From NCBI GenBank assembly GCA_051819665.1, contig JBNJDG010000007.1:1-51057 (forward strand): 51,057 bases of DNA, in the 5' to 3' direction. The position numbers and the translations under genes were made by a program. The stretch is from Nanobdellota archaeon (lineage in GTDB: Archaea > Nanobdellota > Nanobdellia > Woesearchaeales > CAZZGN01). Shown here piece after piece: positions 1-51,057 of this stretch. A model generated the notes under the pieces. The model was given only the letters and a program-made list of their open reading frames with translations, was not told the DNA's origin and did no database searches. Positions within the stretch are counted from its first letter, which is position 1. Every line of letters begins with the position of its first letter.

Positions 1-237
1 GCCAAACCTGAGATAACTCGTAAGTATAGTGAATATCTCGATCAGTATGAAGAGGAAAAGTATGCTGTTTATTATCACATCGATCTCTGCAGAGAATATA
101 TGCATGAATAGACTATAGAGCTCTCTCGAGATTATCAATAAGAGACCCACTATCAGAAGGATAACGAGTATGTTGAAGATCCCCCTGAACGTTTTCAGCA
201 ATTTTTCACTCTTGAAATCTGTAAAATCCATAAACAT
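1..237 (-). CDS. PsiE-like (phosphate-starvation-inducible E family) membrane protein, partial (runs off the window start)
   Basis: Hand translation of the minus strand from ATG 237 (or 231) gives MFMDFTDFKSEKLLKTFRGIFNILVILLIVGLLLIISRELYSLF...INSILFLFILIEIFTILTSYLRFG, open to base 1. The ILFLFILIEI..L..Y pattern is PsiE-like. Not in the ORF track. Confidence 0.6.
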   Translation of the reverse strand, partial: MFMDFTDFKSEKLLKTFRGIFNILVILLIVGLLLIISRELYSLFMHIFSAEIDVIINSILFLFILIEIFTILTSYLRFG

Positions 238-277
238 TAGGATTAACTTCCCTTTTTTAAAACTTTCCCGATAAGGT

Positions 278-892
278 TCATTTCTTCCTGGCCAGTATCC
301 AAAGATGACTCTCTTCCCTGTGATCCTCTACTGCCATTATCAACTCAAAACCAGCCTCCCTGATGAGTTTCTTGTTCCACTGAACAGAGTATGAACTCCA
401 GGCCATGCGAGAACCTGCAAAATCCTCGGAGACATCACATTTCATAGACTCCGCACCAAGAGTTATGAGTATATAGCCATTTTTCTTCAGTAAAGAATGC
501 ATATGCCTGAATAAGCTCTTATGCTCTTCTCTAGGAATGTGGAATATTGAATAGAAAGAGACTATCGCATCGAACTTTCCCTTGATTTTCTTGCTGAAGA
601 AATCCCCTAAGATAAATTCTGCAGAACTCACATTCTTCCTGGCTTTCCTTATATGCTTCTCAGATATATCCAGACCGGTGACAGAGAATCCTTTATTGGT
701 AAAATAAGCATCAAAAGGCAGACCTGTACCGCAACCGAGGCCAAGTATACTGAAATTACCAGTAGTCCTTGCGATAAGTTCATCACACATGAGCTTCTGG
801 AAAGATCCCGGAACATCATCCTTCCTTCCATAAACTTCATCATAGTTCCCTTTGTTGTATCCTTCAGCGACCAATCTCCTCATAAAGCCCAT
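278..892 (-). CDS. Class I SAM-dependent methyltransferase
   Basis: Motif I ILGLGCGTG, VTGLDIS, FDAIVSFYSIFH, LLKKNG. Confidence 0.85.
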   Translation of the reverse strand: MGFMRRLVAEGYNKGNYDEVYGRKDDVPGSFQKLMCDELIARTTGNFSILGLGCGTGLPFDAYFTNKGFSVTGLDISEKHIRKARKNVSSAEFILGDFFSKKIKGKFDAIVSFYSIFHIPREEHKSLFRHMHSLLKKNGYILITLGAESMKCDVSEDFAGSRMAWSSYSVQWNKKLIREAGFELIMAVEDHREESHLWILARKK

Positions 893-938
893 TGATCATA
901 TCACCTATTTATAGTTTCTGGAAACCCTTTAAGACAGA

Positions 939-1484
939 CTAGGCCGCACGTTTTTTCCTGAACCTTTCTTGGTTCTTTATCAACCCTTTCATGTCTCTTG
1001 CCGATAGACCATCATACTCCCTGAAGAACTTCCCAGATCTTACATTCTCCTTATACCTTTCAATGAGACCGCGGAATTCCCTATTCTTCATGTTCCCGAT
1101 TATCCAGAATTCATAATCAATAAGATAATACCTCCCCTTATACTTGATTATATTACCCTCATCCCCTCCATCTATAGGGATTATACCAAGCTCAAGTATC
1201 TTAAGGAAGATCTCCTTCAGTTCATTAGTGTTTGAAACGAATTCCCCGGGTATGTAATCCATCACCATCCAGCCTTTGCTTGAGAACAAGCCTGTCTTTG
1301 TCTTACGAATCTTAGGTGCATGTATCCCATGTTTTCTCAATATATTATTTATCCTCTTCTCCTTCCTGATGATCTTCTTCTTATCAATCTTTGCGATTAG
1401 GTCATCGTTTATCTTATGGACATGTCTGCTCAGACCCGAACCCTTTTCCCTGAGCGAACGTTTGAGGAGCTTTGAATAATTCAT
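939..1484 (-). CDS. Minimal protein-kinase-like (Bud32/RIO/Kdo-like) phosphotransferase
   Basis: GSGLSRHV loop, LIAK lysine, HGIHAPKI, WMVMDYIPG hinge, D...GNII catalytic loop, YLIDYE. Confidence 0.6.
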   Translation of the reverse strand: MNYSKLLKRSLREKGSGLSRHVHKINDDLIAKIDKKKIIRKEKRINNILRKHGIHAPKIRKTKTGLFSSKGWMVMDYIPGEFVSNTNELKEIFLKILELGIIPIDGGDEGNIIKYKGRYYLIDYEFWIIGNMKNREFRGLIERYKENVRSGKFFREYDGLSARDMKGLIKNQERFRKKRAA

Positions 1485-1574
1485 GCCGAATACTTTTCAA
1501 TAGAAGTTTAAATATTTTCTGTAAAAATACCACTCTATCAACCACAGGATAGAGAATTAAGATAATTTTCCCGT

Positions 1575-2285
1575 TCATAACAAAAAACTGAATATATAAT
1601 AAATGCCAGCTAAGATGAATACAACTGCAACTATGTATCTCATCCACTTCTCGAAAGCCTGCACCCTGTTCATTATATTACCCATCTTTGATACACCATA
1701 GACAAGTATGAACGAGAATATTATCACAGGAAGGCCTGTGGCGAAGGCAAAGACCGAAGGAATCAATAAACCATCACCTGCATTGATAGCTATAGGTATA
1801 AGCATGCCAAAGAAGAGCACCGCACTGAAAGGGCAGAATGCCAGAGCGAATATAACACCAAGCAAAAAACTGCCCAAAAAACCTTTCTCCGCAAGCCTTT
1901 CCTTCAACCTGTTCATCCTGCCGCTCCCGCTGAGAAAATTCAGTTTCAGAATATCAAGCATCACAACACCTATTATGACCAGGAGAGGACCGAGAATCTT
2001 CTCACCATATTCCTGAAGAAAAAAAGATACATTCTGGGCATTAAGGCCGAACCACACTATAAGAGATGCAAGCAAAGTATATGTGAACATCCTGCCTAAT
2101 GTATAAAGGAAACCCACCCATAAAGTATGCCTGCTGTTATTTATCCTCTTCGAGGCATACGCGACAGCTGTTATATTTGTTGCCAGAGGACACGGACTTA
2201 TCGCTGTCATGAGCCCTATGAAGAACGCTGCAATTATGCCTATATCACTGTTACCCATCGCTTCCATGAAAGACATTATATCCAT
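1575..2285 (-). CDS. ArsG-family / DsbD-CcdA-like transmembrane protein
   Basis: About 6 TM segments; GLMTAISPCPLATNI and FALAFCPFS Cys-Pro motifs; last gene of the ars cluster. Confidence 0.8.
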   Translation of the reverse strand: MDIMSFMEAMGNSDIGIIAAFFIGLMTAISPCPLATNITAVAYASKRINNSRHTLWVGFLYTLGRMFTYTLLASLIVWFGLNAQNVSFFLQEYGEKILGPLLVIIGVVMLDILKLNFLSGSGRMNRLKERLAEKGFLGSFLLGVIFALAFCPFSAVLFFGMLIPIAINAGDGLLIPSVFAFATGLPVIIFSFILVYGVSKMGNIMNRVQAFEKWMRYIVAVVFILAGIYYIFSFLL

Positions 2286-2297
2286 TTATTATCGCCT

Positions 2298-2486
2298 TTA
2301 TTTACAACAGCCACCACTTTTACTCTGTCCTGCGCAGATCTTTCCGTAATCTATGCCAACTCTGCTTTCAATGATCTGATTACATTCGACTATAAGAGAA
2401 CTGAACTCCAACGGGTCTTCAATATCCGTCTTCTTTATAGCCTTAGCAAGTTCTTCTGCTTTTCCTATGACCGGATGCTTATCCAC
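2298..2486 (-). CDS. Small YlbF-like protein with C-terminal Cys-Cys tail (~62 aa)
   Basis: Probable GTG start at 2486 (or 2492) after GGAGG. VIGKAEELAKAIKKT and LIVECNQIIES resemble the two ends of the upstream YlbF-like protein. Ends SGGCCK. Confidence 0.6.
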   Translation of the reverse strand: MDKHPVIGKAEELAKAIKKTDIEDPLEFSSLIVECNQIIESRVGIDYGKICAGQSKSGGCCK

Positions 2487-2841
2487 AACCACAACCACCA
2501 CCTCCTTTTGAATATGCAAATGGCGAATCGATCTCTTCACTTATTATATTGTTTGTCTCCCTTAAAAGTTTCACAAATCTGTCCTGGGCCCTCAAAAAGT
2601 TTTGAATTGTCTTGTCACCCCTTATCCTCTTCTGGATCTTTTCGATCTCTATCTTTTTGCTTTCAGAGACGCCATCGTATTTTATCTCTTCCCTTTTCTG
2701 ATTGAATTCATTCATCAGATCAATCGAATCCTGATTATCCTTGAATGCCTTATCCGCCGCCTTGTAGTCTTTATATTCAGTGCTCTCAGCGATCTCTTCA
2801 GCGAACTCCTCTGCTAACCTTATGACTTCATCGTTCATCAT
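2479..2841 (-). CDS. YlbF/YmcA-family protein with GGGGCGCG tail
   Basis: LAEEFAEEIAESTEYKDYKAA...IQNFLRAQDRFVKLLRETNNII is a YlbF pattern. AGGTGG precedes the ATGs at 2841/2838. Confidence 0.75.
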   Translation of the reverse strand: MMNDEVIRLAEEFAEEIAESTEYKDYKAADKAFKDNQDSIDLMNEFNQKREEIKYDGVSESKKIEIEKIQKRIRGDKTIQNFLRAQDRFVKLLRETNNIISEEIDSPFAYSKGGGGCGCG

Positions 2842-2936
2842 TACCACCTTTTCCAGGATTTTGTGCTTCCGGATACCAAGCATCAACAGGATCAGGAATC
2901 AGGACAATATGCTGGCAGAGTCGCTAATCCTCTGGA

Positions 2937-3389
2937 TCATTCCCCTGCGAGTTTCTTCTCTATCACACCCTTAAGATAATCCATGTACTCCTGCTTATCC
3001 TGGAGCTTATACCATACTTTCTTGTTCTGCTCGGCTTTGAAAGAACCATCATCATACACACCAAGCCAAAGTGATGAGCCGGTTGCACCGTATTTTCTTG
3101 CTAATTCCCTGTTCTCAGGTTTTTGACCATTTATGTGATCGAATACAATAGTCCCCTCATCCAGTTCATCACTGAAATATGTATTAACAGTCTCCTCAGC
3201 ATAATCACCAAGGGTTATGCATGATTGGCACTGATTATCCCCATGAAAATGATACACCTCAAGTTTATCTATATTGACCGTTCTTTCAGAAGTATCATCC
3301 ACTGCATTGCCTGTATTATCTACCTGTTCTGCATTGCCTGTACAGCCTGCTATCAATAGGAATACAAAAATAAAAAAGATCTTTCTCAT
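2937..3389 (-). CDS. ArsF-family thioredoxin-like lipoprotein
   Basis: Lipobox LIAGC; LEVYHFHGDNQCQSC (CxxC); lies within the ars operon. Confidence 0.75.
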   Translation of the reverse strand: MRKIFFIFVFLLIAGCTGNAEQVDNTGNAVDDTSERTVNIDKLEVYHFHGDNQCQSCITLGDYAEETVNTYFSDELDEGTIVFDHINGQKPENRELARKYGATGSSLWLGVYDDGSFKAEQNKKVWYKLQDKQEYMDYLKGVIEKKLAGE

Positions 3390-4501
3390 ACTATCCCTCC
3401 GAAAATAAGCCCTGCAATGGTTGAATAAACTATCACCAATCCAACATACACCGCTGTTTTCTTGTTCCCAAGCACACCTCTGACTACGAGCATGTTGGGA
3501 AGGCTTAACGAAGGACCGGCCAGCAGCAGAGCCAGAGCAGGACCGGAATGCATCCCTTTAGCCATAAGCGCCTGCAGTATGGGTATCTCAGTCAATGTAG
3601 AGAAGTACATGAATGCACCGAAGACAGAACCCACAAGATTGCCAAGTAAAGTGTTCTGACCGACTATGTTCTGTATAACTGTTTCGGGCAGGAGAGGCAT
3701 GATGAAGCCTGCAACAAAAACCCCTATGAAAAGCAGAGGAAGTATAAGCTTCGAGAAGTTCCATGTCTCACCCAGCCACTGGTTCCTCAGTTCTTTCGTG
3801 AACCTGAAGATTGCCAATAATACAACACCCAGAGCCATGATGCCCATCAGAACATACTTTATCATCTGGCCTATCTGAAGGCCATTGACTATAAGAATAC
3901 CAACCAGAAGAGCGAAGAATATGCCCATCGTAAGATTAGAAACCTCTTTCTTTGAATCACTTTGCATTAACAATCCTTTCTTATCGGTCTTCTCCCTGAA
4001 TATGAAAGTCATAGTAAGACCGACCAGTATTGACAGAGGGATCGCAAACAATATACGTGCCAGCCCTATCTCATATCCAAGAACACTCAGGGTAAGGAAT
4101 ATCGCAGCTATGTTTATCGCAGGGCCCGAGAATAAGAATGTTATCGCCGGACCCAGGCCTGCTCCCCTCTTCCTTATACCGGCGAAGATAGGAAGGACCG
4201 TACATGAACATACTGCAAGGACAGCACCTGATACAGAGGCAATAGCATAAGATACATGTTTCTTAGCTTTAGCGCCGAGATACTTAAGGACCTTATCCTT
4301 ACCCACCAATACAGCTATAGCACCAGCGATAAAGAGAGCAGGCACAAGACATGTGAGGACATGCTCTTTAGCATACTCACCCAACAACTGAGCCCCTGAA
4401 ACTATCGAATTGGTGAACCAGTCGCTCTTATGCGGAATGAAGTAGAATATTGCAAAGACTGCAACTATCCCAGCCAGCTTATTCCATTCTTTCCTTTCCA
4501 T
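3386..4501 (-). CDS. arsP: ArsP-type (DUF318) permease
   Basis: HVLTCLVPALFIAGAI, LAVCSCTVLPIF, FLFSGPAIN, MYFSTLTEIP, LLAGPSLSLP. Confidence 0.8.
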   Translation of the reverse strand: MERKEWNKLAGIVAVFAIFYFIPHKSDWFTNSIVSGAQLLGEYAKEHVLTCLVPALFIAGAIAVLVGKDKVLKYLGAKAKKHVSYAIASVSGAVLAVCSCTVLPIFAGIRKRGAGLGPAITFLFSGPAINIAAIFLTLSVLGYEIGLARILFAIPLSILVGLTMTFIFREKTDKKGLLMQSDSKKEVSNLTMGIFFALLVGILIVNGLQIGQMIKYVLMGIMALGVVLLAIFRFTKELRNQWLGETWNFSKLILPLLFIGVFVAGFIMPLLPETVIQNIVGQNTLLGNLVGSVFGAFMYFSTLTEIPILQALMAKGMHSGPALALLLAGPSLSLPNMLVVRGVLGNKKTAVYVGLVIVYSTIAGLIFGGIV

Positions 4502-4502
4502 T

Positions 4503-4730
4503 TTAAAGCCACTGTTTTATCTCTTCAACCGTGTTTACTTTACCGTAACTCTTCACTTCACCATCTATAGCAATAGCCGGCGTTGACATGACACCATAAT
4601 CGACTATCTCGTTCACATCAGTTACCTTCATAAATTCTGCTTCTTTGCCTGTCTCTTCAATAGCTTTCCTTGCATTAGCTTCCAGTTTCTTGCAGTTCGG
4701 ACAACCGCTTCCCAGTATCTCTATCTTCAT
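4503..4730 (-). CDS. MTH895/ArsE-family small thioredoxin-like protein
   Basis: MKIEILGSGCPNCKKL ... YGVMSTPAIAIDG. Confidence 0.9.
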   Translation of the reverse strand: MKIEILGSGCPNCKKLEANARKAIEETGKEAEFMKVTDVNEIVDYGVMSTPAIAIDGEVKSYGKVNTVEEIKQWL

Positions 4731-5461
4731 TGTTCATCCCTCCTTGCAGTTATTTTTATGCTTTCAACCGGTAATCCATTGTATTGTTTCTCGCTTATAT
4801 CCTTATCATCAGAGACTGACTCTATCGCAAAGCCCGCCTCCTTAACCAATGAAAGGAATTCGTCACGCATCACCGCATTGCCCACACAGCCAGTTATAAG
4901 ATCTGGATCATTCCTCTGTTCCTCTGAAAGCTCCTCCAGAAGCACCATATCGGAGACAAAAAATGAGCCATTCTCCCTGAGAACTCTGTTAGCTTCCTTC
5001 AGGACCTTTGCCTTATCATTTGAAAGATTGATCACACAATTGCTTATTATAAGATCCACAGAATCATCCTCCAATGGAAGGTTCTCTATCTCTCCTTTCC
5101 TGAACTCGACATTATCATAACCGTTCTTATTTGCATTTTCTCTGGCTTTCTCTATCATCTCATCAGTCATGTCAATGCCGATGACTTTCTTTGCTTTACG
5201 GGCAGCGAGAAGACAATCAAATCCGCCCCCTGAACCTAAGTCAAGAACTGTCATATCTTTCGTGATCTCCCCGTGAGCAGTGGGATTACCGCAGCCGAGA
5301 CCGAGATTCGCTTCAGGAGACTCTTTTATATCATCATCTGAGTAACCTATCGTTTTTGCATGTTCCTCAACACTCTGGCCACAACTGCAAGAACACCCAC
5401 AACCACGGGACGCATTCGCATAATTCTCCTTTATCTTCTTCTTATGTTCATCCATCTTCAT
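4727..5461 (-). CDS. arsM: Arsenite S-adenosylmethionine methyltransferase
   Basis: NLGLGCGNP, VLDLGSGGGFDC, IISNCVINLS, GCVGNA; N-terminal Cys cluster GCGCSCSCG. Confidence 0.9.
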   Translation of the reverse strand: MKMDEHKKKIKENYANASRGCGCSCSCGQSVEEHAKTIGYSDDDIKESPEANLGLGCGNPTAHGEITKDMTVLDLGSGGGFDCLLAARKAKKVIGIDMTDEMIEKARENANKNGYDNVEFRKGEIENLPLEDDSVDLIISNCVINLSNDKAKVLKEANRVLRENGSFFVSDMVLLEELSEEQRNDPDLITGCVGNAVMRDEFLSLVKEAGFAIESVSDDKDISEKQYNGLPVESIKITARRDEQ

Positions 5462-5753
5462 TCACACAACAATTCTCCTTCTTCGGAACATCGCTTCTCT
5501 CCACACCAACGGCCCTGAAGAGTTCATAGACTTTCTTATCCCTGAGACTGTAGTAGATCCTCTTGCCCTCTCTCCTCGACCCGACTATGCCAAGATCCTC
5601 TAGCTTACCTAATTGAAGGGATACTGTAGACTGGGTCCTTTCCACATAGGGGAAGATCTCACAGACGCATCTCTCTCCTTCCAGGAGAAGCTCAAGGATC
5701 TTATAACGTGTTGGATCCGATAAGGCCTTGAACAAAGTAAGGTTTCTTTTCAT
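5448..5753 (-). CDS. arsR: ArsR/SmtB-family metalloregulator
   Basis: FKALSDPTRYKILELL, ERCVCEI metal site, QSTVSLQL HTH, C-terminal CC. Likely start ATG 5753 (MKRNLTLF). Confidence 0.9.
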   Translation of the reverse strand: MKRNLTLFKALSDPTRYKILELLLEGERCVCEIFPYVERTQSTVSLQLGKLEDLGIVGSRREGKRIYYSLRDKKVYELFRAVGVERSDVPKKENCCVNEDG

Positions 5754-5757
5754 TGAG

Positions 5758-5790
5758 ATATTGGCATACGTCAATTTGTATTTAAATTTT
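5758..5790 (-). promoter_or_regulatory. Putative ars promoter (TATA-like TTTAAATA) with ATTG-N8-CAAT palindrome, candidate ArsR operator
   Basis: Minus strand reads gaaaaatttaaatacaaATTGacgtatgcCAATatctcaATG; the palindrome spans 5760-5775, just upstream of the arsR start. Confidence 0.45.
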
Positions 5791-5822
5791 TCGATTGGAA
5801 AGACCTTGAGAAAATCCAATAA

Positions 5823-6434
5823 TCAGATATCCAAAGTTTCTATAATTTTATCATCATAACTATACAACACAGGGATCCTGAACCTCTCAATCTTGTTCAT
5901 ATTATTATCAACAGGAATTACGAGCCCAAAATCATCAGTATAATCAACCCAATCCAGAAGAACAACATCACCATCTTCTATAGCCTTTGCTGTAGAATCA
6001 TGATATACGACTTCAGTTCTTTCTGGAAGATATTCTTCTACTTTATCCTTACTTACGGCCGTGTGAACTTCAGTTTCTTCAAGATTTCTCAAAGAGATGA
6101 ACCTTTTCTCATCACCGACCAAAGTAAGACCTTCTCTTAATCTCCTCTCAACTGCATTACCAAGTTCATTATCCTTTGCTACCCTTCCTACAAGAGCTAT
6201 ATCGACCTCACCTTTGTTAAGAGCAGATAGAGCAGCACTCGTATGAGGATATCTTTTCAAAGACAAACGTTCATTTTCAGAGGCTATATTCTCAGCAATA
6301 ACCGACATAGTAGGACAATGGCCAAAGATTATCTCTTCTTTGGGGCTTTCACCAGTAACTTTTCCTGACTGAGCACAGCCTGATAAAGACATCAATATAA
6401 CAATTGTACCGATAATAAAAACATTATTTTTCAT
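5823..6434 (-). CDS. Lipoprotein, possible type-2 periplasmic-binding-like fold
   Basis: Lipobox SLSGC; HCPTM; TSAALSALNKGEVDIALVGR resembles a PBP2 motif. Confidence 0.5.
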   Translation of the reverse strand: MKNNVFIIGTIVILMSLSGCAQSGKVTGESPKEEIIFGHCPTMSVIAENIASENERLSLKRYPHTSAALSALNKGEVDIALVGRVAKDNELGNAVERRLREGLTLVGDEKRFISLRNLEETEVHTAVSKDKVEEYLPERTEVVYHDSTAKAIEDGDVVLLDWVDYTDDFGLVIPVDNNMNKIERFRIPVLYSYDDKIIETLDI

Positions 6435-6702
6435 GTTTTATTCTCCTTAATGCAGTTGCAATATCTGAAACAGAAAAACCTATCAGCCTTATGCCTTCAT
6501 CATCAACCAATCTATTGAGAATCCCTTCTGCATCATCTACCTTCACATTCTCAAGCGAATTTTCAATCTTATGCAGAGCAGCTTCAGGATGTATGAAAAA
6601 ATCGCCCGTTATGACAATAGATTTTATTTCATCGGTATCCAGATCCGCCTCGACCCTTAGCAGTTTACCATCCGGAACTTTATGAACGACTTCTTTTCTC
6701 AT
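6424..6702 (-). CDS. Lipoate-protein ligase C-terminal/accessory subunit (LplB-like)
   Basis: HKVPDGKLLRV, IVITGDFFIHPE, LIGFS; ATGA overlap with the upstream ligase. Confidence 0.85.
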   Translation of the reverse strand: MRKEVVHKVPDGKLLRVEADLDTDEIKSIVITGDFFIHPEAALHKIENSLENVKVDDAEGILNRLVDDEGIRLIGFSVSDIATALRRIKHEK

Positions 6703-7457
6703 CTTGATCGGTTCCACTCTTCTGTTGAATATTTCTCCCTGTATAAACTTTCCGCAAGCTTCCTTTCGTAATCCGTCAACTCTTCTTCCTCAAAGTTTAT
6801 ATCGAATGTATCATCAAATCCTTTCAATAATGAAGCTTTAACATCTTCAATATCAGCTTCCTTCCCGAGTTCCTGTTTAAGAGATGTAACCCTCTCCTTA
6901 ACCTTATCTATCATCTTATCCCTTGTCTTCTCATCAGAAACCTTGAGCAGGGAAAACATCCTCTCCACATCAACATCCAGAAGTATCGTACCATGCTGGA
7001 GCACAACTCCCTGTTTCCTAGTCTGGGCATTTCCGGATATCTTTTTTCCGTCAGAAACAATATCGTTTATTCCGGTAAACTCGCCATTTATCCCCAACCT
7101 TCTGAAGCCTTTGATCAAAGCATCACAGATGAACTTATAAGACTCGATTATATCGGAAGGAACATCCTTCTCAGATACAGCGAGAGAATACGTCAATTCC
7201 TTATCATGAAGAACAGCCCCTCCTCCTGTGTATCTCCTGACAACATCAACGCCCTGCTCTTTAGCTTCCCCAAGATTAACCTCTTTCTCAAGACTCTGGA
7301 AAAAACCGACTGTAAGGCATGGAGGCTTCCATGTGAAGAATCTTAAAGTATCAGGTACAATACCTTTGATCCTTGCTGTCATGATAGCCTCGTCCACAGC
7401 CATCTGCATAGCACCTTCAGTTTCAATATCCTTTATTATCCTCCATCTCATATGCAT
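6699..7457 (-). CDS. Lipoate-protein ligase A catalytic subunit / LipM-like octanoyltransferase
   Basis: MAVDEAI, VVRRYTGGGAVLHD, NDIV..GKKISGNAQ, LQHGT. Confidence 0.9.
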   Translation of the reverse strand: MHMRWRIIKDIETEGAMQMAVDEAIMTARIKGIVPDTLRFFTWKPPCLTVGFFQSLEKEVNLGEAKEQGVDVVRRYTGGGAVLHDKELTYSLAVSEKDVPSDIIESYKFICDALIKGFRRLGINGEFTGINDIVSDGKKISGNAQTRKQGVVLQHGTILLDVDVERMFSLLKVSDEKTRDKMIDKVKERVTSLKQELGKEADIEDVKASLLKGFDDTFDINFEEEELTDYERKLAESLYREKYSTEEWNRSR

Positions 7458-8287
7458 TCACTTGCCTTATAAGAGCTCCTCACCAGAGGCCCTGAAACTA
7501 CCTTCTTGAAACCCATCTTTTCAGCCTTTTCTTTTATCTCCCTGAACTCTTCAGGAGTATAATACTTCTTGACTTCAGTATTCTCTCTGCTCGGCTGAAG
7601 ATACTGGCCCACGGTAATTATATCACAACCGGCGTACTTAAGATCTCTCAATGTCTTCCTTACATCTTTCTCTCCTAAACCGAGCATGAATCCCGATTTA
7701 GTGAATATGGAAGGGTCAAACTCCTTAACCTTCCTTAACAATTCAAGAGATATGCCATAATCTCCCTCCGGCCTCATAAAAGGGAATAATCCCTTATCAA
7801 CCTCTATATTATGGTTTATCACATCGGGCTTTGAATCAACTATCCTCTTAAGAGCTTTCCAGTTCCCCTTGAGGTCAGAGATCAATAGTTCTATCTTACA
7901 GTCAGGAACATTCTTCCTTATTGCATCCAGTGTCTTAACAAAATGTTCAGCTCCACCATCCTCAAGGTCGTCCCTTGTCACACAGGTTATGACTGCATAC
8001 TTAAGACCCAGTTTTCTTACTGCATCAGCGACCCTTTCTGGTTCATCCTTATCAACATCTTTAGGTTTCCCGCTCTTGATATTGCAGTAACGGCAGTTCC
8101 TTGTACATATCTCCCCCAAGATCATGAAAGTCGCCGTCTTCCTTGAGAAACATTCATACCTGTTCGGACAGTCAGCTTCCTTACATACTGTGACCAGACC
8201 ATTCCTGTCTATAACATCTTTGGTCTTAAGATATTCTTCCTTATCATAAGAACCTATCCTGATCCAACCAGGGAGTTCAGAAGCCAT
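7448..8287 (-). CDS. lipA: Lipoyl synthase
   Basis: TVCKEADCPNRYEC auxiliary cluster motif, CTRNCRYC radical SAM motif, GPLVRSSY. Confidence 0.95.
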   Translation of the reverse strand: MASELPGWIRIGSYDKEEYLKTKDVIDRNGLVTVCKEADCPNRYECFSRKTATFMILGEICTRNCRYCNIKSGKPKDVDKDEPERVADAVRKLGLKYAVITCVTRDDLEDGGAEHFVKTLDAIRKNVPDCKIELLISDLKGNWKALKRIVDSKPDVINHNIEVDKGLFPFMRPEGDYGISLELLRKVKEFDPSIFTKSGFMLGLGEKDVRKTLRDLKYAGCDIITVGQYLQPSRENTEVKKYYTPEEFREIKEKAEKMGFKKVVSGPLVRSSYKASECI

Positions 8288-8303
8288 AATTCATTCTTCA
8301 ACC

Positions 8304-8681
8304 TCAGTATTTCTTTTTAGCTTCTTCAGCGTCCATCAGACTATCAGTTTCCCTGGGATCATCCATCCTGACCTTCATGATCCATTCTCCATAAGGGTCA
8401 TTGTTTATCTTCGACGGATCATCAAAGAGAGGATCATTCACTTCTACCACCTCTCCCGTTACAGGGCTTGAGAGATGGCCCGACCATTTGACTGCCTCCA
8501 AAGAGACATAAGTATCCCCTTGCTTTATCTTCTTACCCTTCTCGGGCAGTTTTATGAAAGCGAATTCCTGCGCATTCTCAGCTGCCTTTGATACCACACC
8601 TATCGTTGCTGTATCACCTTCCACTTTCACCCACGAATTATCCTTATTATATTTCAGGTTCCCGGGAAATTCATCTGTCAT
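8304..8681 (-). CDS. gcvH: Glycine cleavage H-like lipoyl carrier protein
   Basis: SLEAVKWSGHLSSPVTGEVVEVN (lipoyl Lys), INNDPYGEWI. Confidence 0.85.
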   Translation of the reverse strand: MTDEFPGNLKYNKDNSWVKVEGDTATIGVVSKAAENAQEFAFIKLPEKGKKIKQGDTYVSLEAVKWSGHLSSPVTGEVVEVNDPLFDDPSKINNDPYGEWIMKVRMDDPRETDSLMDAEEAKKKY

Positions 8682-10359
8682 TCTTATCATCCTCCAGTTT
8701 CTCTGAGCCTATCTTAATGCCGAACTTGGGGAGCAGTTTCCTGTGTATGAATATCAACAGGAATGATGCCACGATAGCTCCGCCGAATATCATAAGAGTA
8801 TTCCCTATGCTGTTCATCAGATCTGGATTTATGAGCATCACAAAACCCAGAGCAAGCATGATCATCCCCCCTATAAGCTTCAATATCCTTCCATGCTTCT
8901 CCTCAAATTTAGCAGATTTCATGGTCACCAGAGCAGCTATTATTATCACTATCTCTATGGAAAGATAAATCACCATGTAGAGGAGCAGATGCATGAAGAA
9001 AGCAAATCCCTGTATCCCCTGCTGGGCCATCATGTTGGTCCATATCAATGGAAAACCAGCTGTACATGGAAGCTCTACAAGGACGACACCGAGAGCCAGT
9101 ATTGCCGTGCCTATGACAGTAGCAGTCAGAGACTTGTTACTCTTCATCACCTCCCGCATATTCCTGAATATCTTTGGTTTATATTTATCAGGAATCGTGA
9201 AGGATATCCCTTTCTTATACCAGAAATAATCTTTTATGTTCACTAAGGCGAAGATGAAAGCCAGTATCGCCACCACTATCTGTATGATTGACATATAACC
9301 TACATAAAGGAAGACATTCAATAATCCGGCCATGAACAATGCATAAGCCGTACCAGTGACCAATAAGAAAGTCCCTCCGACTGTAAGGATCTTCTTCCTC
9401 GAGTTTGAATATATTACTATGCCTAGAAGGAAGGTTATCAACCACAACGAGCATGGGTTAAAGCCGTCGATGAAAGCTATGATGGAAGTTGTGACATAAG
9501 TGGGCATAAGAGAAAGGTTCACTTCCCCGACAAGAGGAAGAGAGATAATTTCCTGTTTCTCTGATGTGACATCGCCTGAACTGGGGAGATAAGGTGTGGT
9601 GCCCTCTATCTTTTCCAAAGGACAGGAACATGAATTCTCCTGACAATACTCTATCTCATCCACGATATTATCCCTTATGGATGATTCACCTACGAAATAC
9701 TTATCCCCTATGAACACGACCGGATAAGACGCTGTCTCGAGACTGTATTTATCCTTGAAAGCCTGATATATCTGCTTATCCTGTCCTGAGCTGATCTCAT
9801 ATACGTTTATATCTATATCATGATCCTGTTCGGTTTCATTGACATAATCCTTTATACTCTCACATTGAGGGCATCCATCCTTGACAAAGAGATGAGCGCA
9901 TAGGTCCGAATCGTTTTCCTCATCATTTTCAATCTCCTCGCTGACCTCTCCTCCCAAGCCCACATCGGCAAGCGGATCTTCACAGCCTTCATCGATGCAT
10001 TCTTGTATGTGGGTTTCTATCTTCTCGCCGGTTTCTTCACTGTATCCCACCCAATGCTCTTCACCAATGAAAGTCGTAGGGACACCACGGGCCTCTATAC
10101 CATGAACATCGGCTGCTTCCCGGAACAGCTTCACATTCTCTGAATGCTCATAGGTCTCGAACATCCTGACTTCCAATTCGGGATATTCCTCATCCAGCTC
10201 TTCAAGGAAAGGCTTTTCCTTAGCACAGTGGGGACAGCCTTCGCCCCAGAAGAAATAGACAGTAACTTCAGGATCCTGTTGTTCCTGCGCCAATGCTCCC
10301 CCTACAGAAAGCAGCGCTATCAGTGTGAATATGAATATAACCAGTGTCTTCTTGTCCAT
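8671..10359 (-). CDS. Secreted double glutaredoxin/thioredoxin domains fused to a DsbD/CcdA-like membrane domain
   Basis: Signal peptide; FWGEGCPHC and FVKDGCPQC; DGFNPCSLW and VELPCTAG membrane Cys motifs. Start MDKK 10359 after GGTGA. Confidence 0.85.
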   Translation of the reverse strand: MDKKTLVIFIFTLIALLSVGGALAQEQQDPEVTVYFFWGEGCPHCAKEKPFLEELDEEYPELEVRMFETYEHSENVKLFREAADVHGIEARGVPTTFIGEEHWVGYSEETGEKIETHIQECIDEGCEDPLADVGLGGEVSEEIENDEENDSDLCAHLFVKDGCPQCESIKDYVNETEQDHDIDINVYEISSGQDKQIYQAFKDKYSLETASYPVVFIGDKYFVGESSIRDNIVDEIEYCQENSCSCPLEKIEGTTPYLPSSGDVTSEKQEIISLPLVGEVNLSLMPTYVTTSIIAFIDGFNPCSLWLITFLLGIVIYSNSRKKILTVGGTFLLVTGTAYALFMAGLLNVFLYVGYMSIIQIVVAILAFIFALVNIKDYFWYKKGISFTIPDKYKPKIFRNMREVMKSNKSLTATVIGTAILALGVVLVELPCTAGFPLIWTNMMAQQGIQGFAFFMHLLLYMVIYLSIEIVIIIAALVTMKSAKFEEKHGRILKLIGGMIMLALGFVMLINPDLMNSIGNTLMIFGGAIVASFLLIFIHRKLLPKFGIKIGSEKLEDDKNDR

Positions 10360-10463
10360 CTTATAAGTCACCAATATTGCCTCAATTTTCTATAGACAAT
10401 GAAGAACCCGAAATGGTTTTTAAATGTTTCTTTCAAAAAATGAAATAAACGCTGAAAATCGTT

Positions 10464-10973
10464 TCATCTAGTGAAAAGCTCCCTGAATTCATCCTTAAGG
10501 GTTATCTTATTGGTCATCCCTTTCTTTTCCTTATGAATGACCCCTTTTGATTCGAGGTTCTGTAGTCTCCTGTGGATCTTGACCGGATCCATATCGAGCT
10601 TCTTATTCAGTATATTCTGTGTCATATCGCCTTTATTCTTTACTAAGACCTGGACTATATCTTTTTCTTCCTTATCAAGGAAGTCCAGGGTCTTCTCAAC
10701 ATCGCCGAACAATTTCTCTTTTTCCTGAGAGAAGGATTTCGAGAGGAAATAATAGGTAAGTATGCCTACAAAAACCCCCAGGGAAGCCAGGAGGGCTATA
10801 AAGATGGGTATGGACAAGCTACAGCCGCACGATGCTCCGTGATAACCATAATTCTCCTTGATGACGTAGATTGAGAACGAGACTATGAAAATGAAACCCA
10901 TGATAAGGGCTATCGCGAGGAGCATATTACGAAGGTCCTGTCTTTCCATTCTGATCAGGTCAGTAAAAGCCAT
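10464..10973 (-). CDS. Membrane-anchored winged-HTH transcriptional regulator
   Basis: Two TM helices with an SCGC loop; C-terminal MTQN..DPVKIHRRLQNLESKGVIHKEKKGMTN wHTH. Confidence 0.75.
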   Translation of the reverse strand: MAFTDLIRMERQDLRNMLLAIALIMGFIFIVSFSIYVIKENYGYHGASCGCSLSIPIFIALLASLGVFVGILTYYFLSKSFSQEKEKLFGDVEKTLDFLDKEEKDIVQVLVKNKGDMTQNILNKKLDMDPVKIHRRLQNLESKGVIHKEKKGMTNKITLKDEFRELFTR

Positions 10974-11072
10974 CAGTCTTTATTAATCTTTTGATTGGCT
11001 CTGAAAACCATTGCAAAGCCAGATTATAGAAAAATATTTAAAAGAAACAGGGCTCTCAGGGAATGCTTTGAT

Positions 11073-11145
11073 AGCCCCGTGGTGTAGTGGCCAATCATTG
11101 TGGACTCTGGATCCGCAGACCTCGGTTCGAATCCGGGCGGGGCTA
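11073..11145 (+). tRNA. tRNA-Gln (anticodon CTG)
   Basis: AGCCCCG/CGGGGCT acceptor stem (A1-U72, archaeal Gln type), anticodon arm GTGGA-CTCTGGA-TCCGC, T-loop GGTTCGAATCC; no encoded CCA, no intron. Confidence 0.95.
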
Positions 11146-11267
11146 CTTTCTGATTTCTTAAAAATCATTTACCCGCCCGATCAGAATTAGCGGTTTCACC
11201 TATCGTATATCTTAGGTCTGTCCACACAATAATTCTCTGGATAAAAGTCCATAAAACACACTTCTTC

Positions 11268-11621
11268 TTACTCGCTACATTCCCTGTCCAGCCTGCTCTT
11301 AGCCTTATGGCAGCCCCTGCAGAGCGTACGGAGGTTCTCCTTATCAAAAAGCTGTCCGCCCATGTGAACAGGGATTATGTGATCAACATCAAGTTCCCTT
11401 TTCCGGAAACGTTTCTTACAGATACTGCATCTGTACTTATCCCTCCTGAGAACATCCCTTCTTACAAAAGACCATACATGATTCTTTGTAAACTCTTCCA
11501 TGCATCTTTTTGAACAGTAATGTCTCCTGCCTTTAGCCACGGGATTTTCACAATTCCGGCAGAGTTTCTGGCCATGCCTGAATCGATCCGGCGTATCTGA
11601 TAGATTAGGATATCGGGCCAT
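11268..11621 (-). CDS. HNH endonuclease with N-terminal Zn-finger
   Basis: CRNC...YCSKRC; RDKYRCSIC, DVDHIIP, NLRTLCRGCHKAK. Confidence 0.9.
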   Translation of the reverse strand: MARYPNLSDTPDRFRHGQKLCRNCENPVAKGRRHYCSKRCMEEFTKNHVWSFVRRDVLRRDKYRCSICKKRFRKRELDVDHIIPVHMGGQLFDKENLRTLCRGCHKAKSRLDRECSE

Positions 11622-11809
11622 AAAGATACAATGGATTTACTGACTTAAATGTGTTGCGGACAGGATTGTAGAGTCTGCTGAACCATAATTATTGCACAGT
11701 TATAAAGCATGACCCAAACATTTAAAAAGCCAGAGAAAAACCATAATAATATTAACACAGGAGAGAAAGAAAAAGATCACAGTGATACTTTTTCTTGATT
11801 TGTCAGAAA

Positions 11810-12994
11810 ATGAAATTTGAAGAATTAGGAATAGATTCTCAGATACTTGAATCTATAAAGGAAATAGGCTTTGAAGAGCCTACAAAAGTACAGGAAAAGT
11901 CAATACCCAAAGTGATAGAAGGGAAAGATGTCATAGTCCAGAGCGCTACGGGCTCCGGGAAGACATTCGCTTTCGGTTCAGGGATCATCCAGAATATCAA
12001 CAAAGGAGAAGGCATCCAGGCCCTGATACTCGCACCGACAAGAGAGCTGGCCAACCAGATAAACTCAGACCTGAACGATTATTCGAAGAACAGGAACCTG
12101 AAAGTTTATCCTATATACGGTGGAGTCTCCTACGGACCTCAGAAGGAAGCCTTCAAGGATTCAGACATCATAGTCGGAACACCCGGAAGAATACTCGACC
12201 ATCTGAGACAGGGAACGCTGAAGCTTGACAAGGTAAAGCACGCGGTATTGGATGAGGCAGACAGGATGCTGGATATGGGTTTCCTTGATGATGTAACATC
12301 TATACTTAAACAATGCCCGAAAGAGAGGCAGACCCTGCTATTCTCAGCGACTATCCCGCCAGAGATCGAGGAGCTCTCGAAAAAGTTCATGGACGATCCC
12401 GAGAACATAAACAACTCAAGTTATGTCGACCCTTCCAAACTGCCGCAGGTTTATTATGATACGCCAGGAAAACTTAAATTCTCACTTCTCCTTCATCTAC
12501 TGGAGAAAGAGAAATCAGGTCTGGTGATGGTCTTCTGCAATTCAAGGAAGATGACAGACCTTGTGGCTAAAGGGCTGAATAAACATAAGATTGATGCCAT
12601 AGGCATCCATGGAGGGCTATCACAGGCAAAGAGAGACCAGGTGATGGAGAAATTCAATTCCAACAAGGCTTTAGTCCTGGTATGTACGGATGTAGCCGCA
12701 AGAGGTCTTGACATACCGGAAGTCTCGCACATATACAACTACGACATACCGAATGAAAGTAAGCAATATGTGCACAGGATAGGTAGAACGGCAAGAGCCG
12801 GGAAGAGCGGTATGGTCGTTAATATTCTTTCGGAGAGAGACCACGAGAATTTCCAGAGAGTCCTGTCGGACTATGATTTCAATATAGAATTGAGGAAGAG
12901 ACCTTACCTTAAGATGGCTGAGCTCCCAAGGGAAGACAACCAGAAGAAGAATAAGAAAGGTTTCAGGAACAAAAGAGCTAAGAGGAGGTCTTAA
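11810..12994 (+). CDS. DEAD-box ATP-dependent RNA helicase
   Basis: Q motif, ATGSGKT, PTRELA, TPGR, DEAD, SAT, ARGLD, HRIGRTAR. Start MKFEEL at 11810. Confidence 0.97.
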   Translation: MKFEELGIDSQILESIKEIGFEEPTKVQEKSIPKVIEGKDVIVQSATGSGKTFAFGSGIIQNINKGEGIQALILAPTRELANQINSDLNDYSKNRNLKVYPIYGGVSYGPQKEAFKDSDIIVGTPGRILDHLRQGTLKLDKVKHAVLDEADRMLDMGFLDDVTSILKQCPKERQTLLFSATIPPEIEELSKKFMDDPENINNSSYVDPSKLPQVYYDTPGKLKFSLLLHLLEKEKSGLVMVFCNSRKMTDLVAKGLNKHKIDAIGIHGGLSQAKRDQVMEKFNSNKALVLVCTDVAARGLDIPEVSHIYNYDIPNESKQYVHRIGRTARAGKSGMVVNILSERDHENFQRVLSDYDFNIELRKRPYLKMAELPREDNQKKNKKGFRNKRAKRRS

Positions 12995-13331
12995 CCTCCC
13001 ACTTTAAAGTGTCTTTCCCACAGGAGGGGCACTTCTTATCCTCCAGCTTATCCCAATATTCTTTTATCTGTTTATACTTCTCCTCTGAAAGAAGGCCCTG
13101 CTCCTTCATCCTGTCATAGAACCTTGTGCTCTCAGATTTGTCAGGAAGATAAATCAAAAGGTCCCCTCCGCCACAGGAAGGACATTCCCTCCCATCATTT
13201 ACAGATACACTGAATAGGTTCCTGCATGCATTACAGGAAAGAACCTCATATATCTCTTTCTTGGACTTCCTGCCATAGAAAACATCTGCAGAAAGACCGC
13301 AATCACAGCTTACTTTGTATTCTCTTATCAT
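12978..13331 (-). CDS. Multi-CxxC zinc-ribbon protein
   Basis: CDCG, CNAC, CPSC, CPSC; ATGA-coupled to the upstream gene. Confidence 0.65.
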   Translation of the reverse strand: MIREYKVSCDCGLSADVFYGRKSKKEIYEVLSCNACRNLFSVSVNDGRECPSCGGGDLLIYLPDKSESTRFYDRMKEQGLLSEEKYKQIKEYWDKLEDKKCPSCGKDTLKWEVKTSS

Positions 13332-13522
13332 TTTTTATCCTTCTCCATAAGATAGAGCATAATCGGCCTCATATTGCCTCCTTTCTCCTTCGCGAAATTT
13401 ATCAGGAACTGATTATCCTTCTTAGCACATTCCTCGCAGATGAAGATTTCCTCTGCAACAACAAGCCCTTTAGGATGCTCATTGGGTTCCATATCCATAT
13501 CACACATTCCACACGATTTCAT
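13328..13522 (-). CDS. Small C4 zinc-finger protein
   Basis: CGMC...ICEEC; ATGA overlaps on both sides. Confidence 0.6.
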   Translation of the reverse strand: MKSCGMCDMDMEPNEHPKGLVVAEEIFICEECAKKDNQFLINFAKEKGGNMRPIMLYLMEKDKK

Positions 13523-14325
13523 TCTACCACCCTGAAAAATCCACTGAATTTGACCATACCTTTTTCCTTTCTCACGTTTATCTCCCCATCTAATTCATCA
13601 ATCACTTCCCTGACTATCTGGAGACCCTTACCATGACCGCCTTCCTTAGTTGTAAAGGGCTTCGAGGAATTTATCTTCTCAATATTAGCATCAGTCAAAC
13701 CCTTGCCATCATCCGAGACCCCGAAGACAACAACATCTTCATCGACCTCCAGATCGATCCTTATCACGGAGGAAGAAGCCTCGACCGCATTGACTATGAG
13801 ATTATAGAACATAAGGTCTACTTTATACCCGGGTACTTTTATCCTATCATCAGGTATAGATGCCTCTACCTTGACTTTACCATCATCTCCACCGATGATG
13901 TCCCCATAAAGGGTTCCGGGATACTTCTTGGAGACCTGTACAAGAGCTGATAGCACAATATCACTTATACTGAAGACCTCAGAGTATGAAGGATTATCCA
14001 TGATTGCCTTTATCCTTTCCAGATTATCCTTCACGCCGGAGAGAACAGACAACATCTCCTTTTCCTTGGATCCCTCCAGAGAAGCATCCTTTATCATGAC
14101 CTCTATCTCATCTACCGATTCAGAGAGTTCATTATAATGGCCCTCTATATCATCAGTCTCAGAAAATCCATTGAAAAGATCGATAGCTTCATTGACCTTA
14201 TCTGCCTTCTCTTTAAGGCCATAATGATCAAAATATGTCCATAACAACCCTAAAGCACCAACTGAGGAATGAGCGTGAGCCCTTATATGCCACTGGATCG
14301 TATCTCCCAGATTCTCTGAAACCAT
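13519..14325 (-). CDS. Cytoplasmic histidine kinase-like protein (HATPase_c) with atypical N-terminus
   Basis: N box YNLIVNAVEA, G1 VSDDGKGL, F box PFTTK, G2 GHGKGL; candidate H-box HIRAHAHS. Confidence 0.8.
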   Translation of the reverse strand: MVSENLGDTIQWHIRAHAHSSVGALGLLWTYFDHYGLKEKADKVNEAIDLFNGFSETDDIEGHYNELSESVDEIEVMIKDASLEGSKEKEMLSVLSGVKDNLERIKAIMDNPSYSEVFSISDIVLSALVQVSKKYPGTLYGDIIGGDDGKVKVEASIPDDRIKVPGYKVDLMFYNLIVNAVEASSSVIRIDLEVDEDVVVFGVSDDGKGLTDANIEKINSSKPFTTKEGGHGKGLQIVREVIDELDGEINVRKEKGMVKFSGFFRVVE

Positions 14326-14363
14326 AAAAAAAACAGAAGAAGAAGTATTTAATAAAGTTATTG

Positions 14364-14729
14364 TCAGATGGACTTCACTCCGATATCCTTGAAGATCTTC
14401 GTCAGGTATTTACCGAGATAGCCCTTGAGCAGGAACATGAATATATTCTCTCCGCTTCCTTGAGCACATGGTTTGGATATAGTATTGATGATCTTATCCA
14501 CTGACTCGGCTATCTTATCCTGATCCAGAGAGTTAATATCCTCCCTGACCTTCATCACTTTTCCGTTCTCACCATCTTCAATAGACATGTATTTGAAAGC
14601 TTCAACTTCTTCCTTCTCCAGGGTCTGCTTGATTATATGCTCCATATAATCTTTAGAAGTAGCCTGACTACCCACTTCAAGGACAACATTGAGAAGTACA
14701 TCCATCTTTTCACGATTGTTCAGAGCCAT
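14364..14729 (-). CDS. Hypothetical soluble protein in the signalling operon
   Basis: 121-aa ORF starting 1 nt after the receiver gene; no recognised motif. Confidence 0.6.
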   Translation of the reverse strand: MALNNREKMDVLLNVVLEVGSQATSKDYMEHIIKQTLEKEEVEAFKYMSIEDGENGKVMKVREDINSLDQDKIAESVDKIINTISKPCAQGSGENIFMFLLKGYLGKYLTKIFKDIGVKSI

Positions 14730-14730
14730 T

Positions 14731-15102
14731 TTACAACACCTTATCTATCCTATTCTTAAGGTCTTCCAGCTCGAAAGGTTTCTCTATATAATCCTCTGCC
14801 GTGAGCGAGCCCATACCCTTGCTGAGATTATCCGTCTTGCCGGTCAGGAAGATTATCGGCACATCAGACATGTTATCATCATCCTTTATCTTCGCCGCGA
14901 CTTTCCATCCATCCATCTCCGGCATCATTATATCCAGGAGTACAAGGTCATACTTATCCTTCTTAAGTTTATCAAGAGCCTTCTGTCCTGAGTTGACCGT
15001 GGTTATTTCGTAGTCTTCAGCTATAGATTTCAACCCCTGCTCAACAGTCATGAGCATATCCTCGTTATCATCCACTACAAGTATCTTTTTCACATCAATC
15101 AC
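14731..15102 (-). CDS. Stand-alone response regulator receiver
   Basis: ILVVDD, DLVLLDIMMPEMDG, IIFLTG, YIEKPF. Confidence 0.92.
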   Translation of the reverse strand: MIDVKKILVVDDNEDMLMTVEQGLKSIAEDYEITTVNSGQKALDKLKKDKYDLVLLDIMMPEMDGWKVAAKIKDDDNMSDVPIIFLTGKTDNLSKGMGSLTAEDYIEKPFELEDLKNRIDKVL

Positions 15103-15104
15103 CC

Positions 15105-17195
15105 TTATTCGTTTATCTTATTCTTCGTGGTCTTATTATTTAATCTTTTCGGAATGGAAAAATAAAAAGTGCTTCCTTTACCGGGGCCGTCACTACGGGC
15201 CCAGATCTTCCCCTTATGACCCTCTACCAACTTTTTGCTTATTGCCAGACCAAGTCCGTAACTGCCGAGATCATGCCTTGAGGAATCAGCCTTATAAAAC
15301 TCATCGAACATCTTCTCAGCAGTTCTCTTATTCATACCCTTACCCGTATCAGCGAAAGAGAAGACATAATGCCCTCCCTTCTCATAGGCATTGATAGTTA
15401 TCGAACCCTCTCCACCCATATACTTCGCAGCATTGGTCATGAGGTTGTTTATGACCTCCTTCATCCTCACAGTATCTATCCTGACCGGATAACTCCCGCT
15501 TACTTTATTGATTATGGTTATGCCTTTCTTCTTGAAAGAATCCTGGAAATCTTCAACGATAGCTTCAATAAACCCCTTCATATCCGTATCCTGGAACTTG
15601 AATTCAACCTTACCGGCATCCAACCTAGACAGATCAAGTGTCCTGACAACAAGCTCTTTCAGATACTTCGTATTCTTTATGCACACATCAAGGTTCTTCT
15701 TCAACTGTTCATCCTTGACCTTGTTCCGGACTATAGGCAGAAAGATATTAAGTGGTGTTAGCGGGGTCCTGAGGTCATGACTCAGCTGGTTTATGAAATC
15801 CGTCTTCAGCTTGAGAAGCTTCTTCACTTCGCTGGTCCTCTTCTTCACTTTCTCCTCAACACTCTGTTTTTCATCCTCAAGAGATTTCTGAGCTTTCCTT
15901 AGTTCCTTATTCTTCTCGGAGAGTTCTTTTGTCTGGTCCTGGATCTTCTTCCTAGCCTCTTTCTGCTTCTTAAGCAGGAAAACCATCGCTTTGGATGTCT
16001 TCTCCTCCTTCTTAAGCTTATTCTCAAGTTCTTCCGTCTTCTTCTGGACCTGTTTCTCAAGGTTCCTGTTAAGCTCCTCATACTCCCTGGATTTATCATT
16101 CAATACTTTTGTCCTCTCCTCAACATTCAACTCAAGCTCCCTGTTCAACTGCTCAAGATCCTTCGTCCTCTCTCTCACTCTTTTCCTGAAAGACCTGAAC
16201 AAAAGCCTTGTACCTACATAACCCAAAACGATTATCAGGAGGATTATTACAGACGAGAACATCCAGAGCCTTCTCAGAGTATCTGAAAAGGAAAAGGTCT
16301 TTGTCACAGTAATATGCTTATCAGAGATAATATCATGATATTCCAGCTTCTTGTTCCCGTATCCATCCATGTCATGAAGATACGCCTTCTCACTGATCCT
16401 TCTATCAGAAGATTCCGCTGTGACATTATAATCCCTATAATAACATGACCCCTCACAGCCCTCTGCCATCATCTCAGAGACCTTTCTGGCCCCCTCTACC
16501 TCATTGACCACCATCTCCCTGCTCACAGAATCGGATGTCCTGATGAGATTGACAAAAAAAAGGGAGATTATAAGAAGAATCGCCAATACAACAAAAGCCA
16601 GCATCCTGTTCATGTTCTCCTTTATTATCCTCTTTTCCAGGAGAGCCTTAGAGATGAAAAAGGTGATGAAGAGAGGATATATCATATAAAGAGCATCCAG
16701 CGAGAGGAATGGAAAGAATACCTTATTCCCGAAGATAAAAAGCGCCATGAAAAGGTTGAAATGAAGTATGAAGACAAGAGTTCTGGATTTTTCCCTGAAG
16801 AACAAGAGCGGCAACAACGAATATACCGCAACGAGGCCATAAACAAGGATATCATAACTGAAAAAACTGACAACAATATTAAGTATATAAAGATAATTTA
16901 CCCACCTGGCGGGTTTCTTAAGGCTCATCAATACCTGGAATATGAAAAAGAAGAACCATATCCATATGACTTTAGAGTCAAATAAACCAGAAACATCGAG
17001 GATCATTATGATGAAAGAGGACAATATCGTCAACCTGAAAAGCCAGGAAGTTTTATCCATGTTCTTTCCCATGGACATGAAGAGGTATGCATAAACAAGG
17101 AGGGCCAATATCACGAATAGGTATATCATAGGATTCAGGGTGACATTGCCCATCAGGAATTTCCCCCCTTCTAATATGAGCTCGCCCGAAGTCAT
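15105..17195 (-). CDS. Membrane sensor histidine kinase
   Basis: Multi-TM N-terminus, long coiled coil, H-box SHDLRTPL, NLMTNAAKY, DTGKGM, GLGLAI. Confidence 0.93.
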   Translation of the reverse strand: MTSGELILEGGKFLMGNVTLNPMIYLFVILALLVYAYLFMSMGKNMDKTSWLFRLTILSSFIIMILDVSGLFDSKVIWIWFFFFIFQVLMSLKKPARWVNYLYILNIVVSFFSYDILVYGLVAVYSLLPLLFFREKSRTLVFILHFNLFMALFIFGNKVFFPFLSLDALYMIYPLFITFFISKALLEKRIIKENMNRMLAFVVLAILLIISLFFVNLIRTSDSVSREMVVNEVEGARKVSEMMAEGCEGSCYYRDYNVTAESSDRRISEKAYLHDMDGYGNKKLEYHDIISDKHITVTKTFSFSDTLRRLWMFSSVIILLIIVLGYVGTRLLFRSFRKRVRERTKDLEQLNRELELNVEERTKVLNDKSREYEELNRNLEKQVQKKTEELENKLKKEEKTSKAMVFLLKKQKEARKKIQDQTKELSEKNKELRKAQKSLEDEKQSVEEKVKKRTSEVKKLLKLKTDFINQLSHDLRTPLTPLNIFLPIVRNKVKDEQLKKNLDVCIKNTKYLKELVVRTLDLSRLDAGKVEFKFQDTDMKGFIEAIVEDFQDSFKKKGITIINKVSGSYPVRIDTVRMKEVINNLMTNAAKYMGGEGSITINAYEKGGHYVFSFADTGKGMNKRTAEKMFDEFYKADSSRHDLGSYGLGLAISKKLVEGHKGKIWARSDGPGKGSTFYFSIPKRLNNKTTKNKINE

Positions 17196-19540
17196 AATCC
17201 TAATTCCTCTCTCAGTTTCTTATTCTCTTCTTCTATCGTCTGGAGCTCAAGTATCTGTTCAACAGCATTATCCTTGAAATCATTGAGCATCTTGACCTTT
17301 TCCTTGAGCTGATTCTCGTATCTCTTCCTCTCAGTTATATCCCTCATCACACCCGCTATCTTAACTGGTTTCTTATCCTTATCATATACGAGATGAGCAT
17401 TGATTGAAACATCTATCTTCCCGCCGTCACTCTTCAAGAGCTGAACCTCATAACCCTTGACCTTGCCTTCTTTCTTAAGAGTCTCCATGAAAGGTTTCCT
17501 GTCAGAAGGATTCCTGTATATAGAAAAAACTGACTTCCCGATAACATCACTGGGTTCATAACCACCCAGATCCTTCAGAGAGGGACTCACTGTCTTTACA
17601 ACCCCTTCAAAATCTGTTTCGAAGTAAAGGTCCTGATATTCCCTGAAAATGTTCATATACCTCTCTTTCTCTTTCCTTAGCTTCTCTTCGGCTTCTTTCT
17701 TACCGGTGATATCCTGACCGGAGATCAATGAGGAACGCTTTCCCGCATAATTTATGATCTCGACCCTGAGATTGAACCATTTGACTTTCCCCTGTTTTGT
17801 CAGGACCTTAAGCTCATAACTTTTCTTGGGCTGACCGCCTTTTTCTCTCGCTTTCGCTCTCTTGAGTATCATCCCTTTATGGTCCGGATGGACCACATCC
17901 ATGAAAGTCATCGAAAGAAGCTCTTTCTTACTGTAGCCCAATGCTCTTGAGGCCTCATTATTAGCATACAACCAATTACCATGCCTGTGGATAAGTATAG
18001 GTACAGGGGCAGATTCAGTGAACATCCTGAACTTCTCCTCCGAATTCTTCAATTTCATCTCTGCTTTCTTTCTCTCTGTGACATCATCAACAATAACCAT
18101 TAGCTTATTCTCTTCCTTACCTTTTAAAGGTATGCCTGTAAATATCCTCGTGGTCTTCTTACCAGAAATAGAGGATGTGTAATCCAAAGGACCGACCTTG
18201 AAATAATTCCCCTCAAGTCCATTCCTTACCTTCTTATCCAGGCCGATTTTCTTATATCCTGGAAGTTTAAGCATATTAAGCTCCATGAATTTTTTCTTGG
18301 GTGCTCCGGCAATCTTGAGCATCTCTTTGTTCACGTAATCAACATCACCATTGCTATTAACCGTATATATCCCGAAAGGTGATTTATCTATAATCTCCTT
18401 GTTAAATTCATTAGCCCTTTCTATCTTCTCCTCATCCTCTTTCCTTTCAGTAATATCAATAGCCGAGACCATTAAAGAGGGTTGGCCTTCATATATTATC
18501 TTCTCGACCCTCATGTTCACCCATCTTTCTTTTCCTTTCTTTGTCACAGCCTTTATCTCGTACTCATTCTTGGGCCCTCTGCCTTTCTCACGGGATTTTG
18601 CCCTTCCCAATACAAGATTCCTGTAATCGGGATGAACAATGCTTATAAAATGCATAGACAGAAGCTCATCCCTGTTGTATCCAAGAAGTTTTATGGCTTC
18701 CGAATTAGCATAGAGCCAATTGCCCCCCCTATGGATAAGAAGAGCCACAGGTGCAGAATCAGTGAATATACGGAATTTCTCTTCCGATTCCTTCAGTTTT
18801 TTCTCTGTCTTTTTCCTCTTGGTGATATCCCTTGCAGAAGTTATTACTGCTTTCACTGTGCCTTTATTGTCAAATTCAGGAGCAAGCATCCAGTCAAAGG
18901 AAGGGCCGTTAGGAAGGGTGAATTCAATGTGATTCATCTCACCTGTTCTGAAGACTTTCCTGAGAGCTTTATGCCATTTATCCACCAGATACTGAGGAAA
19001 ACCTAGCTCTTCATGGGTCTTACCTATCATCTTCTCAGGATCCATACCCAACCTGATTTTCATGGCAGGGTTCACATACAGATGCCTCAGATCCCTGTCA
19101 AAACGCATGATTATATCTTCAGAATTCTCAGTTAAGGCCCTGAATATCTCCTCGGAATTCTTGAGCTTTTCCTCAGAGATTTTCCTTTCAGTGATATCCC
19201 TCATGATCGCCTGGACAAAATCCTTACCACCTATATTCACCGGATTAAGTGTAACCTCTGTAAAGAATTCCCCTTTCTTACCTTTGTGTTTCCATTCAAA
19301 AAAGACAGATTTCTTCCTGGCTTTGTCTATAAGTTCTTTTGCCTTTTTTATAGAACTTCCACCGTCTTCCTGTTTCCTGGGAGAGATCTGCCAGGGACCT
19401 CTTCCCTCTATCTCTGACTTATTAGCACCAAAGAGCCTGCAAGCCTTCCGGTTGCAATAGATGATACTGTAGCCACTTATCCATAAGACCGCCTCATGAG
19501 ATCGTTCAAACAGCGAATTAAAGATTTTTTTAAGTTCCAT
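17192..19540 (-). CDS. Six-PAS-domain protein without catalytic output
   Basis: Six PAS/PAC units ending DITER/DITKR/DITER/DVTER/DITGK/DITER, then a short coiled coil. Confidence 0.9.
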   Translation of the reverse strand: MELKKIFNSLFERSHEAVLWISGYSIIYCNRKACRLFGANKSEIEGRGPWQISPRKQEDGGSSIKKAKELIDKARKKSVFFEWKHKGKKGEFFTEVTLNPVNIGGKDFVQAIMRDITERKISEEKLKNSEEIFRALTENSEDIIMRFDRDLRHLYVNPAMKIRLGMDPEKMIGKTHEELGFPQYLVDKWHKALRKVFRTGEMNHIEFTLPNGPSFDWMLAPEFDNKGTVKAVITSARDITKRKKTEKKLKESEEKFRIFTDSAPVALLIHRGGNWLYANSEAIKLLGYNRDELLSMHFISIVHPDYRNLVLGRAKSREKGRGPKNEYEIKAVTKKGKERWVNMRVEKIIYEGQPSLMVSAIDITERKEDEEKIERANEFNKEIIDKSPFGIYTVNSNGDVDYVNKEMLKIAGAPKKKFMELNMLKLPGYKKIGLDKKVRNGLEGNYFKVGPLDYTSSISGKKTTRIFTGIPLKGKEENKLMVIVDDVTERKKAEMKLKNSEEKFRMFTESAPVPILIHRHGNWLYANNEASRALGYSKKELLSMTFMDVVHPDHKGMILKRAKAREKGGQPKKSYELKVLTKQGKVKWFNLRVEIINYAGKRSSLISGQDITGKKEAEEKLRKEKERYMNIFREYQDLYFETDFEGVVKTVSPSLKDLGGYEPSDVIGKSVFSIYRNPSDRKPFMETLKKEGKVKGYEVQLLKSDGGKIDVSINAHLVYDKDKKPVKIAGVMRDITERKRYENQLKEKVKMLNDFKDNAVEQILELQTIEEENKKLREELGL

Positions 19541-20480
19541 TCTTCAACAGATTGTTAATTATATTCAGAAGGTTGCCTATCTGCGGTTTGCTTATCTGAG
19601 CATCAGCCCCGATCTGCTCGCCTTTCTTCTTTATCTCCTCATAGATGAGGGAAGAAAAGAGAACAACAGGCAGAGTCTTCGTCTCTTTGTTATCCTTTAT
19701 CTTCTTGCAAAGGCTGTGCCCATCCATCTGCGGCATCTCTATATCTGTTACAAGGACCTGTACATAGTCAGTCAGTTTTTTCTTCTCCTTCTTGGCCTGT
19801 TGACTGAGCTCTTCAACATAAGAATAAGCCTGTTTGCCATTATTGACGCTAATCACCTCAAAACCACCCTTCTTGAGGACAGAGACAAGGAGATCCTTTA
19901 CAATGCCAGAATCCTCGGCAACAAGAGCCTTCTTACCGCCGTTCTGCTTGACCTGCTCTATGACATTCTTATCTGCCTCCACCGAAAGGCTTAGCTCAGG
20001 ATTGATGTCAGCGACGATCTTCTCGAAATCAATCATCATAACGATCCGGTCTTCGAACTTTATCACTCCGGTTACGCTCCTTTTCTCGGACTTATCTGTG
20101 ACCTCTTTGGGAGAAAGGATCTCCTGCCAGGACATCCTGTGTATCCTCTTTATATTATGTATGATGAAGCCGAAGTACTTCTGGTTGAACTCGGTGACCA
20201 CAACATAGCATTTAGAATAATCTCTCTCCGTGTACTCATTTAGCCAGGAGGCAAGGTCCACAAGAGGGACGATATGATCCCTGAACTTGAAAATGCCTAT
20301 CACATTCTCACCTGTGTTAGGCATCGAAGTATAATTAGGGAACTTTATTATCTCCCTCACTTTAGCAACATTGATACCGAAGGATTGTTTCCTCTCGCCG
20401 TCGGCAAGGTACATCTCAAACTCGGCTACCTCTACCTCATTTGTCCCTGTCTCAAGGAGTATGTCGTGATCAACGGCCAT
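19530..20480 (-). CDS. cheV: Chemotaxis protein CheV (CheW-REC)
   Basis: ILLETGTNEVE, FGINVAKVREII; receiver VAEDS, VTDIEMPQMDG, LFSSL, QISKP. Confidence 0.92.
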   Translation of the reverse strand: MAVDHDILLETGTNEVEVAEFEMYLADGERKQSFGINVAKVREIIKFPNYTSMPNTGENVIGIFKFRDHIVPLVDLASWLNEYTERDYSKCYVVVTEFNQKYFGFIIHNIKRIHRMSWQEILSPKEVTDKSEKRSVTGVIKFEDRIVMMIDFEKIVADINPELSLSVEADKNVIEQVKQNGGKKALVAEDSGIVKDLLVSVLKKGGFEVISVNNGKQAYSYVEELSQQAKKEKKKLTDYVQVLVTDIEMPQMDGHSLCKKIKDNKETKTLPVVLFSSLIYEEIKKKGEQIGADAQISKPQIGNLLNIINNLLKNGT

Positions 20481-20485
20481 GGCTA

Positions 20486-20956
20486 TCACTTACCCGCTTT
20501 TTTTATCTGCTCCATGTCCTTATTGCTGAGAAGCTTCGTAAGGTCAAGCAGGATAAGCAGACGCTCGTCAAGAACACCAACTCCGTCAATGAAGTCGCTG
20601 CTCACCTTTTTCGTGACAACTGCAGGTGCTTCCTCTATATTCTCTCCCTTTATACTGAGGACCTCTGTAGCCGAGTCAACGACCATCCCCACAGTGTTGT
20701 TATCCTTCTCGATCACAATGATCCTCGTATTATGATCTGCCTCCTTAGATTTCAGGCCAAGCTTCTTCGCAAGATCGAGCACTACTATGATCTTGCCTCT
20801 AAGGTTGATCACACCGTTGATGTAATCTTCTGTATTCGGAATCTTTGTAATCTGCTCCATACGGATGATCTCCTTCACTTCGTCTATATTGACTCCGAAT
20901 TCCTCATCCGCGAGCTTGAATACTACTACCTGTCTGCTTTCCTCGGCCATTTTCAT
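20486..20956 (-). CDS. cheW: Chemotaxis adaptor CheW
   Basis: [35 protein letters not shown] (start may be 20950). Confidence 0.95.
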
Positions 20957-23283
20957 TCCTCTTTCTTATTTTCCTTCTTCTGTGACTGTTTTGAAGCCTG
21001 GGACTGGGTTGTACTTCCTGCCGAGCTGCTTTTCTTGGCAGCAGCTTTTCCTGTACCGGAAGACTTGCCTGATCCCTGTGCAGAAGAAGTACTCTTTGCC
21101 TTTCCCTGGTTAGATGAACCGGATGTTTTGCCATAACCCTGGCCGGAAGAAGTACCCTGCTGACCTTTTTTCTTAGTCTCCTCAAGCTTCTTCCTGTTCT
21201 CCTCTTTCATCTTCTCCAGTTTCTCTTCCTCTTTCTCTTTAACTTTCTCAGCTTCCTGTTCGAATGATTCCGGAAGCTTGAACTTGGCAACCATGTTCTT
21301 CAGTGATTCAGCACCAGAGCTTAGGGTTTCAGCAGAATTGCTCACCTGCTGCATAGAGCTGGTAACTTCTTCAACGGAACTGCTTACCTCTTCACTGCCG
21401 GCGGCGTTCTCCTCAGCCACTGAAGACATGTCCGAAAGCTGATTCTCTACATTCTGGACAAGAGCGGGTATCTCCTCGAAAGCCACGAGAGCTTCCTGTA
21501 CTGCTGAAGTACCTTCCTCGACCTGTTTGGTGTTCTTGTCCATGCTCTGTACAGAGCTGTCTATCTCGTTCTGGATTGTCTGGATCAGCTCGGTTATCTG
21601 ACCGGTAGCTTTGCCTGACTGTTCTGCCAGTTTCCTTACCTCATCAGCTACTACAGCGAAGCCTCTTCCGGCTTCTCCTGCTCTTGCTGCCTCAATAGCC
21701 GCGTTAAGCGCAAGGAGGTTTGTCTGTTCAGAGATATCGTTGATCGTATCAACAATCTCACCGATCTGCTTGGATTTATCTCCGAGAGCCTTGACCTTCT
21801 CTGATCCCTCCTTGGTCGTTGAGGTGATGGAATCCATCTTCTCCTTGACCTGATTAGCTGACTGGCTTCCTTTCTTTGCTGACTCTGCTGTCTTCTTTGA
21901 AGACTGCTGTGCATCACTAGCGCTCTTGGAAGTGTTCTGGGCACCTTTGGCAACCTCCTGAACAGTAGAACTGACCTGCTGCATCGAGGCGTTAACCTCC
22001 TGCGCAGAAGCTGAAAGCTCTTCCGCAGAAGAAGCAGAAGACATAGCGTTCTTCTTTATCTTACCGACAAGATCCCTCAAACTTGTCACCATCGTGGATA
22101 GGGATGAGACCATCTCTCCCATCTCATTCTTGCCAAAATCCTTGTCAACCTTAACAGTCAGGTCTCCAGAGGATATCTTCTTGACCCTCTCTACGATATA
22201 ATAGAACCCATTGGTTATGTATCTTGAGAAAAGTATCGCTATCACCGAGGATATAAGTATTGCCACCAGAACTATTATTATCGTGTTATTCCTCATCTGC
22301 TTAAGGCCATCCTGGAAATCCTCTATATAGGCGCTGGACCATATCACCCAGTCAAGTTCAGGCACATAAGTATAACCGGCGATCTTCTGCCTTGCTCTGG
22401 CTTCACCTTCATTCTTCCAGTCATACTTAGCTATTCCGGTCTCTCCTTTACCTGCTTCCTGTGCATCTTTTATTGCATTCCTTATGAAATAATTTCCATC
22501 GGCATCCTTCGCATCCCAGATATTCTTTCCATCACTTTCCCTGTCCTTGGAGACAACATAATTGCCCTCTTCATCAAGAACAGCCACGTATCCTGTCTTT
22601 CCGACGGTGATCTCCGCAAATTCGTTCTTTAGCTCTTCAAGCTTCTCTTCCTTGACATTCATATTTGCAAGCTCATCATAATAAGTACTTACTCCTACAA
22701 CCCATTCCTTCTCAGGGAAATGCATGAGAGCAGCTATCTTGTCCCTCGGCTCTGGATCAGAGGGATTCTTCCATGGGTATGTCTGGTAGGCAAAATTCTT
22801 GCCCTCAAGACCCTTGGCCTTGTTTACCATCTCCCTGACGAAATATACGCCATCATTATCCTGGGCATTCCATATATTCTCTCCGTCCCTTTTCCTGTTC
22901 TTCGAGACTATATAATTCCCTTCGTAATCAAGAACGAAAACATATCCTGTATCTCCTACTGAGATATCGGCAAGCCTGTCCTTTATCTTCTCTTCAGAAT
23001 CCATTCCCTTAACCAGTTCATAGACCGCTTTCGCCTGCTCTGTCACAACTGATTTCGCCTGTTTTCTAGCAGATTCCCGGAGAGCAGTAATCTCCTCTTC
23101 TGTGCTCTCTGCACTCAATGCAAGCTGGGAGGCCTGCTGTTCAAGCCTTTCCTCTATCATTGAATTCGTATCCTGCTTCGCCTGATCATAGAGAACTACA
23201 CCCATTGTCACTGATACAGCGACTATAAGAATGATAAAAACTGAAACTAACTGCCATCTTAGACTAATGTCCTTTAATCCCAT
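20953..23283 (-). CDS. Methyl-accepting chemotaxis protein (TM, two Cache repeats, TM, HAMP, signalling domain, low-complexity tail)
   Basis: [35 protein letters not shown] hairpin; two VG.TGYV.VLD.EGNY repeats. Start MGLKD 23283 after GAGGTG. Confidence 0.96.
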
Positions 23284-23339
23284 GAAATAATACACCTCTT
23301 TTTTATGATAATTTTTTCCTGTAGTTGATTTTAATGTAT

Positions 23340-23360
23340 TTTATTTATAAGTTTTTCTAT
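23340..23360 (-). promoter_or_regulatory. Putative internal BRE/TATA promoter upstream of the MCP gene
   Basis: Minus strand atagaaaaacTTATAAATaa in the AT-rich gap between cheR and the MCP. Confidence 0.35.
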
Positions 23361-23381
23361 CTTACCCGGAAACAAAACCTC

Positions 23382-24167
23382 CTATTCCTTGACATAGATC
23401 CTCTCTCTGGGATTGAGTATCTGGAGCTTCTCCCTCGCTTCACCCTGTAGCACTTCAGTCTTCCCTATCACAAGGAAACCGTCATTGTTAAGGACTTCAT
23501 AAAAATCCTCATACAATCTTGCTTTCGCCTCCCTGTTAAAATAAATCACCGTATTCCTGCAGAATATGATATCCACCCTTCTCGGCCGGTATGTGTGGAT
23601 ATCCCCTATCTTATACTCTATAAGCCTGCTCACTTCCGGCTTCACCTGATACCTTCCATCACCCAGATCATCGAAGTATTTCTCCTTAAGGCCTGCGGGC
23701 ATCTCCCTGAACTGGTTCTCCTCATAAATCCCCTGCTTTGCTTTCTCTATAGTCCCATGATCTATATCAGTGGCTTCGATAGAGAAGGATATATCCTCGC
23801 CTGATTCAAGGAAAGAGATGGCTATGGAGACTGGCTCCTCTCCTGTTGAACAACCAGCAGACCATATCCTGACCTTTCTCTTGAGGTTCCCAACAAGGGG
23901 GATAACCTCTTCCATGAAAGCCTGCCACATATCATAATCCCTGAAGAAATGCGTTACGTGTATGCTCAATTCCTTATCGAGCTTCTCTTTCTCCTCATCA
24001 TCGCTATTGAGTATCCTGAGATATTCAGATATACTGTCAACATCATTGGCCCTTAATCTTACCCTTATCCTCCTCTCTATGAACTTTTCAGAATATTGTG
24101 AACAATCAAAGCCTATAAGCCTGTTTATCTCGCTCTTGAGCCTTCCTATATTCTCTGGGTCTCTCAT
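23382..24167 (-). CDS. cheR: Chemoreceptor methyltransferase CheR
   Basis: IHVTHFFRD, RIWSAGCSTGEEP, ATDID, DIIFCRNTVIYF, GKTE. Confidence 0.95.
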   Translation of the reverse strand: MRDPENIGRLKSEINRLIGFDCSQYSEKFIERRIRVRLRANDVDSISEYLRILNSDDEEKEKLDKELSIHVTHFFRDYDMWQAFMEEVIPLVGNLKRKVRIWSAGCSTGEEPVSIAISFLESGEDISFSIEATDIDHGTIEKAKQGIYEENQFREMPAGLKEKYFDDLGDGRYQVKPEVSRLIEYKIGDIHTYRPRRVDIIFCRNTVIYFNREAKARLYEDFYEVLNNDGFLVIGKTEVLQGEAREKLQILNPRERIYVKE

Positions 24168-24180
24168 GATATCTCTCTTC

Positions 24181-25212
24181 TCACTTTCTCGCCCTTTTTA
24201 TGACATCCTTGTCCCTTTCCTTGAAATACTTACCCTTACCGAAAACCGGGTGGACGGAAAGGTCTGCCTTGAACCTGAAAGCTTCTCCCTTCTTTCCCAG
24301 AACTTCGGCCATAGCCCTTACATGGGCAGCGACAGAACCACAGCAACTTCCAATATAATCAATCCCCATCTCTTTTGCTTCCCTGGCGAATTGAGCCATA
24401 TCAAACCTTGAAAGCTGGAAGGGATCAAGCTCGAGAGGGAAAGCCTTCCTGCCCTTATATTTCAAAGCCCAGAAATATTTTGTTTTCTCAGTGCATTTAT
24501 AAGCAGAAGGTTGAGCTGCTGTATAACAATCCACTTCATCAACAATCTTCTTCATTACCGGTAATGTTCTCTCAGGATCACGCTGGCAGTTTATCCCGAC
24601 TATATCAACACCCTGTTCATCAAGTTTCTTACAGGCATTGACCACATTAAACCCATCTTTCAGTTTCTCACTGTTCTTTATCATGAAGGTTATCATACAG
24701 GGTTTTCCAGTCCTCTTCACCTCATCAAGAGCTATGAGAGCTTCACCAAGATAATCGACTGTCTCAACGAGGAAGAAATCAACACCTTCTTTGTCCTGAA
24801 GCTCCACCTGTTCCCTTATAGCCTTCCTGGTCTCTTTCTCGGAATCCTCATCACCAGGAGTATATTGCCATGTCAATGCTATATTTCCTGCCACCAGGAC
24901 TTTCTTCCTGTTATTCTCATCGGCTATCTTTCTGGCTATCCTTACAGCATTCCTGTTGATATCATTCATATGCTTATGGCTCTCAGAGCTCCTGAGCTTC
25001 TCCCTCGTCCCATAAAAAGTGAAGGTCTGTAATACATCAACCCCTGCTCTCATAAATTCCCTATGTAGTTGTTCTACTGCTTCGGGCTCTTTTACAACAG
25101 CCTCTGGTGTGAAAGGTCCTGCTTTAACGTAACCTCTCTTCTCAAGCTCGAGGAGATAACCTCCATCTCCCAGAACAGGCCCTTTCTTCAGCTTATCAGT
25201 TATATTCACCAT
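24181..25212 (-). CDS. Homocysteine S-methyltransferase family, BHMT-like
   Basis: LGDGGYLLELEKRGYVKAGPFTPEAV, LHREFMRAG, Zn ligands GINC and GSCCG. Confidence 0.9.
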   Translation of the reverse strand: MVNITDKLKKGPVLGDGGYLLELEKRGYVKAGPFTPEAVVKEPEAVEQLHREFMRAGVDVLQTFTFYGTREKLRSSESHKHMNDINRNAVRIARKIADENNRKKVLVAGNIALTWQYTPGDEDSEKETRKAIREQVELQDKEGVDFFLVETVDYLGEALIALDEVKRTGKPCMITFMIKNSEKLKDGFNVVNACKKLDEQGVDIVGINCQRDPERTLPVMKKIVDEVDCYTAAQPSAYKCTEKTKYFWALKYKGRKAFPLELDPFQLSRFDMAQFAREAKEMGIDYIGSCCGSVAAHVRAMAEVLGKKGEAFRFKADLSVHPVFGKGKYFKERDKDVIKRARK

Positions 25213-25218
25213 TACCGA

Positions 25219-25701
25219 TCATACCTCCTGGATTCCATCTTTGGTCCTTATGGATATTTTACCTGTGTCAGTGTTGAACTTTATAGTCCTTCCCACCTGT
25301 CCGCCTGTAATCGCAGAAGATATATCAATGCCCAACTCATCAAGCACTTCCCTTACTGCTTTGGAGTTCTTCTTGCCTATATCCATAGCATCACTGTTCT
25401 GTAGAGCTCCGAACATATGGGCTCCTCCGACAATCTTAGCCTTAATCCTCTCTGTCCTGCATCCCTTTTTCTTCATATCATCTATCATGGCAGGTATCGC
25501 TTTATCAGCAAACTTATTGGGGTTGACATTCTTCCTGCTCTCCTCACTGGAAGGAAGCATAACATGAGCCAGTCCCCCTATCTTCTTTTCAGGATCATAA
25601 AGAGCACATCCGATACAGGATCCGAGGCCCAAGGCTACAAGCACCTTCGGGCTCTCCCCTATGATGTACTTACCCATATCTGCCATGATCTCTTCAGCCA
25701 T
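25219..25701 (-). CDS. cheD: Chemoreceptor glutamine deamidase CheD
   Basis: LGLGSCIG, GGLAHVMLP, KFAD, AKIVGGAHMF, IGKKN. Confidence 0.95.
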   Translation of the reverse strand: MAEEIMADMGKYIIGESPKVLVALGLGSCIGCALYDPEKKIGGLAHVMLPSSEESRKNVNPNKFADKAIPAMIDDMKKKGCRTERIKAKIVGGAHMFGALQNSDAMDIGKKNSKAVREVLDELGIDISSAITGGQVGRTIKFNTDTGKISIRTKDGIQEV

Positions 25702-26321
25702 TAATTCACACCCATTCCATATTTTTTCTCCAGCGATTCAAGCATTATATCGAGTGATTGTTCCTCAAACACAAGTATGAACGAACCATTGACGGAAAAA
25801 CCATCCACCTCTATTGTGGTCTTTATTGAGAGGATCTGGTCGGCAGTCTTGCCTATCCCGGCAACAATAGAATCCAGGACCGCCTGAGCCATATCAGTGG
25901 CCATCAAAGGAGGTTCAGGCATGACTTTCATATCAAGCATATCCCCTATGGCAGTCAGATATGATCCAACTATGACATTGGACATCTCCTTAAAAGATGA
26001 TATGGCCATCTCATCCATCTCCTTAGCTTCTTCTCCCATCACAAGCTTTACCAGATTAAGAGCATCCTCTTCGGGGAACAGGAATAAAGCCTGACCTTTC
26101 ATATCTCCTGTCACCTTAAGATAAAGGCACCTGATTATCTTTTCCGCACCACCAACCTCTTCAGCGAATCTCTCAAGAGGGATAAGTTTGGTATCTGGGA
26201 GAGAGATTGTAACATCTTTTCCGATGAGTTGAGAGAGCGCCGTAGCCGCATTCCCTATACCAACATTCGCTACTTCTCCCAATGCATCAACCTGCATATC
26301 ATTATACTTTTTCATCTTCAT
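25701..26321 (-). CDS. cheC: CheY-P phosphatase CheC
   Basis: DALGEVANVGIGNAATALSQ and SSFKEMSNV active-site motifs. Confidence 0.92.
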   Translation of the reverse strand: MKMKKYNDMQVDALGEVANVGIGNAATALSQLIGKDVTISLPDTKLIPLERFAEEVGGAEKIIRCLYLKVTGDMKGQALFLFPEEDALNLVKLVMGEEAKEMDEMAISSFKEMSNVIVGSYLTAIGDMLDMKVMPEPPLMATDMAQAVLDSIVAGIGKTADQILSIKTTIEVDGFSVNGSFILVFEEQSLDIMLESLEKKYGMGVN

Positions 26322-26938
26322 ACACCGTAAATCTTATTCAATATATCTGCCATCTGTTTGAGGGACTCATCCTCAAAAAGCATCACGAATTCTCCGTCTA
26401 TATCATGGCCCTCTACTTCTATCTTAGTATGAACTGATAGGATCTCATCAGCTGATTTAGCTAGATTGATCAAAGCGAAGTCTATGACTGACTGTGCCAT
26501 ATCAGTCGCCACATGGGGTACAGACGGGAATACTTTTATCGAGAGCATATCAGCGATAGCGTTCACATAGGAACCTGCAAATATATTGGACATCTCCTTG
26601 AAAGCAGACATCCCCATCTCATCGATAACTTTCGTCTGACCAGGATCATTCCCCACCATGAGATCCACCAACTGCTTTGCACTCTCCTGTGGGAAAAGCA
26701 GGATACATTCTCCCTTTATATCACCAAATATATTAAGATATAATGACATCACAACCTTTTCCGGGCCACCTATGAACTTTGAAAATTCACTTATAGGCAC
26801 AAATTTTGTTTCAGGTACCTTTATCTCGATCTTCTTATCAAGAAGCTGGGATAAAGCGGTAGCCGCATTACCTATCCCCACATTGCCTACTTCCTTGATT
26901 GCGTCCTCTTGCATCTCATTGATTTCCATCATTTTCAC
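26318..26938 (-). CDS. cheC: CheY-P phosphatase CheC (second copy)
   Basis: DAIKEVGNVGIGNAATALSQ and SAFKEMSNI. Confidence 0.92.
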   Translation of the reverse strand: MKMMEINEMQEDAIKEVGNVGIGNAATALSQLLDKKIEIKVPETKFVPISEFSKFIGGPEKVVMSLYLNIFGDIKGECILLFPQESAKQLVDLMVGNDPGQTKVIDEMGMSAFKEMSNIFAGSYVNAIADMLSIKVFPSVPHVATDMAQSVIDFALINLAKSADEILSVHTKIEVEGHDIDGEFVMLFEDESLKQMADILNKIYGV

Positions 26939-28000
26939 CTAAAACCCGAATATCTTCGCGAGATTATATTTAATATTATCCTTCTTTGCATCTGAAGCCT
27001 TCCTGAAATGGCCGGCTATCAGTTTCTGTGTGAAGGACTCATAATCCTTATATTTAAACCCGTTTATCGTCTGATTGTTCATATCGTTAAGGATATTATC
27101 AATCTCTGTATAAGAAAGATGAAGGAGCTTGAAAAAGCTTTCAACGTCCTGCCTTACATCTCCTGTAAGTTGGACCATCACCTTAGGAGGTGATTGTTCC
27201 AGCGGATCCTTCTTCTGCGAGGCCTGATCCACAAGGCTCTCGAATGATTCCATTGATTGTTTTATGAAAAAGTATATCTTTCCTGTATAATCTTTCTTCC
27301 CAAGATTTATCGTTGTTGATGATGTGTATATCTTTTCAGGTTTTATAAACTCACCCTGGAAGAAATACTTCTCCTTGAAGGATTCGTAGCTTATCGGTGT
27401 GAAATATACCTCTTCACCGAACGCATCACCTATACAACTCACGAAAGCAGGAAGCAGGATATTGAAGAATTCATTCACTGCAGAGATCTTCATGTCGTCT
27501 ATCTCCTGTCCTGAAGAAGCGGAACCCGTCATCGCCTGCATCATTATATTCGCAAAGTCAATTACCTCTTTCTTGTCCATCGAGAACATCAGAAGCCCTT
27601 CCAGAAGATTCGAGCTCTCAAAACCGAATTTAATCGTGTCATTACTGTCTATTTCCTGGAGCAGGGAATCTGCATATTCAATATCAACATTCACAAGAGG
27701 TTCAAGTTTCACTTCTGATTTCTTATGGATCATCTTCTCCACTTTCTCGATAGCCTCATTAAGGGAGAATCTCAGGAGCAAGAGGATCTTGATATTCTCT
27801 ATCTTCTGCTTACTGTAAAATTTCTTGAACACACTTTCTACTATCTTCTGACCGAAACTGATCTTCTGTTTGAAAGTCAGAGAGGAGAAACCCTTTATCC
27901 CGAACTTCCTCATCTTCTGTTTTAACAGCTGATCAGCGATTGACCTACTGAAACGGTCGTTAAAAAATTCAACAATTATCTCTTCTGCTTTCTTTTTCAT
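26939..28000 (-). CDS. Divergent CheC/CheX-like core flanked by two related unknown helical domains
   Basis: DDMKISAVNEFFNIL matches the CheC S-x2-E-x2-N motif; LEGLLMFSM..EVIDFANIMM strand-helix; N- and C-terminal segments resemble each other. Confidence 0.6.
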   Translation of the reverse strand: MKKKAEEIIVEFFNDRFSRSIADQLLKQKMRKFGIKGFSSLTFKQKISFGQKIVESVFKKFYSKQKIENIKILLLLRFSLNEAIEKVEKMIHKKSEVKLEPLVNVDIEYADSLLQEIDSNDTIKFGFESSNLLEGLLMFSMDKKEVIDFANIMMQAMTGSASSGQEIDDMKISAVNEFFNILLPAFVSCIGDAFGEEVYFTPISYESFKEKYFFQGEFIKPEKIYTSSTTINLGKKDYTGKIYFFIKQSMESFESLVDQASQKKDPLEQSPPKVMVQLTGDVRQDVESFFKLLHLSYTEIDNILNDMNNQTINGFKYKDYESFTQKLIAGHFRKASDAKKDNIKYNLAKIFGF

Positions 28001-28003
28001 TTT

Positions 28004-29962
28004 CTACCATAGACTGCCAAGATCAAGTATCAGGGCTACAGTTCCGTCACCGAGTATCGTCGCACCCGAAAGACCTTTTGTCCCTTTCACTATCTCCTGC
28101 AATGCCTTTATTAGTATCTGCTGCTGCCCCACTACAGAATCAACAACAAGACCGACTTTCTCTCCGTCCCTGTTCACTATGACCACTGTATTATCTTCTT
28201 TCTTCTCAAAATCACCTTCACCAACCAATTCATGAAGCCATAATAAGGGTATCTCCCTGCCATCAAGGATATATACTTCATTACCCTTTATCGTCTTAAC
28301 ATCGGAGAGTTTTATATCCATTATCCTCTCTACCGCATTAAGAGGGAGAGCATATACAGAGTTGGATATCTTTACGAGCATGGCTGATATGATCGCTACC
28401 GTCAGTGGAAGTTTTATCTTGATGGAAGTCCCTTTACCAGGCGTAGAGTCAAGATTGAAAGAACCTCCCAGCTGCTTCACCTTATTCGCCACTACATCCA
28501 TCCCGACACCTCTGCCGGAGACATCTGTGACTTTCTCGCTGGTGCTCCCTCCTGCACGGAAGATGAGCATCTGCAGCTGTTTATCAGTCATGTCCTTCGC
28601 TTCTTCCTCAGTTATGATCCCTTTCTTTATGAAAGACTTCTTTACCTTCTGGGGATCTATTCCAGCACCGTCATCGATTACCTCGACCACCGCATTATTC
28701 TTCTCCCTGCTAGCGACCAGCTTTAATGTCCCCTGCTCGGACTTACCAACATTGATCCTCTCATCAGGGGTCTCGATCCCATGATCGATAGAATTCCTCA
28801 ACAGATGAACTAAAGGATCCCCTATCTCATCAAGGACTGTCCTGTCGAACTCTATCTCCTGCCCTTCTATCTGGAGATCCACCTTCTTTCCTTCCTTCTT
28901 GGCAAGATCCCTGACCATCCTGGGAAAACGCTTGAATATATTACCAATAGGGACCATCCTGATCTCCATCACCTCATCCTGGAGCTCAGTACTGAGTCTG
29001 TCTATTCCTGAGACCACTCCCCTGAGATGATCATAGGTTTTTTTCTTGTCTATATCCTGGAGCCTCATATTGCTTATCAGAAGCTCCCCTACAAGATTCA
29101 CGAGCTTATCGAGCTTATTCATCTCGACCTTCACAGACTGGACCTGCTTCACAGCACTCGATTTATGCTTATCCGCGATCTTCGATTTTGACTGTTCCTT
29201 ATCCTCATGGACAGAATCATCAGAGCGTTTATAACTCTCATCAAGGCCCAGGGTATATACTTCTTTTATGCCGGAAACCTTCTTTATGACAGACTCAACC
29301 TCTTCTTTCTTTTTCTTGGAACCAAAGATCACTTCAATCTCCGATTCGAAATTTCCTTTCTTTATCTCTGCATGCTTAGGGTTAAGCCTGATGAACTCCC
29401 CTATGTTATTAAGATCCCTTATTATGACAAGGGACTTTGCTGTCTTCAATACATTCTCACTATCGAATATGAGTATTATCCTGAATATGTTCATCTTTTT
29501 CTTCTTGAGCTTATTGACATCAGTCTTTTCCTTCTTTGTAAGTTGAGCCTTCTCGTTAATTTTAACATCAACATCCTCTTTCTCATTACCGAGGAGCTCT
29601 TTCAGATCTGATATGATGCCTTCAGCGTCAAGGTTTTCAGACTTCCCGTTCTCTATCTCCTCAAGACCTGATTCCAGAACATCACATCCTTCAAAGATCT
29701 TATCCAACACATCCGATGCGGGTTTTAGTTCCTTATCCCTTATCTTGGAAAGAACATCCTCCAGAGAATGTGCAAGCTCAGAGAACTTCATGAAGCCCAT
29801 AGTCGCAGAATTGCCTTTAAGGGTATGGAACCCTCTGAAAAGCTTATGTATATTGTCCTGATCAGAAGAATCTTTCTCTAAGACCAAAAGGCCTTCATTG
29901 ATGTTATCGAGGTGTTCCCTCGCTTCCGAGATGAACTCTTTTTTGTATTCTGACATATCCAT
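28004..29962 (-). CDS. cheA: Chemotaxis histidine kinase CheA
   Basis: LFRGFHTLKG (Hpt), LDKLVNLVGEL, DPLVHLLRNSIDHGIE, DDGAGID, DVSGRGVGMDVV, GATILGDG. Confidence 0.97.
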   Translation of the reverse strand: MDMSEYKKEFISEAREHLDNINEGLLVLEKDSSDQDNIHKLFRGFHTLKGNSATMGFMKFSELAHSLEDVLSKIRDKELKPASDVLDKIFEGCDVLESGLEEIENGKSENLDAEGIISDLKELLGNEKEDVDVKINEKAQLTKKEKTDVNKLKKKKMNIFRIILIFDSENVLKTAKSLVIIRDLNNIGEFIRLNPKHAEIKKGNFESEIEVIFGSKKKKEEVESVIKKVSGIKEVYTLGLDESYKRSDDSVHEDKEQSKSKIADKHKSSAVKQVQSVKVEMNKLDKLVNLVGELLISNMRLQDIDKKKTYDHLRGVVSGIDRLSTELQDEVMEIRMVPIGNIFKRFPRMVRDLAKKEGKKVDLQIEGQEIEFDRTVLDEIGDPLVHLLRNSIDHGIETPDERINVGKSEQGTLKLVASREKNNAVVEVIDDGAGIDPQKVKKSFIKKGIITEEEAKDMTDKQLQMLIFRAGGSTSEKVTDVSGRGVGMDVVANKVKQLGGSFNLDSTPGKGTSIKIKLPLTVAIISAMLVKISNSVYALPLNAVERIMDIKLSDVKTIKGNEVYILDGREIPLLWLHELVGEGDFEKKEDNTVVIVNRDGEKVGLVVDSVVGQQQILIKALQEIVKGTKGLSGATILGDGTVALILDLGSLW

Positions 29963-29971
29963 AATAAAACC

Positions 29972-30970
29972 TCATATATCCAATAATTGCACTACGGCAA
30001 CCGTCATCTGGTCCAGAGGCACGACCTCGTCCGCCAGCCCCTCTTCAGCAACCGACTTCGGCATACCGTATATTATGCATGATTCTTCCGCTTCCGACAC
30101 CACCGTGCCGCCGTATCTCTTAATCTTCCTGCTTCCGGAGGTTCCATCCTGACCCATGCCGGTAAGGACCAAGGCGATAGTCTTATCCTTATAAACAGGC
30201 GCAGCCGAATTAAAAAGCCTGTTCACATTGGGTCTTACTCCAAGCTCAGGTGGTTTCTTGTTCAGCACCACCTTATCAGGGTCCTCCGGATCTATCTCCA
30301 TATGGTAACCTCCGGGCGCTAAAAGAGCAAGCCCGTTCTTAAGCCTGTCACCATGCTCCGCTTCCTTGACTTCAAGATCACATGCCGAATTCAGCCTCTC
30401 AGCAAAAGACCTTGTGAAAAGAGGAGGCATATGCTGAACTATCAGGATGGGTGAAGGTGTGTTGGCAGGGAATTCCTGGAGGAGTTTTTCCAGCGTCTGC
30501 GGACCACCTGTCGAAGCCCCTATAAGGATTATCTTCTCTGATGAAGGGGCAAAACTGTAAGACTTTTTCTCCGGCGTCTCATCAAATTTATGCACCCTCG
30601 CCATTGCAAGCGATTTTATCTGTTTGATTACCTTATCCTTAACCGAATCCACATTACTGGGTTTGGTTATGAAATCCACAGCCCCTGCTTTCATAGCATC
30701 GAAAGCCTTGTTGTTGTCTGAGTCACCAGTGAGCATTATGACCGGGAGAGGCCATTCTTCCATTATCTCTTCAAGGGCAGTTATACCGTCCTTGCCCGGC
30801 ATCTCAAGATCCATAAGTACTATATCAGGCCCGTGCTTCTTTACTTTCTCCAGAGCATCGTCCCCGTCCTTAGCAGTATCAACTACATCTATCTCATCAT
30901 CGGAGGAAATCATATCAGTTATAAGTTTCCTCATCAGGGCAGAATCATCAACAACCAGGGCCTTTATCAA
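29972..30970 (-). CDS. cheB: Chemotaxis methylesterase CheB (REC-CheB)
   Basis: VVDDSALMR receiver; GASTGGP, VQHMP, LTGMGQDG catalytic triad; TTG start after GAGGTG. Confidence 0.96.
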   Translation of the reverse strand: MIKALVVDDSALMRKLITDMISSDDEIDVVDTAKDGDDALEKVKKHGPDIVLMDLEMPGKDGITALEEIMEEWPLPVIMLTGDSDNNKAFDAMKAGAVDFITKPSNVDSVKDKVIKQIKSLAMARVHKFDETPEKKSYSFAPSSEKIILIGASTGGPQTLEKLLQEFPANTPSPILIVQHMPPLFTRSFAERLNSACDLEVKEAEHGDRLKNGLALLAPGGYHMEIDPEDPDKVVLNKKPPELGVRPNVNRLFNSAAPVYKDKTIALVLTGMGQDGTSGSRKIKRYGGTVVSEAEESCIIYGMPKSVAEEGLADEVVPLDQMTVAVVQLLDI

Positions 30971-30982
30971 GAGAATACACCT

Positions 30983-31336
30983 CTAATTCTGGAGTACTGA
31001 AAGTACATCCTCCTTCTTGAACGGTTTCGTTATGAAATCTGAAGCTCCTTCCTCAACTGCCTGATTAACCACTTTCTCCTGGCCCACCGAAGTGCACATC
31101 ACCACATTCGAAGACTTATCCACTTGCTTTATCCCCTTGAGAGCCTGGATTCCGTCCATATTTGGCATCATTATGTCCATGAAGACTATGTCCGGTTTGA
31201 GCTCTTTATACTTGTCTATAGCCTGCTGACCATCAGCCGCCTCACCGACAACTTCAGAGCCTGCCTCGTTAACCAATTTTTTCAGCATATTCCTCATGAA
31301 AGCTGAATCATCCGATAATAATACTTTATATCCCAT
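30983..31336 (-). CDS. cheY: Chemotaxis response regulator CheY
   Basis: DDSAFMR, YKELKPDIVFMDIMMP, MCTSVGQ, FITKPF. Confidence 0.93.
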   Translation of the reverse strand: MGYKVLLSDDSAFMRNMLKKLVNEAGSEVVGEAADGQQAIDKYKELKPDIVFMDIMMPNMDGIQALKGIKQVDKSSNVVMCTSVGQEKVVNQAVEEGASDFITKPFKKEDVLSVLQN

Positions 31337-31345
31337 CTTGTCACC

Positions 31346-31711
31346 TCAGAGGTTCTTATTCACCGCATCTGATATATCCTGTCTGCTGAAAGGTTTCATT
31401 ATGTATCCTGCCGCTCCTGCATCCTTAGCTCTCTTCTCCTGTTCCGGTTCCTTGAGAGAAGTACACATTACAACCTTGGCGGAAGAATCATTGTTTCTTA
31501 TATTCTCAAGAGCAGTTATACCGTCCATGCCGGGCATCTTGATATCCATGAAGACCAGATCCGGCTTCTCTTCCTTGTACTTTTTGACCCCTTCTTCTCC
31601 TGAATTAACAGAGATTATCTCTATATCACCTTTAGCCTCTTTCTTTATGAAATTACTCAGAACAGAGACCATAAGTTTAGAGTCCTCTACAATCAAAACT
31701 TTTTTTCCCAT
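31346..31711 (-). CDS. cheY: Second CheY-like receiver
   Basis: LIVEDS, KPDLVFMDIKMPGMDG, VMCTS, YIMKPF. Confidence 0.85.
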   Translation of the reverse strand: MGKKVLIVEDSKLMVSVLSNFIKKEAKGDIEIISVNSGEEGVKKYKEEKPDLVFMDIKMPGMDGITALENIRNNDSSAKVVMCTSLKEPEQEKRAKDAGAAGYIMKPFSRQDISDAVNKNL

Positions 31712-31717
31712 CCTTAA

Positions 31718-32824
31718 TCACCTTATATTGAAAAAATTTGTAGCTACATTACAACATCCTTTAAGGACCATATCCTCATCTTCCACTATATATACAGGCA
31801 CCTTCCTCAATACGGAAGAGCGTTTATCATGTTCCTCAAAGTGTTCCATGAACTCTCCAGACCTGAAAAGATGTTTGTTATCAACTGCGATCTTTCCTGT
31901 AATGAAAAGACCTCCATAGCATTCAGAAACGAGAGCAAGATATCTACCGGCTCTGGCGTATATGGATATGAACATACTAACAGCTTTCTTGCAGGTCTCA
32001 TCATGATCATAATTATCGAATATATTAGCCGCTTTATAACCCTCTGAAAGATTATCTATCACTCTTGTTATATCAGATTCCTCATACATACCTTTCTCTC
32101 TAAGGAAGCCATAGATCCTTTCAATTCCCCTTTCTGAAAGGACTCTCTCGAGCTCAGGATGTATGGATTCTTCGCTCAGCGAATGTTTCCTCAGGTAATC
32201 GACAAGCTCCCTCTCAAGGTCATCATATGGAGTGAAATCCATATGCCCTCCTTCTGAAGGCAGGGGTACATGGAGATGCCTGTCGTAATCATAAGGGGCG
32301 ATGGTCATACCAAGTCCCTTGCCTGCGCCAAGGACAGAACATGTGTAGCCGATCGAGCTCCCGTCAGTGAGATCCTGACCAATATGTGGAAGCTCTGTAG
32401 CCTTTGAAGACATATCTATAAGATCCAAAGCATAGCCTTCTGCCTCAAAATCATTGAGAAGGATCACCTTGTTCAGCATGGTATTGTTAAGGATCGAATC
32501 AGCATGAACTGTCCTGTCAAGGTTTGTCAGACTTATATATCCTCGTCTCCTCGACACTGGACCTGCAGCAGCAATAGCACATCTGTTCACCTCAATACCA
32601 TAATCCCTGTTATCATAATACAATACCTCATTTATGGCAGAAGAGAAGTCCCTTATATTATGAGTATTGAAATAATACTTTGTGATTATATCATAATCAT
32701 GCTTTCCCTTCACACCCATCATAGAGAGTACAGTATTATCAACATCAATGCTTCCGCATAATAAAAAGAAATCATAATCGTTAATGTCGAACCTATCCTG
32801 AGCTACAATAATCTCTTTTCTCAC
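31718..32824 (-). CDS. Glucokinase (Glk-family) homologue with degenerate ATP-binding motifs
   Basis: AAAGPV, LTN, LLNDFEA, GAGKGLG, PSEGGHMDF, ERVLS, GGLFITG, VPVYIV. Likely GTG start 32824 after GAGGTG. Confidence 0.85.
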   Translation of the reverse strand: MRKEIIVAQDRFDINDYDFFLLCGSIDVDNTVLSMMGVKGKHDYDIITKYYFNTHNIRDFSSAINEVLYYDNRDYGIEVNRCAIAAAGPVSRRRGYISLTNLDRTVHADSILNNTMLNKVILLNDFEAEGYALDLIDMSSKATELPHIGQDLTDGSSIGYTCSVLGAGKGLGMTIAPYDYDRHLHVPLPSEGGHMDFTPYDDLERELVDYLRKHSLSEESIHPELERVLSERGIERIYGFLREKGMYEESDITRVIDNLSEGYKAANIFDNYDHDETCKKAVSMFISIYARAGRYLALVSECYGGLFITGKIAVDNKHLFRSGEFMEHFEEHDKRSSVLRKVPVYIVEDEDMVLKGCCNVATNFFNIR

Positions 32825-32935
32825 AAAGACACCTCTTTTTAAATACCTATACATAATGTCTTCGTTCTGATTATTAAATGTTTCGATTAGATGGATAGAA
32901 AGATTTAAAATATAAAAGTTAGATTATAGGATAAT

Positions 32936-33907
32936 ATGTCCTTTGAAATATTATTCAGGCCGAAAGAACTCTTAAAGAATCCGGTCAAGCTGTTCATCCT
33001 CTCACTAATCGTAGTAAGCATAGGAGTTCTGCTCTCATTCCGCATCTTCCCTGCTTCTTCATCTATCCTGATAGTGACATTCACAGTCATACCGCTCATC
33101 CCGATAATAACGAGGATGATGGAGGACGAGGAAAAGGTCTTCATAAAAGAGAAGATGAGCCGGATCTTCAAGCACAAGGTCATCAAGATGTACTTCCTCC
33201 TCTTCATATTCCTCTCAATAAGTTTCTCTCTATGGTTTGTGGCAATGCCTGAGCAGAAATCGATGGATCTTTTCGGGGAACAACTGAAATCGCTTGAGCT
33301 GGGAGGCAATGAAGAAAGCTTCGGTCTCGAGGGATGCACTGATGCGTATTTCTCGAACAGGATAAGCGAATACGAGACCTGTAAGGTAGTGGATTTCGAT
33401 GATGACATGGTGGAAGAGTACGTCATAGAGACAGAGGAGAGAAAAGTGATCTACAGCGTCAAGGAGGATAATTTCAGACCCTACAACCAATGGATGTTCT
33501 CCCACATTACCAGCAACAACCTTACCATACTTCTCTTCATATTCCTTACTTCTTTCGCATTAGGAGCAGGCGCTATATTCACTATAGCCTGGAACGCTTC
33601 CATCCTCGGTGTGTTCATAGGAGAGGCGATGCATCGATCCATAGGGATAATCGCCAATGTTAAAGGATATCTTTCTGCATTGTCAAGCTCTCTCCTCGCT
33701 ATATTCGTACATGGCATCTTCGAGATCACCGGTTTCATAACAGCTGCACTGGCAGGAGGTATATTATCTGTAGCTGTCATAAAGAAAGTCAAAGGTATCG
33801 ATATGAACAAGAGGCATCTTAAGACCATAATCATCGATACTTCCATCCTCCTCATATCTTCAGTGGCCCTGATAATAATCGCTGCCCTGTTAGAGGTTCA
33901 CTTATGA
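32936..33907 (+). CDS. SpoIIM/DUF95-family integral membrane protein
   Basis: NNLTILL, AWNASILG, HGIFEITGFITAALAGG, IAALLEV. Confidence 0.8.
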   Translation: MSFEILFRPKELLKNPVKLFILSLIVVSIGVLLSFRIFPASSSILIVTFTVIPLIPIITRMMEDEEKVFIKEKMSRIFKHKVIKMYFLLFIFLSISFSLWFVAMPEQKSMDLFGEQLKSLELGGNEESFGLEGCTDAYFSNRISEYETCKVVDFDDDMVEEYVIETEERKVIYSVKEDNFRPYNQWMFSHITSNNLTILLFIFLTSFALGAGAIFTIAWNASILGVFIGEAMHRSIGIIANVKGYLSALSSSLLAIFVHGIFEITGFITAALAGGILSVAVIKKVKGIDMNKRHLKTIIIDTSILLISSVALIIIAALLEVHL

Positions 33908-35289
33908 TCTGCCTTATCGAAGCACCTTTTGACTGGACTGACAGGAAGACCATAAAAGTTCCCAACTACGGCCTGGAAAGGATCGCCGGAAAGCTTGATG
34001 AAGTGCCATATTACGTCGATTTCACTATACACCAGGATTATTCTATAGACAGTGTCCCAAAAACAGCTTTATACGGTTTCTCTGTAATGCGACCCAATTT
34101 CAGGAGCAGTATAAGCATGGCCCGGGAACTTAAGAAAAGGGATCCCCATTGCAAGATAATCTTCGGGGGCCCGAGTGTCACCGACCTGGGCAAAAGAATA
34201 ATGGATAATGAATGTGTCGATTACTGTATAGAGGGGATGAACGAGAATTCCTTCAGGGATCTTGTTGAAGGGAAAGAACCGGCAAAGATACCCAACCTTA
34301 TCTACAGGAAAGACAGAAAGGCCATAGAGAACAGGAAAGAACCCGTCCCGAAAGGATGGGAAAGGATAATGCCCGGGAGGCTTAATCAAGTCATAGAAGG
34401 CAGATACAGAGATGACCTAACCATAGTCCTGGGAAGTCTCGGATGCAGCCACAAATGCAGATTCTGCAACATCACCAAGAGCCAGCCCATCTTTGCAGAA
34501 AGGAAGGACAGACATATAATAAAAGAGATAAAGCAAAGGGGAAAGAAGGATTATAAGCTCCAGATCATGCATCAGAATTTCACCTACCGGCTCCCGGGAT
34601 TCATGGAGAAACTCAGGAAGTCAGAGCTGCTCCCCTCATCGATCGCTTTCAACTCGAGACCAGACACTTTCCTGGATAACAAAGAGGAGTTCGAGGAAAC
34701 TCTCAGTGAATTCAGGGATACTGTGTTCGTATTATACACCGGCATCGAGAATTACGACAATAGAGAACTTAAGAGACTGGGAAAGGACATAACGAGAGAG
34801 AAGAACGTTGAAGCTACAAAAGAGCTTATAGAGCTTGAAAAGAAACATGATAATTTCGATTTCCTCCTGAGTTTCATTGGATACAACCATAAGACCACGA
34901 CGGACAACCTGAATAATAATCAGAAAGTCCTGAAGGAACTCTTTGTGGATAAGAGAGAGTTAAAGCCCATACATCATTTCTTCGAATCAGGACTAAGGAC
35001 CAGCCCTTTTAATGGCGATTATCCTGAGAACATATTTGAAGTGCCGGAAGACAAAGAGACAGCAGACAAGATAAACCGATACCTCTTCCTTACCCAAGAT
35101 CTGCCTTCCTTTGAGGAAAGGAAATACCTCTACTTAGAATCGGTAATCGATCCCTTCAGGGAACCGAGCTTAAACCTGCCATGGGCAGAGATATACTGTA
35201 TGGAGAATATACTCAACAACAGATTCGATGAAGCTGCAAGAAAAATAAAAGAATGCAAAGAAGAATATAAAAGCCTCAGGATTGGTTAG
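33904..35289 (+). CDS. Cobalamin-binding-domain radical SAM enzyme
   Basis: LYGFSV...IIFGGPSVT B12-binding-like domain; SLGCSHKCRFC; TGIEN...LKRLGK. Confidence 0.8.
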   Translation: MICLIEAPFDWTDRKTIKVPNYGLERIAGKLDEVPYYVDFTIHQDYSIDSVPKTALYGFSVMRPNFRSSISMARELKKRDPHCKIIFGGPSVTDLGKRIMDNECVDYCIEGMNENSFRDLVEGKEPAKIPNLIYRKDRKAIENRKEPVPKGWERIMPGRLNQVIEGRYRDDLTIVLGSLGCSHKCRFCNITKSQPIFAERKDRHIIKEIKQRGKKDYKLQIMHQNFTYRLPGFMEKLRKSELLPSSIAFNSRPDTFLDNKEEFEETLSEFRDTVFVLYTGIENYDNRELKRLGKDITREKNVEATKELIELEKKHDNFDFLLSFIGYNHKTTTDNLNNNQKVLKELFVDKRELKPIHHFFESGLRTSPFNGDYPENIFEVPEDKETADKINRYLFLTQDLPSFEERKYLYLESVIDPFREPSLNLPWAEIYCMENILNNRFDEAARKIKECKEEYKSLRIG

Positions 35290-35503
35290 ACTGTTCCTGT
35301 CCTGAGTTGTTCTGAGATTCTCCTTTCGCCTCTTTCTCCTGTGCCTCAAGCTTTTTCATGAGCTCTTTCTCTGAAAGCACGTCCTTCTCTATGAGAAGGT
35401 CTACAAGAGTATTCAGAAGGATGTTGTTATTTGCTGCAAGATCCTCTGTTGAAAGGTACTCATTATCGTCCTGGTTATTTTCTTTCTGATTTTCTTCGGC
35501 CAT
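35276..35503 (-). CDS. Small hypothetical protein
   Basis: LLNTLVDLLIEKDVLSEKEL amphipathic core; AGGTGA upstream of ATG. Confidence 0.7.
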   Translation of the reverse strand: MAEENQKENNQDDNEYLSTEDLAANNNILLNTLVDLLIEKDVLSEKELMKKLEAQEKEAKGESQNNSGQEQSNQS

Positions 35504-35592
35504 TGATTATCACCTGATTTATGGCGCTACTTCATGCTTTAAATTACTTTCGGAAGAAAAAGCTTATAAATCCCTTGTACAGAAGAGACAAT

Positions 35593-36327
35593 ATGCCTTC
35601 AGGATGGGAATATAAACAAAGGGTAAGGAAATTTTTCACTTTCGGATACAGGGAGAATCTTCAGATAATTACATCCATTCTTATCATCACTTTCATATGG
35701 GCCTTCAACTATGATTCTGAAAGTTTCATCCTCTCAGATTGGATCTGGAACTTTATCCTCACCCTGATAATGGTCACTATCTCCTTTTATGTCCACATCT
35801 CCGCCCAGAAACTTGCAGCACTCTACTATGGATACAGGGTAAGATACAAGCAAAGCTTCACAGGGATGATCCTTTCGATCATCGTTGCCATTATCTCCAA
35901 CGGGATGTTCCCTGTGCTCATCGTGGGAGGGATAACGCTGAGCCACCTCTCCAGGTTAAGGATAGGAGAATTCAGATACGGCCTTAACACAATGGAGAGC
36001 ATGAAATCAGCTCTTGCAGGTCCTTTCGCGAATGTCTTCCTCGTGATGTTCATAAAGACAACCCAATGGATAATAGGCATAGAATCAGCCTGGATTGATG
36101 ATATGTTCGTCTTCAATCTTGTATTCGCTGTTTATATGATGCTCCCGATAAAACCCCTACCAGGAGTTTATGTATTCTTCGGTTCGAGGGTGTGGTATGT
36201 ATTCGCTTTCTCTGTAATGCTGACATATATACTGCTCATAATCCTATTCGATTATTACTCACTGATAGGAGGACTGGTTTTAGGCGGTCTGATCTACCTG
36301 ATATACTTTTGGAATGTGGAAAAATGA
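35593..36327 (+). CDS. Site-2 protease (M50)-like membrane protein, probably inactive
   Basis: HISAQK in place of HExxH, ALAGPFAN, LPIKPLPG in place of NLLP.PPLDG. Likely start MPSGW 35593. Confidence 0.65.
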   Translation: MPSGWEYKQRVRKFFTFGYRENLQIITSILIITFIWAFNYDSESFILSDWIWNFILTLIMVTISFYVHISAQKLAALYYGYRVRYKQSFTGMILSIIVAIISNGMFPVLIVGGITLSHLSRLRIGEFRYGLNTMESMKSALAGPFANVFLVMFIKTTQWIIGIESAWIDDMFVFNLVFAVYMMLPIKPLPGVYVFFGSRVWYVFAFSVMLTYILLIILFDYYSLIGGLVLGGLIYLIYFWNVEK

Positions 36328-36656
36328 TAAACGGAAAAAAAGGAGGATGGTTCGAATCATGGCCGGAAAGAACAGCCCTTATATTGCTCCTGCTGGGCTT
36401 CGTTATCTCTCTGGGTGAGGGCTATACCCTTGGAAACCTTGCAATAATCTTCCTGGTCGGATTACTGTTGGGAAAAACTTTATACAAGAGGAAACACGGG
36501 AAGAACTTCATCACCTTCCTCCTGATCTTTGGTTTTCTCATCGGATTCATAGTGGGGAGCTTCAGGACCGAATGGAATTTCATCGTGATCTCTCTCATCC
36601 TCGGAAGTATACTTGGATTCAAGGCTTTACAGAAAGGATGGGTGAAACTGAACTGA
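36324..36656 (+). CDS. Small multi-TM hypothetical protein
   Basis: ATGA overlap at 36324 (MINGKK); four hydrophobic segments. Confidence 0.65.
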   Translation: MINGKKGGWFESWPERTALILLLLGFVISLGEGYTLGNLAIIFLVGLLLGKTLYKRKHGKNFITFLLIFGFLIGFIVGSFRTEWNFIVISLILGSILGFKALQKGWVKLN

Positions 36657-36713
36657 GTACTTAAAAGAAAAGATTTATTAATCAACCCACCTATGCCCGT
36701 CCGGGTGGGGTTA

Positions 36714-37580
36714 ATGGAACAATATCTTAAGATAGTCAGAAAGATCCTGAATGAAGGCAGACTGAAACAGAACAGGACAGGTGTCAAGACATATGCGGTG
36801 GCAGGGACCATGTTCGAGCATGACATGGAAAAAGGCTTCCCGCTCATAACAACCAAGAAAGTACCACTAAGGCTTATAGCCTCTGAACTTGAATTCTTCA
36901 TAAAAGGAATAACGGACAAGGAATGGCTGAAAGAGAGGAAGAATCACATCTGGGACCAATGGTGCACCCCGGATATAGTACCCTATAATAATGATCCCGA
37001 AACAAAGAAGAGAATGGCTGAAGAGAGAGACCTCGGGCCTATATACGGATGGCAATGGAGGAACTTCGGTGCAGAATACGAAAGTTATGATAAACCTCCA
37101 AAAGGAGAAGGCGTGGATCAGCTCAAGAAGGTAGTGGAGACTTTGAAGGAAGATCCTTCGGACAGGAGGATGATGGTCACTGCCTGGAACCCGACAGATC
37201 TCCACCGGATGGCCCTTCCCCCCTGCCATTACAGCTTCCAGGTCACTGTCATAGACGGAAAGCTCAACCTTATGTGGAACCAGAGGAGCGTGGACGTGGC
37301 CCTGGGATTACCGTTCAACATCGCAAGCTATGCCCTGATGCTTCATCTGCTTGCAAAGGAAACCGGTCTTAAGGAAGGAAAGCTTGTCGGCTTCTTCGGG
37401 GATACGCATATCTATGAGAACCATCTGGAAGGGCTTAAGGAACAGGTGAAGAGAGAACCTTTCCCTCTGCCGAAGATAAGGACAGAGAATTTCACCTCGA
37501 TCTTCGAATGGACCTATAAGGACTCCAGGGTAGAGGGATACGAGCACCACCCACGGATAAAGTTCGAGGTGGCCGTATGA
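36714..37580 (+). CDS. thyA: Thymidylate synthase
   Basis: RTGV, GFPLITTKK, LGPIYGWQWR, MALPPCH, QRSVD..LGLPFNIASY, GDTHIYENH. Confidence 0.97.
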   Translation: MEQYLKIVRKILNEGRLKQNRTGVKTYAVAGTMFEHDMEKGFPLITTKKVPLRLIASELEFFIKGITDKEWLKERKNHIWDQWCTPDIVPYNNDPETKKRMAEERDLGPIYGWQWRNFGAEYESYDKPPKGEGVDQLKKVVETLKEDPSDRRMMVTAWNPTDLHRMALPPCHYSFQVTVIDGKLNLMWNQRSVDVALGLPFNIASYALMLHLLAKETGLKEGKLVGFFGDTHIYENHLEGLKEQVKREPFPLPKIRTENFTSIFEWTYKDSRVEGYEHHPRIKFEVAV

Positions 37581-38038
37581 TCGCTATAATCGCTGCCTTC
37601 CCAGCGAATAGGGTCATAGGGAAAGGTAACGAGCTGCCCTGGAAGATAAAAGGCGACCTGAAACATTTCAAGGAACAGACAAAAGGGAAAACCATAATCA
37701 TGGGCAGGAAGACATTCGAGTCGATAGGAAGGCCTCTCCCGAAAAGGAACAATATCGTAATAACTTCTAAGGATATTGAGAATGCAGGAATTGATGTCTG
37801 CCGAAGCGTGGATGAGGCCATCGATAAAGGGAATGAGTATGATAAGGATATGTTCGTGATAGGCGGTGCTTCTATATATGAACAGTTCCTGCCGAAAGCA
37901 GATAAGCTTTATATCTCGCACATAAAGGAATATTACGAAGGAGATGTATATTTTCCCGATTATGATGAGAGCAATTGGGAAGAAGAATACAGGGAAGATA
38001 AGGGAGAATTTGTCTTTGTCATCTATAGAAGAAGATAA
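37577..38038 (+). CDS. folA: Dihydrofolate reductase
   Basis: NRVIGKGNELPW, DLKHFK, IIMGRKTFESIGRPLPKR, VIGGASIY, GDVYFP. Confidence 0.96.
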   Translation: MIAIIAAFPANRVIGKGNELPWKIKGDLKHFKEQTKGKTIIMGRKTFESIGRPLPKRNNIVITSKDIENAGIDVCRSVDEAIDKGNEYDKDMFVIGGASIYEQFLPKADKLYISHIKEYYEGDVYFPDYDESNWEEEYREDKGEFVFVIYRRR

Positions 38039-38108
38039 ATCAATCTATTCATGAGATCTTTAAAGAAGAACACGAATTATATAAATAAATATAAAAAAAG
38101 AGAAAGGC

Positions 38109-39065
38109 TCACTTTTTGCCTTTCTTAGATTTGTCTTTGGATTTCTCTTTCTTCATGAACTTGAGAGCACCAACAAGCATGTTCATCGTTGTGCCAAGCT
38201 CCTGGACCTCGTCCTTTGTCTTTATCTGAGGGATCTCTGTATCAAGGTCACCATCAGCTATCTTACCGCCGGCCTTAGTAAGTTTGTTAATTGGCCTCGT
38301 AAGGCTGTTAGCGAAAAGTATTCCCACGATGATAACGAGTATCATTATTATCACAAGGAAATTTATCGTCTGCGACCTTACCTTATCACTTGTGTATTCG
38401 ATATCCTCAGAGATGTCTTTCTTGGCCTTTTCGATCTTCTCTTTGGTCTCCTTTACAGGAGAAGAGAACTCATCGATGTAGGTTGTAGCCGCTACAGAGA
38501 ACTGAACACCATCTGCTGTCCGCGCATCAACCGGTGCAATATGCATGTATTTCTCCCTGATCGAACCATCCGGTTCTTCCCAGTCATAATAACCTTTTGA
38601 GACCTTGCCTCCCTGGCTTGCAGACATGATATCAAAAAAACCAGGGAGTTTCTCTTCAAGTTTATGGAGATCCATATCAACTGTCTTTTCCTTTGAATGG
38701 AATCTGCAAACCAGAGAATCAACATCAGTTATAGCTGTATATCCTGTATCGCCTACAGGCTGGACGGCAAGTTCACTGAATTTCGGATCCTCCTGAAGTT
38801 CTTCAACCGTCATTTCGGGATTCTGCTTAATATATACCTCGAGTTGTTTTGCAGTATCAACAGCTTTCTGTTTTATTATCCTCTCCCCAAGCTCTTTCAG
38901 GGAATTAGTGCTGTCCTCAACAGCCATCTGCTTCATGTTGTTCACTCCGTCTACCGCGGAAGAACCCATCCTCGAGATATCATTCGTACTCGTATAACCA
39001 AGGATCGCCAGTGGGACAACCGTAAGGATAAGGAGCAATGCCAATAATTTGTATTTGATCTTCAT
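38109..39065 (-). CDS. TM-Cache-TM-HAMP sensor with no signalling domain
   Basis: N-terminal TM, PVGDTGYTAI Cache-like segment, GYYDW, second TM, HAMP LTRPINKL...DEVQELG, Lys-rich end. Confidence 0.85.
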   Translation of the reverse strand: MKIKYKLLALLLILTVVPLAILGYTSTNDISRMGSSAVDGVNNMKQMAVEDSTNSLKELGERIIKQKAVDTAKQLEVYIKQNPEMTVEELQEDPKFSELAVQPVGDTGYTAITDVDSLVCRFHSKEKTVDMDLHKLEEKLPGFFDIMSASQGGKVSKGYYDWEEPDGSIREKYMHIAPVDARTADGVQFSVAATTYIDEFSSPVKETKEKIEKAKKDISEDIEYTSDKVRSQTINFLVIIMILVIIVGILFANSLTRPINKLTKAGGKIADGDLDTEIPQIKTKDEVQELGTTMNMLVGALKFMKKEKSKDKSKKGKK

Positions 39066-39076
39066 CTTTTCACCTC

Positions 39077-39241
39077 TTAGATATTATCGAACTCTTTCGC
39101 CTTCTCTTCCCCGAGAAAACCTGCCACTTTAGTTTTGCACTTCTCCACGCACTCATCTTCGCCCATCGAATCGACCTGTGCCGCGGAAGCCGGACCAAAA
39201 AACTTGGACATCAGCTCTTTGCATTTTTCTTTCTTACTCAT
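39077..39241 (-). CDS. Unannotated 54-aa protein
   Basis: Hand translation MSKKEKCKELMSKFFGPASAAQVDSMGEDECVEKCKTKVAGFLGEEKAKEFDNI*. GAGGTGA precedes its ATG and recurs before the next gene's ATG. Confidence 0.8.
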   Translation of the reverse strand: MSKKEKCKELMSKFFGPASAAQVDSMGEDECVEKCKTKVAGFLGEEKAKEFDNI

Positions 39242-39366
39242 GAGCTTCACCTCTCATTACCTTCATCAAACTTTACTTTATTTATTCACAATTATTGAAT
39301 TTTGTATAAAGGTATACTTTTTTAATTATTATATAAAGTTTTTTGAAGTGTAATCATAAAATTAAT

Positions 39367-39387
39367 AGTAAGTTAACAGTAAGTTAA
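39367..39387 (+). repeat. Direct repeat AGTAAGTTAA x2 (11-bp period), candidate operator
   Basis: 39367-39376 and 39378-39387 are identical, in the divergent AT-rich intergenic region. Confidence 0.6.
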
Positions 39388-39417
39388 TAATCAGAAAGAC
39401 TTATTAATAAAAACAGG

Positions 39418-39699
39418 ATGGAAAGATATATGGAAAACATGATCTTCCTGTATTCCAAAGGCGGGGAAAGCAGAAGAAAAATAATACAGGAATTATATCA
39501 CCAGATGAAAGAGAGATACAACAATTCCGTCTCAACACTTGCTGAGGAGCTCGAGATATCGAAAGTGGCCGTTAAAAGGCATGTGGACAGGCTCATCGAG
39601 CTGGGTTATATAGAAAAGCTCAACCCAAGAGGGAAGCCTATCTACCTTGAACTGACCGAAAAGGGCCAGGAAACAGCGAAAAAATATCTCATCTACTAG
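39418..39699 (+). CDS. Winged-HTH transcriptional regulator
   Basis: SKGGESRRKII, SVSTLAEELEISKVAVKRHVDRLIELGYI, LTEKG. Confidence 0.85.
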   Translation: MERYMENMIFLYSKGGESRRKIIQELYHQMKERYNNSVSTLAEELEISKVAVKRHVDRLIELGYIEKLNPRGKPIYLELTEKGQETAKKYLIY

Positions 39700-39742
39700 A
39701 ATCATAGTGATCCTTTTTTATAACAGAAACATAATCTGAAGA

Positions 39743-40711
39743 CTATTCTGTGAATACCCTTCCATCATCCGTTATACACTGGAGAGAACAATTACTGCAG
39801 TCAGGCTCCAGGACCTCATTACCAGCATTAGCACAGGAGACGAAATCATCAACCCTCTCTTCCTTATTATCGACAAGATCATAGGTTATCGAGACAATCT
39901 CATCATCCCTTACTTTCGCTTCAGCCAGAAAACTCTCGCCCTCAGCAGTATTGAATAGAAAGGAATAGCTGTTACCGTCCGGAGAATCCTCAGATCTTAT
40001 AAGTCTCAAATCCATTACGTCTTCAAACTCAGAGCTTTGCCTTATCCTTTCCGCTACCGCATCAGCATCATCTGAAGGGAGCTTATGTTCTGCTATTTTT
40101 TCACTCACTGAAATACTTTCTGAAGCTTCCTGTGTATGGATACTTACCATTGCCGGGAAACCATTCATGAAAAAAATGCCTCCCAGAAGGGAAAAGAACA
40201 ATACAAGAAATAACACTATAACAAGTAGCAAAGGACCATTATTATCATTACTCTCCGATGCACTCTTTTTTCCTGATCTCTTTCCTGCCGATTTCTTACT
40301 TTCCTCTTTCTCTGGAATGACCACTGCAGCTATTATATATGCTATCAGGCCTGTTCCTGCCGAAACGACCAGGATTAGTATCCAGATCAATCTTATCATG
40401 GCTGAGCTGGTGCCAAAATACTCTGCCAATCCTCCGCAGACACCAGCAATAACACGATCTTCCCTGCTTCTTGTGAGCTTCTTATTATTATCTACCCTGA
40501 AGACCTCCTCTCTGCCCCTTCCAATAATAGCATAGATAAGGGCACCGATAAAATTCAGGAGCAATATCAAAAGGACCCAGATGAGCTTCTCTTCTGTCCT
40601 CTTCTCTGATTTTATACAGTCGATGATAGCCCATATCCAGAATACGAAAGCAGCTATTGAAAACAAACCTATAAAGGGCATGAATAACGGAAATGCGAAA
40701 TCATGTAACAT
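39743..40711 (-). CDS. PLDc_N + PspC-domain membrane protein with extracellular C-terminal domain
   Basis: WIWAIIDC...KLIWVLLILLLNFIGALIY; KLTRSREDRVIAGVCGGLAEYFG (PspC); additional TM. Confidence 0.85.
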   Translation of the reverse strand: MLHDFAFPLFMPFIGLFSIAAFVFWIWAIIDCIKSEKRTEEKLIWVLLILLLNFIGALIYAIIGRGREEVFRVDNNKKLTRSREDRVIAGVCGGLAEYFGTSSAMIRLIWILILVVSAGTGLIAYIIAAVVIPEKEESKKSAGKRSGKKSASESNDNNGPLLLVIVLFLVLFFSLLGGIFFMNGFPAMVSIHTQEASESISVSEKIAEHKLPSDDADAVAERIRQSSEFEDVMDLRLIRSEDSPDGNSYSFLFNTAEGESFLAEAKVRDDEIVSITYDLVDNKEERVDDFVSCANAGNEVLEPDCSNCSLQCITDDGRVFTE

Positions 40712-40790
40712 TTTTTAAATCCTCCGATAATTGTATATAGAGGGTAAGAAGCCAGACTTATAAACCTTTCTTTTCATTGTGAATCCTTTA

Positions 40791-42146
40791 TCAGGCAGCC
40801 GCTTTTCCTCTGGAAGAAGGAGTAAGAAGCCTGAATTCATGCCTGAGGATGAAAGCGACGATGATCCCAGCAAATAGATCAGCCAGAGGATATGCAGCCC
40901 ATACACCATCAATCCTAAAGAAAAGAGGGAGGATCAATACAAGAGGAGTAAGGAAAAGGATCTGCCTCATTATCGAAAGGATGAACGCTTTCCTTGCCTT
41001 CCCGAGTGATTGGTACATCCCTCCTGCAATTATCTGGAAACCGACGAGAGGGAACATCATCACGACGAGCCTCATTGCAGGGATTGTCTTATCTATAAGG
41101 CCTGGGTCAGATGTAAAGATCCCCAGTATAGGCTTAGTGAAAAACTCGATGATGAGGAATGCAGCAGTAGTAAGGGCAGTTGCCACCAGCATCGAGAGCT
41201 TGATGGATCTCTTTGTCCTTTCATAATTTTCTGCACCGTAATTATAACCGACTATAGGCTGGAGGCCCTGTAAGAGACCTATGACAGGCATTATTATGAA
41301 CATGAGGATCCTCATTATGATCCCGATGGATGATATTGCCATGCTTCCCCCGTAATAGGCGAGTGAATTGTTCACCGTGATTATCATTACACTGGAGGCA
41401 GCCTGCCTTGCAAGCGAAGAAGCACCGATAGAGAACTTTTCCCTGAGAAGAGAAAGATTGAACGAGAACCCTTTGAACTTAAGAGCTCCTCTGCCGGCAA
41501 GGAAATACCATAAAGCTATAACAGAAGCTAAACCCTGGGAGATAACTGTAGCGAGTGCAGCTCCTGACATTCCCAAACCAAAGCCGAAGATGAAAACCGC
41601 ATCAAGTGCTATATTGACCAGTGCAGCGAATATCATTATGAACATGGAGAACTTAGCATTCCCCTCTGACCTTATTATAGCGTTACTGGCTCCGGCAAAC
41701 ATCGCAAAGACTGTGCCAATAACAATGACTTCCAGATACTCTTTTGCGAAAGGCATTATCTCTGGAGTCGCTCCAAAGAGACTAAGGAGCGGAACAAGAA
41801 ATATAAGAGCAAGCCCGGTTATTACCACAGCTATGAGAGTTATCGAAGTGAAGAAATTGCCGAGCGCTTTCTGTGCTTCCTCATATTTACCGGCACCAAA
41901 TCTCCTTGAGATTATCGATGCAGAACCTATCCCAACAGTCTGGCCGATAGCCATACTGATCATCTGGATGGGGAAGGCGACAGCAATGCCGGCTATACCT
42001 AACGGACCCACACCATTACCGATGAATATGGTATCAACAAGATTATAGAGGCTCATCAGGAGAAGCCCGATCATAGCAGGACCTGCCTGCTTAAACAGCA
42101 GTTTGGGTATGCTCTCATATGCAAGATCTTTCTGATGCTTGTTCAT
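40791..42146 (-). CDS. MATE-family efflux transporter
   Basis: SLYNLVDTIFIG, IIRSEGN, NIALDAVFIF, GAALATVISQ, QPIVGYNYGA. Confidence 0.95.
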   Translation of the reverse strand: MNKHQKDLAYESIPKLLFKQAGPAMIGLLLMSLYNLVDTIFIGNGVGPLGIAGIAVAFPIQMISMAIGQTVGIGSASIISRRFGAGKYEEAQKALGNFFTSITLIAVVITGLALIFLVPLLSLFGATPEIMPFAKEYLEVIVIGTVFAMFAGASNAIIRSEGNAKFSMFIMIFAALVNIALDAVFIFGFGLGMSGAALATVISQGLASVIALWYFLAGRGALKFKGFSFNLSLLREKFSIGASSLARQAASSVMIITVNNSLAYYGGSMAISSIGIIMRILMFIIMPVIGLLQGLQPIVGYNYGAENYERTKRSIKLSMLVATALTTAAFLIIEFFTKPILGIFTSDPGLIDKTIPAMRLVVMMFPLVGFQIIAGGMYQSLGKARKAFILSIMRQILFLTPLVLILPLFFRIDGVWAAYPLADLFAGIIVAFILRHEFRLLTPSSRGKAAA

Positions 42147-42169
42147 CAGCCGGGGGATTCATGAATGGT

Positions 42170-42919
42170 TTATTTATTTTTCCCCATGTTCTGACCCACC
42201 GCATTAAGGACATCAACCGGTACGGCAAAGACTACTGTATTACTCTTGTCAGAACTAAGACCATTAAGGGTCTGTAAAGTCCTCAGATGAAGAGCTCCGT
42301 CATGCTTGGAAAGATTACTAGCAGCTTTTGCCATGTTCTTCGAGGCAGTGACTTCACCATCAGCCTTTATTATGACCGCTCTCTTCTCTCTTTCAGCTTC
42401 CGCCTGCTTAGCCATCACCCTCTTCATGTTCTCTGCCAGAGTGATGTCCTTAAGCTCTACCGTATCCACCTGGATCCCCCATGGATCAGAAGCCTTATCG
42501 ATTATCTTCTTTATATCCTCTGAAAGTTTCTCCCTGTTGCTGAGGACCTCGTCCAGATCAGTCTCACCGACTATGTTCCTCATGGTGGTCTGTGCAAGCT
42601 GATAAACAGCATAAGTGTACTTCTCCACCTCAAGGATCGCCCGTTCAGCATTGACAACCTTATAGTATATCACCGCATTAATCCCAACGGTTATATTATC
42701 CTTGGTGATGCTCTCCTGTTCAGGCACATCCGTTGCCCTTACCCTCATGTCAACCCTCTGCCATGACTGGATTATCGGTATCACGAGCTTCAGCCCGGGT
42801 TTCATTAGGCCAACATACTTACCGAGATTGAACTTCACGCCTTTCTCATACTCCTTCACTACCTTGAGACCGGAAAGGAAGAACAGAACCACAGCACCTA
42901 CAACATATTCCCATACCAT
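42170..42919 (-). CDS. SPFH/stomatin (slipin) family protein
   Basis: VVKEYEKGV, ITKDNITV, AQTTMRNIVG, AKQAEAERE. Confidence 0.95.
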   Translation of the reverse strand: MVWEYVVGAVVLFFLSGLKVVKEYEKGVKFNLGKYVGLMKPGLKLVIPIIQSWQRVDMRVRATDVPEQESITKDNITVGINAVIYYKVVNAERAILEVEKYTYAVYQLAQTTMRNIVGETDLDEVLSNREKLSEDIKKIIDKASDPWGIQVDTVELKDITLAENMKRVMAKQAEAEREKRAVIIKADGEVTASKNMAKAASNLSKHDGALHLRTLQTLNGLSSDKSNTVVFAVPVDVLNAVGQNMGKNK

Positions 42920-42923
42920 TTTT

Positions 42924-44081
42924 TCACCTCACCCTGAAGAAGATATAATTCCCCAACAATATTATCCCCAATACAAGAATTGCAGAATAGAGGGAAAATA
43001 TACCTGATATATAACCAGCAATGGGCATTATTATACTTTTCCCTAAAGATTTAAAAAGGGACATTATCGAGCCTAGCGTGGCTCTCTCTTTCGAATCCAC
43101 AAAGCCGTGGAATACATGATTAGCTACAGGAGATCTTATATTCTCTACAATGACTATGAAAAAGAACAGAAGCACACCCCATATTGAGATGAAACCCGTA
43201 CCCAAGACCAGGGCGGGAACAACGGCCAATAAGGTAAGATGGTTCATCGTCTTTATCCTCCCCAGTCTGTTCTCAATAAGATAGGAATACCTTACCGCGA
43301 GAGCAGTGATCATGAGGGAAGCCGAATAAATGAAACCGAACCACTTGACGGCAATGCCCGCCTCCATCATATAAGGCTGGATGAATTTCGCAAGGGCAGC
43401 AAGCACGCCGGTGAAGATGGCGATGTTAAGGGTTATGTTAAGAAGCCCTTTCTTCTCGCATAATCTGCAGAAACTCTTCCTGGCATGTTTCACAGAATCC
43501 TTGAGACTAAGTCCCTGTTGTCTTTCCTTTATCGGTTCCCAATAGATGGCATTGATGAAATTGGCGAATGCAGGTACTGCTGCAAAGAAGAAAACCCAGC
43601 TGAAACCGATCTCTGAAGCTATAAGGCCACCTGCTGCTGTAGCAATAGCCTCTCCGACTCTTGCCCAGAATTTCTGCTTGCCCTTAACCTCTGTATAACC
43701 GGGAGCTCCTTTGGTCTGGTCTATATAATCATATATGAAAGCTGTCTCCGTACCTGTCCTGAAAGAATTACCTGTCTCGAATATGACCTGAGCAAGGACG
43801 AACATCCAGAAACTTCCTGAGAATCCGAATATGATTAAGGATACGAAGATGAGGAATTTAGAGAGTATTGTGCTCCTCTTCTTGCCATAGAAATCAGCAA
43901 AAATGCCTGTAGGGATCTCAAGGAGGAAGCTCGCTATACTTCCTATGGTGAACACCCAGAAGACCTGTGTCATCGAAAGGCTCTGCGCCTGTAAGAAGAC
44001 CACGAATACAGGGAGGAAATAACTCTGGTTCTTGAGGAAAGAGGAAAGATAGAACCTGAACAGCTGTGACCTGACTCCCAT
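42924..44081 (-). CDS. MFS transporter
   Basis: LEIPTGIFADFYGKK, GNSFRTGTETAFIYD, RATLGS; about 12 TM. Confidence 0.9.
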   Translation of the reverse strand: MGVRSQLFRFYLSSFLKNQSYFLPVFVVFLQAQSLSMTQVFWVFTIGSIASFLLEIPTGIFADFYGKKRSTILSKFLIFVSLIIFGFSGSFWMFVLAQVIFETGNSFRTGTETAFIYDYIDQTKGAPGYTEVKGKQKFWARVGEAIATAAGGLIASEIGFSWVFFFAAVPAFANFINAIYWEPIKERQQGLSLKDSVKHARKSFCRLCEKKGLLNITLNIAIFTGVLAALAKFIQPYMMEAGIAVKWFGFIYSASLMITALAVRYSYLIENRLGRIKTMNHLTLLAVVPALVLGTGFISIWGVLLFFFIVIVENIRSPVANHVFHGFVDSKERATLGSIMSLFKSLGKSIIMPIAGYISGIFSLYSAILVLGIILLGNYIFFRVR

Positions 44082-44144
44082 GAAAGCCGAGATAATGGCA
44101 AAGTTTTTATAATTTGCTGAATCCTATGCCCGTGGTGATAAGTT

Positions 44145-44420
44145 ATGTTACATGAAGATAAGAAAGACCTTTCAGGAAAAACAAGGGATATGAAAAGGGC
44201 TATAGATTCACTAAAAGAAGAGATGGAAGCTGTTGACTGGTACAACCAAAGAGTGGATGCCTGCAATGATGATGAACTGAGGAAGATCCTCAAGCACAAT
44301 GCTGATGAAGAGAAAGAACACGCATCCATGCTAATCGAGTGGATCAGAAGGAACGACACAAAGATGGCCGAAGAGCTGAAGGATTACATCTTCAAGGAAG
44401 GGAGCATAGGGGAAGACTGA
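44145..44420 (+). CDS. Encapsulin-associated-type ferritin-like protein (EncFtn)
   Basis: RAIDSLKEEMEAVDWYNQRVDAC, HNADEEKEHASML, EWIRR. Confidence 0.9.
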   Translation: MLHEDKKDLSGKTRDMKRAIDSLKEEMEAVDWYNQRVDACNDDELRKILKHNADEEKEHASMLIEWIRRNDTKMAEELKDYIFKEGSIGED

Positions 44421-44433
44421 TTAACTTTCAGGA

Positions 44434-46671
44434 CTATTTCCCTTTCAATCTATAGATCCTCCTTACTATGATCTCAAGGAGGATTATTATCAGAGCAGGC
44501 CAGAGGAAAAGTTCTTCCTTCCTCTCTTTTTTCATCACAGTCTTCTCGGCTTTTTCTTTAACATACTCAGACACTTTGTCCAGCTCATCCTCATCAAAGC
44601 TTTTTCCGCCGGCTGAGATGAAATCCTGCACAAATTCCTCGTTCATGCCCACCCTGCTTAGCTCCTTATGATAATTGACAGCATAATCCTTAGACATGAA
44701 CTCATACACGCCCTTCTCATGTTTGACTACACCTTTCTTGTACAGACCATCATCGATCTTCCTCGCATCCTCCGGAGCAGAAGAAGATTTTATCACTGCT
44801 TCTATCTCCTCACCGACTGTACCGTCAGGGATATCTACATAACTGTCCTTCTTCCTATGGGGATTCTCTATGGCCCAGTTCAATACTGTAGGTAGCATAT
44901 CAGGATTATTATGGTAGAGCCTGGATGCCCATTCACTGCCGTCATCCGTCGCAATGACTGCAACCCTGCCGAGGCCGAGCCTGCCGGCGACTATGAGAGG
45001 ATCATTGTAAGCGGTGGTGGCAAGCAGCTGTCCATAAGAGGCCGGCATGACCTGGTTAAAACCTGTTATATAAGAATCGAGCTCAAGGTCTTCCGTTATG
45101 AAATGCTCCTTAGGGAGGGACATCACGGGCCACTTCTTCTCCGGTCTGTCAAAGACAACTTCTATGGAATCACTGTCTTTAGGGCTGAAAAAATCCCCTT
45201 CTCCCGCATCCGCAATATATCTCATCTTCCTCTCATGGGAATCCTCGCCGATATTCACCGTATGAGTAAGGATACCTTTCTCTGCAGCCTCCCTGACATC
45301 ACCTATGTAATCCGAGATATGCTTATCCTTCCCGTCTGAGATTATTATTATGTTCCTGCTGCCTTCCCTCCCCTCAAGCATTGACGTGGCCATATCGATA
45401 GCTCCATCCATATTGGTTCCTCCGCCGGCCCTGATATCAGATATCTTGCTCTTCAATACAGAGGATTTTTTTACAAGATCAGAGATCTTCACTGGGTCGC
45501 TGTCAAAAGCCACCACACCTATCTCGTTCTCATCATCCACATCACTGATTATCTTATTGGCTATGTTCTTCTCCAGGCTTATCCCGGCAGATGTGCTTCC
45601 CGATTTGTCTATAAGGAGCACGACACTCACCTCTTTAGAAGGCTTCTCCTTCGCACCGCCTACCCTGACCGGTAGCAGGGTCTCAATATTTCCTTTGTAA
45701 CCGCCATAATCAAAAGATTCCTGACCTCCTATGAAAGTTATCCCATTACCTTCCTGTGCAAATCCGCTAAGCCTCTCTACATCAAGCTTATCCGAAGGCA
45801 TATCATTCACTACGACAGCAAGATAATCTTCAAGGTCAGAGGGTACATGATCCTTCGTGTCAAGATCGTAAAGTTCGGAAAGGACTTTCGTAAGAGGGGA
45901 GATCTCCTCTGTGATGAAAAGGACACGCGGTTTCTCGATCACGTCAACAGTCCTGTAAAATACATTATTCTCGGTTATGGCATCATCTTCTGTTATTTCA
46001 GCTTTCAGAACATGCTGTCCTCCGCCGAAATTCTTGGTTATGTTACCTCCGTAATAAGGCCTTCCGTCGAAGCTTATATCCACATCATCCATGTTCACAG
46101 CTTCCGTATTTACAGAATAATGATTATCCACTCCTTCCACTACCTTAGACGGACCTTCTATGGATATTGCAGCTTCATTCTCCTTAGCTTCCATCTCAAG
46201 CCTCGCAAGAGAGACATTCCTTCCCATCGCATTGAGGAGAGTCTCAGAGAGGTCCCTCTGTCCATTATTGTTTCCATCTGTGATGAGGAAAAGGTTCTTC
46301 TCGTTCAGGTTCCTGAATATGCTCTTCGCAATTGGCGAAGAATTTCCCCTGCCTATCTCCTTCACCTCGACAGGTAGATCTTCACTCAGTTTTCTTCTTA
46401 TGCTATCCTGATTTATATCATAAACATCCATCGAAGTAGAGTTATCATAAAGCATAGTCAGCTCTACCTCACCCGGCGTGCTATCTTCGGTTATCTCGTA
46501 AGGACCAGCCATGACAAAGAGAAGAAGTACAAGAACCAACATCCTTGAGATGAAAACAGCAGTCTTTTTCCTGAAAGAGGTCTTCCACGGATATTTTTTC
46601 CTGAAAATTATCATCATTGCAATGAATACAGGAACGATTATCCAGAATGCCCACGGATACAGAAAATTCAT
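44434..46671 (-). CDS. Membrane-anchored VWA protein with GATase-like region
   Basis: N-terminal TMs, DNSTSM, LIDKSGS MIDAS, GGGTN, IISDG, GLGRVAV, C-terminal TM. Confidence 0.85.
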   Translation of the reverse strand: MNFLYPWAFWIIVPVFIAMMIIFRKKYPWKTSFRKKTAVFISRMLVLVLLLFVMAGPYEITEDSTPGEVELTMLYDNSTSMDVYDINQDSIRRKLSEDLPVEVKEIGRGNSSPIAKSIFRNLNEKNLFLITDGNNNGQRDLSETLLNAMGRNVSLARLEMEAKENEAAISIEGPSKVVEGVDNHYSVNTEAVNMDDVDISFDGRPYYGGNITKNFGGGQHVLKAEITEDDAITENNVFYRTVDVIEKPRVLFITEEISPLTKVLSELYDLDTKDHVPSDLEDYLAVVVNDMPSDKLDVERLSGFAQEGNGITFIGGQESFDYGGYKGNIETLLPVRVGGAKEKPSKEVSVVLLIDKSGSTSAGISLEKNIANKIISDVDDENEIGVVAFDSDPVKISDLVKKSSVLKSKISDIRAGGGTNMDGAIDMATSMLEGREGSRNIIIISDGKDKHISDYIGDVREAAEKGILTHTVNIGEDSHERKMRYIADAGEGDFFSPKDSDSIEVVFDRPEKKWPVMSLPKEHFITEDLELDSYITGFNQVMPASYGQLLATTAYNDPLIVAGRLGLGRVAVIATDDGSEWASRLYHNNPDMLPTVLNWAIENPHRKKDSYVDIPDGTVGEEIEAVIKSSSAPEDARKIDDGLYKKGVVKHEKGVYEFMSKDYAVNYHKELSRVGMNEEFVQDFISAGGKSFDEDELDKVSEYVKEKAEKTVMKKERKEELFLWPALIIILLEIIVRRIYRLKGK

Positions 46672-48320
46672 AAGTCACCCCTCCTCCTGAGGAAGATTAT
46701 CTCTGATATCATAAAGATTATTGTCAAAGGGATCACAACGAGATTCAGATTGAACTCCCTCTCTTCAGTGGAGAGCCCTTTAAGCCCGCCTATCTCCTTC
46801 TCAATATCTTTTCCTCCCACCTTTGATTCCTCACTGTCAAGGAGATTGACCGCTACATCATCATGGAAGCCAGTCGTCTCATATTCACCTGTTTCCCTGT
46901 TTAGCTTATCAAAATCATTGAAAGATGACAGGAATTTTAATGACCTGTGCCAGAACAGGGGGAAACCAGCAGTGATCCTGAATTCATTGTTCTCTTCCGG
47001 AATCCCGTAATACATTACCTTACCGTCACCCTGCGACCAGTAAGATATCACTGGGTTTCCTGATGCGCTCACGATAGTAGCCGACGAATCTGATGGAGAT
47101 GTTTTCCTGAAATCCTTTATCCTCGGGAACACAAGATCCCTTGTTATAGAAGTGTCCATCTCTACTTCAGCAGTTGACTTATCAACCCTTCCTGCTTCGA
47201 ACGAAACCGGCAAAAAATCCTCCATAAGTTTCTGTGTCACAACGAGGGCTCCACCTTCCTGCACGTAAGCCTTTATGCTGTCCTTTATCTTTGTGAGAAG
47301 ATAACTCTCCTTCACCGAATCGATGACCACAACATCATGATCAATGCCAGGAAAACTCGGCGGGGAGACAACATCCAGGTCTATTGAAGGTGAAGAGGAG
47401 AAGAAATCATAAAGATAAGTGTCCTTATCATTCGTCAGGAGAAGCACATCAAGCTTCCTGTCCACAGGGATGTTTATATAGAACTCATCATCAGCAGGGA
47501 TATCGTCCTTCTCTTCTATAACTATCTTCCTTTTGCCCTTTTCAGGTTCAAGGCTTATCTTCTCGACAGAATCCGGCCTTATCTCAAGGGAATTCTCATT
47601 CACTGTGACAGTCTTACTCTCCTCACCGAAATTCTTCAGATAAAGGTCAAGGACATCATTATCATACTCATAATCTATAAAGCCCACGTTCTCATCATTA
47701 TTGTAACTCCTTACACCCACTTCGAAACCATCAGAATCCATCAGGTTAATATTGCCAACTACATCACCCTTGCTCTGGAAATCACTATAAACGATAATCC
47801 TTCCGTTCTCACCAGAAAGAGACTTAGCTTCCTCAAGGGCAGAGATCAGATCAGTCCCCATATGCGTCGGAGAAATATCAGATATCCGTTTCTTTGCCTT
47901 CTCACTGCTTTCGTTTATAATATATCTTGAAGGATAATCCCTCGCAAGGACTACCGAAGTCCGTCCTTCTACATCCCCTTTGGCATCTTTTATCATCTCA
48001 TTCATATTGCCTTCCATGCTTGCAGAGACATCCATGACCATGACCGTATGACCTGCTGTGACCTCCTTATCATAACTCACGAAAGGCAGCAGGAAAGCGA
48101 AGCAGATCAAAGCTATGATAATCAGATGGAAGATCATGAGGGGATCCCTGAAAAGCTTCCGGAAAAATGCATTCAACTTACTTTTCTTTTTCCGGTCCAT
48201 GAAAAACATCAGAGAAGGGATGGTCTTCTCTTTCGGTTTTGGCCTTATCAGATAGAATATCAGCACGATAAGAAGAGAGAGGAATACATAAAAACTGGGA
48301 TCTGCAATATCGAATCTCAT
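46668..48320 (-). CDS. BatA-type N-terminal anchor + VWA protein
   Basis: FYLIRPKPKEKTIPSLMF, VMDVSASM, IVYSDF, C-terminal TM ending RRRGDL. Confidence 0.85.
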   Translation of the reverse strand: MRFDIADPSFYVFLSLLIVLIFYLIRPKPKEKTIPSLMFFMDRKKKSKLNAFFRKLFRDPLMIFHLIIIALICFAFLLPFVSYDKEVTAGHTVMVMDVSASMEGNMNEMIKDAKGDVEGRTSVVLARDYPSRYIINESSEKAKKRISDISPTHMGTDLISALEEAKSLSGENGRIIVYSDFQSKGDVVGNINLMDSDGFEVGVRSYNNDENVGFIDYEYDNDVLDLYLKNFGEESKTVTVNENSLEIRPDSVEKISLEPEKGKRKIVIEEKDDIPADDEFYINIPVDRKLDVLLLTNDKDTYLYDFFSSSPSIDLDVVSPPSFPGIDHDVVVIDSVKESYLLTKIKDSIKAYVQEGGALVVTQKLMEDFLPVSFEAGRVDKSTAEVEMDTSITRDLVFPRIKDFRKTSPSDSSATIVSASGNPVISYWSQGDGKVMYYGIPEENNEFRITAGFPLFWHRSLKFLSSFNDFDKLNRETGEYETTGFHDDVAVNLLDSEESKVGGKDIEKEIGGLKGLSTEEREFNLNLVVIPLTIIFMISEIIFLRRRGDL

Positions 48321-49000
48321 TTTACCATCGAATAAACTCCTGTCACTATGAACCCTATGACTGCATTCATCACCAGAAGCACATGGGTCTCTGTTCCGCT
48401 GCTTTCAATATGAGGGAAGATGGTCATGAAGATTATGATCACTCCCAGGAGAGATGCCACTGCTGTATAATTCTTAAGGTAAGTGGTATAGAAATATGAC
48501 AAGGCTATGACTGCAACCGCAGGTGAAAGTACCAGGAACATCTCCTTAAAAGTCACACCCAGAGTCAGGCTCATCATTGCTATGAATAAGAGCGTGAGGA
48601 AAGAAAGAGCAGCAAACACCATGTTCGGTTTGAAGTTCAGTCTCTCTTCTTTCGTGACAAGGTTTACAGCATCATCCACTATCTTCTTCTTGTGGCCGAA
48701 ATTGATCAGAGCTTTCCTAATCTCATCCAGATGAAAGCCGTGGTCAAGCTGTTTCTTAAGATACTCAGATATCATCCCGCGAAGGTAGAGGTAAGTCTCA
48801 TCATCAAGCTCCTTCTCAGAATATTTTCTCGTGACAGTCTTCTTGGAATACTTAAGGCCTTTGCTTATCCTGTCCAGCTCTTCGTGGCTGTAGCCGTACT
48901 TGAGGAGACATCTTTTCACAGCTTCATAACTGTAGCCCTGCTCAAGATGGAACTTAATATATTTCCTCAGATGGTCTTCAATATACGAATCAAGGCTCAT
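48317..49000 (-). CDS. Hypothetical protein with two short helical repeats and four C-terminal TMs
   Basis: YIKFHLEQGYSYEAVKRCLLKYGY and YLKKQLDHGFHLDEIRKALINFGH repeats. Likely start MSLDS 49000; ATGA-coupled to the VWA genes. Confidence 0.7.
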   Translation of the reverse strand: MSLDSYIEDHLRKYIKFHLEQGYSYEAVKRCLLKYGYSHEELDRISKGLKYSKKTVTRKYSEKELDDETYLYLRGMISEYLKKQLDHGFHLDEIRKALINFGHKKKIVDDAVNLVTKEERLNFKPNMVFAALSFLTLLFIAMMSLTLGVTFKEMFLVLSPAVAVIALSYFYTTYLKNYTAVASLLGVIIIFMTIFPHIESSGTETHVLLVMNAVIGFIVTGVYSMVK

Positions 49001-49155
49001 ATATCCATATTCGGGTCTTTTATATAAATAGGTTTTGGTCTTTCCTATTGAGGGGGACATAAAATTTCCAACTACCCTTTGCTTTTCCCTTTCTATGTAC
49101 TTCATTGCCAAATATGCCAAAATATTTTTAAAGGATTTGTTATACTACCGGGGAT

Positions 49156-49548
49156 ATGCAGGAAAAAATGATTGAATGGCTAAGGAATTACCTTAAACAC
49201 AAGGATCTTCTGCAGAAGAAGCTCAAGGAGTTCAGGACAGAAGGGAACGTGCTGATTGCCGTCTACAAGGATAAGGAGAAGAGATACCTCGTCATGGAGA
49301 ACTTTGAAGAGAAAGACTTCTCCGGCCTTCACGGGATTGTCGTTCTCAATAAGGAAGATAACCTGAAGAAGATCATAAAGTCCTGGCCCAAGCTCATAAA
49401 ATATACCGGGCTGTGCCTGTATTCCATAAATCCTGACTCTACGACAGAACAGAAATGGGCAGTATTCCCATCAACACATCACCAGATAACAGGCTCCCTA
49501 AAGAAAGGACTGAGGTCTATGTTTGAGACTGTTGACCCTGTCCGCTAG
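49156..49548 (+). CDS. Hypothetical protein
   Basis: 130-aa ORF with ATG downstream of a TTTTTAAA element; no recognised motif. Confidence 0.65.
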   Translation: MQEKMIEWLRNYLKHKDLLQKKLKEFRTEGNVLIAVYKDKEKRYLVMENFEEKDFSGLHGIVVLNKEDNLKKIIKSWPKLIKYTGLCLYSINPDSTTEQKWAVFPSTHHQITGSLKKGLRSMFETVDPVR

Positions 49549-50920
49549 ATTTTTTCCTGGAAGTTTTCTTTGATTTCTTCTTGTCTTTAGAGGCGTTCTT
49601 CGCTTTTATCTTCGCATACTGGACAGGATTCTTGACCTTCCTGCAAAGATTATCCTCCTTACATACACCAATATTGGGATAATATCCTTCATTATCACAA
49701 TTAGGGGGCATGACTGTCTCTTTCCTCTGCTTATGATACTTCAGATGGGATTTCACATCTCCCTCCCTCAAAGTCTTCGGGTTATCCTCGTTCCACTGGA
49801 GGATCCTCTTCTCTATATCCTCATGACTCCATCCCACACTGCTGAGGAAATTGGTTAAAACAAAAAGGGCTCTTTTCCTGCCGTCCTCAAGGCCAACAAG
49901 TATGCTCTTTATGCACGGAGGAAAATACTCTTCAGGTATGGCCTCAGCAAGCTCGTCCACATCCATGCTCTTAGAGGAGGAGAACTTCTTCATCTCTTCA
50001 AGAGGAGCTTTATAGTATTCCTTATCAAACTCATCCTCATCAAAGGCATATGAGAAAGCCGCCTCGAAAAGGGAAGTCGCTTCAGCCTCCCTCGCCATGC
50101 CCACATCAAGGAACCTGTACTTGCTCACCCTGACATTCTCCGGTTTTGCAGCCAGTGTCCTGAATTCAAGGGCCTTATCGGGGTTTATCGGTACAGAAAC
50201 AAGGCCGGATTTCTCATTGAAAGAATAGACAGATCGGTAGAGGTGCCTGCTCGCTATAAGCACTGTATCAATATCCACGAAGGATCTCGGATTAAGTACC
50301 CTCTTACCGTCCTTCATCTTGGTTATCTTATTGAAGGTTATGCCTGTGAGCTCCTGGAGCTTCTCGAAACCATAAACAGAGAGAAGATGCTCTGATATCT
50401 TGTCCTCTATCCTGGCCCATATATAACCTGCCACTTTCCTTGCGGCTTCGGGGAAGAGCTTCTCTATAGGCGTACCATGGACCTCTGTCGGGAAACTCTC
50501 GAACGGAACACCTATATGAAAGCCGTGATTGCCCGAGAACTTACAACTCACCGCGTTGATGGAGTTATGCTTCAGGAACTCGACCGTGTACTTGGCCACC
50601 ACCTTGGAGATGTCGAGGATATCACAATCGATGTCAAGGACAAGGTCCCATCCCTTCCTAATCTCATCAAGCTCTTTCCGGCTCATGCCGGTGCTTATCT
50701 GAAGTGGATTCCTCCATCTCTCTTCAGAGAGGTGGAAAGAGGTTGCCTTCCTCTTCGCGAACTGGAGAACATCCTGGGGATAACTCAGGAGATCGGGCCT
50801 TTTCCCGAAACCTTTCATGAACTTGACAGCTACCTCCCTGCCAACAGCATTATAAAGGATCTCCTTCTGGATCTCGGGCCTTTTGTAATGCTTTAATAGC
50901 TTGCTGAGGCTTACTTCCAT
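49517..50920 (-). CDS. Fused archaeal DNA primase PriS-PriL (DPANN-type)
   Basis: PriS motifs GWDLVLDID, KFSGNHGFHI, HLYR; PriL Fe-S region FPPCI...PPNC...GVC..D.LC..VKNP. Confidence 0.9.
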   Translation of the reverse strand: MEVSLSKLLKHYKRPEIQKEILYNAVGREVAVKFMKGFGKRPDLLSYPQDVLQFAKRKATSFHLSEERWRNPLQISTGMSRKELDEIRKGWDLVLDIDCDILDISKVVAKYTVEFLKHNSINAVSCKFSGNHGFHIGVPFESFPTEVHGTPIEKLFPEAARKVAGYIWARIEDKISEHLLSVYGFEKLQELTGITFNKITKMKDGKRVLNPRSFVDIDTVLIASRHLYRSVYSFNEKSGLVSVPINPDKALEFRTLAAKPENVRVSKYRFLDVGMAREAEATSLFEAAFSYAFDEDEFDKEYYKAPLEEMKKFSSSKSMDVDELAEAIPEEYFPPCIKSILVGLEDGRKRALFVLTNFLSSVGWSHEDIEKRILQWNEDNPKTLREGDVKSHLKYHKQRKETVMPPNCDNEGYYPNIGVCKEDNLCRKVKNPVQYAKIKAKNASKDKKKSKKTSRKKSSGQGQQSQT

Positions 50921-51000
50921 ATCAGAGAGTAATAACTGTATGTTTATAAGGATTGTGGAAAGCCGCAGGAAATATATATCTCTTTATCTTACCACACAAT

Positions 51001-51057
51001 ATGTCAAGACAGACCATGCTGAGGAATGTGGATCAGATACTCGGTACAGGTAATGAG
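51001..51057 (+). CDS. Possible start of a gene running off the window end
   Basis: ATG at 51001, 19 open codons (MSRQTMLRNVDQILGTGNE), ATATATAT upstream. Confidence 0.3.
   Translation, partial: MSRQTMLRNVDQILGTGNE

Follow-up and report, generated by a model that had tools for sequence, protein, structure and literature searches.

Introduction

Among proteins with a sugar-kinase fold, Mlc and NagC (ROK family) act as sensors without kinase activity, and both Arabidopsis HXK1 and yeast Hxk2 are glucose sensors in which signalling is separable from catalysis. Sugar handling also meets chemotaxis in the PTS-dependent responses of Escherichia coli and Bacillus subtilis, where proteins of sugar uptake and phosphorylation modulate CheA. 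For archaea, we know of almost no input to chemotaxis besides membrane receptors.

A comparative study of 352 genomes reports DPANN archaea as being without chemotaxis altogether (PMC9680633). Against this reported absence, a small Woesearchaeal genome was found here to carry a full che operon, located in a stretch of 51,057 nucleotides (contig JBNJDG010000007.1, hereafter ‘the window’). A glucokinase paralogue with a conserved sugar pocket and a repeatedly eroding ATP site appears to have been recruited into a subset of Woesearchaeal che operons. No description of such a protein was found in the literature on glucokinase with chemotaxis operons, CheY or Woesearchaeota.

Results and discussion

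The gene and its operon

The glucokinase-like (Glk-like) ORF occupies positions 31718..32824 of the minus strand in an archaeal genome of 1.12 Mb, and encodes 368 aa of PF02685 glucokinase fold between a GTG start and a TGA stop (31718-31720). The longest frame (31718-32854, 378 aa) begins at an alternative ATG, at 32854, that is without a Shine-Dalgarno-like site. A Shine-Dalgarno-like GAGGTG, read from the sequence at 32830..32835 (minus strand), stands 5 nt upstream of the GTG, and the length of 368 aa given by this start agrees with the database gene call (P0002) and with the lengths of homologues. As the first cheY begins with an ATG at 31711, the gap after the Glk-like stop is 6 nt. The original prediction of a full-length ORF that has its own ribosome-binding site and ends 6 nt before the first cheY is thus confirmed, the frame being intact.

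The genes that follow are all on the minus strand and belong to a chemosensory operon of the archaeal (F1) type. First comes cheY1 (31346..31711), which belongs to a distinct CheY class (IVEDS...CTSLKEPEQE...YIMKPF), then cheY2 (30983..31336), of ordinary archaeal type, cheB (29972..30970) and cheA (28004..29962). The next gene (26939..28000) encodes a CheC/FliM-fold protein of 353 aa with helical N- and C-terminal extensions, which has no Pfam match and is a conserved member of such che loci. The remainder of the cluster (19530..26938) comprises cheC, cheC, cheD, a homocysteine S-methyltransferase gene, cheR, a dCache MCP gene, cheW and cheW-REC. The genome gave 11 archaellin matches and no match to CheF or ArlCDE.

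Family, fold and clade

The only Pfam match in the Glk-like protein is PF02685 (Glucokinase; E 9.9e-49, 166.5 bits for a cut-off of 22.1, profile positions 7-311 of 314), with neither an HTH nor PF00480. An AF2 model was obtained with a pLDDT of 93.8, and its top PDB matches in Foldseek were 1sz2_A (E. coli Glk with glucose) and 1q18_A (E 4e-27, target-normalised TM 0.89), ROK repressor structures being weaker and distant fold matches (E ~1e-12). The protein falls in a clade of 42 proteins, in which the nucleotide site is never fully canonical and the sugar site is near-invariant.

Among the scanned members of this clade, the window protein has the lowest Pfam and NCBIfam scores. Its best score against the NCBIfam glucokinase equivalogs is 147.6 bits (cut-off 333), below every such cut-off; a canonical Woesearchaeal Glk (239.6) and other scanned clade members (181-203) likewise remain under the cut-off. 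These cut-offs are therefore non-discriminating in this lineage, and were dropped as a criterion of ‘true’ glucokinase.

The sugar site is kept

Motifs were compared by aligning the window protein to the Glk of E. coli K-12 (NC_000913.3). The glucose site of the E. coli enzyme is given as positions 99-101, Gly138, 157-160, His160 and Glu187 (PMC12312565). In the window protein (all coordinates on the minus strand), LTN (residues 99-101; 32522..32530) matches the E. coli enzyme at T75 and N76, NDF (residues 124-126; 32447..32455) retains the sugar-contact Asn and the catalytic, sugar-contact Asp, and SEGGHMDF (residues 190-197; 32234..32257) retains the sugar-contact Glu and His. In LERVLSERGI (residues 225-234; 32123..32152), E187 is kept and the SGxG loop is altered (G192E). 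All five sugar contacts are thus present (N99, D100, E157, H160 and E187 in E. coli numbering), and the alignment agrees with the claim that the sugar-binding motifs LTN, NDF, EGGH and ER are retained. The same contacts are found nearly throughout the clade rows of the alignment (N99, E157 and E187 in 49/49; D100 and H160 in 48/49).

Nucleotide-motif residues are selectively lost

The names and column assignment of the nucleotide motifs (PHOSPHATE-1, PHOSPHATE-2 and ADENOSINE) follow the ASKHA motif definitions. Since, as stated in PMC12312565, no structure of E. coli Glk with ATP or ADP exists, nucleotide contacts were deduced from these family motifs.

On the minus strand, the PHOSPHATE-1 loop of the window protein reads GSIDVDN (residues 24-30; 32735..32755) and is degenerate relative to the GDVGGTN of E. 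coli (D9S, G11D, G12V and T13D). PHOSPHATE-2 reads GAGKGLG (residues 166-172; 32309..32329) for GAGTGLG, a Thr to Lys change (T137K), and ADENOSINE reads TGKI (residues 309-312; 31889..31900) for AGGI, with the second Gly replaced by Lys (G263K). Likewise, SGPGL and NPGLLG of the E. coli enzyme align with SERGI and DMVLKG. It had been claimed that each nucleotide-contacting motif was altered: all five substitutions hold by alignment, but PGLLG, which varies among ordinary Glk proteins as well, is best left out of the nucleotide contacts.

Six of the seven canonical residues (D9, G11, G12, T13, T137, G262 and G263) are altered in the window protein, whereas each of the residues concerned is kept in 35 to 38 of the 38 other Glk matches. 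The full set of seven is found in no member of the 42-protein clade versus 35/38 other Glk matches. T137 is Thr in 74/74 non-che loci and in 38/38 other Glk matches, and G263 is present in 38/38 of the latter versus 13/49 clade rows, with Arg or Lys in its place in 25/49. Clade rows keep D9 in 40/49 and G11 in 42/49 cases. The minimum numbers of changes on the tree (13 for the P1 triad, 11 for T137 and 7 for G263) indicate repeated loss, and at this site the window copy is one of the four most eroded (n=42 clade members).

The distribution of these losses was assessed on the 48 columns with at least 85% identity across 74 rows of canonical Glk, 20 of them in nucleotide motifs and 28 elsewhere. 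The window protein has lost 11 of the 48, namely 8/20 in nucleotide motifs and 3/28 in other columns (Fisher p = 0.034). Judged from the sequence, losses from the nucleotide motifs are selective and beyond chance, and the selective loss originally predicted, with sugar-site residues kept and nucleotide-motif residues lost, is upheld by the alignment.

Linkage to che genes

Gene context was readable for the window and for loci L018-L024 and L098-L104, among 49 database homologues. Of the 12 clade loci whose context could be read, 8 are che-linked (the window, L018-L023 and L101), and in 8/8 of these a cheY comes immediately after the Glk-like gene, usually with cheY-cheB-cheA behind it; this first cheY belongs to the distinct cheY1 class in 7/8. 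Their Glk-like proteins are mutually 45-55% identical, and the remaining operon is rearranged between loci. Outside the clade, none of approximately 149 loci (73 genome and 76 metagenome loci) had adjacent che genes. Homologues were thus found beside che genes, as the prediction had it, directly ahead of cheY in seven other loci. The description of the gene as heading the che operon is true in the window; it does not extend to L019 and L023, where the gene is internal, nor to L020, L021 and L101, where a 353-aa CheC-fold (CheC-like) gene lies directly upstream.

The che-linked copies do not share the loss of the DxGG phosphate-1 loop, which is confined to the window lineage and a small number of others: 6/7 other che-linked copies keep DxGG, and three keep T137. 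It follows that che linkage predates full loss of the nucleotide site, and nucleotide binding may persist in many che-linked clade members. Nor are relaxed nucleotide motifs limited to che-linked copies of the clade: they are seen in the L024 group and in the L098-L100 group, whose neighbour is an MFS transporter; the genome of L024 has cheA on another contig. Within the order, CheA was found in 10/201 genomes, and a Glk-like gene in none of the five other che operons with enough flank, which makes the Glk-like gene an accessory part. A search for longer proteins returned no fusion of a Glk-like protein with a Che domain (weak evidence).

This constancy of position can also be read as a che-pathway role other than glucose sensing, the protein serving as a scaffold or adaptor, or as a sugar-dependent sink or modulator of CheY-phosphate that could act with the 353-aa CheC/FliM-like protein in a lineage without recognisable CheF and ArlCDE. 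It is what one might expect from the invariable cheY neighbour, from the CheC-fold gene directly upstream in three loci, from the archaellin matches in a genome that yet has no match to CheF or ArlCDE, and from invariant features of the clade's own, such as the C-terminal GCCN motif. However, the near-invariance of the five sugar contacts is hard to explain unless sugar is bound, and we hold such a role to be unlikely, though deserving of some weight. A complex prediction for the Glk-like protein with CheY1 gave no answer (score 0.00, without controls) and is evidence neither way.

Evolutionary rate, integrity and expression

Protein identity to the nearest relative is 55%; because synonymous sites are saturated at this distance, retention of conserved columns and relative-rate tests took the place of dN/dS. 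Unique changes numbered 59 in the window protein versus 28 in its sister P0003 (p = 9e-4). The same comparison of the two operons gave 89 versus 72 for CheA and 57 versus 46 for CheB, neither significant, and no significant asymmetry for CheY1, CheC and CheD. Of 18 tests on neighbours, one was nominally below 0.05, namely one of three CheY2 tests (18 versus 7, outgroup L022, p 0.028). The rate acceleration, approximately twofold, is thus specific to the Glk-like gene. Salt adaptation was considered as its cause and rejected (acidic residues +6/-8; neighbouring che genes not accelerated).

Such an acceleration would suit a dispensable relic, that is, a once-active che-linked glucokinase paralogue which decays after takeover by a ROK kinase and is now functionless; the window copy's place among the most degenerate nucleotide sites and its low profile scores would suit it equally. 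The integrity of the gene speaks against this explanation. Its frame of 368 codons is intact behind a strong ribosome-binding site, its predicted fold is confident, and it keeps 61/68 clade-conserved columns (fifth of 46 for deviations), all sugar contacts among them. Lineage-specific changes are dispersed, yet almost absent from the sugar-binding segment, where residues 181-210 show one conservative change. Moreover, contigs from RNA-labelled runs cover the gene, and a small DPANN genome would be expected to shed useless genes. We therefore regard the relic as improbable, and the part of the original prediction that denied random decay holds as regards integrity (frame, fold and conserved columns).

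The contigs in question come from two RNA-labelled runs of one study. They run without any difference across the Glk-like gene, cheY1 and cheY2, a hint of transcription, although RNA-labelled libraries can contain DNA. They end at 32748 (run X1) and 32711 (run X2), and cover by X2 restarts at 32950, leaving the intergenic region uncovered. This gap would suit transcripts rather than DNA, although absent contig cover proves nothing. Runs X3, X4 and X5 yielded small shares only, from which no claim on habitat is drawn.

Other sugar kinases

A second candidate sugar kinase is present in 6/6 checked genomes with a che-linked copy. In the genome of the window, it is a ROK kinase whose DIGGTS, GTGIGGG and VIGG motifs are all intact and whose gene belongs to a PGI-ROK-TrmB cluster, so that the proposed check for a separate intact glucokinase yielded an intact sugar kinase, encoded beside PGI (phosphoglucose isomerase). 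In another genome (G041), a canonical Glk adjoins ribulose-phosphate epimerase and transketolase. The idea that the Glk-like protein still works as a sugar kinase, but with an unusual site for the nucleotide or phosphoryl donor, its che location reflecting co-expression that couples sugar catabolism to motility, can draw on the kept catalytic Asp and sugar residues, on DxGG in most clade members and on the consistent replacement of G263 by Arg or Lys, which could point to another donor instead of loss, but stands little chance given that the window copy has its whole phosphate-1 loop changed, together with T137K, G192E and G263K, at positions that 35 to 38 of the 38 other Glk matches keep, and that the ROK kinase would already provide for the metabolic step.

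A candidate sugar sensor

The best explanation, in our opinion, is that the Glk-like protein is a Woesearchaeal paralogue of group-II glucokinases, recruited to the che operon as a hexose sensor that has lost its ATP site; we judge this about equally likely to be right or wrong. In the genome of the window, ATP-dependent phosphoryl transfer would have been given up and the hexose pocket left intact. Binding of glucose, or of a closely similar hexose, in the cytoplasm would move the domains from open to closed, as is typical of this fold, and the closed or open state would be relayed to the Che pathway, probably via the adjacent CheY or via CheA. The swimming bias would then mirror the supply of sugar within the cell, and the ROK kinase encoded next to PGI would take care of phosphorylating glucose for metabolism.

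This sensor reading is plausible, and we infer binding, loss of kinase activity and coupling to Che. The repurposing originally predicted gains from the selective motif loss, the che-adjacent homologues and the second kinase; it is qualified by a DxGG loss that is lineage-specific and by relaxed motifs away from che genes. Indeed, with DxGG kept in nearly all other che-linked copies, the family may consist of active kinases in most lineages, with the window copy as a degenerate offshoot, and the relaxed motifs of the L098-L100 and L024 groups are seen without che linkage. In the order, all five further che operons with enough flank manage without a Glk-like gene, the twofold acceleration is equally expected from relaxed selection on a dispensable gene, and the kept catalytic base, D100, fits binding but also residual catalysis.

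A bolder version of the sensor reading, which we advance tentatively and consider somewhat unlikely, is that of a dedicated, receptor-independent cytoplasmic sensor, which would tell CheY or CheA directly how far it is occupied by intracellular hexose and could be a sugar-gated modulator or sink of CheY-phosphate. Host-dependent DPANN archaea, which have no PTS, would thereby gain a ‘metabolic taxis’ resembling the PTS taxis of bacteria. The repeated loss of kinase chemistry would then be explained by domain closure on ligand binding being all that matters.

If the sensor reading is true, the locus would represent a natural conversion of an enzyme into a ligand sensor for behaviour, would provide a compact soluble glucose-binding signalling module, and would give a clue to how host-dependent archaea locate sugar-rich partners.

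Comparison with known systems

With E. coli Glk (PDB 1SZ2/1Q18), an ATP-dependent enzyme of group II, the window protein shares its family, its fold and N99, D100, E157, H160 and E187. It differs by the replacement of residues in PHOSPHATE-1, PHOSPHATE-2, SGxG and ADENOSINE, by approximately 45 additional residues (an N-terminal extension and inserts), and by the location of its gene in a che operon rather than in a metabolic context.

With Mlc and NagC, it has in common an ASKHA sugar-kinase fold, a kinase function that would likewise be lost and the proposed role of a module sensing a ligand or partner. However, it belongs to the Glk family and not to ROK, is without a DNA-binding domain, and its presumed output is the chemosensory pathway rather than transcription. 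HXK1 and Hxk2 similarly have the fold of a hexose-phosphorylating enzyme, but these proteins stay active enzymes that act on gene expression, whereas the nucleotide site is degenerate here and the context is chemotaxis. Finally, PTS-dependent chemotaxis would be the functional analogue, as a cytoplasmic sugar-handling protein would feed the Che pathway without periplasmic ligand binding; the proteins are unrelated, no PTS is involved, and the coupling suggested here comes from gene order alone.

The glucokinase-like gene and its nucleotide site

The gene that stands directly before the first cheY has a longest frame of 378 aa (31718–32854, minus strand). Read from the GTG at 32824, which follows a GAGGTG at 32830–32835, it encodes 368 aa, the length of the gene call (P0002) and of nearly all close homologues. 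Its TGA stop (31718–31720) lies 6 nt before the next gene, whose ATG is at 31711. The protein belongs to PF02685 by profile, fold and sugar site. It matches the Pfam glucokinase profile at E = 9.9e-49 (166.5 bits; profile positions 7–311 of 314) and E. coli-type glucokinases of solved structure at E of about 1e-18. A structural search with its AlphaFold2 model (46 homologues; mean pLDDT 93.8) ranks glucose-bound E. coli Glk first (1sz2_A; E = 4e-27, TM 0.89 normalized to target).

Alignment to E. coli K-12 Glk (from NC_000913.3) bore out every motif statement of the original prediction, in which the protein was a pseudo-glucokinase and candidate cytoplasmic sugar sensor. LTN, NDF, EGGH and ER are retained; phosphate-1 has changed from GDVGGTN to GSIDVDN, phosphate-2 from GAGTGLG to GAGKGLG, the SGxG loop from SGPGL to SERGI, the adenosine motif from AGGI to TGKI and the last motif from NPGLLG to DMVLKG. 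The last change is as described, but is best left out of the count because ordinary Glk proteins vary there too.

Among 48 columns with 85% identity or more across 74 canonical Glk rows (loci L025–L097 plus E. coli), the protein keeps 37 and loses 11 (E. coli numbering): D9S, G11D, G12V and T13D in phosphate-1, T137K in phosphate-2, G192E in the SGxG loop, G263K and Y259F in the adenosine motif, and N247Y, L111I and A309C elsewhere. Eight losses fall within the 20 columns that we take, following the ASKHA literature, to be nucleotide motifs, versus three within the other 28 (Fisher p = 0.034). Judged by these residues, the protein lacks the nucleotide motifs expected of an active kinase, and all five sugar contacts (N99, D100, E157, H160, E187) are kept. 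The available part of one article gives the glucose site as positions 99–101, Gly138, 157–160, His160 and Glu187, and states that E. coli Glk lacks any ATP- or ADP-bound structure (PMC12312565); nucleotide contacts were therefore inferred from family homology.

A homologue search of 5.8 billion proteins returned 87 matches. The first 49 (P0002–P0050) form one group, 39–100% identical and about 368 aa long; the next tier begins only at E = 6e-28 and 28% identity. In the source databases, the close homologues carry the name Candidatus Woesearchaeota. Across the 49 rows, the sugar contacts hardly vary (N99 in 49, D100 in 48, E157 in 49, H160 in 48, E187 in 49), and nucleotide residues are kept less often (T13 in 21, T137 in 25, G263 in 13, D9 in 40); among the 38 remaining Glk matches, T13 is kept in 37, T137 in 38 and G263 in 38. 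All seven canonical residues (D9, G11, G12, T13, T137, G262, G263) occur together in none of the 42 full-length inner-clade members versus 35 of the 38 other matches, and the window protein, with six of the seven changed, is among the four most degenerate of the 42. A maximum-likelihood tree (93 rows, quick search) requires at least 13 independent changes in the phosphate-1 triad, at least 11 at T137 and at least seven at G263.

Linkage to che genes

Downstream, on the minus strand, follow cheY, a second cheY, cheB, cheA, a gene for a 353-aa protein, two cheC, cheD, a homocysteine S-methyltransferase gene, cheR, a dCache MCP, cheW, cheW-REC, a five-PAS protein, a histidine kinase and receivers; a SpoIIM-like membrane protein is encoded divergently upstream. 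From 185,579 species genomes, the best 80 loci were kept, and phmmer searches with the Che proteins of the window served to annotate them. In all six nearest loci (L018–L023, 45–55% identical), the Glk-like gene directly precedes a cheY, followed by cheY-cheB-cheA in five and by cheB-cheR in L023. None of the remaining 74 of these best 80 loci has adjacent che genes; receiver or Che-like matches lie 4–10 kb off in L031, L065, L080, L083, L087, L091 and L094. One further che-linked locus, L101, came from a scan of metagenomes (80 loci); its gene order is CheC-like, Glk-like, cheY, cheY. By coordinate reading, the Glk-like stop lies no more than 13 nt from the cheY start in four of the eight che-linked loci.

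All eight fall inside one 53-row clade (SH-aLRT 93), shared with two groups that lack che linkage: that of L024, whose genome carries cheA on another contig, and that of metagenomic loci L098, L099 and L100, which have a 570-aa MFS transporter gene divergently upstream and a Memo-like gene downstream. Homologues do sit beside che genes in eight of the 12 clade loci with readable context versus none of 149 outside the clade.

The idea of a repurposed sensor is nevertheless only partly supported. Both the motif pattern and the linkage to che genes are borne out, but complete loss of the ATP motifs is lineage-specific. DxGG is retained in six of the seven other che-linked copies, position 137 is T in three of them, S in two and A in one, and none retains the adenosine motif's second Gly. 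Nor are relaxed motifs limited to copies with che linkage, as they also occur in clade members without it.

In the sister subgroup (L098:2021–3121, L099:755–1879, L100:2158–3282), the phosphate-1 Thr is replaced by Glu in all three genes and the phosphate-2 Thr by Asn in L098 and Ser in L099 and L100. From these residues, it is possibly another non-canonical Glk-like protein, in a transport context.

An accessory gene in the che operon

Ten of the 201 genomes in this DPANN order have CheA: G000, the window's own (1.12 Mb, 64 contigs, 96% complete), and G008, G030, G046, G056, G078, G095, G157, G167 and G188. The Glk-like gene is absent from all five of the other che loci with enough upstream DNA, the remaining four of the nine ending at contig ends. 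It is thus an accessory, not a core, part of the che operon. A distinct CheY class (IVEDS..CTSLKEPEQE..YIMKPFSRQDI; 31346–31711, minus) directly follows it in seven of the eight che-linked loci, and is also found in che operons without it (L182, L185, L189). The next gene (30983–31336, minus) encodes a CheY of the ordinary archaeal class; phospho-acceptor Asp, Thr/Ser and Lys are kept in both. As far as the available part goes, a 2022 comparison of 352 archaeal genomes describes DPANN as without a chemotaxis system (PMC9680633), and a Woesearchaeota study, in its accessible portion, reports glk in two of nine MAGs and CheABCD expression in one (PMC11606122).

The 353-aa protein (26939–28000, minus), without Pfam match, shows a CheC/FliM/FliY fold extended by helices at both termini (model pLDDT 76.6; Foldseek, CheC 1xkr at E = 2e-8 and also FliM middle domains; family profile versus 4hyn, E = 6.5e-7). 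It is conserved in these che loci (L019:17243–18301, L020:3440–4507, L021:8822–9886, L101:1790–2854, L188:15787–16956), in three of which its gene immediately precedes the Glk-like one. Because G000 has 11 archaellin matches and none to CheF (PF04283) or ArlCDE (PF04659), this modelled CheC-fold protein may supply the missing connection between CheY-P and the archaellum.

The gene between cheD and cheR (24181–25212, minus) encodes a homocysteine S-methyltransferase domain protein (PF02574, E = 1.5e-49) that had no match in the other che loci searched; it may be connected with the provision of methyl groups for CheR. Directly past the che genes, 13519–19540 (minus) encodes a 782-aa protein with about five PAS domains and without output domain, a 696-aa histidine kinase, a receiver, a 121-aa ORF without Pfam match and a small HATPase protein. 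Further off, a single 467-aa ORF (49517–50920, minus) joins primase small- and large-subunit domains (PF01896, PF04104), an apparent PriS-PriL fusion.

Sensor, kinase or relic

On the best-supported reading, some Woesearchaeal che operons took in a Glk paralogue whose nucleotide site then experienced relaxed or altered selection while strong selection persisted on its sugar pocket; in G000, as the replaced residues suggest, the kinase chemistry would be lost altogether. Sugar binding would likely induce domain closure, and this closure would likely be read out by the Che pathway. The gene neighbourhood also accommodates a role other than sensing, exerted together with CheY and the CheC-like protein.

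An unusual but still active kinase is a second alternative, to which the DxGG-bearing copies lend some weight. The Glk-like gene is the only PF02685 gene of G000, where no ADP-dependent kinase was found. The search for a separate intact glucokinase yielded a candidate, a ROK-family kinase of 264 aa in which the DIGGTS, GTGIGGG and VIGG motifs are intact, flanked by a phosphoglucose isomerase of the bacterial SIS type and a TrmB sugar regulator (contig G000:C11, L178:1082–3745). It aligns end to end with a polyphosphate-glucose phosphotransferase model at 62 bits, far under the 250 cut-off, and no Cys-rich zinc motif was seen by eye. The other five genomes with a che-linked copy all hold a second candidate sugar kinase: a canonical Glk adjoining ribulose-phosphate epimerase and transketolase in G041, two further Glk-family genes in G042 and one ROK gene each in G043, G044 and G045.

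A relic would account for lineage-specific changes about twice those of its sisters P0003 and P0004 (59 versus 28, p = 9e-4). Yet of the 68 columns that the other 45 clade members conserve at 90% or more, the protein deviates at seven (rank 5th of 46) and keeps 61, and its 48 lineage-specific changes, distributed along the protein, nearly spare the sugar-binding segment, which fits a protein still constrained with one set of constraints lost. Neighbours in the same two operons show no significant asymmetry (CheA, 89 versus 72; CheB, 57 versus 46; CheY1, CheC, CheD), one of 18 tests falling nominally below 0.05 (CheY2, 18 versus 7, p = 0.028). The 48 changes do not amount to an acid shift. Contigs from two RNA-labelled runs of one study, in which DNA carry-over is possible, run unbroken from cheY2 through cheY1 and across most of the Glk-like gene, with identical sequence.

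In literature linking glucokinase to archaeal chemotaxis operons, CheY to sugar kinases, or glucokinase to Woesearchaeota, we found no description of this protein. For the recruited paralogue, the closest likeness in working would be ROK regulators and hexokinase sensors, sugar-kinase folds turned into sensors, and the logic of the proposed pathway would resemble that of PTS-dependent taxis.
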